Shown piece by piece: positions 1 to 64,000 of a stretch of DNA of 64,000 nt. Every line of letters begins with the position of its first letter. Position 1 is the stretch's first letter. The notes under the pieces were generated by a model that made no database searches, was not told the origin of the DNA, and worked only from the letters and a program-made list of their open reading frames with translations. Position numbers and translations under genes: made by a program. The DNA comes from Amphiscolops sp. MND2022. Lineage: Eukaryota. The stretch lies in assembly GCA_964187785.1 (NCBI GenBank), contig OZ076409.1, forward strand, positions 38,814,001 to 38,878,000, given 5' to 3'.

Positions 1-2482
1 TACTATGAGGTTTTGGGTTTGCAAACTGACTTGTATCTCGGGTTGGGACATTGGATGTAGGTGGGGGTTCTTTGAATGGTTTCAAGCGATCGTAATGAAC
101 CACCAATTCCTTTTGAGTTTGTTGGTCTTGAATCCGATAAGTTACGTCGTTAATGTCCTGCAAGATGACATAGGGGCCTTTCCACGGGCTGAAGAACTTC
201 GATGTTTTGCCAACTGGCACAACTGGATTGTGAAGCAAAACTTTCTGTCCTGCTTCGTAGAGGGGTCCGTGAACTTTGCTGTTATAGATGGCGTTTCGTC
301 TCTTCTGGTTTTGATTGAGGGCGGACCGAGCCAGTTCGTAAGCCTTTTGGAAGGCTAGTTTGCGCGCGGAGACAAATTCATTCGTATTTGACGCTGGTTG
401 ATCCTTTGGGTTGGGGTACATGAAATCGATGGGTAATGAAATTTCTTGACCATAGACAAGAAAGTGGGGCGTGTAGCCAGTCGATTCATGTACGGAGGTA
501 CGATATGCCATCATGACATAAGGCAATTGTGTTGACCAATTGTCCTGCTCGTCGTTCACACACTTTTCAAGCATGCTTTGAAGGGTCCGGTTCATCCGCT
601 CGATAACAGCGTTGGACTGCGGTCGAAAAGCCGTGGTACGGGTTTTCTCAATCTGGAGAGATTGCATTAACAGTTTGAAGATTTTTGACTCAAAATTACG
701 ACCTTGGTCACTGTGGATGCTATAAGGAAATCCGAAGCGGCAAATCCAATGTTGTAGCAACGCATTGGCAGTTGTAGAAGCTGTTTGATCTGGAAGTGGA
801 ATGGCTTCGTACCATTTCGTGAAATGATCTCCAATTAGTAGTATGTGCTGGTTCCCGTTAGACTGCGGCAAAGGACCCAGGAAGTCAATACCAATGTGAT
901 GGAATGGGTAGCTAGGGGGCCAATCCGAGAGAGAATGCAGGTGTTTCTTTGGAGGGTTGGCCCTTTTTTGGCATTGTTCACATCTACCAATGAATAATTT
1001 ATTATCTTCCTTGAAATTAGGCCAGTAGAAACGTTTTCGTACTTTTTCAGTGGTTTTGAATACACCTAAGTGTCCTCCAGTAGGTGAAGCGTGAACTGAT
1101 GAGAGTATTTCCTGGACCATATCAGGTGGTACTATCTGCTGGAAATAATGATCTCCGGTTTTGATCAGTTCGAAACGTCGGCATAGGATGCCATCTCTAA
1201 TTAACAGGCTCTTTAACTGATTGGCCAGTCGCCAGGTTAGACGGGGAGAACCCTGCAACTCCTTGTTACTCGGTGTTGTACCATCGGTTATCCACTGATG
1301 AACAGTTTTCAGTGCTGGATCTTTCTGCTGGGCGCTTCGCAGAGGGTTTGAATCGTTATCTTGGAGGACTTTAGTCCCTTGAGAAGGCTCACTGATTTTT
1401 AGAGGTGACTTGTCTTCAGGAGCCAGTTGTTTTGTAACTTCTGGTAGAGTGAGAACCGTCACTCGGATTACTGAACCATGAAACAAATCTTGTATCATGT
1501 CCCTTACTTCCTTCCAATCCAATTTGTCGAGACCACATCCAATTCTGGGCAAGCTAATGCGTGTGACATTATTTGTTTCGGCATGGGTTCTCAACGCTAT
1601 GAGAGAGGCTCTAAGGTTCTTGTATGTAGGTTTATGGAAGTAACGTCTTTTCGTTATTAGGTGGTACAGGAATCGCTGAGACTGGTTAATCACCTGGGGC
1701 CAAAGGGGTGCATTGTTAACCATTTCCTTTGTAGGTATCTTCGTCGGGAATTGCAGTTTTAGTTCCTGAGCAATTCCGGAAGACATTTTGAAGTCAGCCG
1801 ATATGCAGTGCGCAATGGAGTCGGCGACCTTCAAAAGGTCTCCTTCCTTCTCGGTGTAGTTAGCTTGGTTTGATCGGTTTGGCCATTCGGACTCGTCTTC
1901 GTAGTAAACTGTTCCTCCCGGCTGATCAACAGGTTCCGGTTGTGTCGAGACTATATTCAATGCTCTGGTTGGCGTGCGGGATAGACCGTCTGCGTGTCCA
2001 ATGGACTTACCTGGCCGATGGACAACTTCGTAGTTGAACGCGGCAAGTTTCTCCAGCCAGCGGGCTGTGAGCGCGTCTGGGTCTTTGAAATTATGTAGCC
2101 ACTGTAACGAACTATGGTCGGTGACTATCATGAACTGTCTTCCCCACAGGTAATGTCTAAAGTGTCGCGTGAAGTTTACAACTGCTAGGAGTTCGCGTTT
2201 AGTAGCTGAATACCTCGTTTGAGCTTTCGAGAGCGCCTTAGAGGCATAGCAGATTGCTCGTTCTTGTCCATCTTGTACTTGCGCGAGAACGGCTCCCATA
2301 GCAGTCATGCTAGCGTCAGTATACAGTATGAAAGGCTCCTTCATGGAGGGCAACGCTAAAATTGGTGTAGACACCAACTTTTGTTTCAGTGCTTCAAAGG
2401 CACTCTGGGCCTCAGGTGTCCACTGAAAGGGCGACTTGCTTTCACTAGCTTTATGCAAGGGTCGGGCTATGTCTGCAAAGTT
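1..2482 (-). CDS. pol C-terminal part: RNase H, TARG1-like macrodomain, integrase (HHCC, DDE, GPY/F); open to the window edge
   Basis: Manual translation has no stop from ~2482 to 1: LYTDASMTAMGAVL, YSATKRELLAVV, TDHSSLQWL, HADGLSR, then macrodomain, then HASPTGGHLG, CEQCQ, IGIDFLGP, IHSDQGRNF, IERMNRTL, WKGPY, VHYDRLKP. Confidence 0.93.
1442..1862 (-). other. TARG1/OARD1-like macrodomain (ADP-ribose glycohydrolase) embedded in Gypsy pol
   Basis: EGDLLKVADSIAHCISADFKMSSGIA...FLYHLITKRRYFHKPTYKNLRASL...ISLPRIGCGLDKLDWKEV...VTVLTL matches the TARG1 signature motifs GDLF, SLAHCIS.D..MG.GIA, YLITK.R..HKPTY, MPRIGCGLD.L.W. Confidence 0.9.
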
Positions 2483-3353
2483 TTTTTACATAGCGGCGAT
2501 AATAGGAACACAGACCCAGAAAAGTCTTCACTTTTGTTGGGCTTGTCGGAATTGGGAAGTTTTTCACAGCTCTTACTTTCTCAGGATCTGCCTCGAGTCC
2601 ATTTCTGCTGATGATATGTCCTAAGAAGGGGACTCGTGTTCGGAAGAATTCACATTTTGTCGGGTTGATTTTGAGTTTCGCCATACGAAACCTTTCAAAC
2701 ACTTGCCGAAGACGTTCGAGGTGTTCTTCAGCTGTTTTCGAGAAGATGATGCAATCATCCAGATAGGGGACGGTTATTTTCCACGTCAAACCCATTAGAA
2801 CACATTGCATTAGGCTTTGGAAGGTGTTTGGACTCCCAGTGAGACCCATTGGCATTCGGAGCCATTTGAAGGACCCAAACGGGGTGCTGAAGGCAGTTAG
2901 GTCTTGACTCTTGATGTCCATGGGCAATTGATAAAATCCCCAGGACATATCGATTGTGGTAAAATAGGCACTCCCTTCCAGTGTGTCAAAGATTTTTTCT
3001 ATCGACGGGATTGGCCAACAAGACTTAATGGTCTGGTTGTTAAGCTGCCGGTAGTCGATGACTAGTCGAAGTTTACCATTGTTCTTCGGGACTAACATAG
3101 CTGGTGCGCTATACGGGCTGTGACAAGGCGTGATCAGGTCCTTTTCAAGGAAAGCATCGAGTTTTTCCCTTAGGTCCTCTTTATAATGAAGTGGCATCCG
3201 CCTATTTGGTAATTTCACAGGTCTGGAGCCGGGATACACGTCGATTTTGTGGGACGTTACATCACACTTACCTATATCCCATTCATTTTTGGAGAAGACG
3301 TCGGAGACTTCATCGATTAATTTGTCGAACTTTTTCTGCAAGGAAGTGGACAA
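2451..3353 (-). CDS. reverse transcriptase of the Gypsy element (+1 frameshift in T7 run at 2481-2487 before RNase H)
   Basis: LRLVIDYRQLN, IDMSWGFYQ, MPMGLTGSPNTFQ, YLDD, FLGH; removing one T restores RRYVKNFADIARPL. Confidence 0.93.
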   Translation of the reverse strand: MSTSLQKKFDKLIDEVSDVFSKNEWDIGKCDVTSHKIDVYPGSRPVKLPNRRMPLHYKEDLREKLDAFLEKDLITPCHSPYSAPAMLVPKNNGKLRLVIDYRQLNNQTIKSCWPIPSIEKIFDTLEGSAYFTTIDMSWGFYQLPMDIKSQDLTAFSTPFGSFKWLRMPMGLTGSPNTFQSLMQCVLMGLTWKITVPYLDDCIIFSKTAEEHLERLRQVFERFRMAKLKINPTKCEFFRTRVPFLGHIISRNGLEADPEKVRAVKNFPIPTSPTKVKTFLGLCSYYRRYVKKLCRHSPTLA

Positions 3354-3783
3354 CTGCTCGTCTACCGCTAGGATACGTCGGTGCCATTTTCGCAGTTAAA
3401 CCAAATCAAAGTTAGGCAGACCATAGTGATCGAAAAGGCCATAGGGGCAAAGGAGTAAAGAAAAGCAAAATAGAAAAAGACTTTTTCGTATTTTTCACTA
3501 ACTACTTACTTCCAAGTTCTTAGCTTAGGGCCGTTCTTATTGGGTCAGCCAGACTCGCAAAACTGCGGGGTTACTCAGCAAACTGCTGGAACTAGACACA
3601 GACCGAAGTACGGAAAGAAGTCTTACAGAAACTAGGCACGGATTAAAATCCGGTGAAGGATTAAACTCTGGCATGGGCACTGTCCGAACAGTGTTGAAAC
3701 ATGAAGGGAAGGGTCTGATGACAAAACTAAATGGGGTTTCTACGTTGATTTTAGAATTTTCGAAGCGATTTTTCACTCGAGAT

Positions 3784-3801
3784 ATCCCACTCCTGTCACC
3801 A
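3784..3801 (-). promoter_or_regulatory. primer-binding site, tRNA-Leu-like (TGGTGACAGGAGTGGGAT)
   Basis: TGG-initiated 18-mer directly downstream of the putative LTR end; resembles the complement of a tRNA-Leu 3' end. Confidence 0.75.
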
Positions 3802-3804
3802 TTT

Positions 3805-4550
3805 TATAACAGCCTTTTTCTTATAGTATGAAATTATCTTCTTTGTATGGGTTCGCTGACTGTTATGATAATTTGGAGTTCAGTAATTTAAAATTACTAA
3901 GGCTTTAGGACTACCGTAAGAGGGATATCTTGAGTGAAAGAGAAAAAGTTATTTTTGCTTTTTGGGGAAGAATTTAAATTAAAATGAAATCAGACTTAGG
4001 AGATGAAACAAAGTTTTAAATACTTTTACAAGTTTACAAACTAACATATTGGGTGGACTATGGGTGGCTGAGTTGGAGTTCTGAATTTGGTTTCTTCTTC
4101 AGTTGATTGTTGTTGTCTTCTGGTTTGTAGCTTCTCCAATTGTTGAATGATTAGAGATCGATTTTTATTTTTGTTAAACAAGATTAATAAACGGCATGAA
4201 CACGATAAAACGGGTTCGAAAGAACAAGATTAAGCTCGCAGAACTCAAAATCTGCAAATCTGCAATTAATTACACTAGGCTCTGGATAAGTCCAGATAAT
4301 TGAACAAAAACGTAATTAAATGGGGATCGGAGTAATTGGACAAGATTTAAATGCGGGGTTTACAAAATACTGTATAAAACACGTTGTAGAACTATCTGTG
4401 TAATTATGTGACTGGTTTTGTACTGATAAGCAAATTTGTATGTAACTTAGAAACATGAATTGTTTCAAGTGCTTTCTTGTTTTGTTTTGTTGCTCTGGCT
4501 TTTGTTTACTAGGGGCCTCTTTGTTTTCGTGTTACCGCTTGCTTGTCACA
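3805..4550 (-). repeat. putative 5' LTR (TGTGACA...TGTTATA)
   Basis: Abuts the PBS and has imperfect terminal inverted repeats; the partner LTR is outside the window, so the far boundary is tentative. Confidence 0.55.
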
Positions 4551-5025
4551 TCTATTTTGCAGTAGTAAAATATTTAGTTTTTAAACTGGTAGCAATATGT
4601 TCAAACCAGGAGCCTATGTAAATTCTAGTTTGGAAAAACCTTAAGAAAATCTCAAAAAATGGAAGTACGTTATCGATAAATGAGAATCTTCTGAAACTAC
4701 AGGTACTTCATCTCATTTTCTTTCCCTTTTAGTTTTTGAACAGCCTATTGTTTCAACATTCAGGTCAATGGAAATATATTCTTTTGAAAATTTCGTGAAT
4801 TGAACAAATATTGGCAAAATTCGTTTTTGGGTGTTGTTGAGACCGACTCTAACAATGATTTGTATTTGTACCTTCAAAATTGACTGTCAAATGCCACGCT
4901 TTGTGGTTATTGATCAATTAACCTACTCTATACTACGAATTTGCTCGAAAATTTCACAAAAATTGCAGAATAAGGACGTCATTCTGAGCTAATTTCCTCC
5001 ATGAAACGCTGCAAACGTCTCTTTC

Positions 5026-6057
5026 AACAAGACGGGATCGTCTCAAGTCGGCGCCATATCTAAGGCTCAAAAATATTCAAAGAACAACTATTGGAAACAT
5101 TCGGAAAATTTTTTTTTCAGAAAAAATTTTTGAATTTTTTTTCCGAAAAAGTATTTTTTTTAGAAAGTCGCACAATGCCGAAAAACTCAAAAAGAAGCCA
5201 TTCAGGCTCATTAAACGTTTTTACAAACCGAAAACTTCAAAAAAATGCAAGGGGTTACCCTTTGATAGAATCCGAAAATTTTCGAAAAAAAGTCGCATAG
5301 AGCAAAAAAAAACGAAAAAAATCAAACGAAAGAAAACCTTTGGTCTCGCATCTACTTTTGGAAGCATAAAAAATTTGTGGTTTCGTGCGAGAATCAAACC
5401 CACGATCTCCGGCTCCTCAGAAAATTAGTTGAACAAATGAACAAAGATTGTAAGAAAAGTGGACCATTCAGAGTGAGATTGTAGGCTGAAAAAGCAAACA
5501 AGACGGGAACGTCCCAAGTCGGCGCCATATCTTAGGCTCAAAAACAACTATTGGAAATTTTTGGAAAAAAAAATATTTTTTTTTCAAAGAAATTATTTTT
5601 GAATTTTTTTCGAAAAAGTATTTTTTAAGTCGCACAATGCCGAAAAACTCAAAAAGAGGCCATTCAGGCTCATTCAACGTTTTCTACAAACCGAAAATTT
5701 CAAAAAAATGCAAGGGGGTACCCTTTGATAAAATTCGAAAATTTTCGAAAAAAGTAGCATAGTGCCGAAAAAAACCCGAAGGGGGACCCTTTGGTCTCAC
5801 CTGTACTTTTGGAAGCATTAAAATCGAACCCACGCTCTCCGGCTTGGTCGAAGATGGAAGATGAACAAATATGAAAGATGAACAATTTGTAAGAAAAGTG
5901 GACCACTCAGAGTGAGATTGCCAACTGAAAAAAAACAAAAAAAACTACTCACTGTAGGAGTCGGACTTTTTTCCTTAAGGGAAAAGGCGCCGACTAAAAA
6001 ACTACCCACTGTAATAGTCGGGTTTTTTTCATAAGGGAAAAGGCGCCGACTAAAAAA
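5026..6057. mobile_element. Helentron/DINE-1-like non-autonomous element, family A; two copies, apparently nested (inner copy ~5497-6000)
   Basis: Starts AACAAG + hairpin GACGGGAACGTC + sub-terminal repeat AGTCGGCGCC; other end GGCGCCGACT-AAAAA; same family at 49858 and 59771. Confidence 0.65.
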
Positions 6058-6069
6058 TGTCACGCTAGT

Positions 6070-7310
6070 TGTTTCGTCTGGATCAATTCGAAGCTTTTAA
6101 CAAATCAAGGTTTCTGATTTTGAACAAAAATTACCTGAAATCATCAAAAAATGGAAAATTTTCGATCAATTTGGGGGTCATTTTGAGTCACTTTTGTTAC
6201 CAGCAACTACATTTTTGCAGTGTGCCCGCTTTATACCGCGTTTGTTTGTTGGTGAATATTTTTATCATTCGAACAAACAGAACCTTTCGACAACTTTACA
6301 AAACTTGCAAAGTGAAAACGTCAAAAGTTGGTCGACTCTTTGGTGCGGTTCTTCCCAGAAAACTACCAGTCTTCCTAAGAACGGCATAACACTGGACTCG
6401 TTTGGGGCCTAAATTGCAACCTTATTTGCTAAATTGAATTCAAAATTGCACCTTCTCAAAAATTTTTGAAGCCATTTTGAAAGATTTTGTGACATAAGCA
6501 TGCGGATAAGACTTGAAAAAGCCTATCTCAGACTAATTTTGTTCATTTTCTAACGTTTTCAATGTTCTAAGACCAAAAAGCTTCAAACTTTTACAAAACT
6601 TACGTTAAAAACTGATGAAACAGATGGAAATGCTCCTAATTTTACCCTAGTTTGCAGGGACTTTTTTCTATCGAACAAATGCATTCATCTCTTCACACAA
6701 GTCGATTGGACAACGAAGTTTCTTCTTGTTGAACCTTTCATATTTTATTCAACGAAGTCTTGGAAAATTTGAAAAAAGCCTAATTTTGTAAAAAATTTGG
6801 ATCTTTTGTAATTTTTGTCAATTTCAGTCTCTATTTGAAGCATTTTTGTATAAAAAACTGCTTTTTTCAAAAAGCCTTCTGGACAACGACGTTTCGCCTT
6901 TAACGTTGTTACTTTTTGAAGCCACGAAGTCTGTCGAAAATTTGACAAATGTTGTGTAAAAATGCTACAATTTGGAAATTTTTCTCAGTTTCAGTCTCAA
7001 TTTAAGCATTTAAAAAAATTGCATCTATTTCTTTAAAGATGCCTCCTGGAAAACAAATGCTTTCGTTGTTGATTGTTTTGAAAATTCCAAGCCACCAAGT
7101 TTATCGAAAATTTGACAAAAAGTTGCATGAAACGCTGAAAATTGGAAAATGTTGAACTTTTTGTCATTTTTGGGTCATTCTGGCCCTTTTGGCGTCAATC
7201 TAAAAAGTCAGAAATCTCAACAAATTCGTCGTATCGCGTGAAATTAAAATCATCCCAGACGAAATCTATTAGTGGAAACCTTGAACTTTGATACAAATTT
7301 GGAACATATT
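6070..7310. repeat. AT-rich composite dispersed repeat built of degenerate ~160-bp subunits
   Basis: Recurring AAGCCAC.AAGT...TCGAAAATTTGACAAA, TTTTGGGGTCATT and GGACAACGA motifs, also seen at 25.7-27.3 kb and 56.9-59.6 kb. Confidence 0.6.
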
Positions 7311-7432
7311 GGTATAATTCAAAAAAAAACGCTGCAGATTGAATTATTTTCTTTTCTCATTTGAAATGAGTGCTGAAAATGATAACTGCAATTATTGCAA
7401 TATTCTCCAATGCATACCAATTTTTTTTTTAA

Positions 7433-7749
7433 TTTTCGCCCACATAAATGGTGGAGGTAAATTATGATCAGTGATGCGCGTTTCCAAAAATTCTGTCAAA
7501 TCTCCCAAGTTCACCTCACTTAGTTACTTGACTATTTTAGTTACTTGACTATTCTAGTTACTTACTTAGTAAAACCATGGCACCATGGTTACTTAGTCAC
7601 CATGGAACTTAGTCACTTCTTATTACGTAGTCACCATGGCACAGTTGGTAGTGCGTCTGCCTGGCAGACATGAGGTCGTGGGTTTGAACCCGGGCTGATG
7701 CGTTACATTTTTAGCGGAAAATATCCCGTTGCTTACCTGGCGTCTTGTT
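7433..7749 (+). mobile_element. Helentron-like non-autonomous element, family B, with internal tRNA-like segment (7630-7700)
   Basis: TTTTCGCCCACATA start, ...GGCGTCTTGTT end; A box TGGCACAGTTGGT and B box GGTTTGAACCC; homologous copy on the minus strand at 45463-46447. Confidence 0.65.
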
Positions 7750-10380
7750 TTTTACAAAATGTCTTTTGAGTTCTCTACAACACAATGATTTATCGGACGA
7801 GTCTTCAAAATACATGAATTTGTTGCAGTCTAAAACGGTTTTGCAAAACCTTATTTTTCTTTTCTGTGGGAAAGGATCAATGAAGTTTATCGGGCTAATT
7901 CAGAAAACTTAATATCAACTTTTGTAACAGAACAAATTTTCCTTTTGATACTTTGTATCAAGTCTGTGAAACTATAATAGTCAAAATATGTTTTTATTCG
8001 CATGGGCGTTGGATTAAGTTTTTGAGAAAGCAATTTCTGAATATCTAAAGTAAAAGTTTTAATTAACAAAATGGCATTTTGAATCATTTGATGCAAATAA
8101 GTCCCTGTTGCTCACTTGGAAATTTAATTAGAATGTTTCATCTAAAAACATTATTGTCACTAACTGGTATTGATGATCATAAGCACAGATCAAATCAATT
8201 ATTTGATCCGTCACAAAATTAGAACTTAGCTACATTCCGAAAAACATGAATCCTTAAAAGGTGATAAACAAAACTTCATTAACTTCAAAATGTTGAATCT
8301 AGACGATTGCAAGGCTGAATTTGATTGAAATTTGGTGATAACCAGACACTGATTTTTCGGAAGTCATAATAAATTTAGGCAAAACATTCGCGACAAAATG
8401 AACAAGTTTATCTGATTTCCCCCAATTGAGGGAGACTGTTTTTGAACACACTTTTAGTTTTGATCGTACTCTTTAGCCTCTTTTGGTGGCACGTTGCAAA
8501 CGTAACTAACCAGAGCCACAGTGGTACGTACTGCAATTTCTCCCCATAATTCTTGTTCGTAAAAGTTACTTTAATGTGACTTTATTTTGACTGTTACGTC
8601 AACTAGGGTTCGGGGCATTCTTTTAATTATGTAACATCTGTTATCTTGATAACAATTCTCGGTAACAATTAACTTTCTTCTGATAACAATTTTCGGCAAC
8701 AACAAAAGATTGACAAGTGAGCCCCATGCTGCGAGATTTGAAAAAGTGATCTCAATGCTTGAGTAATTTTGGTTCATAATTTCCATCGAAATTTTTGAGG
8801 TTTTTAACTTGTTGAAAGATATATGTCTATTAACTGATGCTCATTTTGTGTCCACATTGGATTTTCTATACCTTTATGAATACTTTAATGTATGTCATGT
8901 ATATTAATCCAATGAAATTCAATGTTTCAATGTTTTTTATATGTCTAAAAGTTTCTAAACAGTCAAAACGTTCAAAAGTCCAAAATCACAGAGACACGCA
9001 AGTCGAAACGACAGGCATTTTCTGCAATATTTTTGCATACCCTCAAAAATGCAAATGAAATATTCTATCTTGTATGCCAAAAACTACTGGCAATATCATT
9101 CATATCTTGAAAGATTCTTGGACAAACTCAAGGGCAGAAAAAGTTAATAAGACTTTGCAAAATAATGCAATAAATTGTATAATGTTTAATGGCTTTTAAT
9201 TCAGACAAGTCTGGAATTATGCAAGAAAGGTGTGGTCCTGCAAGAAATGTTACATCTGCAAAAATTTTACAGGTTTTTCGGAGATGGAACACATGAAAGA
9301 TTTTTGCAGAAAATGTCTGGGAGTTCGAGTAAAGAATGTTATTATCATTGGTGGGATATTATAAAATATTTCAGGACTTAAAGATATCGAACCTTGAACC
9401 TGTTGGTTATAAGTGTACAAATTTCCCTAATTTTTATACCCCTGTTTTTGGAAAAGTTCCAGACGATTGTTCAACCTTTTTAGCAAAAATTCGAAAACAG
9501 TCAGGTAAAATTTTTCGAGGAATTTTCATTGGCGCAAATTGGTTCTTCTCTGAAACCTTTGGAAAAAAATCATCAGGCACACTGAATATTAACTTTCTGT
9601 TTCAAGAAAGGAGATATGAAAGTTTTTTGTGTTTCGAACTGAAAACAATACCAAAAAGTTAATTTTATCCCATTCCCTCTTTAATATATGCAAAACAATT
9701 CTTTTCGATGAAAATGTTGATCTGCAAATTCAGAATTAACAGGGAGCACAAACCATTTTCAGTGGACGATGAAAACGGTTTCAGATTTTGCAAAATAAAC
9801 GTTTAAATTAGTTTCAGAGCTGATATTGGAGGCGCATTGCGAATTTTTTCGTATACTCTTACAAGAGTGCTCAGATCAGATTTTCAAATAATCAGACTTT
9901 TAAAACCCAATTTTACAAAAAAGATGTAACGGCCGTTACATCTTCCAGAAGAACCTTAATTAGGAATTGTCTACAGATATGAAAAATAATTCATGCATTA
10001 TTGATGAGCATTTCGACTACTTTTTTAAAGCCAAGACCTGACATAAAGTCTGGAAAACGTCTAAAAATCGAATCTGTTAAATTGTTTTTATTGTGATATA
10101 CGACGTTAAATCAGAAAAAGGTATCATTATGTTCGTTTTGAAAAAATACAAAAGCTCATAAACGGTTAACTTCAAACTAGACTTGATAAAATCCAAAAAA
10201 AACGCGTCAATAGTTCGGGTTTACCTAATTTTTGTTGCTTTCTAGTGTTATATCTGTAATGACCAGTGGCCGTGGTTTCTCTTCAATCACCAACAGACAT
10301 TGAGTCCTTTTTCGTTATTTTTGATTTCAACCCCGGATGAATTTTCCCTATTTTCCTGACTACAAGGGGACATACTGGCC

Positions 10381-10803
10381 TCAGTGTCCCTGTTCCCTGA
10401 AGATGACATTGAACTGACAATGTTTTAAATTTCGGGGATCACTCTCTCTGATATAGCAGTGTTGATTGCTGTTTATCTGACTGTGGACCATAGACATCAT
10501 GGAATCCATTTCTTGGGACAGTCTAAGATTAAATTCACTTGTGAAGTTCTCAGAAGAATGTCTAGCTTCATTTTGCCTAAGGGTTTCACTTTCTTGTGTA
10601 AAGATTCTGAAGTTGTCCCTTTGGTACTCATTTGCCTCATAGTCACCTTGGACTGAGGATTGCTCAATCGCATCTGCTAGCTCCCTTTCAATAGGGTTTT
10701 CATTCCCACCTCCCAACATTACGTCTAAATTATCTATGTCAGTCATCATGTCCATCTCCCTAGACTTTCTAGCTTTGGCCTTTTGTCTTCTTGTGGAAGG
10801 CAT
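10381..10803 (-). pseudogene. truncated, probably gag/ORF1-like N-terminus of another retroelement (MPSTRRQKAKARKSREMD...)
   Basis: Basic N-terminus followed by an acidic/coiled region, frameshifted and truncated near 10260; its upstream leader is interrupted by the BEL insertion; family assignment is inference only. Confidence 0.4.
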
Positions 10804-11327
10804 AAGAAAATGTTGCAAGTGGAAATAATTTGAATTATCCTTGCAAAGAAATGATTGAATGGTTGTTTTTACTTTTAATATATCAAGTATTATAAAACAA
10901 TGTCCTGCGCGCTCAGCGCCCGGAGTGTATATAGTAGGAATTGCATGACAATCAAAACAATTCAAGTCATGTTACTAAAAATACCCTGTGTCACTTCTAA
11001 AAATAGCAGTTACTATATATAGCCATGAGGGCGGCGTGGCGAAAGAATCACTTCAAATGGCCGGTTCAAACACAGCACCTCCAACATTACAAATAGTGAG
11101 CACTAGGTCTGAATGCCCGAAAAGGGCCTTTCAATCATGCATGTAGTTTCATCAACACTTCATGTAATTGAATCTGAACTTCAACCTTTTACATATTGAA
11201 TAATACATGTCCAAATGTGCACTTTCGACATTATGTCTCAATCATGGATAGCACTAATAGTTTGATCATTCTCATAGAAAGAAATAATACTGCATCAAAA
11301 GCAACCAGTATTGAATGAAAGACACAG

Positions 11328-13004
11328 TTTTGCGTCTGCAAGGTAAACTAACAGAAATACTTACCAAGCTTTACGACGGCCTGGTTGACAACTTGCGGAC
11401 AATTTCTCAATTTGATTGGTCCAGGAAAGGCACTTGCAGGTTCTTTTGCACTCGGTAAATTCCGAATATCCTTCTTTCTCTAATTCAGGACAATAACTTT
11501 TGTATAGAACTTTAGATTTTAGAATGTAACCAATTCCACTTAAAGCTTTAGAACTCAAATGGACGTTGTCTCTCTTCAAGTGTTTGTCACTATAGATCTG
11601 TCGGGAAATACCTCTGACTTTCTAATCTTCTTTACGCGAGGCTAGTAATGCATTCACAGTTTTTGATCTTTGAGGTAAAGAATGCCGTAATGGAATACCA
11701 ATAACAAAAACTCTTTTAACTCTAGTTAGTAAGAAGTTAGCTAGGTCTGATAATTCTTAAGTTATATCCTCTGCAGATTTTGTGGAGGGGACGTTATTGC
11801 AGAAAAGGTCGTTACCTCCAATGAAAAGAACAACAGTATCGTAACTGTCCTTTTTCGGGATAAAACTATAAACGTGTCTTACGCAAGCTCCTGGTAGCGA
11901 TAAGACGTTGAAGTTAGCAATATCAAGTCCTTTACCTTGACTATCGGCAATTAGCAAATTTCTAGTCCTAGATGATTTGAAAAGATGATACCGCATCTAT
12001 TTTCAAGTTAAAACACAGCTGGCGTTGCTAAGAATAAGTTTTCGAAGTCGGTGAAGCAATTACTGCATCTTTGACTTTAACTTATTCTGTTTCACAAACA
12101 TAAAGTAGCTTTGGAGCTCTAAATTGTGAATATAGGAATCAACTTAGCTGTCCTGATGAAGAGTAGTTTCTGTTGATCTGCTGAACCAATTGATCGATCC
12201 CAATCCTCTTCTCCACGATAACAATCTCAAGCAAAAATATCGCAACTGTATGCAATATAATAAAATGACGTTGGAATTTCGAAACAATACAATATCACTC
12301 GTTCAACTCCAAAAAAGCTCTTCAATAGCCAGAGTTAACTGAAAAAATTGTACGAGAAACTTCCAAGCTTTCACTTTCTTCAATACTTGAGTAACAAAGT
12401 CGACTGATTTGAATCCCTACTTGGTTGCTCTGTGTTTTAGTAGGAGTTAACTCTGGTTACTTTTTCATACGGGAAATACCAAATGGCGGATGTTTGTGGT
12501 TAAATTTACCATCACCATGCAGGCACCTTGATATATAGAATAAGCAGAAACAAACTATTTAACTGGGCTAGATGTATACACCAAAATATGTAAAAGTATT
12601 TATAAAAGGCATACATTTAAGCAAGATTAAGGCATACATTTACACATGTTATTTGCTATAGATTAATCAACGATGTTTGTAAATGGTGCTGTTGGATACC
12701 CAGAGCACCCAGGTAGCCCAAATAAGGAGCTCGTAACGACTTTAACACTTTAAACAAAGATTATAGTTCAAATATACTCCTAAATTAAGGAAAGGGTCAA
12801 AATGGGGACGTAAGACAAGAATTTAAAATTTTTGTCTTCGATTTTCAATTTTTTAGCCTAAATCTCTCATTTGGGTCAAAACATGTTGATTGGGCGAAAA
12901 CTAGCACTCAAATTCAATTCTACACATTTTAACAGCATTTGAAATTGGCTAACTTGACTTATTTTTCATTCAATTTTTTCGGAACAAATTTTGAGGCGCG
13001 AACA
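11328..13004 (-). repeat. 3' LTR of BEL element (1677 bp)
   Basis: Near-identical to 20809-22418; TGTT start after the PPT, CAAAA end, followed by the TSD. Confidence 0.93.
11361..11996 (-). pseudogene. SGNH/GDSL hydrolase (esterase)-like ORF inside the 3' LTR; two in-frame stops
   Basis: One frame, reading through TAA and TAG: LLIADSQG (block I), LPGA (II), FIGGNDL (III), DNVHL (V). Confidence 0.8.
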
Positions 13005-16000
13005 ATGCCGGCCCCGTTTTCAGCTCGAAAACGCTTTTCAAAAAGTGGCGCCAGTTTAACCACAGGTCGTTTCAGGGTTCCATCGACAGTTTTGATTAGT
13101 GCTGATCTCACAATACCATCTTTTCCAGGGAATACTTCCATGACTCGCGCCATCTTGTAGTGAGACCTTCTAACATTGTCTTCTATCAGCCAAACAAGAT
13201 CTCCAACTTGAATATTTGGCTCTGACTTGTTCCATTGTGCTCTTACATTGTTCTGAGGAAGGTATTCTTTCACCCATCGGTTCCAAATCATGTCTGCATA
13301 AGCTTGGCTTGATCTAAACATCTTTCTATGGTTAGCATAAACCTCTGCGTTTGGAATAAAGGGAATGCAAACATTCGCTCGACCAATAATAAAATGGTTC
13401 GGTGTAAGTGCTTCAAGATCTTCAGGATCATCGCTTGCTGGAGTAATAGGACGCGCATTTAATGTTTGTTCCACTAGGCACATAGTTGTCAATAAACTTC
13501 ATCTGTAAGAGATCGATTACCCAATATAGCCACCATTGACTTTTTGCATATTCGAACTAATCTCTCCCATGCACCACCAGAATGGGGTGCACCAGGAGGG
13601 TTAAACTTCCATACAATGTGCTTCTGAGCAAGCTCTGACGTTATTTGATCTTGATTCCATGAGTTGCTGTACTCCTTCAACTCTCTTGCTGATCCAAAGA
13701 AGTTAGGACCGAAATAATCCATCCCAACGTTGGTGAACGGATATGACTGATAATCAAGTCTCTCTGGGGGTAAGTCGGCCATGAACGGGGTTTTATTCTG
13801 TGCACGTACTTTGCGACAGAACACACAACTAGTTTTAACACTTCTCAAAGCGTTTCGTAACCCTATTATCCAAAATTTTTGTTGAATAACACTTCTCACA
13901 TACTCTACACCTTCATGATTGTGTTCGAAGTGTAGATCTCGCAACATGGTCATTACCATGTCGTGTTCAGTAGATAGCAATACTGGGTGACGCTGTTCGA
14001 AGCTCAAGTTGGCATGTTTGATGCGACCCCTAATTCTGATAACTCTTTTTTCATCGAAGAAGGGTGCAAATTTTGATAGATTTCCGCCTTTTTTAGTTTT
14101 ACCGAAACTTTCCTTCTCATCAAAAAGGTCCGGGAAAGATTCTTTCTGAATCATTTTCAAAACTCTTTCTTCTGCTTGATTCAATTCTTCAACAAGTAAA
14201 ACTTTAGATTGACTTTTATACTTCAACCGCAAACAAAACGCGATAACACGGACGCATTTCGAGAAACTATTAAATTTTTTCCAATCAACAGGTGGCTCCT
14301 GAGTCATACTTGTGTTCGCAATTACTGCAACTTCAACATGATCATCAGAAATCACGTGAATTGGATGCAAAGATAACGGCCAATCCTCAGGCTGGTCTTT
14401 CAACCAAGAAGGTCCGGTTAACCATTCGCTTTCAGATAACTTTTCTATAGTTATCCCACGAGTTCCAATGTCAGATGGATTCAACTCGCCACGGATATGT
14501 TTCCATTCATCAATGGTGGAGTTTTCCAAAATTTCAGCTGCTCTATTGGCAACAAAGACATTCAGCTTTTTGTCCGCTGAGTTTAACCATTGCAATACGG
14601 TAACGGAATCTGTCCAATGAGTAACACCATTAATAGGTAAATCGTGTTCTTGAATGATCAACTTTCTCAACCTCACAGAATACAAGGCTGCTTGTAGCTC
14701 TAGACGAGGAATAGACAACTGTTCGATAGGAGCTATTCTGCATTTGCCCAACACAAAGGACACTTCGATGCCATCTTCGAGTTCTCCTCGAAAATATGCA
14801 ACAATGCACCTTGCTTCCAAAGAGGCATCACTGAAAATATGTAACTGCACGTTCTTGGGGATATTGGAAAAATACTTCCGGGAAAGAGATGTCTGCTTAA
14901 TTGTCTGCATTTCTTGTACCCACTCGAAGAATATTCTCTTATCTTCTTCACTGATATTTTCGTCCCACGACTGACCAAAACGGATCCAAATACTCTTCAA
15001 AAGCATTCTCATTCGCATGGTAAACGGTGCGAAGATTCCCATGGGATCAAATACAGATGAAACAAAGGATAGTACCACTCGTTGCGTTACTTCTTGTGGA
15101 CATTCTTTGTTTGGTCCTCGGCAGACTTGAAGACTATCCGAATCTCTGATCCATTCGAGACCTAGGATGGGCGATGAATCCGCATTCAATGTAAATTCAT
15201 TAGATTCCAGATGGTCTTCCGAGGGGATAACTTCAAGCACTTCAGGGCAATTGCTCGCCCATTTTTTTAAAGTAAACCCACTGCGCTTCAGTGTTTCCAC
15301 TAACTGTTGATAACATTCAATGGCCTCTTGTGGTGTATCAACACTCTTGACAAGGTCGTCCAATTAGAAGTTTCTGTCTCTTGTAGCGGCTGCTACAGGA
15401 AACTTCGTTTTGTTTTCCCTACCGCCTTGTTGGAAACCATAATTGGCACACGTTGGGGAACTCTTTGCTCCGAACACATGCCTATTATACTCGAAAACTC
15501 CAATGTTATCTTCTGGCTTATCTCGCCAGAGAAAACGTAGAACTCTACATTCTTCTTTCGGAACTGCTACTTGCAAAAACATAGACTCTATATCGGCAGT
15601 GATTGCTATCAGGTGCTCTCTGAACCTGAAAACAATTCCCACAAAGTTGCGCAATAATTCAGGTCCACTGAGAAGTTTGTCATTTAGCGAAACGCCTCTA
15701 AATTTTGAAGCCGCATTACAAACCCTTCTGACCTTGCCTGGCTTATGTGGATGTTTCGCTGGGTGATGAGGTAAGTACCATTGCATATCATTCTCTGTTC
15801 TGGAAACTTCTTCCTGATCCAGTTTTCGAACAAAATGGTTTTCCAAGTCCTTCTCAATGGTAGCTTTGTAAGCTTCTTTCAATTCAAGGTCTTTCTCCAA
15901 CCTTTTTTCCATCGACAAGAACTGCTGATATGCTGAGTAAAAATTGTTAGGCAGGTCGGGATTGTCATCAGCCCACATTAAACCAACTTCATAACGTTCA

Positions 16001-16575
16001 CCGTTATGCTTTGTTGTTCTTTCTAAAATTGACAGTGCTCTCTTTTCTTCTTTGGATCGACCAGAGACATCACACACTGACGCGTATGTCGCCATGTCCC
16101 ACCATTTTTTCATCTGATTTGCCAGTGGGTCGGGTGCAACTGAAAGGTTGCAAGAAACCGATATGTTACTTGTTTCCTTTTTTGGCAAGGCTCCGCTAAT
16201 GGTCCAACCCAGTGCTGTTGTAACTGCCCATGGTTGATTTCTTTCGCCAGATATGTATTCCAGCGGCCTGATCAAATGATAAGCATCCTGTCCGAAAATC
16301 ACTTTAACATCAGTCATTGAGACTTTATTATTAGGCAGATCAGATAAGTATTGGTACTCTTCTTTTAGTTTTCTGAGATCGTAGTCTTTTTCACCAACAT
16401 TTAGGTTAGGATGACTGCAGAACGTTGCAGTCTCTCCAGCCGTTTCTGCTTCGCTGGAACCCACTTTGGCTGTTACTATTTGCGTTTTCAAATCAGACAA
16501 ACCATGAATGCAAGCAACGGACATTACGGACTCTTTATCTTTCAACCTGAGAAGATCAACCAAACTTTGATCCAT
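12959..16575 (-). pseudogene. BEL pol: protease C-part, RT, RNase H, integrase (disrupted)
   Basis: WYLPHH, DIESMFLQ, FGAKSSP, NF*LDDL (catalytic Tyr changed to stop at 15364), FSDAS, IPRLELQAA, WTDS, DYFGP joined directly to NFFG (integrase core deleted), LTPNHF. Confidence 0.92.
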
Positions 16576-18565
16576 TAACGAAACAGTGGATCCGGTATCA
16601 CAGAGCGCAATGGTTCAACGCATCGTTTTTCATTACCTATCGAAATAGGAATCAGCTGTAAGAAACAGTTGTTGCCTGTCGACATCATAGAAGAGCTGCC
16701 GGCCCTGCTTTGAGGCGCCGAGTTTTCTGTTTTCTTGTCATTGGTGACCTTATCTATTTTCAGCGCATCAGAGTGTAGAAGCCTGTTGTGTTTCTTAGTG
16801 CAACCATTCACACCGCAGACACGTTCTGACTTGCAGTCTTTAATCAGGTGAGAATTAAGACAACAGAAACAAAGTTTCAGTTTTTTCAACGTTTCATATC
16901 TTCCGTTGACAGCTTGCTGTTTGAATTTGTTGCACATCCAAATTTTATGATCGCCATCTTTCAATGGACATTGCTCACTAGAAGTTGATGTTGGTTTACC
17001 TTGGTCATTGGCAGCAAATGTTGACGTCTTAACCTTTTCGGTTGATCCAGTGGCTTTTTTCTCAAATGGTGTTTTGAATTGCACCATCATTTCATCATGC
17101 ACATAGGCAACTTCATATAGCCACTCGCTAAATTTGCAAAGATCTGCATTATAGTAGCTTTTGCTTTTTGCAAGGAAAAACCATTTTGTTTTCAATTCAG
17201 GAGGTAACTTTCTCAAAGCTGAATTGAGGACTGACTCCATCGACAAGAACTGCTGATATGCTGAGTAAAAATTGTTAGGCAGGTCGGGATTGTCATCAGC
17301 CCACATTAAACCAACTTCATAACGTTCACCGTTATGCTTTGTTGTTCTTTCTAAAATTGACAGTGCTCTCTTTTCTTCTTTGGATCGACCAGAGACATCA
17401 CACACTGACGCGTATGTCGCCATGTCCCACCATTTTTTCATCTGATTTGCCAGTGGGTCGGGTGCAACTGAAAGGTTGCAAGAAACCGATATGTTACTTG
17501 TTTCCTTTTTTGGCAAGGCTCCGCTAATGGTCCAACCCAGTGCTGTTGTAACTGCCCATGGTTGATTTCTTTCGCCAGATTTGTATTCCAGCGGCCTGAT
17601 CAAATGATAAGCATCCTGTCCGAAAACCACTTTAACATCAGTCATTGAGACTTTAATATTAGGCAGATCAGATAAGTATTGGTACTCTTCTTTTAGTTTT
17701 CTGAGATCGTAGTCTTTTTCACCAACATTTAGGTTAGGATGACTGCAGAACGTTGCAGTCTCTCCAGCCGTTTCTGCTTCGCTGGAACCCACTTTGGCTG
17801 TTACTATTTGCGTTTTCAAATCAGACAAACCATGAATGCAAGCAACGGACATTACGGACTCTTTACCTTTCAACCTGAGAAGATCAACCAAACTTTGATC
17901 CATAAACGAAACAGTGGATCCGGTATCACAGAGCGCAATGGTTCAACGCATCGTTTTTCATTACCTATCGAAATAGGAATCAGCTGTAAGAAACAGTTGT
18001 TGCCTGTCGACATCATAGAAGAGCTGCCGGCCCTGCTTTGAGGCGCCGAGTTTTCTGTTTTCTTGTCATTGGTGACCTTATCTATTTTCAGCGCATCAGA
18101 GTGTAGAAGCCTGTTGTGTTTCTTAGTGCAACCATTCACACCGCAGACACGTTCTGACTTGCAGTCTTTAATCAGGTGAGAATTAAGACAACAGAAACAA
18201 AGTTTCAGTTTTTTCAACGTTTCATATCTTCCGTTGACAGCTTGCTGTTTGAATTTGTTGCACATCCAAATTTTATGATCGCCATCTTTCAATGGACATT
18301 GCTCACTAGAAGTTGATGTTGGTTTACCTTGGTCATTGGCAGCAAATGTTGACGTCTTAACCTTTTCGGTTGATCCAGTGGCTTTTTTCTCAAATGGTGT
18401 TTTGAATTGCACCATCATTTCATCATGCACATAGGCAACTTCATTTAGCCACTCGCTAAATTTGCAAAGATCTGCATTATAGTAGCTTTTGCTTTTTGCA
18501 AGGAAAAACCATTTTGCTTTCAATTCAGGAGGTAACTTTCTCAAAGCTGAATTGAGGACTGACTC
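15908..18565. repeat. 1328-bp tandem duplication spanning gag C-terminus, protease and pre-RT region
   Basis: 15908-17237 repeats as 17236-18565; the junction fuses QQFLSME to SVLNSAL through a TC microhomology. Confidence 0.93.
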
Positions 18566-20456
18566 TGAGTACAAATCTCCAGTGAAACCAAATTGTTTCA
18601 ATACGATGACACAAGTAGTGATCAACTGAGCATACTTTATAATAGCTGCTGAGTCATGCGACTTGATAAACGGACTCAAATGTATTTGCTTCATTTGAGC
18701 ATTCACAATTGTTTGCGGACGTCCGAAATTGGTAACCAAAGCATTCCATGCAGCACTATACATGATTCCTGAGTACCCAAGACCAGCAATTGCCGCCTTG
18801 GCTTTACCTTTAACGAGCGTTTTCAAGTGACTCATTTTTGCATTGTCATCGATTGGTGCGTTATGGATGGTTGCTGTAAACAAGCTGGACCATTCCGGCT
18901 ATTCCAAAGGATCTCCGTGAAATTCATATAATTTTAACTTAGGTAAACTTGTTTGAACAAATTGTACAGGTTGCTGTAAAGGTACTGCTGGGAAAAAGGA
19001 AGGAAAAGGATTTTCTATTTTGAAAGTGGGCTTCGCGAATTCATGTTTAGGCTTCGGTTCGTCATTGCGTTGCTGAAGTGAAAGTTTTGTTTTCGGAAAA
19101 GTGATTCCAGCGTTTTTTCTCGGAGGTGACTTACTGATACCTCTGCTTTGAGGTTGCGAAGGCAGGAAATGATTTCTCTGAGGAGAGTGTTTTGGAAATC
19201 TCTGAGGTAGTCTTCTTGATCCACATTTGATTTCTACCTCTCTACTAGATTCCTTCGGTTGTGAGAAACCTTTTTCGAGATTTTCATTACTCCGTTCTAA
19301 CCAGCTTCTGATGTCACTGTTTTTATCTTCTTCAAGTGTGAGAGACATCAAGCTATGACAAACCGACAAAGCACGAACTGACCCCTCAGCTTCTTCTACT
19401 TGCAGTCTCATTTCGTGCTGCTCAAGCGCTTTTCTGCTCTCCATTTCAGCAATTTCAGCTTCCGCTTGTAGATCTAGGAGCTTCTGATGCATCTCTATTT
19501 CCATTTGCTTTTTCGTTTTCTCCAGTTTCAATTCTCGCTGCCTTTTCTCAATTTCTAACTGAGACTTTTGTTCTAGTACTTTAGTATGCATCTCTAAGCG
19601 TCGTAGTTCACTAACCCTTGACAACTCGGAACCCACTCTTGAGCCCAACGGTTTGCAGGTATCACTTTTCGGCAAAGTTCTTGAAGGTGAGAAGTCCACT
19701 AATGAACGTCGCTTCACTGTACTCAAAGTCGCTGATCCTGTTTGCCGAGGAACAACTTCCGTACGGTTTTCACTCCTATCGAACACTGTGGATTGGTTAA
19801 CATCTCTTGGCAATTTCAGATTTTTTTCCAGTGTATCGTCTGCACTTTGACGCAAATTCCGAGTTTGACTACCTTCATCGCCAGTCGATGTCACTGGAAT
19901 GTCTTTCATTGAGGTAGTTTCTCCCAACCCATCTGACATCATTGGTTGGTTCCAATGATCCTTTACTTCATTCAAACGATCGACATAGTTCATAGTTCAA
20001 TGAATCTGTCGTCGCTTGTTGTATTTTCACACTGAAGTCTCTAATTTCCTTTTCAAACATCGACAACTCTCCAATTGATTCCGTTTTTAGCTGGCTACAA
20101 ACACTTTCGTAAACCTTATCCAGCTTAGTTTTGAATTCTTGAAGTTTTTGTATAGATGACTTCACTTTACTTGACCTTTCTTTTTGTTTCATCAAGTTGT
20201 TAATCGTATCTAATTCACTGGACAAGTTTCGTGTCATTTCGGAAAATTGATCCACGGACTTACAAAACTTCAGCAAATCTCTTTCATCTTTTAACTTCTG
20301 GTGAAGGCTACCGATAAATCCAAGATTTCGGAGGTCTTTACACCATTCTGTGAATCGTTCTTCGAATTCCAAATTTAGTTTTTTAAGAGCCGTTCTGCGA
20401 TCACTTTGGTTCTTTTCTTTCAATATTGGGAGATACAGTTCGAATTCTTTCTTCAA
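17870..20456 (-). pseudogene. BEL gag (coiled coil, DUF1759-like region, Cys/His knuckles), broken into three ORFs
   Basis: LPKLKLYEFHGDPLE, KMSHLKTLVKGKAKAAI, LCFCCLNSHLIKDC...CGVNGCTKKHNRLLH; protease DTGS is out of frame. Confidence 0.88.
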
Positions 20457-20788
20457 TTCATCCTTAGACGCCCAAAACTTTATACAAAAATTGCCCTTAT
20501 CGACCCAAAGAACTGGATTGTTTGACTTTATAGCAAGTCATGTTCCATATTTCGAATGGTCGAGACAATGTCAACTACCCGTTTTTCATGATTGATCCTG
20601 TCACTCAACGTGGATGAGTTTTTTAACGAATCCGAAAATGGGACTTTTCTTTCAGTTCCATTTTTTGACACGGTCATGAATTGAGGATCATAAAGCCCAC
20701 CTTCAGCCATTGTCTTTTGTTTGTTTCACAGTGGTCAGATAGGCAAATTTCACAAAAGCTCAAATGGGTTAAATTTGCAGAGTGCCTT

Positions 20789-20805
20789 CTCGTGTCGCGG
20801 CACCA
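20789..20805 (-). promoter_or_regulatory. primer-binding site, tRNA-His-like (TGGTGCCGCGACACGAG)
   Basis: 3 nt downstream of the 5' LTR end; TGGTGCCG core. Confidence 0.7.
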
Positions 20806-20808
20806 AAA

Positions 20809-22418
20809 TTTTGCGTCTGCAAGGTAAACTAACAGAATTACTTACCAAGCTTTACGACGGCCTGGTTGACAACTTGCGGACAATTTCTAAATCTGATTTG
20901 TCCAGGAAAGGCACTTGCAGGTTCTTTTGCACTCGATAAATTCCAAATATCCTTTTTTATCTACTTCAGGACAATAACTATTGTATAGAACTTTAGATTT
21001 TAGAATGTAACCAATTCCACTTAAAGCTTTAGAACTCAAATGGACGTTGTCTCTCTTCAAGTGTTTGTCACTATAGATCTGTCGGGAAATACCTCTGACT
21101 TTCTAATCTTCTTTACGCGAGGCTAGTAATGCATTCACAGTTTTTGATCTTTGAGGTAAAGAATGCCGTAATGGAATACCAAGAACAAAAACTCTTTTAA
21201 CTCGTTATTGCAGAAAAGGTCGTTACTTCCAATGAAAAGAACAACAGTATCGTAACTGTCCTTTTTCGGGATAAAACTATAAACGTGTCTCACGCAAGCT
21301 CCTGGTAGCGATAAGACGTTGAAGTTAGCAATATCAAGTTCTTTACCTTGACTATCGGCAATTAGCAAGTTTCTAGTCCTAGATGATTTGAAAAGATGAT
21401 ACCGCATCTATTTTCAAGTTAAAACACAGCTGGCGTTGCTAGGAATAAGTTTTCGAAGTCGGTGAAGCAATTACTGCATCTTTGACTTCAACTTATTCTG
21501 TTTCACAAACAAGGTAGCTTTGGAGCTCTAAATTGTGAATATAGGAATCAACTTAGCTGTCCTGATGAAGGGTAGCTTCTGTTGATCTGCTTAACCAATT
21601 GATCGATCCCAATCCTTGTGTCCACGATAACAATCTCAAGCAAAAAAAACGCAACTGTGTGCAATATAATAAATTGACGTTGGAATTTCGAAACAATATA
21701 ATATCACTCGTTCAACTCCAAAAAAGCTCTTCAATAGCCAGAGTTAACTGAATAAATTGTACGAGAAACTTCCAAGCTTTCACTTTCTTCAATACTTGAG
21801 TAGCAAAGTCGACTGATTTGAATCTCTACTTGGTTGCTCTGTGTTTTAGTAGGAGTTAACTCTGGTTACTTTTTCATACGGGAAATACTAAATGGCGGAT
21901 GTTTGTGGTTAAATTTACCATCACCATACAGGCACCTTGATATATAGAATAAGCAGAAACAAACTATTTAACTGGGCTAGATGTATACACCAAAATATGT
22001 AAAAGTATAAATAAAAGGCATACATTTAAGCATGATTAAGGCATACATTTACACATGTTATTTGCTATAGAATAATCAGCGATGTTTGTAAATGGTGCTG
22101 TTGGATCCTCAGAGCACCCAGGTAGCCCAAATAAGGAGCTCGTAACGACGCCTTTAACACTTTAAACAAAGATTATTGTTCAAATATACTCTTAAAATAA
22201 GGAAAGGGTCAAAATTGGGACGTAAGACAAGAATTTAGAACTTTTTGTCTTCGATTTTCAATTTTTTAGCCTAAATCTCTCATTTGGGTCAAAATATGTC
22301 GATTGGGCGAAAACTAGCACTCAAATTCATTTCTACACATTTTTACAGCATTTTGAAATTGGTTAACTCGACGTATTTCTCCTTCAATTTTTTCGGAACA
22401 AATTTTGAGGCGCCAACA
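20809..22418 (-). repeat. 5' LTR of BEL element (1610 bp)
   Basis: TGTTGG start, homologous to the 3' LTR except for a 70-bp deletion and scattered substitutions. Confidence 0.93.
20842..21407 (-). pseudogene. second copy of the SGNH hydrolase ORF, in the 5' LTR (70-bp deletion)
   Basis: MRYHLFKSSRTRNLLIADSQGK...FIGSNDL; lacks the equivalent of 11723-11792; shares the TAG stop. Confidence 0.75.
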
Positions 22419-22866
22419 CACAGCTAAAGCACCTCATATTCAATTTTGGACTCAGTGTCCACGCGCCTTTGTTTGCTAGCATATCAAGTACTATTTACGG
22501 CATATGGCCCTTAAGTCCTTTAATTAAAGCACAGCACATTGAGTGAATAAACGAATGGCGCGCTAGGATTGGCTGAATAATTGGACGGACTGCGTGTCTA
22601 GCGAGACAGGAGAGGAAACATTTGAACTCGTTTCCTCTACCTGTACGCCTTGGTGTCCAATTTCTCAGCTAATATATGCTTGTACATAACTTTACACGTG
22701 TGAATAGGTAAGTTCCAACTTTGTTACAATCAACAGAACATTTTACATGATTATTCTCATTTCGACTTTAAGATCATAAAGACTACAAGTAGAACGTTAC
22801 ATAAGTAAAAATCATATATAATAGAACGAGTTTGTAGTTTATGAATTTTGTATGAACATCTTTTTT

Positions 22867-23583
22867 TCAATTTATTGGGAGCGTGCCGGGGAGAGTGTCA
22901 TAGTTGTATCCAATTGAATACCAGTTGCCATCGCAGGCGGCAGCCCGCAACACTCCCCCAGGCATGAGGAGAAAAGTCCCTGCATTCATTCCATCTGGGA
23001 AAGCTCTCCTTCTGCCTTGAGTTTCCGCGAGATTCTCCACCACCATCACCGTCTTGTTCAAGTAGTCGTTGACGGTTTCCTCTTGGATTTGTTGCGCTGG
23101 CTTTCCACATACGACGCAGTCAGAGTATCCAATCATGGGGGACGACTCTGCTAATGCCATTCCATCAAAATGGCTGGCGATTGTTTCCATTGAATTTGTC
23201 ATTGATTGCGACGGACTGCTGAACGCGTTGTAAGAGCATTGAGGCCTTCTGTCCTTTTCAGGAGGAGATAGTGGGGTGTCTACCTGAGGCACTAGATTTC
23301 GGCAAACGTTTATCGGGTGATTACTCTTTACCCTGTCGTCGCAAGCTAAAGGGCCGTTCCCATTTCCGATGTTAAAATACTTTTGACTAAAGGTAGGGAA
23401 TGGTGGCCTGTTTGGTCTTGGCGTCGCATCCCTCTTTCGTTTTCCCGAAGGACCGGGCATAGGAATTGGAATGGGATCGGCCAGTTGTCTCTCAATGCAC
23501 CTCGCCATAACACGGATTTCTTCTGTCTCTTCGCCTGGCTCAGACTCGAAATCGCCTATGGATCCTGAACTGATGCAATCCAT
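22867..23583 (-). CDS. orphan 238-aa ORF (NLS-like KRKR, Pro/Ser-rich middle, CxxC)
   Basis: Long, GC-richer ORF in AT-rich context; frame stays open upstream to ~23706; no family recognised. Confidence 0.45.
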   Translation of the reverse strand: MDCISSGSIGDFESEPGEETEEIRVMARCIERQLADPIPIPMPGPSGKRKRDATPRPNRPPFPTFSQKYFNIGNGNGPLACDDRVKSNHPINVCRNLVPQVDTPLSPPEKDRRPQCSYNAFSSPSQSMTNSMETIASHFDGMALAESSPMIGYSDCVVCGKPAQQIQEETVNDYLNKTVMVVENLAETQGRRRAFPDGMNAGTFLLMPGGVLRAAACDGNWYSIGYNYDTLPGTLPIN

Positions 23584-24185
23584 ATTGTCCTTTTCGTCGC
23601 TGGAAATATAGATGATTGCTGGTTCGCCTTCAGATCGTGCAGCGCCAATGAAGTCTATGGGAAAATCTCTTGTAGGTCCATGGTGTATCGTTTCAACAGT
23701 GTTTTCTCAGCAGTTTTGAAAAGCACTCAGAACTTGATTTTATTCGATTCTTGAAAGCAGCTGATTTGGAGAGTCAGATTCATAGAAATGGCAATTTTCC
23801 TTTCCTTCGACTTGCGGGATTTTGTTGTCACGAGTCTTTCCTTTCCCGGGTTTTCTGTCCCGATTCTCGTCTTGTAAGTTTTCAATAACAAAACTTCCCT
23901 CTCGAACCCTTTCATCAAGCCGCCAGGTCGTTTTACATTTGTCGGCAATCACCTTGTTGACCACCATCAACTATGTTAGCACTCCTAATTCAGGAGTGTT
24001 GCCTCAAGTGTTTATTAACACTCATCAGGTACTTGAGACTTTCAAGTAGGTGAAGATATGGCAATCTGCAACGCCGACCATCGTCAATGTGATCAGCCAA
24101 TAAAAACGCAGCAAATTTTCTCCCAAGTCGAAATGGCTTCTCAAGGTCGTTGGTCCATATAAGGAATAATGTAAAATGACCTTGA

Positions 24186-24217
24186 AAATAAAATAAAATA
24201 AAATAAAATAAAATAAA
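24186..24217. repeat. (AAAAT)n microsatellite
   Basis: About six tandem AAAAT units. Confidence 0.9.
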
Positions 24218-24873
24218 ACGAAATCATGAAATGATTTTGTAAATTAACAAAGTTTTCGAAATAGGTGAAAAAATGTAGATATCGCTGGCAGACTTTATTC
24301 ACATAACGCCGTAAATTGTAAATAACAATAAATTTGACACCAAACTGTATAGCCACGATCTCCAATTTTGACATCTTGTCACATTACCGATTCGTCTTTT
24401 AATTCTGTCACTTTATTCTTCATGTTTTGTATTACCCAGTATTTAATCACCGTCGTATTTATTCATCTTGTATTTAGTCAGTTATCTAGTCTTTGAGACT
24501 CTTTTACTTATATATTTTCTATTTATCTTCATCCCATCTTCATCTCGGGACTCTGTGTCCACTCGTCCGCATACTTGTGGATTTCCCCAGTTCTTCTCGG
24601 AAAATCGACATCCAGTCCCAACTTTGGACGTTTCCCTCCAGCTGTCAATTTGGCTCAACCTTCCGTCACAGATATCGTCTCCCAATTCTTCTGCCTTGAA
24701 ATACCAACAGGTCGGTTGATCTTCATATTCTTTCAGTAACTAGTCTAGATTTTTTGAACTAGTTTGAGGCTTGATCAGGACTCTCATTTCGTTCATGTAC
24801 TTACTGTCCACATAACACGAGTGTTCACAAGTGTTCAATTTAATCTACTTCCGGAAGATTTTTAACGCGGTGA

Positions 24874-25705
24874 ATGGATTTTAGTTCAGGAAGCTTACCG
24901 CTTGATTTCTTATCTCTTTATTTAGGTATGTCGACTGAAGAAATGTTGGAAGAAAACACTACTGAGATGGATGTGGCAGTAGAAAACAACTCCTCAGCGA
25001 CGCAAGACCCTACCATGGATACTGGCAAGAGTACTGTTCCGCCTGGGATATCCCCTACTAGCCTTTCTACCGAAGGTAGCCAGGGAGCATATATCGAAAA
25101 GACTGTCACAGAATTGGCTCAACGAGGGAAAATCCAAGAGTCTACTAATGAAGTGTCATCCAACAATGTCGAAACGGTCACAACTGAGGCACGCTCCGAC
25201 GATAAAGGCTCTGAATCAGCCGGGCTACTTATTACCTGCACTGTCGAGGGGGAGAAAACAGACAAGGATTTATCCTTAGAGGCTGATCCAGCTGTCAGTG
25301 TAATTAGTGGACATAGTGGTCATCGAATCCCTGACTACTTCCCCACAGACACCAGCGAAGTAGAAGAGCTATTTGATAGTTCTGGGGCAGAAAAACCCAC
25401 CCTCCATCACAGCCCAACTACTATACGTATGGGGGCTTTGTCACACCCGGGCATTGGTTCACCTGAGCCCCAAACACCAAAAGGCAAAACCCCCGCAGAG
25501 GCCACCTCTGCGATTCCTGGGCTCCCCAAACAAGTGTCTGCATCAGGAAGGACTTTGCTCCGGAAATAATTTTCCGATAATTCCCCAGTCGAATTACCAA
25601 GACCGCATTCAACTGTAGCATTCAATGAAAGCCAAGTACACACTCTCCTGCGAGTGATGACCGAGGAAACTATGATCTCTTCCTATGACATGGTGAAAAG
25701 TGCAA
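24874..25705 (+). pseudogene. orphan acidic Ser/Thr-rich ORF (MSTEEMLEE...), frameshifted near 25565 and truncated by an AT-rich repeat; probably TE-derived
   Basis: 231-aa ORF; another frame continues SPVELPRPHSTVAFNESQVHTLLRVMTEE to an abrupt junction near 25705. Confidence 0.4.
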
Positions 25706-27352
25706 AATTCCCCGAAAAGCAAACTGCCGACTTAGTTATGCAATCTGGAGCATTTGGAAACTTCTATCTCACCAAAACGTTCCAGTCTCAAATAAAAAAA
25801 TCAATGAAATTGTCCGAAATCAGCTAAACTTTTTACATCTTCGACTTTTTGCAGCCAATTTCTGAGCCAATCTTCAAGTCTGTAAAGTTGTCTTAGAAAA
25901 ACCTACTGGATTTTGAGTTCAAGGGTGGTTCAAAGGTTTTCCAAAACAATTCAGAAAGTGCACATAAGTTGCATGAAAACATGAAGATGGAGAACTTTTT
26001 TTGCCTCATTTGGAGTCATCCTTGATTTTCTTTTCAAGATTGTTCTTTCAATTTTGGACGTTTTGGAACTTCTAGCCCATGAAATTTCTCGGAAATTGTG
26101 AAGAAATTGCATTAAAAATGACGAAAACCTAAATTTTTTGCCTTTCTCGACATTTTTTAGGTCACTTTGATTCATTTTTCTTTCACAAATTGTTTTTATC
26201 TCTTGACAAAAGCCTTCTGAAACAACGACTCTGTTGTTTAACAGTTTTAACATTCCAAGCCACGAGGTCTATCGAAAAATTGACAAAAACGAATACAAAT
26301 GGTAAAATCGAAATTTTTTGGAAAATTCGTCTTTTTCGGTGTCTATCCGAGTCATTCTTCACTACTTCACTAAGACTGCTGGACAACAAATCAGTTCCTT
26401 TTTAACCCTTTTTGTCTTTTTCGGTTTCCATTTGAGATATTTTTCCTTTCAACGCATTTATCTCTTTGGAATAGCCTACTGCAAAACAAGTTTTTGGTTT
26501 GTTTTCAACATCCTAAGCCGCGACCTTTATCGAAAATCTACAGAACTTGCATAAAAATAATTAAAATCAAGAAATTTTGGAATTTTTGTGGTGATATTTG
26601 GGATCATTTTGGGTCTTTGTCTTTTCAAAAAACCGCATTTGTCGTGCTTTCAAAAACGACCACGGGACAACGATATCTTGCTTTGTTGAACGTTTTGAAC
26701 ATTTTCTTTCACGATATTCATCAAAACTTTGACAAAAATTGCATAAAAACGTTAAAAATCGTGAAGTTTGGGATCTTTTCTCGTTTTGGGGTCCTTTTTG
26801 TCTTAAGAAACCGCGTTTATCTCTCCTTGAAAGACTATTGGACAACGAATTCTTGCCTAGTTGAATGTTTTCAACATTTTAATCCACGATGTCTATCGAA
26901 AATTTGACAAAAATTGCATGAAAAGTTGAAAAAGTGGATTTTTTGTTATTCTTCGGGTCATTTTAGGTCATTATGGGGTCATTTTCGCCATTCCCAAAAA
27001 CATCCAAAAGTCTCTACAAATACAAATCGCACGAAGCTAGATTCTCTTGTTTAACAGATTTAACAATCCAATCCACGAGGTCTATCGAAAATTCGACAAA
27101 AATGAATACAAATGGTAAAATCGAAAATTTTTGGAAAGTTCGTCTTTTTCGGTGGGGTCATTTTCGCCATTCTCAAAAAAATCCAAAAATCTCTACAAAT
27201 ACAAATCGCACGAAGCTAAATTTATGTGAGTTGAATTCTGTGGGTGACATCCTTCAATTTGATATAAATTTGGTGCTTGGGAAATTTTGTAAAAGAAAAC
27301 CGTTTGATTTAAATATTTTCCTTTCCCATATATAGATTATGGGCGGAAAAAA
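25705..27352. repeat. AT-rich composite repeat (~160-bp subunits) ending in the family-B terminus TGGGCGGAAAAAA
   Basis: Same subunit motifs as 6070-7310; the terminus at ~27340-27352 matches 46437-46447. Confidence 0.6.
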
Positions 27353-27860
27353 AGTTTGAAGGCAAATAGTTCCTAGAACTTTATTCAGAACCTGATCATT
27401 CTGCAATCAAAGGTTGAAATTTGTGCGACGCTGTGATCGGAGAAACAGAGTATCGGGAAAACAAAAATAAATTGAAGGTAATGATTGTTTCATTTAGTAT
27501 TACAAGGTTGACGCAAACAAAACTACTTATTGTACAGTATTTGAAAGTTCTTTTTCTATTTATAATATCTTCCTGGAAATTAATTTCATTACTTATAAGA
27601 AAGGTAGGGTCAGTTTTGATAATCAAAAATACAAATATGTGTGTTTTTTCCTCTACTTTCCACCAAAACAGAATTGCGATGAAGTGAGATGAGTGAGTTC
27701 TTTTTCGTAGTTGTAGGTTATTGATATTGCGAACTGTCACTGTCTTTATTTCCCAAATAAAAAATTACGAAGATTGCCAATTTAAAACAATTGATAATCA
27801 GGAGTACAAATGTCCCATCGAAAAATTAATTGAATGTTCATACGTCAGCGAACTGGGCCA

Positions 27861-28327
27861 TCAAAACGCAGACGAGAGCTTGCGAAGTTTGAGGATTTTG
27901 ATAAAAGCGGCTCTGAACTTCCTATTGGTGGCTGCGTATATGAAGGGATTCAAACTAGAATTGGCGTACCCTAGAAGCGTGAACCATTCAAAAACAATCG
28001 CATCCCCTCGAAATGGTTTGTTTATTATTGATTGCAGAACATTCAGCGTGAAAAAGGGGAGCCAGCATAAAATGAACACTCCGAAAACTATTCCCAATGT
28101 TTTGGTAGCTTTGTGTTCTCTCAGCATGTTGCCAATTCTGCTGTTCTGAAATGCGGGGACCCTAATACTGTTGGTTTTGGACAGAGCGGCTTCGTCTTTT
28201 TTTTGAGAGGGTGTCAATTTTGCGGTGGAGGGACCATCGTTGACGAAACTTCGTTTGGCACCCCCTCTATGAACCCTGAGGTTGTGATGATGGGTGTCAC
28301 TGGCCCCCGCCCTCGTGGCTTCCGCGC
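27861..28327 (-). CDS. aminergic GPCR (Dop1R2/INDR-like dopamine receptor), last exon: ICL3, TM6, TM7, helix 8
   Basis: REHKATKTLGIVFGVFILCWLPFF; LGYANSSLNPFIYA; NRKFRAAF; acceptor TGCAG|G, phase 1. Confidence 0.92.
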
Positions 28328-28731
28328 CTGCATTCATGTTTCAGAGATACTCAGAATATTTAATCTCTACTTTTTTAAACATAAAAATTACCCACAAAAA
28401 TTGGTGCATGATATCATGCGATATCGCATTTGGTTTTATAACATTTCCATTATAAAGCTAAAAAGTGCATTGTTATATCAGATAATCTTCATTTTATATC
28501 CCAAAATGCAATCGATTTTGAGATTTCTAAATTTTCCAACATTTTACTTGTTTTTTTTTCGGAGCATTTTTGGTAGATTGAATGCGAGTTTCTCATAATT
28601 GCTGAGCAAACTTCTTTGCAAAAGTAGACTTCAGTTTTTTCAGTTTAAATATTTTCCTTTTCTGGATATCTATTTTTAATAGATTTGTGGAAAAATGCTG
28701 AATGTTTTTTTGATTATTTGAGCTCCTCTGC

Positions 28732-29060
28732 CTGAGTTGGGTTTCAGGACTAGCATTCCCGAATTGAGGACCTTGAGCTGCTTGCGTGCCTTTATGTAAA
28801 TGTTGGCATAAGCGAATGTCATGAAACTAAATGGTAAGTAGAAAGATATGAGCGAGGAAAAGAATCGGTAATATCGGTTGTCTGTGAAGTGGCAAACATG
28901 AGCATCAATTTCATCCAGACTGAGATGCCAGATAGCGATTGCGGGGAACGATATTAGTGCAGAGAGGATCCAGACAATTGCGATTACTCCCAAACACTTG
29001 CGATGGGTGACCAACAGCGGGTAGTCCATGGCTTTGTTCACGGCCACAAAACGGTCCAGA
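28732..29060 (-). CDS. GPCR exon: DRF motif, TM4, TM5
   Basis: SLDRFVAV, WILSALISFPAIAIW, CHFTD, FFSSLISFYLP (catecholamine-type TM5 serines); acceptor TTGACAG; inferred GC donor. Confidence 0.9.
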
Positions 29061-29412
29061 CTGTCAAGAGATGGCAATGACCAATGAGAGCGTGAACTAT
29101 ATCCAGATTAAGATAGAACATGTTTCAAAACATGATACTTTTTTTTCAACCACTTTCAAACTTTTCGCATTTTGACTCTAATTAAATCGAAATTGTAACA
29201 TTTTTATGAAAAAACGTTGTTCATTGTTTATGAGAAATTTGTGAAAACTGAGTCTTGATGATTCCGTGAACATTTCCGTTAGGTTGAAAGACAATTTCGG
29301 GCCCATTTCATTAATTTCATATTTTCTACAAAGCGCTCACAGAGTTATCCGAAAAACATTTCAACAGTAACAGAATACAAAAACATGATTTTGAAACAAA
29401 TACATGTACTGC

Positions 29413-29450
29413 ATTCATAGCTTGATAATTATAATTATCAAGCTATGAAT
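29413..29450. repeat. perfect 38-bp palindrome in GPCR intron
   Basis: ATTCATAGCTTGATAATTATAATTATCAAGCTATGAAT equals its own reverse complement. Confidence 0.95.
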
Positions 29451-29509
29451 AGTTTATTTGAAGTAATTTGGAAGCATATACATGTATTGTGAAAGATGAT
29501 TAGTCATGC

Positions 29510-29652
29510 CTGATAGCAGTGAGGTTGAGGATGCTGGCAGTGCTGGCTAGTACGTCCAGGGCGCAGAAGATGTGGCACGACCAGTAGCCGAAGATCCAGT
29601 CTCCGTCCAGCAAATGCAGAATGCCAGCCACGGGTGCCACGAACAACCCAAC
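29510..29652 (-). CDS. GPCR exon: end of TM2, ECL1, TM3 (not in the ORF track)
   Basis: VGLFVAPVAGILHLLDGDWIFGYWSCHIFCALDVLASTASILNLTAIS, with D3.32; 143 nt, phases fit the next exon; acceptor TTTGAAG. Confidence 0.92.
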
Positions 29653-30060
29653 CTTCAAAATGAACAAAAATTAGATTAGAATCTTATTATAAATTCTTCT
29701 TTCCCATTAGGCGCTTCAAAATTGATAAAAAGTCGTTTGTGTGGCTATCGCAGGGATCTTTGATGGTTCAAATCAGTATTTAAATTTTTGTGACCCATCT
29801 GAATACCGGAAATATGTAAATTAGTTCACAGAATGCTTAACAAAACTGGCCCACAAGTTTGCTTACAACCCAAGTGAATACTTTTGGAAACTTTCCATGA
29901 GGTTGGTATATACTGCTTGTACCCATTTCATCTAATACCAAACCATGAAAGACAAGATTACCGCTGAGCACTTATGCCATTGAAAAAGTCCGAAATTTGC
30001 ATGACACGTTGAATATTTGACACTTTTAGACATTTTTTGGTTGACTTTAGGCATTGTGTT

Positions 30061-33000
30061 TGTGGCATGACGTCACCTTATGCAGAAACATACATGTATT
30101 CTATAAATAGTAGCCATGACAGTTTTGTACCTGTCAGAGATGCTACTGCTAGAAACCATGCTGTTCTATTCACAAACCTTTGAATTACGCTTATCGATCA
30201 GAATAGATTATTCAGCATACACATTATCTTTATCTCTTTTCAAGAAGATACAACATGGCGCAGTAAAGCAAGATGGAAAATCAAAAAGCAACCGAAAGTG
30301 CAGGCTCTTCAAGTGGAGAAATCCACGAAAGAGCAAACTCGAAAACCGAAAAGACTCACCAGAAAATTACCTTACCAACATTCGAAAAACGCGGGATACA
30401 GGAGGCGAAGCTTTGGTGGAGGCGATTCACACAATACATCAAAATGACCGAAAACATCGATCTTAACATAATGACCACAGATCGTGAGATACTAGAAGAT
30501 TACAAGAATGATCTGGAACACCGGATCAAAGATCTGTTTATTTGTGCATTGGGCGAATCAGCGATAACGGAGATGACAAGAACCGTTAGAGACAACGACC
30601 CAAATCGAATGGACATAAATCAACTGTACTCATTATTCCGGTTACATTTCATACCGGAACGAAACAAATTCCATAGTAGAGCCGATTTCTTTGGAATAAC
30701 GAGAGAAAAACACGAATCAGCGGAAGATATGTGGACGAGAATCCTTCAAGTGGAAAAGAATTGCGAGTTCGAGAATGTAACACCAACCGAACTAATAGCG
30801 TCAAAGTTTCTCTCCGTAATTGGAAGATCAACAGGAGACTACGAACTAAAGAAGAAAATTAGAAAAAGTGACATGACGATAGAAACAATAACAGCACTGA
30901 TACACGAACACATGTACGATCGGCTAAATGACTCGAACAATTCGAACGATGGAAAAGAAATAAAACACGTACAAGAACGACCATACAAACGAAAATGGAC
31001 AGAAAAAACCGATGCAGACAAAATGAAGAGAAGACCGGAATACCAAAAACAAAAACCAAAAGACAATCGTTGTGGACAATGCGGAGCACCCAACTGGTCA
31101 AGACAACACATCTGCCCAGCAAAATCAGCAGAATGTAGAAAATGTAAAAGAAGGGGTCATTACGAAAAGATGTGCAGATCGATGAGAAGAGTACAATACG
31201 TCGACAAAACAACACCTTCAGCAGAAGAAGATAATTGGGATTATGAAAAAATCCAGAGGATAGAAAATACAAAACAAAAGAAAGGCTTCTACAACGCCAC
31301 GCTATTGAACAACAACGTACCAATAAAATTCATCATCGATAGTGGATCACCAGTAACACTTATTCCGGAATGCTTGTTTAGCAAAATTACACCAATTGAA
31401 CCACTCAAAACCACTTACAAACAAAGATGTAAACAATCAAAAGATTGGCTTTACAGGACAAACAAAAGCAATGGTCAAAACAAACAAAGAAACAATGGAA
31501 CTACCACTACTAATTACAAAAGCACAAACCGCCCCGTTGATGGGACTGGACTGGATGCAACGGCTGAAAATAAACCTGAATTCAAACAACGACGCAATCC
31601 AAATACACAACATAAATTTGGACAACACAGAAATAAAAATCATAAAGCTCCAGAACGATTTCAAAGATTTATTCTACAACAACAAAGAGATAAAGAATCT
31701 CTCGGTGAAAATAAATCTAAAAACTGGAGCACAAATAATACAACAAAAAGGACGACCAATCCCAATACATCTACAAGACCAAGTGGAACAGGAGCTGAAA
31801 CGCTTAATAAAGCATGGTTATGTAGAAAAAGCAACAGAAATCACCGAAAACTGCTTCGTAAGTCCTGCGGTAATATCCGTAAAAAAGGACAAATCGATAA
31901 AAACTGCACTTGATTCCAGAAATTAAACGAAATTACTGTGAAAAGAAAAGCACAAATGCCGAACATGGAAGACTTGATATCACGAATTTCAAGAAAGATA
32001 TCCGAAGGAGAAGACGGAGAAGTACTAGCAACAAAGCTCGACTTCGATTATGCATACGGAAAAATTAAATTAGACGACGATACAAAAAATTTGTGCATAT
32101 TTACCGTCACAGGGGGCAATTTCACTGGATATTACCGTTTCTTGAAAGGCTTCTATGGACTGGCAGACATTCCAACAATTTTCCAAGAACGGATAGATAC
32201 GACATTAGAACACAAACATCCGGCCTGGTTAGACGATATAATAATTGTCACCATAGGAAACTTGGAAAAACACGAAATGGAAGTACGTGAAACAATGACG
32301 AAACTGGAAAGAGCAGGATATAGATTAAATCCAAACAAATGCGAATTCTTCAAGGAAGAACTCGAATGGGTTGGCCACAAAACCGACCAACAAGGGATAT
32401 GACCTTTACAAGACAAATTGGACGCAATAAAAAAGATCAACATACCAAAAAACGAAAAAGAACTAAAATCATTCATGGGAGCAATTCAATACTTGTCGAA
32501 AAACACGAAAACCTATCAAAAAATACGGACATACTACGAAAATTATTGAAAAGCAAAAGAAAGGATCTGGACAGAAGAACACACAAAAGCCTTTAATAAC
32601 TTGAAAGAATGCATCACAAAAATCCCATGTCTAGCACATTACAACGCCCAAAGCGAAAACATAATTACGACACGCCAGCACAAAAGTCTTGGGTGCCACG
32701 CTTTGGCAAAAACAAAAATCCGGCGAATTAAAACCAATCGGATTTGCAAGCCGATATTTATCCGATACCGAAAATAAGTACGCAAAAAACGAATTGGAAT
32801 TGTTAGTCGTAGTATGGGGTCTAGAACACTTTAGACTGTACATCTACGGAAAACCAATCGAACTCTTAACAGACCATCAAACGCTTGAACCACTGATCAA
32901 AAGAAACAGATCAAACAAAACCTATAGCGCGAGACTGACAAGATGGTTAGATCGCTTGGCTCACTTCGACATTAATATAAAACACATTGCCGGAAAACAT

Positions 33001-35963
33001 TTAGCACTAACGGATTATTTGAGTAGAAATCCAATATCAAGTCCGGAACCAATCGAAAATTACGACGAAGAGTACGTAATTAATTGCATAACACAACTAC
33101 TCGAGTTCATCAACAACTACGGCAGCATTACCGGTAAGATGAACAAAGAAGCGCGAACGGACGATATTGAGAAGTGTGAACGAAAATTCAACCAATCAGA
33201 ATCGAGCAAGCGGAACGAACCGAAATCAGATTGGAACACAACAAACAAGCGCAGTTCGTTGCTACCTCAACTCAATACAGTCGATCGCAATACCATCAAC
33301 AACGTGAAACACAATCACGAAACAATAATGGACATTCGCCGCATTGAACAAATTGAAGCAGACGATCCCTCCGATGAAACTCAACAACTTGTGAACCGCT
33401 GGAAAGAATTAGTAAAACCCGGAGAATACCGAACGTCGAAAGGAAACTGGAAAAAATACAATCCCCCAAGACATCACAGAGCGGAAATAAAAAGAATCGA
33501 GATGAATCTAAACCAAAGAAGAAACAAAATGCTCTGGAAACGCATGGAAGAGCAAGAAAAAGAACACGAAGATGACACCACAAAAAGAGAAGAACTTTAC
33601 CGAGTCATAGAAAAAATCAGAAACATGCCTAAAAAACAAGATGAAGAACAAACGGAAACAACAAACGACAACATAACGGAAGCAGGAAGCCAATCAGAAA
33701 CAAACGAAACAGAATCAACTGACTCCGCAGACTCACTTGATGTACCAGCAATTAATTTCAAAAGATATCTCGGTACGACCGGAGTGAGATACATCCAAAT
33801 GGGACAGGCCAGTCACATTCAAAACGAAAACAAATGGGACCTAGAGGAAACCATCAGACAAGCCGAACAAAAGTTTACCACGGACTAAAAAACAATTGCC
33901 ACAGAAACAACGAACGATGAGAAGCTGTTAAAAACACTAGTATGCTTGGAAAGAAGGACGCTGGAACAAATACCGGACGAATACAAAACATACTACAAAC
34001 AGCTGTCAACACGATTCGGCGTAGTATTCTACGATGACCGAATCATAATACCAAAGTCATTGAGAACAACAATTATCATGCTGTTACATAAAGGACACGC
34101 GGCAATCAACAAAATGACGAGAGCGGCAAAACCATTCTGGTGGCCACGAATGACACGAGATATACAACAAAAATGTGACGAGTGTGTTCCGTGCAAAATG
34201 GCAGGTAAGAACATTAAACCACAATTACCAATGACTGAGATTAATTACTTAGAACCGGTAGAGAAAACAAATCAAGAAATCCAATTGGATTTCATCGGAC
34301 CAATAAGATTTAAGCACCGGAGATTTTACATATTACTTTCTATAGACCGGTACAGCAGATGGCCGGCCGCGTGCATATGCGAAGCACCGACAGGAAAAAC
34401 AGCAAAAAATTTCCTGGAACAATAAATTACACTAAACGGTTTACCACAAACCATCAGAACAGATAAAGGCACTGCCTTTCCTGGAAAAGAGTTTAGAGAA
34501 ATCTGTAAATCTCTAAACATAAAGCTAATATATGGAACGCCATATATACACACACCAACCGGATTGGTGGAAAGAGGTATTAGAACTCTAAAAGAACACC
34601 TCAGAACGAATTGAGAAGAAGGTTATAATATAAACGAAGCATTAAGCCGTTCACTAAACGTAATGAGAACAACGGTCCATTCCAGCATAAAAGAAACACA
34701 GTTCGAACGCCATTATGGCAGAAAACACCGAACGGAAATTCATAACTATTTGAATATATCACCAAACAAACATTATAATGTTTCAGCGAGTCCGGAGACA
34801 CTACAAGTCTACACATTCACCAATGGGAATGGAGCTTACGACCAACTGGTTATGAAAGCCCCAAGAAAGCTAAAAGAAGACGTGAGTAACAAATTCCCAT
34901 ACTTATTTCTCGAAAAGAAACAATACAAAGAAAAATTTGAAAGCGCATACGAAAACAAACCACAAACCGCAGTAGCCGGAAAAAACACACAAAAACAACC
35001 GATAAAAACAAAATAATCCATAGAAAACGGATAAGCAAACCATTGAACCCAATATTTCAGAACCCATTATCACGACGGGGAGAAAACCCGAGGGGAAAGG
35101 ACGGAAGATTCCTACAACAAGGACAACTGGTTGAAGACATAGAGGAACAGGACGTAACAGCGGAACATTCAGAGAGATGCAGTACCACAATACTAGAGGA
35201 AAACATACTGGACAAAACACTGGAAATTGAGAATACAACAATCAGTCCAGTGTACGGCAGAGGACGAAGAAAATTGATAGGGGACAGAAAACAAAACACA
35301 ACCACAACAACAGGATCGACAATAAACTCCAGACCAACTACAGAAGACGACCCAAACATGATAACAGTAGTAGACCAAAACGGTAATAATAACAATCTAA
35401 TAAAAACGGAAAACATAGAACAAACTGAAAACCAAAACGAACAAAATATACGAAAGTCAACCAGAATAAGATCCGCTAACCCAATAATTAGATATGGTAA
35501 TCCAATCACGTTCTGACTATTACAGGTAACACCGTTAACAAATGGAGTGCGCAAGACAACCAGTAAAAGAGGAGGGAGCAAACGACCGGAAAACAGAAAG
35601 AAGGAGATTTCAGAAAGGAAAGAAGAGGACTATACGGAACAAACCGTATATAAAACAATCATAAACATCTGGACCATTCGGTGCTACCGTTTGAATTTTG
35701 AGTTCATTAGTGTATTGACTATTTATGTTTATACATGTAGTTATCTCCCATTTATATACAAGGGGGAATGTGGCATGACGTCACTTTATGCAGTAACATA
35801 CATGTATTCTATAAATAGTAGCCATGACAGTTTTGTACCTGTCAGAGATGCTACTGCTAGAAACCATGCTGTTCTATTCACAAACCCTTGAATTACGCTT
35901 ATCGATCAGAATAGATTATTCAGCATAAACATTATCTTTATCTCTTTTCAAGAAGATACAACA
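30061..35963 (+). mobile_element. full-length Mag-like Ty3/Gypsy retrotransposon with decayed ORF
   Basis: 195-bp LTRs at 30061-30255 and 35769-35963 (TGT...ACA, 4 substitutions), TSD GTGTT, PBS TGGCGCAGT, PPT AAGGGGGAA. Confidence 0.96.
30273..35516 (+). pseudogene. gag-pol with multiple frameshifts and stops
   Basis: CGQCG...HICPA...CRKCKRRGHYEKMC; IIDSGS; HPAWLDD; ELELLVVVWGLEHF; HKGH...CVPC; LDFIGP, RTDKG, LVERG. Confidence 0.92.
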
Positions 35964-36844
35964 GTGTTCAATTTAAAATTCGCATTTCCCAATATAAAAA
36001 GTATGCTACGGAGATTCGTTTTTCTGTCGTTGAATGCTGTGGATTCTTGCTGAGGAAAACATTCAGAACATCAAGAAAATTTGCAAAAAAGATTATTTTG
36101 TTCTTTTGGGGCATTTTCAGACACTTTTTTATCAGATACAATTTTCAGATATCTCCATAAATACATATTCTTGTTCAAAATACTTGAACTTTTCGCATGC
36201 CCTTTGATGTTGCCAGCAACTTTATTTCCCTGTTGTACTCGACATTTATCAAGCTGCTTGAAAGAAGGATACCATATTTGGCGGTAATTTTAGGCTTTGA
36301 AGTTTTGCAGGTTTCATTAACAAGCTGTTCTAATTTTACAACACCCTATTAAGTTGCTTGTCGATTTGAAGGTTTCTTAGCTGAAAAAAACATCTTGCAA
36401 GAGCCAACATGCACCGGATTGGGCTAATTGTAATTTATTTGAGATTGAGAGTTTCCACGGAATAAATAAGCCTTCCTTGGTAATTTTTTCCCAAAGTGGT
36501 CAAAAACAGGTTGGTGGGTACTTTTTCGTAATTTTGTTGTCGTTGACTTGCATTTTTCACTTAACTCCGAATTTTGTAAGTTTCATTGATTTTTTTCTGT
36601 TTTTAGTGCACCGTTTGAAAAAACCGGACAAAAAAACTAGTCACTGCAAGAGCCGTGCTTTTTCCCTGGAAGGGTTGACTGTATTAAAACTTAGTAACTG
36701 TAACTTCTGGGTTCTTTTGCTACTAAAGCGCCATTTATCTGCGAAAGGAAACTTTCACTAGAAGTGAAAATGGACAGAAAACTCTACGGTGCCCGTGTTG
36801 GTCATTTTAGTGAATTTTTTGGCAAAAAAGTTTGCTCTTGGTTT

Positions 36845-37021
36845 GATGTATTTCTTGCAAGAATCTGACAGAAAAAGTATTTCTTGAAAGAATCTTGCAA
36901 GATTCTTGCAAGAAATATTTTTCTGTCAGGTTCTTGCAAGTAATGTATTTTCTGCCAGAATCTTGCAAGGTTTGTATTTTTGTAAAGATCTTGCAAGAAT
37001 TGTATTTATTTTCAACCAGGG
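36845..37021. repeat. one arm of a CCC...GGG-type MITE rich in TCTTGCAAGA palindromes
   Basis: Repeated TCTTGCAAG(A) ending in TTTTCAACCAGGG; no matching left arm seen. Confidence 0.5.
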
Positions 37022-38500
37022 TATCAGTTCAACCGCCCGCCATTGTAATGCAAAATAACTTCGTTCACGTAATAAAATGGAAATATTGATGGAACTTACA
37101 CTGTTAATGAAAACCGCTGTTAGACGCTAGAGGGTTGTAAATATTTCAGTGCTACTTAAATCTATGAAGATAAGTTTTTTTAGTGATCAACTTTTTTTGA
37201 CGTGGAAAAAGAACGAAACTCTAAATTTCTGAACATTGAGTGAGTAAATTTTTGAGACCGAACCCGCCGGTATTTTTATTTTTTCTTTAAGCAGATTTTA
37301 GAAACACCTAAGATGACACATACTTATCTGCACTGAATCGCTGGATAATCAGATCTCACTGTATATGTATAAAGTTTTTAAGGAACCCGTAGTAGAAATT
37401 ATTCCCTTAGAAGTCGCGGTAACTTAATTTTGTAAGCATGAAAAATCTCAAGTGTGTTCTAGTCAAAACTCAATTTTGGTTGACGTCGCCTTTTCGAACG
37501 CAAAATTTCATCCACTTGAAAGAGCAATTTCGAACAGTCGTATGTTCATTGAAGTTCTACCCAATAGCGTAACTTTCATCTTAGAGATGGACTTGACTTT
37601 CCCAGGATCATGAATTCGAACGATTGTGAAAAGCTAGAGATGGAGGACTCTTGGGAATTTGAATGAATTGTGCATTGCCTATTCAGCTTGTCTTTCATTC
37701 CGTTGACGCGCAATTTTCTCTGCTTTTTGAGAGCACACTTCAAATTCTGGGCCAAGTTTCTCATTATGCGTTCGATTGACGATCGATTTGACTTTAAAAA
37801 GCGCACAAATGACAAGGTGCTAAATTTGTTCATACTGATTGACGTCACAGTTAGCTGTCTACGAGTTTGAAAATATGTCAAAAAGTAATTGCTACCAAAA
37901 TAAAAAGCGATAGTTAGTTATCCAATTTTGGCTATTCAGAAAAAAATTAAACTAATTTAAGACGTAATTTGGGAATAATCCACAATGTTTTTTTTGTTGA
38001 AATTTCCATTTCCGATTACATTGAAAAATCATTGATCTTATTAGGAAGCTTGCTGTCTCTCCCCGTTGTATATAAGTGGATCTGGTTGGGTGCTCAATTT
38101 TCCCATCATTTTTCATTATGCAGTCGGAGACAAATTAAGTAAAAGACCCTTTGAAATCTGTTTTTTTTTCGTCTGGAGCTCTTGAATTAGTTATTCCTAA
38201 TTGATTCAATCAATATGAACGTTCTCTTGTTTCTTGATGATTTCCGTCTAGAGAAGCTCTTTAAAAACCATTTTCTATGGCTTTATTTATGTTACAATAT
38301 AACTGAGAACAACAGGTGATCGATTTTCAGTGAGCTCAAAAAATGAGAAATGAAGCGCTAGAGTTTTATGTACTGAATTCTATTAGTTTGGTTTTGACCT
38401 TGAATCATCTGTAGCGTCATGCAAACCCCTAGCGCTGAGAAAATAGTAAGAACTTTAGGACAATAGACTGATCTCTAAACATCAGACAATTAGACAATTG

Positions 38501-41500
38501 TGTTGTCATACCAGCATGATGGAGATACAGAATTACTTCAGATACAAAAGTTAGGATACATAATATGTATTGCAGTCAGATATATTTATGTCATATATAC
38601 AGAGTCTTGAGGCAAAATGAAGCCACATAATAAGGTTTATGGCTGTGAGCAACACTACGGTAATTATGCACTCACCCCCTTTCTAACGAGTCTTGAGTTT
38701 TATATTATCCATTGTTGTATTCTCTAACTAACTTGTGAAAGAGAGATTTTGTATAGTAAAATTCAACTTGCTTTCTAGTACGCTTTTTCTATCATTGAGT
38801 ATTTTACTTCGTCTGCACTTATGTGGCATGGCAGTTACTTTTAAATTAATATAAACAAGTACAAAATTATAAACAGACTAATTAGTTTCTAGAGTAAGTT
38901 TGTCTGTCCTCTACATTCCCCCCTCTACTATTGGCTGATGATCCGGTTGTTCCTCCACTGGTCCAGTGTTTGGTGGGCGGTAGACCGCTCCCGGCTGTTG
39001 TATGTGTTACGGTGATTGACTGTCCGTAACGTCTGTATTTTTTCTTGTGACTGGTTTAGAGGCTGTTGTCTTCCCCCTCCTGTCCGTCTTACATTTGGCT
39101 CGGTGTGAGGCCCGAGTTCAGCCTTTCTACGGTGTGACCTGTAATCATGACAGATTGGGTTATTACATCTCAAAATGGGATTCGTTTTTGTCAACCTTTT
39201 TGATCTGCGTATAGGTTCTTTTTCTTCGGTTTCAATTTCAGTACTGGAGCTCAAGTTACTTGCTAAGTCTAGTTCAGAGTTTTCCAGATTATCTCCAAAT
39301 GTGCTCGGGTGTGGTTTATCATCAGTAAAAACCTTACCGTTTTCGTCCCGTATAAAACTTCCTAGTCAGCGCTTTTAGCGTCTTCTATGGAACGGTCTAC
39401 TTCCGTCTCCGTCATGCTTGTGGTTACTATTGTCAGTGGGCCCATGATGCGTGGGTTTGTTTGCTTGCGTTCCATATCCTTGCGTGGGTTTGTTGTCGGG
39501 GCTGGTTTTTAGCGAATTTGGGCTGGTTCGATCTCTGATCAATTTGGGCCTGCCTCGGCCGATTGAGCCTCTCTTTCTGACCGTACTGTTTGAGGATTCT
39601 GTGGTCTTTGGGTTCACCAGGTCCATCAACGGTACTTCTGAATCATCCTCGGAGTCGATCACCATTGCCCGTCTCTGTTTGGATGGTGATCTGATAAACC
39701 GGCCGTCTGATCCGCGTGGTCCGGTTCCTCTCTTGTTGGTCTCCTGGTTAAATGTTTCAATTGGTTTACTAATCAGTTTTCTGTGTATTAATCTTCCAAT
39801 ATGTGTAGTTACGGTATGGTTTGTGCCCGATATCGCTAATTGTGGTTTATGGGCATATGCACTTTCGAACTTATTTCGTTGGTGTTTCTTTTCTAAAACT
39901 ACAAAAGGATAGTTACTTACTCCCTTTGTGCTTTTCTAGGGCTTCATGGGTACCTGGTCGGACACACCGCCAGCTCCATTGACGGAATATACCTGTAAGG
40001 TATCTGGTTTGGCTAAAACGGAACGTTTTGTTAGTTTTTCTATTTCATCAAGGTTTAGTAAGTTACTTATCACCGTATTTGGTTTTCTGCCGTAGTGTAA
40101 TTCAAAGTCAGATTTTTCAACCGTTTGTGTGGCGTTTTTCTCATTACATCTATGGATATGTCCAGGGCTTTTCCGAATCGTTCTCCGGCCTTTATGTTAG
40201 TTAGGAGGTTTTCTTTCAAATTTCTAACCACCCGTTCTACTAGGCCGGTGGGTGTGTGTATATACGGTGTCCCGTATATTAGTTTGATATAATAATGTTT
40301 TTTAAAGAAGTCTCTGAAAAGGCGTCCCGTACCGTAAAGGCAGTTGCTTTATCCGTCCTAATTGTTTTCCGTACACCGTTTAGTCGGATGTATTGCTCAA
40401 GGAATTTTACTGCCGTTTCGCCGTCCGTAGATGCGCAAAAACTCGCGGCTGGCTATTTACTGTACCGGTCTATGGACAGTAGAGTGTAAAATCGACGGTT
40501 GCGTTCCGTGATCGGTCCGATGAAATGCAATTGGAATTCTTCGTTTGGATTATTTAACGGTGGAAAGCTATTTTGTCTCCGTATTTGAAATGTTAGGATT
40601 AATGTTTTTGCCGGACATTTTGCAGGGTAGACAAGACTCACACTTCTTTTGTATCGCCTCAGTCATCCGTGGCCACCAGAAGTGTCGTGCGGCGAGAGTC
40701 ATTTTGTTTATGGCGGGGTGGCCCTTGTGCAATAAACTGATGACGGTTGCTTGGAGATTCTTTGGGGCAAAAATCTTGTCCTCGATGAAAACCAGACCGA
40801 ACCTGCTCGATAGTTTCTTTCTGTGCGTCTGGTATTCTTCTGGTATTAGCTCGTGCTGTTGTCATTCCAGACAGACCAAAGTTTTTAGTAGGATCGGGTC
40901 GTTGGTGGTTTCCGTCATCAGGAGTTGCAGGTCCGTTGAAAAGTTTTTATCGGTCTTGCGAACAGCTTGTTCGAGATCCCAGTTATTTTCTTCCTGCGCT
41001 GCTATTCTTGGGGTATGTCCCATTTTAACATATTGGACACTTTTTACCCCTACGTATCATGCCCAGTTCCAAGCGGGTACTTCCAGGACCGATAGGTCCT
41101 GGTCCGTCTCGGAGTCGATTTCGCCATCTTCCATCGGTACAGGGGCGAGTTGCTGGTTTATGTTCGTCGTGGGTGATGGTCCGGTTGGATTTTGTTGTTG
41201 TTGGGCCGGTGTTGGTCGATCTAATTCCCAGAAGGGGTCTACGGTCCATTGCTCTGACCGTCTCGTTTGAGGTTGGAAACCTCCCCTTTGCTGTGGACCA
41301 ATTTTCTGTCGTATGTCGCTTTGTTCCCGGCCCTGCATTATTTGTTGTAATCTTTCTTCGATTACCTTCCGTTCATGTCGCAAGAATTTTGGTGCGTGGT
41401 ATTTCTTCCACTTTCCCCCGGTTAGGCGGTAGATACCGGGCTTGACAATATCTTTCCACCGTTGTATTAACTCGGTGGTTTCGGCTGATGAATCAGTGGC

Positions 41501-43625
41501 TGCAATATGGTCAATGGTTCTAATATCCATTGTCATTTTCGAGTTGCTTTTGAATTTTGGATTTGAAGAAGTGGTACGTGTTAACGCTGTGTTGTTAAGG
41601 CAATCAATGGCGGTTTGTTCACGCGTTTCTCTTGACCTAAGCTTATTGTTTGTTTTGTGTTCGGTTGCGTCCGTTCCGCCTTCTGATTGGTCAGATTGGT
41701 GGCTAAGGCAACCGTGTTTAGTGATGAACTTGTAGTGCGGTAGGATGTTATTGATGACGTATTCTTCGTCGTATGCGTCATCCGTTTGCAGCGGCGCTGT
41801 CGGGTTTCTACTCAAGTAAGACGTGAGTGCCAAATGTTTGCCTGCGATATGGTTCACGTTGATTTGGAAATGTGCTAATCGGTCAAGCCACCTTGTCAAC
41901 CGCGCGCTGTATGTTTTACTGGACCGGTTTCGTTTGATGAGCGGTCCTAGTGCTTGGTGATCCGTAAGTAACTTGATCGGTTTACCGTAAATGTACAATC
42001 GAAAGTGTTCTAGTCCCCAAACGACGGCCAGTAGCTTGAGTTCGGTAATGGCGTATTTTTTTCGGTGTCAGATAAAAATCGGCTCGCGAAATCGATTGGT
42101 TTTAATTTTCCGTCTGGCTGTTCTTGCCATAGTGTCGCACCGAGGCCTTTTGTACTGGCATCGGTTGTTATCACGTTTGGATAGTCTGAATTATAATGAG
42201 CCAGACACGGTTTTTCAGTGATCTTTTGCTTGAGATTTTCGAATGCTTTTGTGTGTTCTTCAGTTCATATCCTTTTAGTATTTTTTTCAGTAGTTGTCTC
42301 ACGCTATCCGTTTGTGCTGATAAAATGTGGATGTATTTGGATAGGTATTGAATGGCTCCCAAGAAAGATTTGAGCTCTTTTTCGTTGTTGGGCCTTTTCA
42401 ATTCTTTTATTGCCATCAGTATATCTTGCAGTGGTCTGATTCCATTTTAGTCAATTTTATGGCCAATCCATTCAACCTCTGTTTTGAAAAGTTCGGATTT
42501 TGTTCAATGAGTTTGTGTCCGGCTTTTTCCAGCCGTGTTAAAACGTCTATTAGTTCCTTTTTGTGTTGTTCTTTGAACCTTTGGTTACGACTATTATGTC
42601 GTCTAGCCATGCTGGGTGTTTGTTTTCTAGGGTCTGGTCAATTTTTTCTTGAAATATCGTTGGTATGTTCACTAACCCGCAAATCCCTTTCAGGAAACGG
42701 TAGTAACCGGTAAAGTTCCGGGCTTCTCTGGACAGAAATAAGCTGGCCGTTCGCGTAGTCAAGCTCAAACTTCGAAATCCAGATTTCATCTGCCAGTCCG
42801 TCCGCAATTTTTCTGGAGATTCTGGAAATTAACTCCTCCGTGTTAGGCATTTGTGCCTTTCTCTTGATGGTGATTTTGTTTAGTTTTCTCGAATCTAGGG
42901 CAATTTTTACCGACTTGTCCTTTTTTACGGTTATTACTGCCGGACTTACAAAACAATTTTTGTCTACGTTGTTTGCTTTTTCGATGTGGCCCTGTTTCAT
43001 TAGCTTGTTAATTTCTTTTTCGGCCAATTGTTGTAAGTGAATCGGTATTGGTCTTCTTTTTTGCTGTATTAGCCTTGCATCTTTTTTTAGCTGTATTTTC
43101 ACTTCTATTTTCACTTCAGTCCGTCCACGGTATGGTTTTCATGGAAGAGTTTTTTGAACTTTCTTTTTAGAGTGGTAATGTCCGGATCTTCAATGATGTG
43201 GTTTACTTGGGGACCGGTTTTACCGATGTCCAGCGTTTTTCCCAATTTTTTCATCCAGTCCAAACCTAACAGGGGATTGGTTTTCTTTGTAGTTACCAAG
43301 ATTTCCAGATCGTTCCGTTTTCCATCGGTTTCTATTATTGCGATTGGTTTTCCTTCGAATTTAATCCTGTTATCATTTACGTCTCTGTATTCAGTTTTCA
43401 GCGGTTTCAGCGGTGTTATTCCGTTGAATAGTGATTTCGGTATTAAAGTTACCGGTGATCCGCTGTCTATTATGAATTTGATTGGTCGGTTATCGACCAA
43501 TGCGGTGAGAGTGAAGAAATCTGGGCCGTCTTTATTCATTTGACGCGTTGAATGGATCTTTTAGTTGATGTAATGGATTTTGTTCGGTGACCAGTCATCT
43601 TCTTCCGCACTACTTGGAATCGTGG
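38501..43625 (-). mobile_element. 5'-truncated, decayed Mag-like Gypsy related to the 30-36 kb element
   Basis: SAEEDDW gag end, IIDSGS, HPAWLDD, RLTRWLDRLAHF, integrase fragments; PPT AGAGGGGGGAA then putative 3' LTR 38915-38501 (TGT...ACA). Confidence 0.9.
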
Positions 43626-44039
43626 TAAAATTGATGAGGGTCTAAACTGCTTTCAAAGGTAGAACTGCGTCTTAATGAAACCTGCAAACCTTTGCAGGGC
43701 AGCATTGCCGGCAAATTTAGGATGCATTTTCAAGGCAGCCCCTATAAAATTAAATCGAATCAGTAAAGTTTTAATACAAGGACGTTTCCTTGCAAATTTT
43801 ACAAAATAATGAAAAATTAGTTTGGTAACCTACAAAAACTTTCAAGAAACTACAAAAATTCAAGCAGTTTCGACCAGAGAAGCGAACTCCAAAATACTAA
43901 AGAGAAGTAAATAATTAGTGGAACACTCTGTTCTTACATTACACAGAGCGAGGTTAGTGTTTGATTCAATTCGAGGAGCACTCCCATTAAATTAGGTTGC
44001 TCCTCGATGAGTTTGTTGTTTCATACGTATGTTGTTCCA

Positions 44040-44362
44040 AAGGAGATTTTGGAATAGGAGAGTTTAACTTAGATTTGAACCTACGAGGTTTCAACTTAGG
44101 AGCTTTGGACCTAAGAGATTTTGGCATGTAGCCAAAAAAGCTGTATTATGCAAAAAACTGAAAATTCCACTCATCAAATGAAGAAAATACTTCAATAATC
44201 AGCAATGGGTAGTCCCTGCGAGCAATCTGTAATTATTTGACGAGTTTGCACTCAATTATTATTCGACGAATTCATTTTCGACCAATTTTCCGTCCTCTAA
44301 TTTTGACAAGTTGTTTTCGACGAGTTGCATTCGACCAGTTTTTCCGACGAGTTTTCCGCATA
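44040..44362. repeat. two short degenerate ~15-bp tandem arrays (AGGAG.TTT..AC.T and TTTCGAC.AGTT), probably remnants of foldback arms
   Basis: Periodic motifs at 44040-44130 and 44255-44362. Confidence 0.45.
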
Positions 44363-45462
44363 TCTTCTTTAGATTTTAGATTGTCTCTCTTCAATGGCCA
44401 TTAGTCACGACGTAAGCTCAGAAACCGAAGGGCATTAAACTTTTGAATAGTTTCGCATGTAATTTTGTAGCGGAGATAAGATTTTTTGTTCGCTCTATTC
44501 TGCAAAGGTTGTTTTGTTTAAAAATGAGGAATTGCATTCTCGACCATGAATCATTCACCCAAATGGTAATGTCCTAATATGGTAATGCTTATTAAATTAG
44601 GACAATCCGAGCGCCCAGACAAAAGGAACTATATTAAATTGATTGATTCATCAATGGCTAGGGTTTGATTTGATTAGAAGATTTCCTCATCATATGAATT
44701 GTTCTAGACAAGTCATAATTCATTGGATATTACGAAGATGTGATTGGCGAAATTATATCCTGGCCAAATTATATCATGTTGGGAATTACCACTCTGCTGG
44801 GGAAAGGAATCAAAGCTAATTTTCGTCACCAAGGGTTGCATTAACTTTTTAGCTGTAGAAATCATGAGATCATCGTTTATGAAAGTTCCAGAAATTGAAT
44901 TGGTTAAATTCTTAAATTTTATTTCCATAATCCAAAAGAGTGCGTCAGGCATTTCAAAATATCACCCAAGAGGTTTATTGAGCTTTACTTGTTTGTCAAT
45001 GTTACAGTTCAGTAAAGCTCACAAGTACAAGAGTGGATGATGGTTTTTCAAGATTATCACGAAACGTTCATGGTGATGCGTGCATGAATGCACTATTGGT
45101 ATTTTTTCAACAACCTTTACCGGTTAAGAGTTTGATCTTCAAACTTCGTTAACTTTTTGTGTGTTCAATTGTCAGAAATATATCAACAAAGCTATAACTT
45201 TCGAATTAAATACCTTGCAGTTTTCTCTAAAATTATAAGAGAGATTTCGTACCACTTTGTTATTGCCCCCTGGTACACCTTGTTTGTTATCCCCCGTAAC
45301 ACGAAAATCCTCGTTATACTTGGGAAAATTCCTTCACGAATGAAAGAATTTGATTTGGTTAATAATACTTAGAGGATTGTCTCTAGAGCTAATTCGACAC
45401 TTCTAGCGGAAATGACCCTGAATAATTGATATTTTTCCTAAAATTGCAACATTTCACGTGAA

Positions 45463-46447
45463 AACAAGTCGCCCGCTAAACACTGGGATATTTTCCGCTA
45501 AAAATGTCACGCATCAGCACGTGTTCGAATCCACGTCCTCGTGTCTGCTAGGCAGACACACTACCAACTGCGCCATGGTGACTAATGGTGACTAGAATTT
45601 ACGGGGTACGAAAAACTCAACACATGAAAACTCAACACAAGAAAACTCAACACAGAAAACTCAACACAAAAACTCAACGCATTTCAACACATTCAATTAA
45701 TTTTAGTTAACACCTCAATTGAATTTATTTTCCGAAATCTAACAAATTGCTAAATCTGGGTTGTTTCCGTTTACACTTAGTTACAGTTGCGACTCATTTC
45801 AAAGACATATAAAGACGTATTGATTTCCTTTACACCTAGTCATGATTGCTACTTTTTCCAATATTAAACTGTTTTTCACGTTGAAACGTTGTTTACATTG
45901 GCGCAAACCTTGAAACAAAACGATTAAAAAAGGGTTTAAACGCAAACACAAATATTTTTAAAAAAATTGTCAAATGCATAAATTATGAGCAGTACAAACA
46001 AAGAATATAGATGTATAATATATATCACGATTAATAAATGCTTAAAATGTGTTGAGTTTTCTGTGTTGAGTTTTCGTGTGTTGAGTTTTCTTATGTTGAG
46101 TTTTCTGCGTTGAGTTTTCTTGTGTTGAGTTTTCTTGTGTTGAGTTTTCTTGTGTTGAGTTTTCTTGTGTTGAGTTTTCTTGTGTTGAGTTTTCTTGTGT
46201 TGAGTTTTCTTGTGTTGAGTTTTCTTGTGTTGAGTTTTCTTGTGTTGAGTTTTCTTTTGTTGAGTTTTCTGGCAATCGAATTTACTAAATGGATATATAA
46301 AGTGGAGATTTGGCAGTTCAAGTAACTGAAATAGTCAAGTAACTAATATAGTCTAGTGAAGATGGAGATTGTGGAGATTTGGCAGAATTTGGAAAAAACC
46401 GCTACACAGATTATGATTTTCCTCCTGCATTATATGTGGGCGGAAAA
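45463..46447 (-). mobile_element. family-B Helentron-like element with tRNA-like segment, interrupted by a foldback element
   Basis: 45463-45600 and 46290-46447 are the reverse-complement homologues of the two halves of 7433-7749. Confidence 0.7.
45603..46277. mobile_element. foldback/Mutator-like non-autonomous element with arms made of 15-bp tandem repeats
   Basis: Left arm (GAAAACTCAACACAA)n, right arm its reverse complement with ~15 units; exact 8-bp TSD GAATTTAC at 45595-45602 and 46278-46285. Confidence 0.85.
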
Positions 46448-46493
46448 AAAGCAAGCCTAAATTGTATATTGAGCAACTTTTATTCGTCTATTA

Positions 46494-46988
46494 CCCGTAC
46501 TGACAACCCATGGTAACCCACCACTGGCCAGCGGTGGACCACCGGTGAGGTAAAATTAGATTACGAGGAGGCTTTCCCACTGGTTGCCCCGGTGGTCCAA
46601 CGATGAACCATCAGTGGAAAATTCGAAATTTTCGAAAATGAAAATTTCGTTTGAAATTTCTAGTAACTGAAAAGATTCACTACACGAAATACCTTTAGAC
46701 GTTATTCGCGCCCCTGACGCATCAAAGCCAAACAAACTTTACTAATGATCTTGCTCGTTACCACTTTCCAAAATTTATCGACAATGATTAGTACATGCAT
46801 GCCTGTGCTTGTAATATTTTCCTGAAGTTTCAACTAGAGTAACTAGCCTTTGGAGACCTTTCATTGACGGCCCTCAGGTGGCCCACCGTAGCCCACCGGT
46901 GACCACCCAAAAACTGTTGTGGCCACCGATGGAACTGTGGTGGAAGATCGGTGGCCACCGATGGATTTCCCTGGGTTGTCAACTCGGG
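46494..46988. mobile_element. MITE with CCCG...CGGG termini
   Basis: TIR CCCGTACTGACAACCCA / TGGGTTGTCAACTCGGG, CCACCGGTG subrepeats, TA on both flanks. Confidence 0.8.
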
Positions 46989-48261
46989 TAATGTAAAAAA
47001 ATAGAACTATGTCGACATCAATCATTTTATTGGATTCAAATCTCATCGCAAACTAGTTGACATGACATTTAAACTTCGTTTTTCATCATAACCACAATAC
47101 CCCCCTGCAGAATATATCGCAGTAACTCCACAGGAGCGACGAATGAATTTTAAAAATTAGCTCTCAACCTACAACGTGTTTTGGACAGATAGAGTTACCT
47201 AAGGAATGAAGTTTCTGAAACTTTTAGTTTATCAGCATTAACATATGTGAGCTCATTTCATCATTATTATTAACCAAATATAGTTGATGTATATCTTACA
47301 AAAGAGTCATTTTTCAGCTTTCGAAAGTCATATATGGTGTCTAAATAACTAAATGCCGATGGTGTTTTAAGTTATGTAATGATTAGTTTGGTATATTGAA
47401 TTACAGTTGTTCTCAGCGTAAGGGATCAAATAAATAGATGAATAAGAAAAACCGAAAGAAAATAAAAGCTCAATCAAAGTTCATCACGTGTGAGCTTGCA
47501 TTTTAATGGTTCAGAATCGTGTATTTTTGTTGCCGCATTCAACTTCTTGAACATTTTGTTCACCTTTGATTGAAAAAATGAATTTTTTATTTGTTACCTT
47601 GATGTCTAAATGTCAATTTAATGTCATCAATTTAAATATCAATGTTAGTTAACTAAATGCAACAATTTTATATGATTGCTCATAAGTTCACGTTTGAAAA
47701 ACAAAATTTATGAATTAGGAAGTGCAGACTTGAATCTTTTGGAAATGTTTTGATATTTTTGAGTGAGGAAAAGAATTCCAGTATGCGAACGAAAAAGTTG
47801 TAAAGTGGTATCTTCACCGAAACCTATTGTGAAAACTGTTGTTATTGTACAGTCAAATAATCTGAAACAATTCGCCCGTATGGTTGAACTAGAGCTATGC
47901 ATGCCTGACTCTTCAAACCTCGCGGCTTTTCGGCAGTTTTCATTCACTTAATGCGCTAGTATTGAAATTACAAACATGTCAACAATCAAAATCATTCAAT
48001 TGACAGAGCGGAGAACGTTTATGATTAGATAGCCATTGGCGATTTTAGGAAACAAAACATTTCTTGTTTCTAGAGCAGTATCACGTAATTGTCAATAGAT
48101 GCCAGAATAACGCAAATTGAATCGAATTGCCTTCTTTATCTGTCTAATCGAGGCACTTGTTCCATCACCATACATTTTGTAGATAAAACAAAAAGTACGG
48201 TATGAAAAATTCTATGTTTGACATTTTACCTTCCTTTTTCTGAACTAGTTTTCAATGGCTA

Positions 48262-48372
48262 AAAGCTTCCAGCTTGACGATCAGCTTCAACGTTTATTCC
48301 AGGTAAACAATTTTCAAGAAGAATTTTTTGCCTGGAATGCACGTTGAAGCTGATAATCAAACTGGATAGTTT
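48262..48372. repeat. imperfect inverted repeat with ~50-bp arms
   Basis: TCCAGCTTGA..ATCAGCTTCAACGT..ATTCCAGG pairs with CCTGGAAT..ACGTTGAAGCTGAT..TCAAACTGGA. Confidence 0.8.
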
Positions 48373-49857
48373 GAGAGGTAAATTTCAATTTCTAAGCTTC
48401 CATCAAGTTAATATTGATTGAAATAAAATCTATTCTTCATAATAACTAGTCTTCGTGAACAAATGAAATCTTCCTTTAAAGAAGCGAAGTTACGGAATAT
48501 TTGGAAAAAAAAGTGTTGTGCACTTGATGTCAGTTTTTCTTAAAAATGATATTTTTCTGATATTATTTTCCGCACATGTTTTCACATATGAAAGGAAAAT
48601 TATCAACTAGTCGCGTTTTTTCCCAAATTTTTCGAGATAATTAAATTTTATTGGAACAAGTACCCACCAAAATGACACCAAAATTACACCGAGAATTCTC
48701 AAACAACGCAACAAAACGCTATCAAACTTGCTTTTTAGAAGAGAAATCTAATGATTTCCGCTCAAAAAGTGCCATGATCCACAACAAAAGGAAGTTTCTT
48801 TCGAATTTCGATAGTTTCAGGCAGTTCTTGTAGGCATGAAAATCTACAGAGTTGGGTTTGGAAAAGAAATCTTTCGTTTGCCCAGGTTACGTTTCATTAC
48901 AAATTCAAGGCATATTTTTAAATTGCCAAAAAAGGCAAAAAAGTATTTTTCAACTTTTGGTGTTTGCATGCCTTTTCTGCACAGTTTAGATGTCTCGCTT
49001 GGTAAAACTGTACAAAGGGTTTGTTAATTGAAAAAACCCTCAAACTAACCGAAAAACATCAAATTAACGTTTTACATTTATATACAACTCACTTTCATTT
49101 TCGGTGTTTTTATGGGGTATGAATCTACGCACAATTCAACGAGACGGAAACGTTTCAAATCAGCGCTATACCTAAGCTTCAAAAAGGCAAAGTTTTTTAA
49201 AAAGGCCCAGGAAATTTGTTGAGGGTGCCTTTCGTGCTCGGAAAAGCCTTAAGAACTTCAGATTTAGAGTGTGCTGGGACACATGGGAGCGGTGTTTTTT
49301 CGATCATCGGCCTTCTTTTATCAAAACGCTTTTTGCTTCGGATATAACATCAAAATTTCAGTTAGAATTGAAAATTAATAGGTTGATATATATTGAAAAA
49401 ATCTAGTTTCAGACGAAAAATGAGAAGTTTGAAACAGTCTCATAGTGCCAAACGCAAAAGATGGGAACCTTTGGGCTTTTTCATCATCCCATTGGTTGCA
49501 GAAAACCAAAATAACCGTAGCGAGGATTCTTTGACGGCATCAAAAAATGGGAAAAAGTCTCACAATGCCAAGAAACCAGAAAAACCAAAACTTCTGAGTT
49601 GGGAGAATGGGGTACCGTTCTGCTTTGGAATGGTTTTTTATTTCATATTAGTGGCTATGGATGAGTTCAAAATGAGCGTTCAAAAACAAGTACAAAGGGC
49701 ATATGACGAAACTGCACCGTTATTAGGTTTCTTTTGGGATGAGTGTAGAATCTCCCTCAATTCAAATTAGTTGAGTTTAGTTCAAAATTTTTATCGGTTG
49801 ATTTGTTGCTTGGTCATGAGAAACAGAATGCCTTTGGCGAAGGAAGCGAAAATGAAA

Positions 49858-50346
49858 AACAAGACGAGAACGTCTAAAGTCGGCGCTATATCTAAGGTTC
49901 AAAAAGCGCAAAATTTTTTTTTGAGAAAAAAATTGAAATTTTCGAAAATTTTTCTCTTTCGGAAAATGTCGCACAGTGCCGAAATATGTAAAAGGGGGAC
50001 CTTTTTTGATTTATAAACATGCATTCTGTTGCAAAATAACAAAAAACTCAAAAGGGGGACCCTTTGGGACATTAAAAAATTTTCGAAAAAAAGTCGCACA
50101 GTGCCGAAAAATATCAAAAGGGGGGACCCTTTAATCTCGGCCGGTTTTGTAGGTTACGTTAAAAATGGACTAACTGAAAGGGGGGACCATTTGCAGTATC
50201 GTAAATGCGCTGTCAGTATTTTAGTAGTACTGTAATTAGTAGTTGAACGTTAATTTTAACGTTCGTCGCTTCGAGTCTGTCTCAAATAAAAAAACGAGTG
50301 ACTGTAATAGTCGGGCTCTTTTATTAATAAAAGCGCCGACTAAAAA
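49858..50346. mobile_element. Helentron/DINE-1-like element, family A
   Basis: AACAAGACGAGAACGTCTAAAGTCGGCGC ... AGCGCCGACTAAAAA; internal similarity to 5026-6057. Confidence 0.7.
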
Positions 50347-53300
50347 GCAATGATGAGCAGTCAAACTTTTGTGATCTAGAACAAGGGCCTTCGAAATTAC
50401 TGTAACGTCAGGCAAAAGACGTTGCAGAAGTTTGAAAATTTCGTTCAAGATGTCAAAATGTGCGATATCGAAAAATGCACAAAATCAAGATGGCCGACCT
50501 GACAGGTACTAGAAATTAAAAAAGAGGACAAAAGAGAGTGCAAAAAGCACCCCAACCCCGACCCAGGAACGTGAATGTTCGACATGTCATCACCCAGAAG
50601 GCGAAAGAATCAGGAATTGTGCCAACTGACAGCAAAAAGACAGGGTTTCGGCAGAAAAATGCCAAATGAAAAAATTGTGCCCCGAAGATGAGGAATGATG
50701 CCAGAGGTCGCACTGATGACCAACCTTGAACTGTAATGTTATAGGGGCTTATCCCCGTGTTTTGTCACCGTTTACAGAGTATTTGGATGATGTTTGACCT
50801 ACAAGGTCTCCATTTTGGTACCCGACTTCCGAATATAATGTACTTCAGTTAAAAACCGTTTCTGGACCTCGGAAGTACGTAGGAGTTGCGGGAACACGTT
50901 AGAAATCTTAGGATTCGTTTTTACAGGCTTGTGGGACGCGTCCGGACTTTGAGAGTGCCGGCACGTCGCCTCGGAGCTCTAACTAGAGGAGCCTTCTTGG
51001 ACGCAAGAAAAGTCCCCCTAGGAGACCATTTTGGGAATAAAAACTAGTGTCTAGGGATGTAGTAAGACAATGGTCCCCTGTTTAAGCACCCTAGGCATTT
51101 TCCTTCTTCCCAGATGTGCGCCGCTAGCTGGACGTTACATACAGTTTCAAATTGATTATCGGTTGACGACGTGGCCGCATATAGGGTGCCAACCCTTGCT
51201 ATGGGGGCATATTTTACCCGGAAGGAACTAATTTTGAAAATTCGATTCAGGGAAGCAGAAGATCGCAACTTTAGGGAGTTGCATTTTTGCAAAAAAAACA
51301 CTATTTTTGCTTTCGGTTTGCACTGTTTGAACGTTTCAGTGGGTTTCAGTACCCATAGAGTTTAAAAAAGTTACTTAGTAAAATCTTTTCGAAGAATTGA
51401 GTGTTTAAAAGTGGGATAAGATTAATCAAAATATGTTTAAATTACAGTTGATTCAACTTTGTATATTTTTTATTTAAAGGCTACGCTGGAGCCTCAACAT
51501 TTTGTCACTGTTAGAAAGATTTGGGGTGGAAAATATTCCAGCGCTCAGGGATAACTTGTAACATTACCGTCACCCATTTTCACAGGTTACAAATTCATCG
51601 ATGACGTGATACCTCAATCACCTTAAATGCCTTTTTGATCCCGGTTCAAATTGATTACAAGAGCCTGAGAAATTTTAATGATTAGCAGAGCATGTCAAAA
51701 GTTACGTGAGCCAGGTAAAGTTGCACATGATGAGCATTCTGGCTGTAACTTCGTTTGGGTGATTAATTACAATCATCTTCTGGAGTTGCGGTGCTGATAT
51801 ATGTTGTCAGAGTATGCCCTGACTTCGAAACGGAATTCATCTTCAACCGTTGTACGGTGAGAGTTATAAGAACAAAACTACAACTATCAAGGACGAAGCA
51901 CGATTAGGTAAGAAAATGAATGAATTCTGGGTCATTGTTCTTCACAAAGGCATGGGAATGCTGATATTAGAATCTAGATAGCTTGTCGTTGAGAAGAATT
52001 TTTCGTCCTCTTAGTTTTCTAATGCACCTGAGTATATTCAACACGCTCTGCCTTGCAAGTGACCCAAAAATTAAGTTAAAAGTCAACGGAAAACGCAATG
52101 ATACTGATGCTGATACTATTAACAACATACATACAAAACTCAGTTTTGCTCCCTTTAAAAACCGGATCTTTTGTCTCAAGGAATACAAATCTTTTTAAAA
52201 AATTCAACTTAGGTGGAAACTCAACCTAGTTGAAAACTCAACCAGTGCAGGGGGCGGGTGAAACACAAGAACCGCAGCGGGAAGGATTTAAAGTGTACGT
52301 GTTTTTCACAAACCAAGTTAGCTCCAAGTTAGTTCCATCATTTAAAAAACGAATAGTTCTATAAAAGAGAAACTCCCCTTCAGGGAATCGAAACTTTGTC
52401 AAAGCAAATTACTTTTAACTGTTGTAATTTGTCACCGACGTTAATATAATCATCTTCACACCTGATTTTTGCTGAATGGAAACAGAAACTTAACTCTGAA
52501 CCGTGATGAGTATGCAAATTGATTGCCCAAATAATCACCAAGTGACTGCAAAACTTGCAGAAGAAGTTTTCTCACTTAGCATGAAAAATGCAAATTAGAA
52601 AAATTCAGTCAAATTGCGAAGCTATTCCAGGAGAAGTTTCCTTGTTGACAGGATTGATTAGTCTGGAAGAGAGTGTGATTGATTTCTGTCACTTCTAACC
52701 TAATAATCTATTCATTTCAATTTTGGATTTCTCATTTCTTTGCAATTCAAGATGGCAAAAAGCTCAATTGGGATAATTCAAACAATTGAACCCTATGGCA
52801 TATTGTGGTATTGTGGAAAAAACAATGCTCAAGTTGATGAAGATAGTGTTCGAAACTGAACCACGAGAGCCTAAAAAGTGAAATCAGGTGATATCGCTTT
52901 CAAAAATTCTAATAGGTATCGTTTTTGGGTGTTATGAGTTTTACAAGAAGTCTCATTTAAAAAGTGTCAAAATGTGGCCAAAGTTATTATGTTAACTTTG
53001 GACCGGAAATATAGTTGAAGGAACAAAAGTTGTAACTTCAGATGTTTTTCAGTATTTCCAAAATTCCATGGAATAGTTAGAATACTACTGATCACGATGA
53101 GAACCGACAGAGCAAGCTCAGTGGGATTAAATCTGTCCTCCAGTGTATGAACAATTTAAACTACGCTTTCAACTTAACTCTGTCTAATAACATCTTGTGT
53201 GAAAAGTGGTTGTTCTTCGCTAACAGAATTTTCATGGTGGTGTATTATTATTATTAACTTTGACGTTCGGTCAGTTTTTGAATCTTTTATTACTTAATAT

Positions 53301-53693
53301 ATTAATATACGCTATGGTCCCAAAAAGCTAAAACCAGCTAATATCACAGGCGAAAGCTTTAAAAACTATTTTTTTCCAGAACATGAGTTTGACAAAACAG
53401 TTCAAGAAGCAAATGTTTTTCACATTTTTTCACATGTTGATCATAGTTACAACAATCGTTTTTGTTTTAAATCACATGAATCTTTGAAAAATTATCACGC
53501 ATGACCCAGGAATTTGAGAATTTTTCAAACTTTATCGCCAAATATCGCGAAAATTACTGGTCACAAGAAAAACTTCCCTTGGTCATTTTTGTAGCCATGA
53601 CACCATTCCTTAACTTTAAAATTGAACAATTTTTCTGAAAATGTTTCTTTGGCAGAGGAACAGTCAAAAACTGTTGTAATTCCTTCAGAACAA

Positions 53694-54890
53694 CCCAGGT
53701 TGACCCCCATACTCAGAAATGGTAAATCATACTATGTCATAGTGAGATCATGGTGAAAAATGATCATCATAATATGGTCATAGTATGGTCATTTTATGAC
53801 TAGCATGGCAACGATTATGGTCATAGTATGAGTGACCATGTTCGAAAATTTTCAAAAATTCGAAGTACCCTAGCGGCAAAATTTGAAATTTGAAATACAT
53901 CAAAAAGTGACTCGTTGGCGCGTTATTTGGTTTTGGAAGATCTAGGGTTACCATAATGACCCGGGTAGCATTAAGGACGCTTTTCGGCACCGCGTTTCCT
54001 GAAGCCGCTGTGATAGGGTAAGATTTTTTGGAAAAAAATTTCAGGATTTCAAGATGGAAAAAGCGCTTATTTTAGATATGTATATCAATACAGAGACTAA
54101 ATTATGCATAATTTGTATACTGTTCACTCTTCCCAGGGTTTTCGATGATTTTAGATCAAATTGATCCAGGTTCTAGATCTGATTCCTATTTTAGTTGCTG
54201 ATTTCCATAATTTTGCAGCTATTTTGCCAAAATTTTAGATATTATTCTCAATAGAGGCGAAAGTATGCATAACTTAGTTTCGTTGTCTTCAGAGTTTTCG
54301 ATGATTTTAGATCAAATTGATCCAGGTTCTAGATCTGATTCCTATTTTAGTTGCTGATTTCCTCAATTTAGCAGCTATTTTGCCAAATTTTTAGATATTA
54401 TTCTCAATAGAGGCGAAAGTATGCATAACTTAGTTTCGTTGTCTTAAAGTTTTCGTTTTTAGATCAAATTGACCCAGCTTTTAGATCTGATTCTTATTTC
54501 AATAGCTGATTTCCTTTCAGTATTTCATAATTCTTTTTTTTTCAGTTTTTTTTGAGACCCGTGGAGGCCACGTTCTCGTCGCGGGTCTCGTCAAGTGTGA
54601 TACTATGTATCTCACGAGCTGAGAGCCTCCTAAAAATACAGAATAAGGACCTCGGCAACCTATTTCTGTAAACTTTGTTTACAGGTGGTTGTCATGTCCG
54701 ACATTTTTCTCCAAAACATGATTTCCATATTATGTTCATACTATGAAACATGATGGATCATAGTATGATCATACTATGGAACATGGTCACTGTGGTAAGG
54801 TCTTGGCATGATCATGATCATGGAATGACCATGATCATAGTATGATTTTAGTATGATCATAGTATGGTGAGTATGTTGGGTCAACCTGGG
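53694..54890. mobile_element. 1.2-kb non-autonomous DNA transposon (CCCAGG...CCTGGG) with internal ~156-bp tandem repeat
   Basis: TIR CCCAGGTTGACCC.CATACTCA / TGAGTATGTTGGGTCAACCTGGG; ATCATAGTATG subrepeats; AA on both flanks; ~2.4 tandem units at 54138-54510. Confidence 0.85.
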
Positions 54891-57888
54891 AATGATTTAC
54901 AGAGTAGAAGTTCATGGATTTCCGTTTTGGGATCATTTTGCGATGTAACTACTTGAGGGGGCGTTTCCAGATGAAGTGCCCATCTATAGAGAAATGATCC
55001 AAAGGTATTTGTCTCAGGCATTCTCTAGTACGAACAGCGGTTTTCGAAATATTGCATAATTAAATTCAGAATTGGCCAGTAGTAAAAGCAGCTTAAGTTT
55101 CCAACTTTTGTAGTTTTTGTTTGATTTTCGAACCAAAAGTACTTCTGTAATAGAGAAAGTTTTGCTCTTGTGATTTTGTGTCAATTGATTATATTGATTT
55201 AACGTTTTGATTTAATATCGATTTGCTTTTTGAAACTTTTCGTTAGCTAAATCGAGTGCCTTTTTGTACTTTTTGGTACACTAGTGTATTAATCAGAAGA
55301 AGAACTAAAAATAGAAACTTTTTGATCACGGAAATGCTCGAGCAAACGAGCGCGTTTTGTATGTATCACTACAGTAAAACATCTAAAACGCACCCGACGG
55401 TCAGCACATTAGTTTTAGAGATAATTACAAAACTGACGAAGACCGAATTGTCTTTCTTTGCGCGTTTTGCATTATTTGTATTCAAGATGCCCGCTGACGA
55501 GCGGATATTTTCCACTTCAAAATTGTCCGAGCAACAACAATTTTGAGGCTCAGGAGTATCCAATGCACAATGAGAATGCGAGAAAGTTTGCATTCCAAAA
55601 AATGAAAGTGCATAATAAAAATGAAAGTTTTGACACATTTTGATTCATCCTATCATTTTTGAGAAGAAACACTCAATTTAAGAACACGCTAAGTACCTGA
55701 CTAGTTTGTTTTTAACCCAAACGCCAAAATTAGTCATAATTTGAAAAAAAAGTAGAAAAATCAATTCCCGAAATACGAGTGTTCCCAGATTCAGTAGAAG
55801 CCCATTTTTACATCCGAAAAATGGACATTTCTTGTTACCAAGCCACAAAACAAGCTACAGTACCATAGTTGCAGTCACGTGCTCAACTGATAGTGGACTT
55901 GCAGCCCTTAAATTCGCTCTAGGTCACAAGAGCCAAACTGCCTTTTGCTGTCATTCCAGTCTTGTTTTCTAAATAAACTGCTCTTTCTGTCAAGACCATA
56001 CTACTACGCTAGGAAATAAAAACTTGCTTGAAATTCAATTTTGCTGAGACGAGAGTGATTGAAAGCTTAATCTGTGCTAACACAGGCTTTTCTTGAATGC
56101 AAAGGTGGAATAAGTAGCTGATAGCTTTGTTTTTTTAAAGATCTTCACAGTTCCGGTGACACTTCAATTTTTGTTTAAAAATAGTGAATTAGGAGAAACA
56201 TTTGACTTTGTTTCATTCAACCACAGTTTTCCTAAAAACCTTTTTTTACAAGTCACTATCTAGGCGCTGTGGAAATTATCATCTGCGGCAAGATGTTTGA
56301 AGAAATGCCGTAAACGTATGAGCAAAATTTCTAATCCTTCTAGAAAGTAAGCTGAAAAGTAAATTGTTGTGTTTTTTGAAATGATATCCGGCGAATTCTT
56401 CTAACTTTTTAGACTCTTTTTGTCACATTCGAGGAGTTCTTCAGACGAAAACTTCCACTTTCTCTGCTGTTTAGCGTGCTGAATAGCCTATTGCTTCAGG
56501 TCGATGGAAGTTTTATTCTACAGAAAAGTTCATGAGTTAAAACAATTTCTAACTAATAGGTCAAATAACAAGCGTTTCTCTGTGTTTTTTGTCTCCCATT
56601 AGGTGTTTTGGAGACATTTTTCTTCAGAAGAAACTGCAAGTATCTCTCCACAGAAACGTACAGGACAACTAAATCATTCGTTCTCAGAATTTTTTGAAGT
56701 ATGTTACAAATTTTGACAAAAGTTTCATGAAAAGTGCTTTATAGGTTTTGACATTGCAAGTTATGACAAATATTTGACAAAAATGCATAATGACAGTGGT
56801 AAAGTTTTGGGATTTTTGATAAATATAGGGAAAGATTTATGCAAATTTCTAACACAAACTGCTCTTGAACAAAAGATACTCGATAATTAATTTGCTCGTT
56901 GTTGGACAATTTTAACTTTCAAATTTACCGTCTTTATCGAAAGTTTTACAAAAACTGCATAGAAAGGATATAAGTTCCAAAAATTTTGAATTTTTCGACA
57001 TGGCGTCATTTTGAGGGACGTTTCTAATAAGCACCTGCAAATATCTCTTCGAAGATGCCTACTAGATACTAAGTTTAGTCGTTTTTGAATGTTTTCGCCA
57101 TTCTAACCCACAAATTGTCTTTTACAAAAAGGTGTCTAGAAACTTAAAAAATTGGAAAATTAAAGATTTTTCGACAATTTTGGGATGTTCCACACTGCCC
57201 CAACAACCCCCCTGTTTCGTCTTTCTTTTGGAGATCTTATTTGCATAATTTGGTGCCATACATTTCGATGGTTTTGTATCAAATTTCAAATCGTCTTCCG
57301 AAGCCATCAGTGACAATGTAAGTACCCGTGAAACTTCGGTGGAATGTGGGCGACCAACGGTGATTTGCGAATGATTCCCAGCCCGGTTATACTCATTCCA
57401 TTCGTTGGTCAAATTTGGTCTGTCATCCAATACCAGAATCTTATCAAATTTTGAGAAAGCAAGACAGATTATTTGAAGATGGTGATTTTTAAGGACTCAT
57501 GTTTTTTAAAATTAGAAGTTGCTTATGTTGAGTTAATGACGCTGAAAACTCCAAAGCATAATTGGTAATGGATTATCAATCACCGTCTTTGATTAGACAA
57601 AAAGACAATAACAATATGGGTAGGTGTGTCACGCACAATGGCGTTAATGATTCAATCAGAATACCTTCTTGCAGTAAAAAGTATGGTTAACAATGCGAGT
57701 GAATATTCTAAAATGAAATGGATTTAGTTCTACTCAAAAGCAACTTGGGAATCGTGCGGCCAGATTTTGAAATGAAATAAGTTTATTGTGTGGCGAGAGT
57801 GTCTACGTGACACGGAACCGCCAGGACAAGAGAACGTTTTTGGGGAAGTTTATGAGCTCAACCATTCAGTTTAATAACCAAAATATTC

Positions 57889-59625
57889 AACAAGACGCCC
57901 GCTGACTAACAGTCCCAACTGTTCCAGCAATGACATATTTTTGAGGCTCAAGAGTAGCCATTGCACTATGAAAACGGATAGAGGTTTGATGAAAAAAAGT
58001 TTGACACTTTTTGAATAATGTCATGCCATTTCAGAAGGGAATACTTCAAGAAGACACCGCACGCCTATTTGGTAACTTTCAATAGAAAGTCACTAATTTG
58101 TCGAACAACTGCCAAAACTTGTTTTTTTTTCGACTATTTTGGGGTCATTTTGAGGCTCTTTTCTAACGTGAAACTGCAATTCACCTTCAAAAAACCTACT
58201 GAATAACGCATTCGTTCGCTGTTGAGGGTTTTCTGTCTTCCAACGATGCAAACGTCTCAAAAAATTCAGAACTTTGCATAAGAAACCTTGAAATTAGACT
58301 TTTTATTTCCGACTCATCAGGGTCACTTTTGAAGTACCTTTGAAGCAAAATACTGCAACTCTCTTCAAAATAGCGTACTGCATAGCTAGCTTTTTCGTTT
58401 TCGAGGTGTTTTGAACTTTCCTAGTCACAAATACTTTCAAAAATTGAACACAAACTGCAGGAAAAACTTTAAATTTGAAGTATTTCTGATGTAAAGCACT
58501 GTAATTTTCTCCTCCAGAAGGGAAATACATACCTGATTCTATCGCCTTTGATTGTTTTGAACCATCCAACTCAACAAATTTCTAAAAATTGTACCCAAAT
58601 AACATGAAGAACCTACATAAACTGGAAATTTTTGAAGTTTTCGACAATCTTTGAGTCAAATTAAAGCACGTTTGTCATCGAAAACTGGCGCTTATCCCAT
58701 CAAAAACCCACCAGACAACGCCTTCAGTTATTGTTGAATCGTTTCAGAGTTTTAATCTATGAAAAGGTTGAAACTTTAACGAAAATTGCGTTGTAAAATA
58801 CAAAAATGTAAAAATAGTAAGATTTTTTGACTATTTTGGGGTCCATGTGGCAATTTTTTTCACAAAACTGCATTTATCTCCGCAAACAACCCTATTGGAC
58901 AACGAAATCATTCGTGGTTGAAGGTATTTAACGTTCTGATGCATTAAATTTTTAGAAATTTGACAAAAGTTGCATGAAACCATAAAAAATTGGTACATTT
59001 TGAAGTTATTGTCATTTTTGGTCGCAAATTGTGCGTTTTTTCATTAAAAAACTTCGTTTGGTTCCTAAAAAAACCATCCTGACAACCAATTTGTTCCTTG
59101 TTGAACATCTTTGAATTTTTAAGCCACCAAGGCTTTCCAAAATTACACAAAACTGCAAAAAAATTCAAAAGTTGAATTTTTTAGTGTTTTTGTCAATTTT
59201 GGTCAAAATTTGATGCATTTTTTCAACACCAATTGCTTTTATCTTTTCAAAGAAGCCTCCATGACAACTAAATCGTTCCTTACTGAATGTCTTCAACATT
59301 CTAAGCCACCAAGTTTTTCGAAAAGTATACAAAAACTGCATAAAATTTTCCAAAATTTGATTTTGTTTTTGTATTTTGTCATTTTCGGTCTGATTTTGAT
59401 GCTTTTTTCCAGCACCAATTGCTTTTATCTCTTCAAGGAAGCCTCAAAGACAACTGGTTTGTTCCTTTTTGAACCATTTTTGGGGTCATTTTTGGTCATT
59501 CTGGGGTCATTGGGGTCAACCAAAAAAGTCCAAAAATCTCGACAAATACATACCGCATGATACTAATTTTACATCAGTTGAATTCTATGGGTAAAACCTT
59601 TTAGCTAGGGTATAATTTAATTCTT
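57889..59625. mobile_element. family-B-terminus element carrying the AT-rich ~160-bp subunit array (related partial copy starts ~55483)
   Basis: Begins AACAAGACGCCCGCTGAC; head similar to 55483-55720; tail similar to 27160-27280 and 7170-7310. Confidence 0.55.
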
Positions 59626-59770
59626 GGCAGGACGGAAATATGGACGCAAAATAACTAGATATAGAATATAGTAACATAAAATATAGTCCAAAAGACATCA
59701 ACTTGTTTAAATTTGTCAACAGTCAAGTATCGAAAGCTGGGGTTGCTTTTGTAGGCGAAATTTGAAACAA

Positions 59771-60140
59771 AACAGGAACATCTCCAGTCGGCGCCGTGTT
59801 CGAAGCTCCAAAAGTGCGGTCTTTCGAGTACTAAAAAATCTCAAATTGCCCAAAACCGCCATTCTGGCTTGAAAAAAAAACGTTTTTTTATCTCAGAACA
59901 TCAAAAAACTAAAGGGGGAACCTCTGGGAAAGTTTACAATATTTCAGAAAAAGTAGCATTTTTAACTTCTAACATTTTAACTTTAACATCTTAGATTTGC
60001 TTCACGACGATATGAAATCACTGACGAAGTTGAACAAATTGAGCAAAAATGTATACCATTCATTGCGAGAACTGATAAAAGAGAAAAACTTGCCTTTGTA
60101 AGAATCGGGCACTTCTTGTACAGAAAGTACCGACTATAAA
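59771..60140. mobile_element. degenerate family-A Helentron-like copy
   Basis: AACAGG...AGTCGGCGCC start and AGTACCGACTATAAA end. Confidence 0.5.
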
Positions 60141-62433
60141 CAGTGGTACAAAACTATTCATCAAGGGAATTAATTCATCAAGTAAACCTTGTTTTTAGGC
60201 AGCATGCTTTATGGTAGTTTACGTTTTCATACTGGTGACACTAGGGCATATTTTGATGATCGGATATTACGGCATCTTGATAATTTCACTTCATACGTCA
60301 TATATCTATGGTCATGCCATCTGAAAACCGGGTCTGCGGAATTACTATTGCTTCATAAATTGTTTTCAAAGACTTTCATGTTTCCATTGACGTCATTCTT
60401 TTGGAAAAATAGAGACAATTTTCCGATTATGGGTACATTTACATATAACATTTTTATTTACTGATTCTGCATATTCGATCATTTCTCACGGATAAGCTCG
60501 TAATAAAATGACTTTATGCGTCTTTTATGAAAATTCGAAAGATTTCCGACTCAAAGCTCGGTTTTTGATATCCAAGCGCCTCGTTTAATGATTATTCACG
60601 TATTTGAGATCTGTGAATTTATAACTTTTAGCAAATACTTTTGATTCCAATTTCTAAAATAACGTCATTGAAATCTAAGTTATCAAAATATTGAAATCGG
60701 GGTTGCTAAAATGTATTATTCGATTTCGTCATTAACACGTATTACCAAAAGTGTATACAAAACCAATGCTCTATTGAGTTTTATGATTGTGATACGGATC
60801 ATAAACACCGAAACTTACGAGGTTTGAACACGAGACGCGGGGTGTTGTTAACGTAATATCTCTCTTCAGTTTCACCAGAGATTCCGATCAACTTTTCTCA
60901 TTAAATTAAAGAACAAATTATCATGTCATCCCTGCTTGAAATCTCGTTGAAAGTTTTACGGAAAGAAAGCAATGTTTTTTGGGTTAAATGCATTGGGTAA
61001 ACTTTGTTTCGCAAACAAACAGATTTCTTGCAGTCTGATTGGAGATTTGAAAAAAAGGTTTAAATCAACTTTTAGTCTGCGCTAAAAGAAATGTAGACCA
61101 TTTATTATAAACCTTTTCGACGGTTTCAATTTTTATTTAGAAAAGTCTCTATGATTTTTAACGGCAGGTGAGAGCTTCCGTTTCCAAGCAAATAATTGCA
61201 TGTTCAAATTCGATTACAGCTGAAAATGTTTTACAAGATAACGCAGAAGACGAAGGAATTTCATTCCTCGATTCCGCGTCGTTTCGGATCCTATTTTCCT
61301 ATAGCAAACTATGGTACCATTTTTGCATCCAAGTGGTCAAGCAATGGTCGGCTTGAAAATGTGGTTTTGAAGTGACTCGGTCACAAAGGTCTGACGGCCT
61401 GCTTTTTATTTTTGCTTTCCTCACCCACCTAAAGCGAAGTTTTTGTCCATGAGCATACAACTAAGTCATGGAAGGTCCAATAACGGTGAGTCAGGGGGTT
61501 CAAACTTGATAAATCTCAATGAAAGTCAAACAATCTAACTACCACACCTATGATTCAAATTCTGATATATTTTTGTGAGCTTCCGAAAAGCGTTCTTTTG
61601 TTAGAATTTTCCTGAGAGTTTACGCTAGAGCTTGAAAGTGAAAAGGCGGAGTGGAAATACAATGACTGGCTTGTTGATGTAGTTAAAATCTCACTCAGGA
61701 CAAGCATTGAAGAATGTTCTAGTTGTTCCTATTGAGTGGCAAATGACTTAAACAGTCTTTTCGAAGGAAAGCGTTCAATCAGATTTTCCCTGTTAGAACA
61801 CATTGCGCTGCAAAAAATCCCAATGTTTTCAAAATCATCTAACAGGATACAAAAATACCACAAGGCAATTTCCCCTCTTGTTCAATGCTTTTTTTTACCA
61901 TTAAAAATTAGTTAATAAAGCCGGCCGAAAGAATGGAATAAAAAACAGGACTGAAATTAGGCAATAATAATTTCTATTATTATTTGCCTATGTTCTAGAA
62001 TTTCTATGTTCTAGAATTTCTATGTTCTAGTTGTTCCTATGCCAATGACGTTGTTTTGCATGTTTTGATGCAAGTTTTCCCATAAGTCAAGAGTCACCCC
62101 TGAGATGCACTTGAAGCCTGCCTGTGACTTTGAAGCTTCTCTGTGTTATCTAACGTTTTTAAATTCCAGGTAACAGGTTCTGAAATCAGCTATAGATTTT
62201 CGGCTTTTCTATAGATCGTTTGAGAGTCAAAGAATCAATTGAATATGGCTATATACGGTCGCAAAATGAATCAAACAATGCATATAAAAATACGATACAA
62301 CTGACAAAAGATCAAATAATATTAGTCAACAAAAATAACAACAGTAAACATAAATAGCAAGGCCTTTTCTCAAGGTTATTTTACTGAAATGATGAAAATA
62401 TTTAGATCTTATTTCCGAAATAGGAAATATTTT

Positions 62434-62514
62434 ACCTGTCCGGGAATTGAACCCAATCCGAACGCCTTTTGTAATATTCGAATGCCAACGCATTAACCAC
62501 TAAGCTATAGCGCC
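62434..62514 (-). other. tRNA-like Pol III A/B-box segment inside the BEL LTR
   Basis: TAGCTTAGTGGTTAA (A box/D loop) and GGGTTCAATTCCC (B box/T loop); acceptor stem does not pair. Confidence 0.6.
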
Positions 62515-62690
62515 GCTGAAAAGATCAATTTCTGTTTACTTTTATTCTTATTGCTTGCCAACATCCTCCGGGCCCAAGAAGATGTGGAGAAACGGATCAA
62601 TCAAACAAAAACTTATTTTTTACATGTTACATGAAATATAATAATGATAATAATGTAAATAATGTACGGTGAAATGAAGCAAAAACAAAG

Positions 62691-63974
62691 TTATATAGTT
62701 TGTTCGGGAATGGGGAGAACGGGAGCGAGCTTGACAACTGGGCGAACAAGGTTTCCGGTAGAGGTCTTGACTTCAGCTGAACGGGCGATGGCGTCGGTGC
62801 CGTAGTTTAACTTCACTACACGACCAAGTGGGTAGTGTCCTCTTGGAGCGGTAGGTTCGACTAGCCAAACGAGATCTCCGGTCTTCAGATCTCGGTCTGA
62901 CGACTTGGACCATTTCGAGCGACGGTTGAGGTTTGGAACGTACTCCTTGAGCCAACGATTCCAAATTGCGTCTGAATACGCTTGAGCTCGAACGTATCGC
63001 TTTCGATGGTCTATTTCGGGGCGGAAGTGTGATGGCAATGTTGAACTTGCAGTTCCAAGGAGAAAGTGGTTTGGTGTAAGAGCGTCGAGATCAGTAGCTT
63101 CAGGGCTCACGGGAGTGATTGGGCGAGCATTGAGACATTGTTCTACCAAGCAGAACGTGGTCGTCAAGATTTCGTCTGTCAAACGGCGGTTTCCAAGAAT
63201 GGCATAGAAAACGTGCTTGAAGCTACGAACTAGGCGTTCCCAAACACCTCCGTGATGGGGAGCACTTGGTGGGTTAAACTTCCACTTTATGCCTTTCTTT
63301 ACAAGTGTTTCTCCGAGGACTTGCTGGTTCCAGTTGTTGATGTTGGACAAAAGTTCTTTCTCGCTAGCAACGAAGTTTGTTCCATTGTCGGACCAGATTA
63401 CTGATGGGATTCCACGACGGGCACAAAATCTTTCTATTCCCATCACACAGCTACTGGTGTCCATGCTAGGAACTACTTCAAAGTGAACCGCGCGAGTCGT
63501 TAGACATGTGAAAAGGAAACCCCAACGTTTTTCAGTGGACCGCCTCACGGTTACAAAGAAGGGTCCAAAATAGTCCACACCAGTGTTCGCGAAAGGGGGT
63601 TCTTTGAAAGCAAGTCTTTCTCGCGGGAGGTCCGCCATCACTGGAGTAACAGTTTCAACTCTTCGCTTACGGCAAGTGACACACCTCGAAACTATTGTTC
63701 TCAAAGTTGCTCGCAGTTTGATCACGGCAAGACGTTGCTGTATCAAAGCGCGGAGGTACTCAACGCCTTGATGACAATGTCGGACGTGCGTGTGTTCCAA
63801 CAAGAGTCGAACCAAGGGATGTCGGGCGTCCAAAAGAATGGGGTACTTCACATCGAATGTTGCACCGTCAAGGTTTCTTGTTCGACCAGAGGTTCTGAGG
63901 AGCCCGTTGGGTCCTATAAAGGGAGAAAATTGGGCAAGTTTGGAAGTTTTACTGAGCGGAGTTGACTTCAGCAA
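62691..63974 (-). CDS. BEL/Pao integrase, intact reading frame (C-terminus of pol)
   Basis: H..HCHQG...CVTC; TGVDYFGP; FTCLTTRAVH; SDNGTNF; GGVWERLV; LTPNHFL. Confidence 0.95.
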   Translation of the reverse strand: MLKSTPLSKTSKLAQFSPFIGPNGLLRTSGRTRNLDGATFDVKYPILLDARHPLVRLLLEHTHVRHCHQGVEYLRALIQQRLAVIKLRATLRTIVSRCVTCRKRRVETVTPVMADLPRERLAFKEPPFANTGVDYFGPFFVTVRRSTEKRWGFLFTCLTTRAVHFEVVPSMDTSSCVMGIERFCARRGIPSVIWSDNGTNFVASEKELLSNINNWNQQVLGETLVKKGIKWKFNPPSAPHHGGVWERLVRSFKHVFYAILGNRRLTDEILTTTFCLVEQCLNARPITPVSPEATDLDALTPNHFLLGTASSTLPSHFRPEIDHRKRYVRAQAYSDAIWNRWLKEYVPNLNRRSKWSKSSDRDLKTGDLVWLVEPTAPRGHYPLGRVVKLNYGTDAIARSAEVKTSTGNLVRPVVKLAPVLPIPEQTI

Positions 63975-64000
63975 ATTACTTCTTTCAACTTGGAATGATT

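What the first reader, a model, noticed from the sequence alone, without database searches (positions are those of the whole stretch)
11361..11996. SGNH/GDSL hydrolase gene built into both LTRs of a BEL/Pao element
Seen: two short track ORFs (11757-11996 and 11361-11579) are one 211-codon frame split by a TAA and a TAG. It has SGNH blocks in order, IADSQG / LPGA / GGND / DNVH, plus a Cys-rich tail (ECKRTCKC). It lies wholly inside the 1.68-kb LTR, in sense orientation, and recurs in the 5' LTR (20842-21407). Established: SGNH esterase domains occur in ORF1p of CR1/L2-type LINEs and as extra ORFs in some bdelloid-rotifer LTR elements. Inference: an enzyme gene inside the LTR itself is unusual; it would be duplicated at each cycle and left behind in solo LTRs, and might serve a lipid/membrane or env-substitute role. 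The TAG is in both LTRs, so the parent copy was already mutated.
Basis: partly seen in the sequence, partly recalled or inferred. Interest (0 to 1): 0.85.

Follow-up and report, generated by a model that had tools for sequence, protein, structure and literature searches.

The report
Esterase gene inside retrotransposon terminal repeats
An animal BEL/Pao retrotransposon carries an SGNH-hydrolase gene inside both of its long terminal repeats; this copy is broken, but a sister family has it intact and under purifying selection, so it is likely a real accessory enzyme in a place where retrotransposons normally keep only regulatory DNA.

Summary
Confirmed and strengthened. The minus-strand frame 11996-11361 lies wholly inside the 1,677-nt 3' LTR (13004-11328) of a decayed BEL/Pao element and recurs in the 5' LTR. 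Read with X at its two stops, it folds as an SGNH hydrolase (pLDDT 84; VIA Z 16 to a sialate O-acetylesterase, Z 15 to PAF-AH). It belongs to a large family of stand-alone ~195-208-aa proteins (202 hits at E<=0.001); 120 of 154 full-length rows keep all five catalytic residues S-G-N-D-H. A second family (L001, 68% identical) has an intact ORF in the same place: integrase end, PPT, LTR containing the ORF, PBS. Window versus L001 gives dN/dS about 0.10 while the non-coding LTR barely aligns. So it is an inherited element gene, not a nested LINE fragment. It has no signal peptide or membrane anchor, so it is not an Env substitute. Its place relative to U3-R-U5, its activity and its role are untested, and LTR residence is shown by DNA for only two families. 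Precedents: SGNH ORFs in LINEs, Ngaro and rotifer Vesta elements; MMTV sag in an LTR. Ten literature searches found no BEL/Pao esterase and no enzyme inside an LTR. The LTRs also end in AA, not CA.

The parts
20809..22418 (-). 5' LTR (1,610 nt), begins TGTT, ends AAAA
11328..13004 (-). 3' LTR (1,677 nt), begins TGTT, ends AAAA; 3.5% divergent from the 5' LTR
11361..11996 (-). SGNH hydrolase ORF in the 3' LTR; family-length part 11996-11406; broken by in-frame stops at codons 80 and 125
20884..21407 (-). SGNH ORF copy in the 5' LTR; 70-nt deletion near 21204, same TAG, block III substitution
12040..12078 (-). 39-nt block about 45-80 nt upstream of the ORF start, the best-conserved non-coding LTR stretch against L001 (82%, E 1e-5); holds GCAGTAA(T/G)T, a candidate splice donor or start site (inferred)
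11336..11364 (-). GTAAGT...pyrimidine tract...TTGCAG unit (29 nt; 30 nt in L001) just before the LTR end; candidate splice donor and acceptor (inferred); also at 20845-20817
20788..20805 (-). primer-binding site beginning TGGTGCCGCGAC, 3 nt after the 5' LTR (tRNA-His-like from recall, not tested)
   Evidence: same start in L001
13005..13020 (-). polypurine tract before the 3' LTR
   Evidence: conserved in L001
12959..20710 (-). decayed gag-pol (DUF1759, Asp protease, RT, Peptidase_A17, integrase Zn domain, DUF5641); frameshifts, stops, a ~59-codon gap in integrase; its stop lies 46 nt inside the 3' LTR
15908..18565 (-). internal 1.33-kb tandem duplication, 99.5% identical (recent or assembly artefact)
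22419..22423 (-). target-site duplication CTGTG, 5' side
11323..11327 (-). target-site duplication CTGTG, 3' side

Best explanation
The LTR of this BEL/Pao lineage contains a ~196-codon SGNH-fold gene that two families have kept under purifying selection, and it likely encodes a soluble, active accessory esterase that works in trans for the element, most likely on acyl esters at membranes or on the particle. Shown: the position inside both LTRs, the fold, the retained S-G-N-D-H residues, an intact ORF at the same position in L001, dN/dS about 0.1. Inferred: the ORF most likely lies downstream of the promoter (R/U5; about 50%, against about 35% for U3 as in MMTV sag). In that reading the unspliced LTR-initiated RNA has the esterase as its first ORF, and splicing from the conserved block upstream of the ORF to the acceptor at the LTR end gives an ATG-free leader for Gag-Pol. 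Reverse transcription copies the gene into both LTRs, and LTR-LTR recombination would leave it in solo LTRs. The enzyme is not needed in cis, because the parent of this insertion already carried the TAG. The basic, anchor-less protein with a His/Cys tail (predicted metal site) would, by analogy with the ZfL2-1 ORF1p esterase, tie particles to anionic membranes and release them by deacylation.
For: Fold: AF2 pLDDT 83.9 for the X-read window protein and 94.1 for a natural intact homolog; 44 Foldseek matches at E<=0.001 led by SGNH hydrolases; VIA Z 16.0, rmsd 2.2 A over 155 residues to 7pzg. Family: 80 homologs, 202 representatives at E<=0.001; S19 147, G36 146, N62 147, D143 139, H146 141 of 154 rows of 185-215 aa, all five in 120 of 154; three tail Cys in 140-143 of 154. 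L001: integrase end, PPT, TGTT, intact 198-aa ORF, LTR end, PBS. Selection: 191 codons, pS 0.71, pN 0.19, dN/dS 0.10 (bootstrap upper bound 0.19), mismatches 47/35/101 by codon position; four of five control frames give 1.35-2.04, the antisense in-register frame 0.26. Read-through homologs run into the same LTR end and then diverge or enter the PBS (P0018, P0065, P0109, P0257). No ATG lies between the ORF stop and the gag ATG in either family. ZfL2-1 esterase activity and liposome binding: PMC3905857 (passages).
Against: DNA context is held for only two families (window and L001), 68% identical; L001 is one 1.7-kb contig with a single LTR between integrase end and PBS (tandem, circle or collapsed assembly). 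Three more distant multi-member SGNH clusters (42-48% identity) share no contig length with any of eight Pol clusters (at most 15 members listed per cluster); for the distant families the only hint is one frameshifted protein ending in a PBS-like LVP (1 of 343 versus 0 of 236 controls). The contig-length test is confounded if distant Pol clusters come from other genomes. dS is near saturation, so 0.10 is approximate. The window's upstream donor candidate (GTAATT) is imperfect, no polyadenylation signal is conserved (AATAAA in L001 only), and splicing in R/U5 should sometimes yield ORF-less LTRs, which I could not look for. The best structural matches are acetyl-esterases, so the substrate need not be a lipid.
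Confidence: 0.5

Rival explanations
1. Same accessory enzyme, but in U3 like MMTV sag: promoter, R and U5 are packed into the ORF's 3' end and the last ~80 nt, and the esterase is made from a subgenomic RNA spliced from the leader donor (GGTAAGT) to the 3' LTR or from an internal U3 promoter.
For: The ORF ends only ~78 nt before the LTR end; the gag ATG is 99 nt after the LTR with no upstream ATG; a strong donor sits in those last 40 nt. The MMTV U3 holds the sag ORF with its own promoter (PMC9412291, passages).
Against: No TATA-like or AATAAA/ATTAAA motif in the last 80 nt of either family; the upstream TGCAG lacks a pyrimidine tract; the fast-diverging part of the LTR is upstream of the ORF, as expected of U3 (PMC3601003, passages).
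Confidence: 0.27
2. The enzyme is a counter-defence or regulatory protein that removes acetyl or acyl groups from a host factor or nucleic-acid-associated substrate rather than acting at membranes.
For: Closest folds are small acetyl-esterases (sialate O-acetylesterase, PAF-AH, OatA); median pI 9.5 and a His/Cys tail fit nucleic-acid or chromatin binding; the Oskar OSK domain is among the matches (Z 12.4); action in trans fits a host-directed role.
Against: No direct evidence; ZfL2-1 esterase showed no activity on acetylated histone peptides (PMC3905857, passage). This rival concerns the substrate and is compatible with either LTR layout.
Confidence: 0.15
3. The ORF is a passenger: a host gene or a LINE/Helitron fragment that inserted into one LTR and is copied neutrally.
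For: Both window copies are dead; many database copies are truncated; SGNH domains occur in LINE ORF1p and in a Helitron (PMC3905857 passages; PMC4021074 listing only); Atlas look-alikes include animal clusters.
Against: dN/dS 0.10 between families while flanking LTR DNA is unalignable; same position in two families; Met-to-stop stand-alone ORFs with no coiled coil, RRM or poly(A) tail; the search for longer forms gave one weak unrelated hit among 8,000 candidates (weak evidence); ten multi-member clusters below 60% mutual identity.
Confidence: 0.05

Closest known systems
GDSL/SGNH ORF3 of bdelloid Vesta LTR retrotransposons (Rodriguez et al. 2017, PMC5408684; passages and section 3.6 read)
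   Same: SGNH hydrolase with intact catalytic residues, no coiled coil or membrane anchor, carried as an extra ORF by an LTR retrotransposon; role untested.
   Different: There it is an ORF3 (1.3-kb amplicons) additional to gag and pol in rotifer-specific retrovirus-like lineages, with mostly neutral intragenomic variation; here it is a ~0.6-kb ORF inside the LTR of a BEL/Pao element with between-family purifying selection. Sequence relationship not tested.
ORF1p esterase of CR1/L2/RTEX non-LTR elements, ZfL2-1 (Schneider et al. 2013, PMC3905857; passages read)
   Same: Transposon-borne SGNH esterase with conserved active site; model for a membrane role.
   Different: A domain of a multimerising ORF1p with coiled coil in elements that lack Gag; here stand-alone, beside a normal Gag, inside an LTR.
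MMTV sag/naf ORF in U3 (PMC9412291; passages read)
   Same: A protein-coding ORF inside the LTR, hence present twice per provirus.
   Different: A retroviral superantigen, not an enzyme; U3 position known there, unknown here.
Ngaro-like (DIRS order) elements with an SGNH ORF (bioRxiv 10.1101/2021.08.05.455354; passages read)
   Same: Extra SGNH ORF near the 3' end of a retroelement, no proven function.
   Different: Tyrosine-recombinase elements with split direct repeats; ORF described after YR, not in a repeat.
Belpaoviridae (ICTV profile PMC8742986; whole text read)
   Same: LTR-PBS-gag-pol(PR, RT, RH, IN)-PPT-LTR, Pao-specific Pfam domains.
   Different: The profile lists only gag, pol, env and LTRs of 0.2-1.2 kb; here LTRs of 1.4-1.7 kb with an enzyme ORF, no env, and an AA 3' end.

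Membership tests
Belpaoviridae (BEL/Pao) | Two direct LTRs flanking gag-pol, with PBS and PPT | tested here: met
Belpaoviridae (BEL/Pao) | Pol order protease-RT-RNase H-integrase with BEL/Pao-type domains (DUF1759, Peptidase_A17, DUF5641) | tested here: met
Belpaoviridae (BEL/Pao) | RT phylogeny within the family | not tested
   no reference RT set in hand; assignment rests on Pfam domains
Belpaoviridae (BEL/Pao) | PBS complementary to host tRNA-Arg or -Gly (ICTV text) | tested here: inconclusive
   PBS present; host tRNAs not available; likeness to tRNA-His is recalled
Belpaoviridae (BEL/Pao) | Typical, not defining: LTR 0.2-1.2 kb and TG...CA ends | tested here: not met
   1,677, 1,610 and ~1,367 nt; ends TGTT...AAAA in both families; the ORF accounts for the excess length
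SGNH hydrolase superfamily | SGNH alpha/beta/alpha fold | tested here: met
   predicted model; VIA Z 16.0, rmsd 2.2 A, 155 residues
SGNH hydrolase superfamily | Catalytic Ser, Gly, Asn and DxxH in blocks I, II, III, V | tested here: met
   all five in 120 of 154 full-length rows and in the window frame
SGNH hydrolase superfamily | Serine-dependent ester hydrolysis | not testable with these tools
   needs an assay
LINE ORF1p esterase (CR1/L2/RTEX) | Domain of a multi-domain ORF1p upstream of a non-LTR pol | tested here: not met
   stand-alone ORF within LTR sequence in window and L001
LINE ORF1p esterase (CR1/L2/RTEX) | Specific kinship to the ZfL2-1 esterase (structure, transposon-specific residues) | tested here: inconclusive
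   not decided by the listed rows; residues not compared
Vesta-type GDSL ORF3 | Third ORF of the internal region in rotifer Vesta elements | tested here: not met
   pol runs to the 3' LTR with no ORF3; the ORF is inside the repeat
sag-like LTR ORF | ORF present in both LTRs | tested here: met
sag-like LTR ORF | ORF lies in U3 | not testable with these tools
   needs RNA 5' and 3' ends

The most novel reading that the evidence does not exclude
An old BEL/Pao clade has turned its LTR into a self-contained enzyme gene: promoter, esterase ORF and splice switch all lie inside the repeat, so every 3' LTR and solo LTR is a transcribable esterase gene that supplies the element in trans and seeds the host genome with dozens to hundreds of hydrolase copies; this holds for all ten or more families down to about 40% identity, and goes with a non-canonical AA integrase end.
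Probability: 0.3. Interest if true: 0.85.

Novelty: new variant of a known kind. Interest (0 to 1): 0.7.

Why it matters
It adds BEL/Pao to the list of unrelated retroelements (CR1/L2/RTEX LINEs, Penelope/Athena, Ngaro, Vesta) that captured an SGNH esterase, which argues for a general, still unexplained need for acyl-ester hydrolysis in retrotransposition. Here the enzyme is small, stand-alone and separable from Gag, so the question can be tested biochemically. It is also, as far as my searches go, the first enzyme gene inside the LTR of a retrotransposon, so solo LTRs would be gene-bearing and LTR annotation that assumes non-coding repeats would miss or mis-call these copies as host genes.

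Tried and rejected
No whole genome is held, so no genome-wide LTR or solo-LTR census. PDB sequence searches: 0 hits for the single protein, only E>0.07 for profiles. Related-locus scans: viral contigs none with three queries, prokaryote genomes none; the metagenome scan gave 4 loci of 453 candidate stretches, of which only L001 is a family member; L002-L004 are generic SGNH matches. LTR-end pattern: 0 in viral contigs, 12 prokaryote matches with no SGNH-profile hit, taken as chance. Sequencing runs: no RNA holder listed; two DNA runs with small share; their contigs cover parts of ORF, LTR and pol at mostly under 95% identity and those over the first stop do not carry it, but contigs give no transcript ends. 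The ZfL2-1 esterase was not among the listed fold matches, which excludes nothing. No Rfam or tRNA hit. No second SGNH locus in the window, including downstream of the other BEL integrase end at 62715. No homolog or Pol cluster member carried a usable name, so the host is unidentified; a recalled likeness to acoel-worm repeats could not be tested. Earlier scan findings: none. Literature: ten searches, judged from listings, found no BEL/Pao esterase or LTR-internal enzyme; Repbase and subscription journals are not covered, and the supplements of PMC3118150 (BEL sequences, LTR lengths) were not read. PMC3286476 (passages) was irrelevant. No complex prediction was sent since no binding is claimed.

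Full report
Observation. It lies in a direct repeat with copies at 13004-11328 (1,677 nt) and 22418-20809 (1,610 nt), which differ at 56 of 1,605 aligned columns. The repeats are LTRs: a polypurine tract precedes the 3' copy, a primer-binding site follows the 5' copy after 3 nt, and CTGTG flanks the element on both sides. Between them lies a decayed gag-pol with DUF1759, aspartyl protease, RT, Peptidase_A17, integrase zinc domain and DUF5641; a 2,201-aa single polyprotein in the database matches it at 87-97% and shows frameshifts, stops, a gap in integrase and a 1.33-kb internal duplication in this copy. There is no env or ORF3: pol runs to and stops 46 nt inside the 3' LTR. The 5' LTR copy of the ORF shares the TAG, has a 70-nt deletion over the site of the TAA and stops after codon 196, which is where family members end; the last 15 codons of the 211 are read-through.

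What the ORF is. Pfam GDSL hits are below cut-off for the window protein (E 0.0025); 20 of 43 aligned homologs hit Lipase_GDSL_2 at E<=0.01. The AlphaFold model of the X-read protein has pLDDT 83.9 and that of a natural intact homolog 94.1, tail included. Fold searches return SGNH hydrolases throughout: best Z 16.0, rmsd 2.2 A over 155 residues, to a sialate O-acetylesterase, then PAF acetylhydrolase at Z 15. Searches found 80 homologs and 202 representatives at E<=0.001. Of the 343 homolog rows held, 154 are 185-215 aa; among these Ser19, Gly36, Asn62, Asp143 and His146 are kept in 147, 146, 147, 139 and 141 rows, all five in 120, and three tail cysteines in 140-143, usually preceded by His (114). 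These rows are not independent (many are copies of few families). They fall into 31 clusters at 60% identity, 10 with more than one member. Median pI is 9.5; 1 of 154 has a hydrophobic stretch suggestive of a membrane anchor. A search for longer forms gave one weak unrelated hit (weak evidence). The C-terminal residues beyond about 171 have no tested fold match; a metal site is inferred from the His/Cys pattern only.

Is it an element gene? L001, the one family locus retrievable (4 loci from 453 candidate stretches), reads integrase end, PPT, TGTT, about 1,367 nt of LTR holding an intact 198-aa ORF, the same LTR end, PBS and a gag-like start. Against the window, 191 codons give pS 0.71, pN 0.19, dN/dS 0.10 (bootstrap 0-0.19), with mismatches 47/35/101 by codon position; shifted frames give 1.35-2.04 and the in-register antisense frame 0.26. 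The non-coding LTR upstream aligns only in short patches, the best a 39-nt block 45-80 nt before the ATG. Indirect support comes from the printed contig lengths: 8 of 41 contigs with Pol clusters at 73-95% identity to this element also list an SGNH homolog, against 0 of 71 for clusters at 45-48% (one further Pol cluster on short contigs and SGNH contigs under 10 kb were left out); the first census gave 6 of 27 against 2 of 83. Seven contig lengths list two or three SGNH copies. This is confounded if distant Pol clusters belong to other genomes. Against: three distant multi-member SGNH clusters share no contig with the eight Pol clusters examined, so LTR residence of the distant families is unproven; one frameshifted member of a 43%-identity family ends in a PBS-like LVP about 26 codons past the normal end (1 of 343, 0 of 236 controls), a weak hint.

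How it likely works. Shown: the gene is copied with the LTR, is under purifying selection between families, and is not required in cis, since the TAG in both LTRs was most simply present in the RNA that made this insertion (later gene conversion is the alternative). Inferred: a soluble basic esterase acting in trans. For expression, both families keep a GTAAGT...pyrimidine...TTGCAG unit of 29-30 nt at the LTR end, a donor-like GCAGTAA(G/T)T in the upstream block, and no ATG between the ORF stop and gag. No TATA or poly(A) motif fits in the 78 nt after the stop, and the variable part of the LTR is upstream, as U3 usually is (PMC3601003, passages). I therefore favour a promoter upstream of the ORF, with the esterase as first ORF of unspliced RNA and Gag-Pol made after splicing it out (about 50%), over a U3 location as for MMTV sag (about 35%). 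No RNA data bear on this. For the role, the best analogy is the ZfL2-1 esterase, a slow acyl-esterase that binds anionic liposomes and was proposed to tie RNPs to membranes (PMC3905857, passages); the closest folds being acetyl-esterases leaves a host-factor deacetylase open. A fusogenic Env substitute is unlikely without signal peptide or anchor; Rodriguez et al. reasoned likewise for rotifer GDSL ORFs (PMC5408684, passages and section 3.6).

Comparison and novelty. SGNH ORFs are known in CR1/L2/RTEX LINEs and Penelope-like elements, rotifer Vesta LTR elements and Terminons and Ngaro elements. An ORF in an LTR is known from MMTV. The ICTV profile of Belpaoviridae (whole text) and a 62-genome BEL/Pao survey (PMC3118150, passages; the word esterase occurs 0 times; supplements not read) list only gag, pol and env and LTRs of 0.2-1.2 kb. 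Ten searches showed no BEL/Pao esterase and no enzyme within a retrotransposon LTR; Repbase was not searchable, so an unpublished annotation may exist. The element is filed as BEL/Pao on its domains, with LTR length and 3' end atypical; the ORF is filed as SGNH on fold and residues; it is not a LINE ORF1 or a Vesta-type ORF3.

A second oddity. The target duplication places the LTR end at ...GACG(C/T)AAAA, not CA, in both window LTRs and in L001, and three read-through homologs keep the same frame to that point and then diverge. TG...CA ends are near-universal. This rests on one TSD.

Verdict. Real feature; new variant of a known kind. Probability that it is a selected, element-encoded SGNH gene inside the LTR of at least two families is about 0.9; the full mechanism about 0.5. 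Interest 0.7.

Noticed in passing
window 11328-11331 and 20809-20812; L001 1534-1537: LTRs begin TGTT but end AAAA instead of the usual CA, in two families; supported by the CTGTG target duplication and by read-through proteins.
   Followed up: partly
protein P0517 (2,057 aa): A related BEL/Pao polyprotein with two chromodomains at its N-terminus, ahead of Gag (Pfam Chromo E 7e-27); chromodomains are usually reported at the integrase C-terminus of Gypsy chromoviruses.
   Followed up: no
window 15908-18565: 1.33-kb tandem duplication inside the element at 99.5% identity while the LTRs differ by 3.5%: recent duplication or assembly artefact.
   Followed up: partly
window 62715-64000 (-) and 62563-62430: A second BEL/Pao integrase end (53% to the first); its putative LTR starts near 62563 and holds a tRNA-like stretch with A- and B-box-like motifs (seen by eye, not called by ARAGORN or Rfam), possibly a SINE; no SGNH hit there.
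   Followed up: partly
L001 1-1689: A single LTR joins the integrase end to the PBS and gag start: tandem elements sharing an LTR, a one-LTR circle or a collapsed assembly.
   Followed up: no
window 30061-35963 (+) and about 40200-43700 (-): Two Gypsy-like elements in opposite orientation, about 71-78% alike, with RT-RNase H domains; a 195-nt direct repeat at 30061 and 35769 may be LTRs.
   Followed up: no
window 46027-46315: 15-nt tandem repeat array with an inverted counterpart near 45612-45672.
   Followed up: no
L002 125-817: A stand-alone ~200-aa SGNH ORF in a metagenome contig, weakly matching the family profile (E 3e-8); context unknown.
   Followed up: partly
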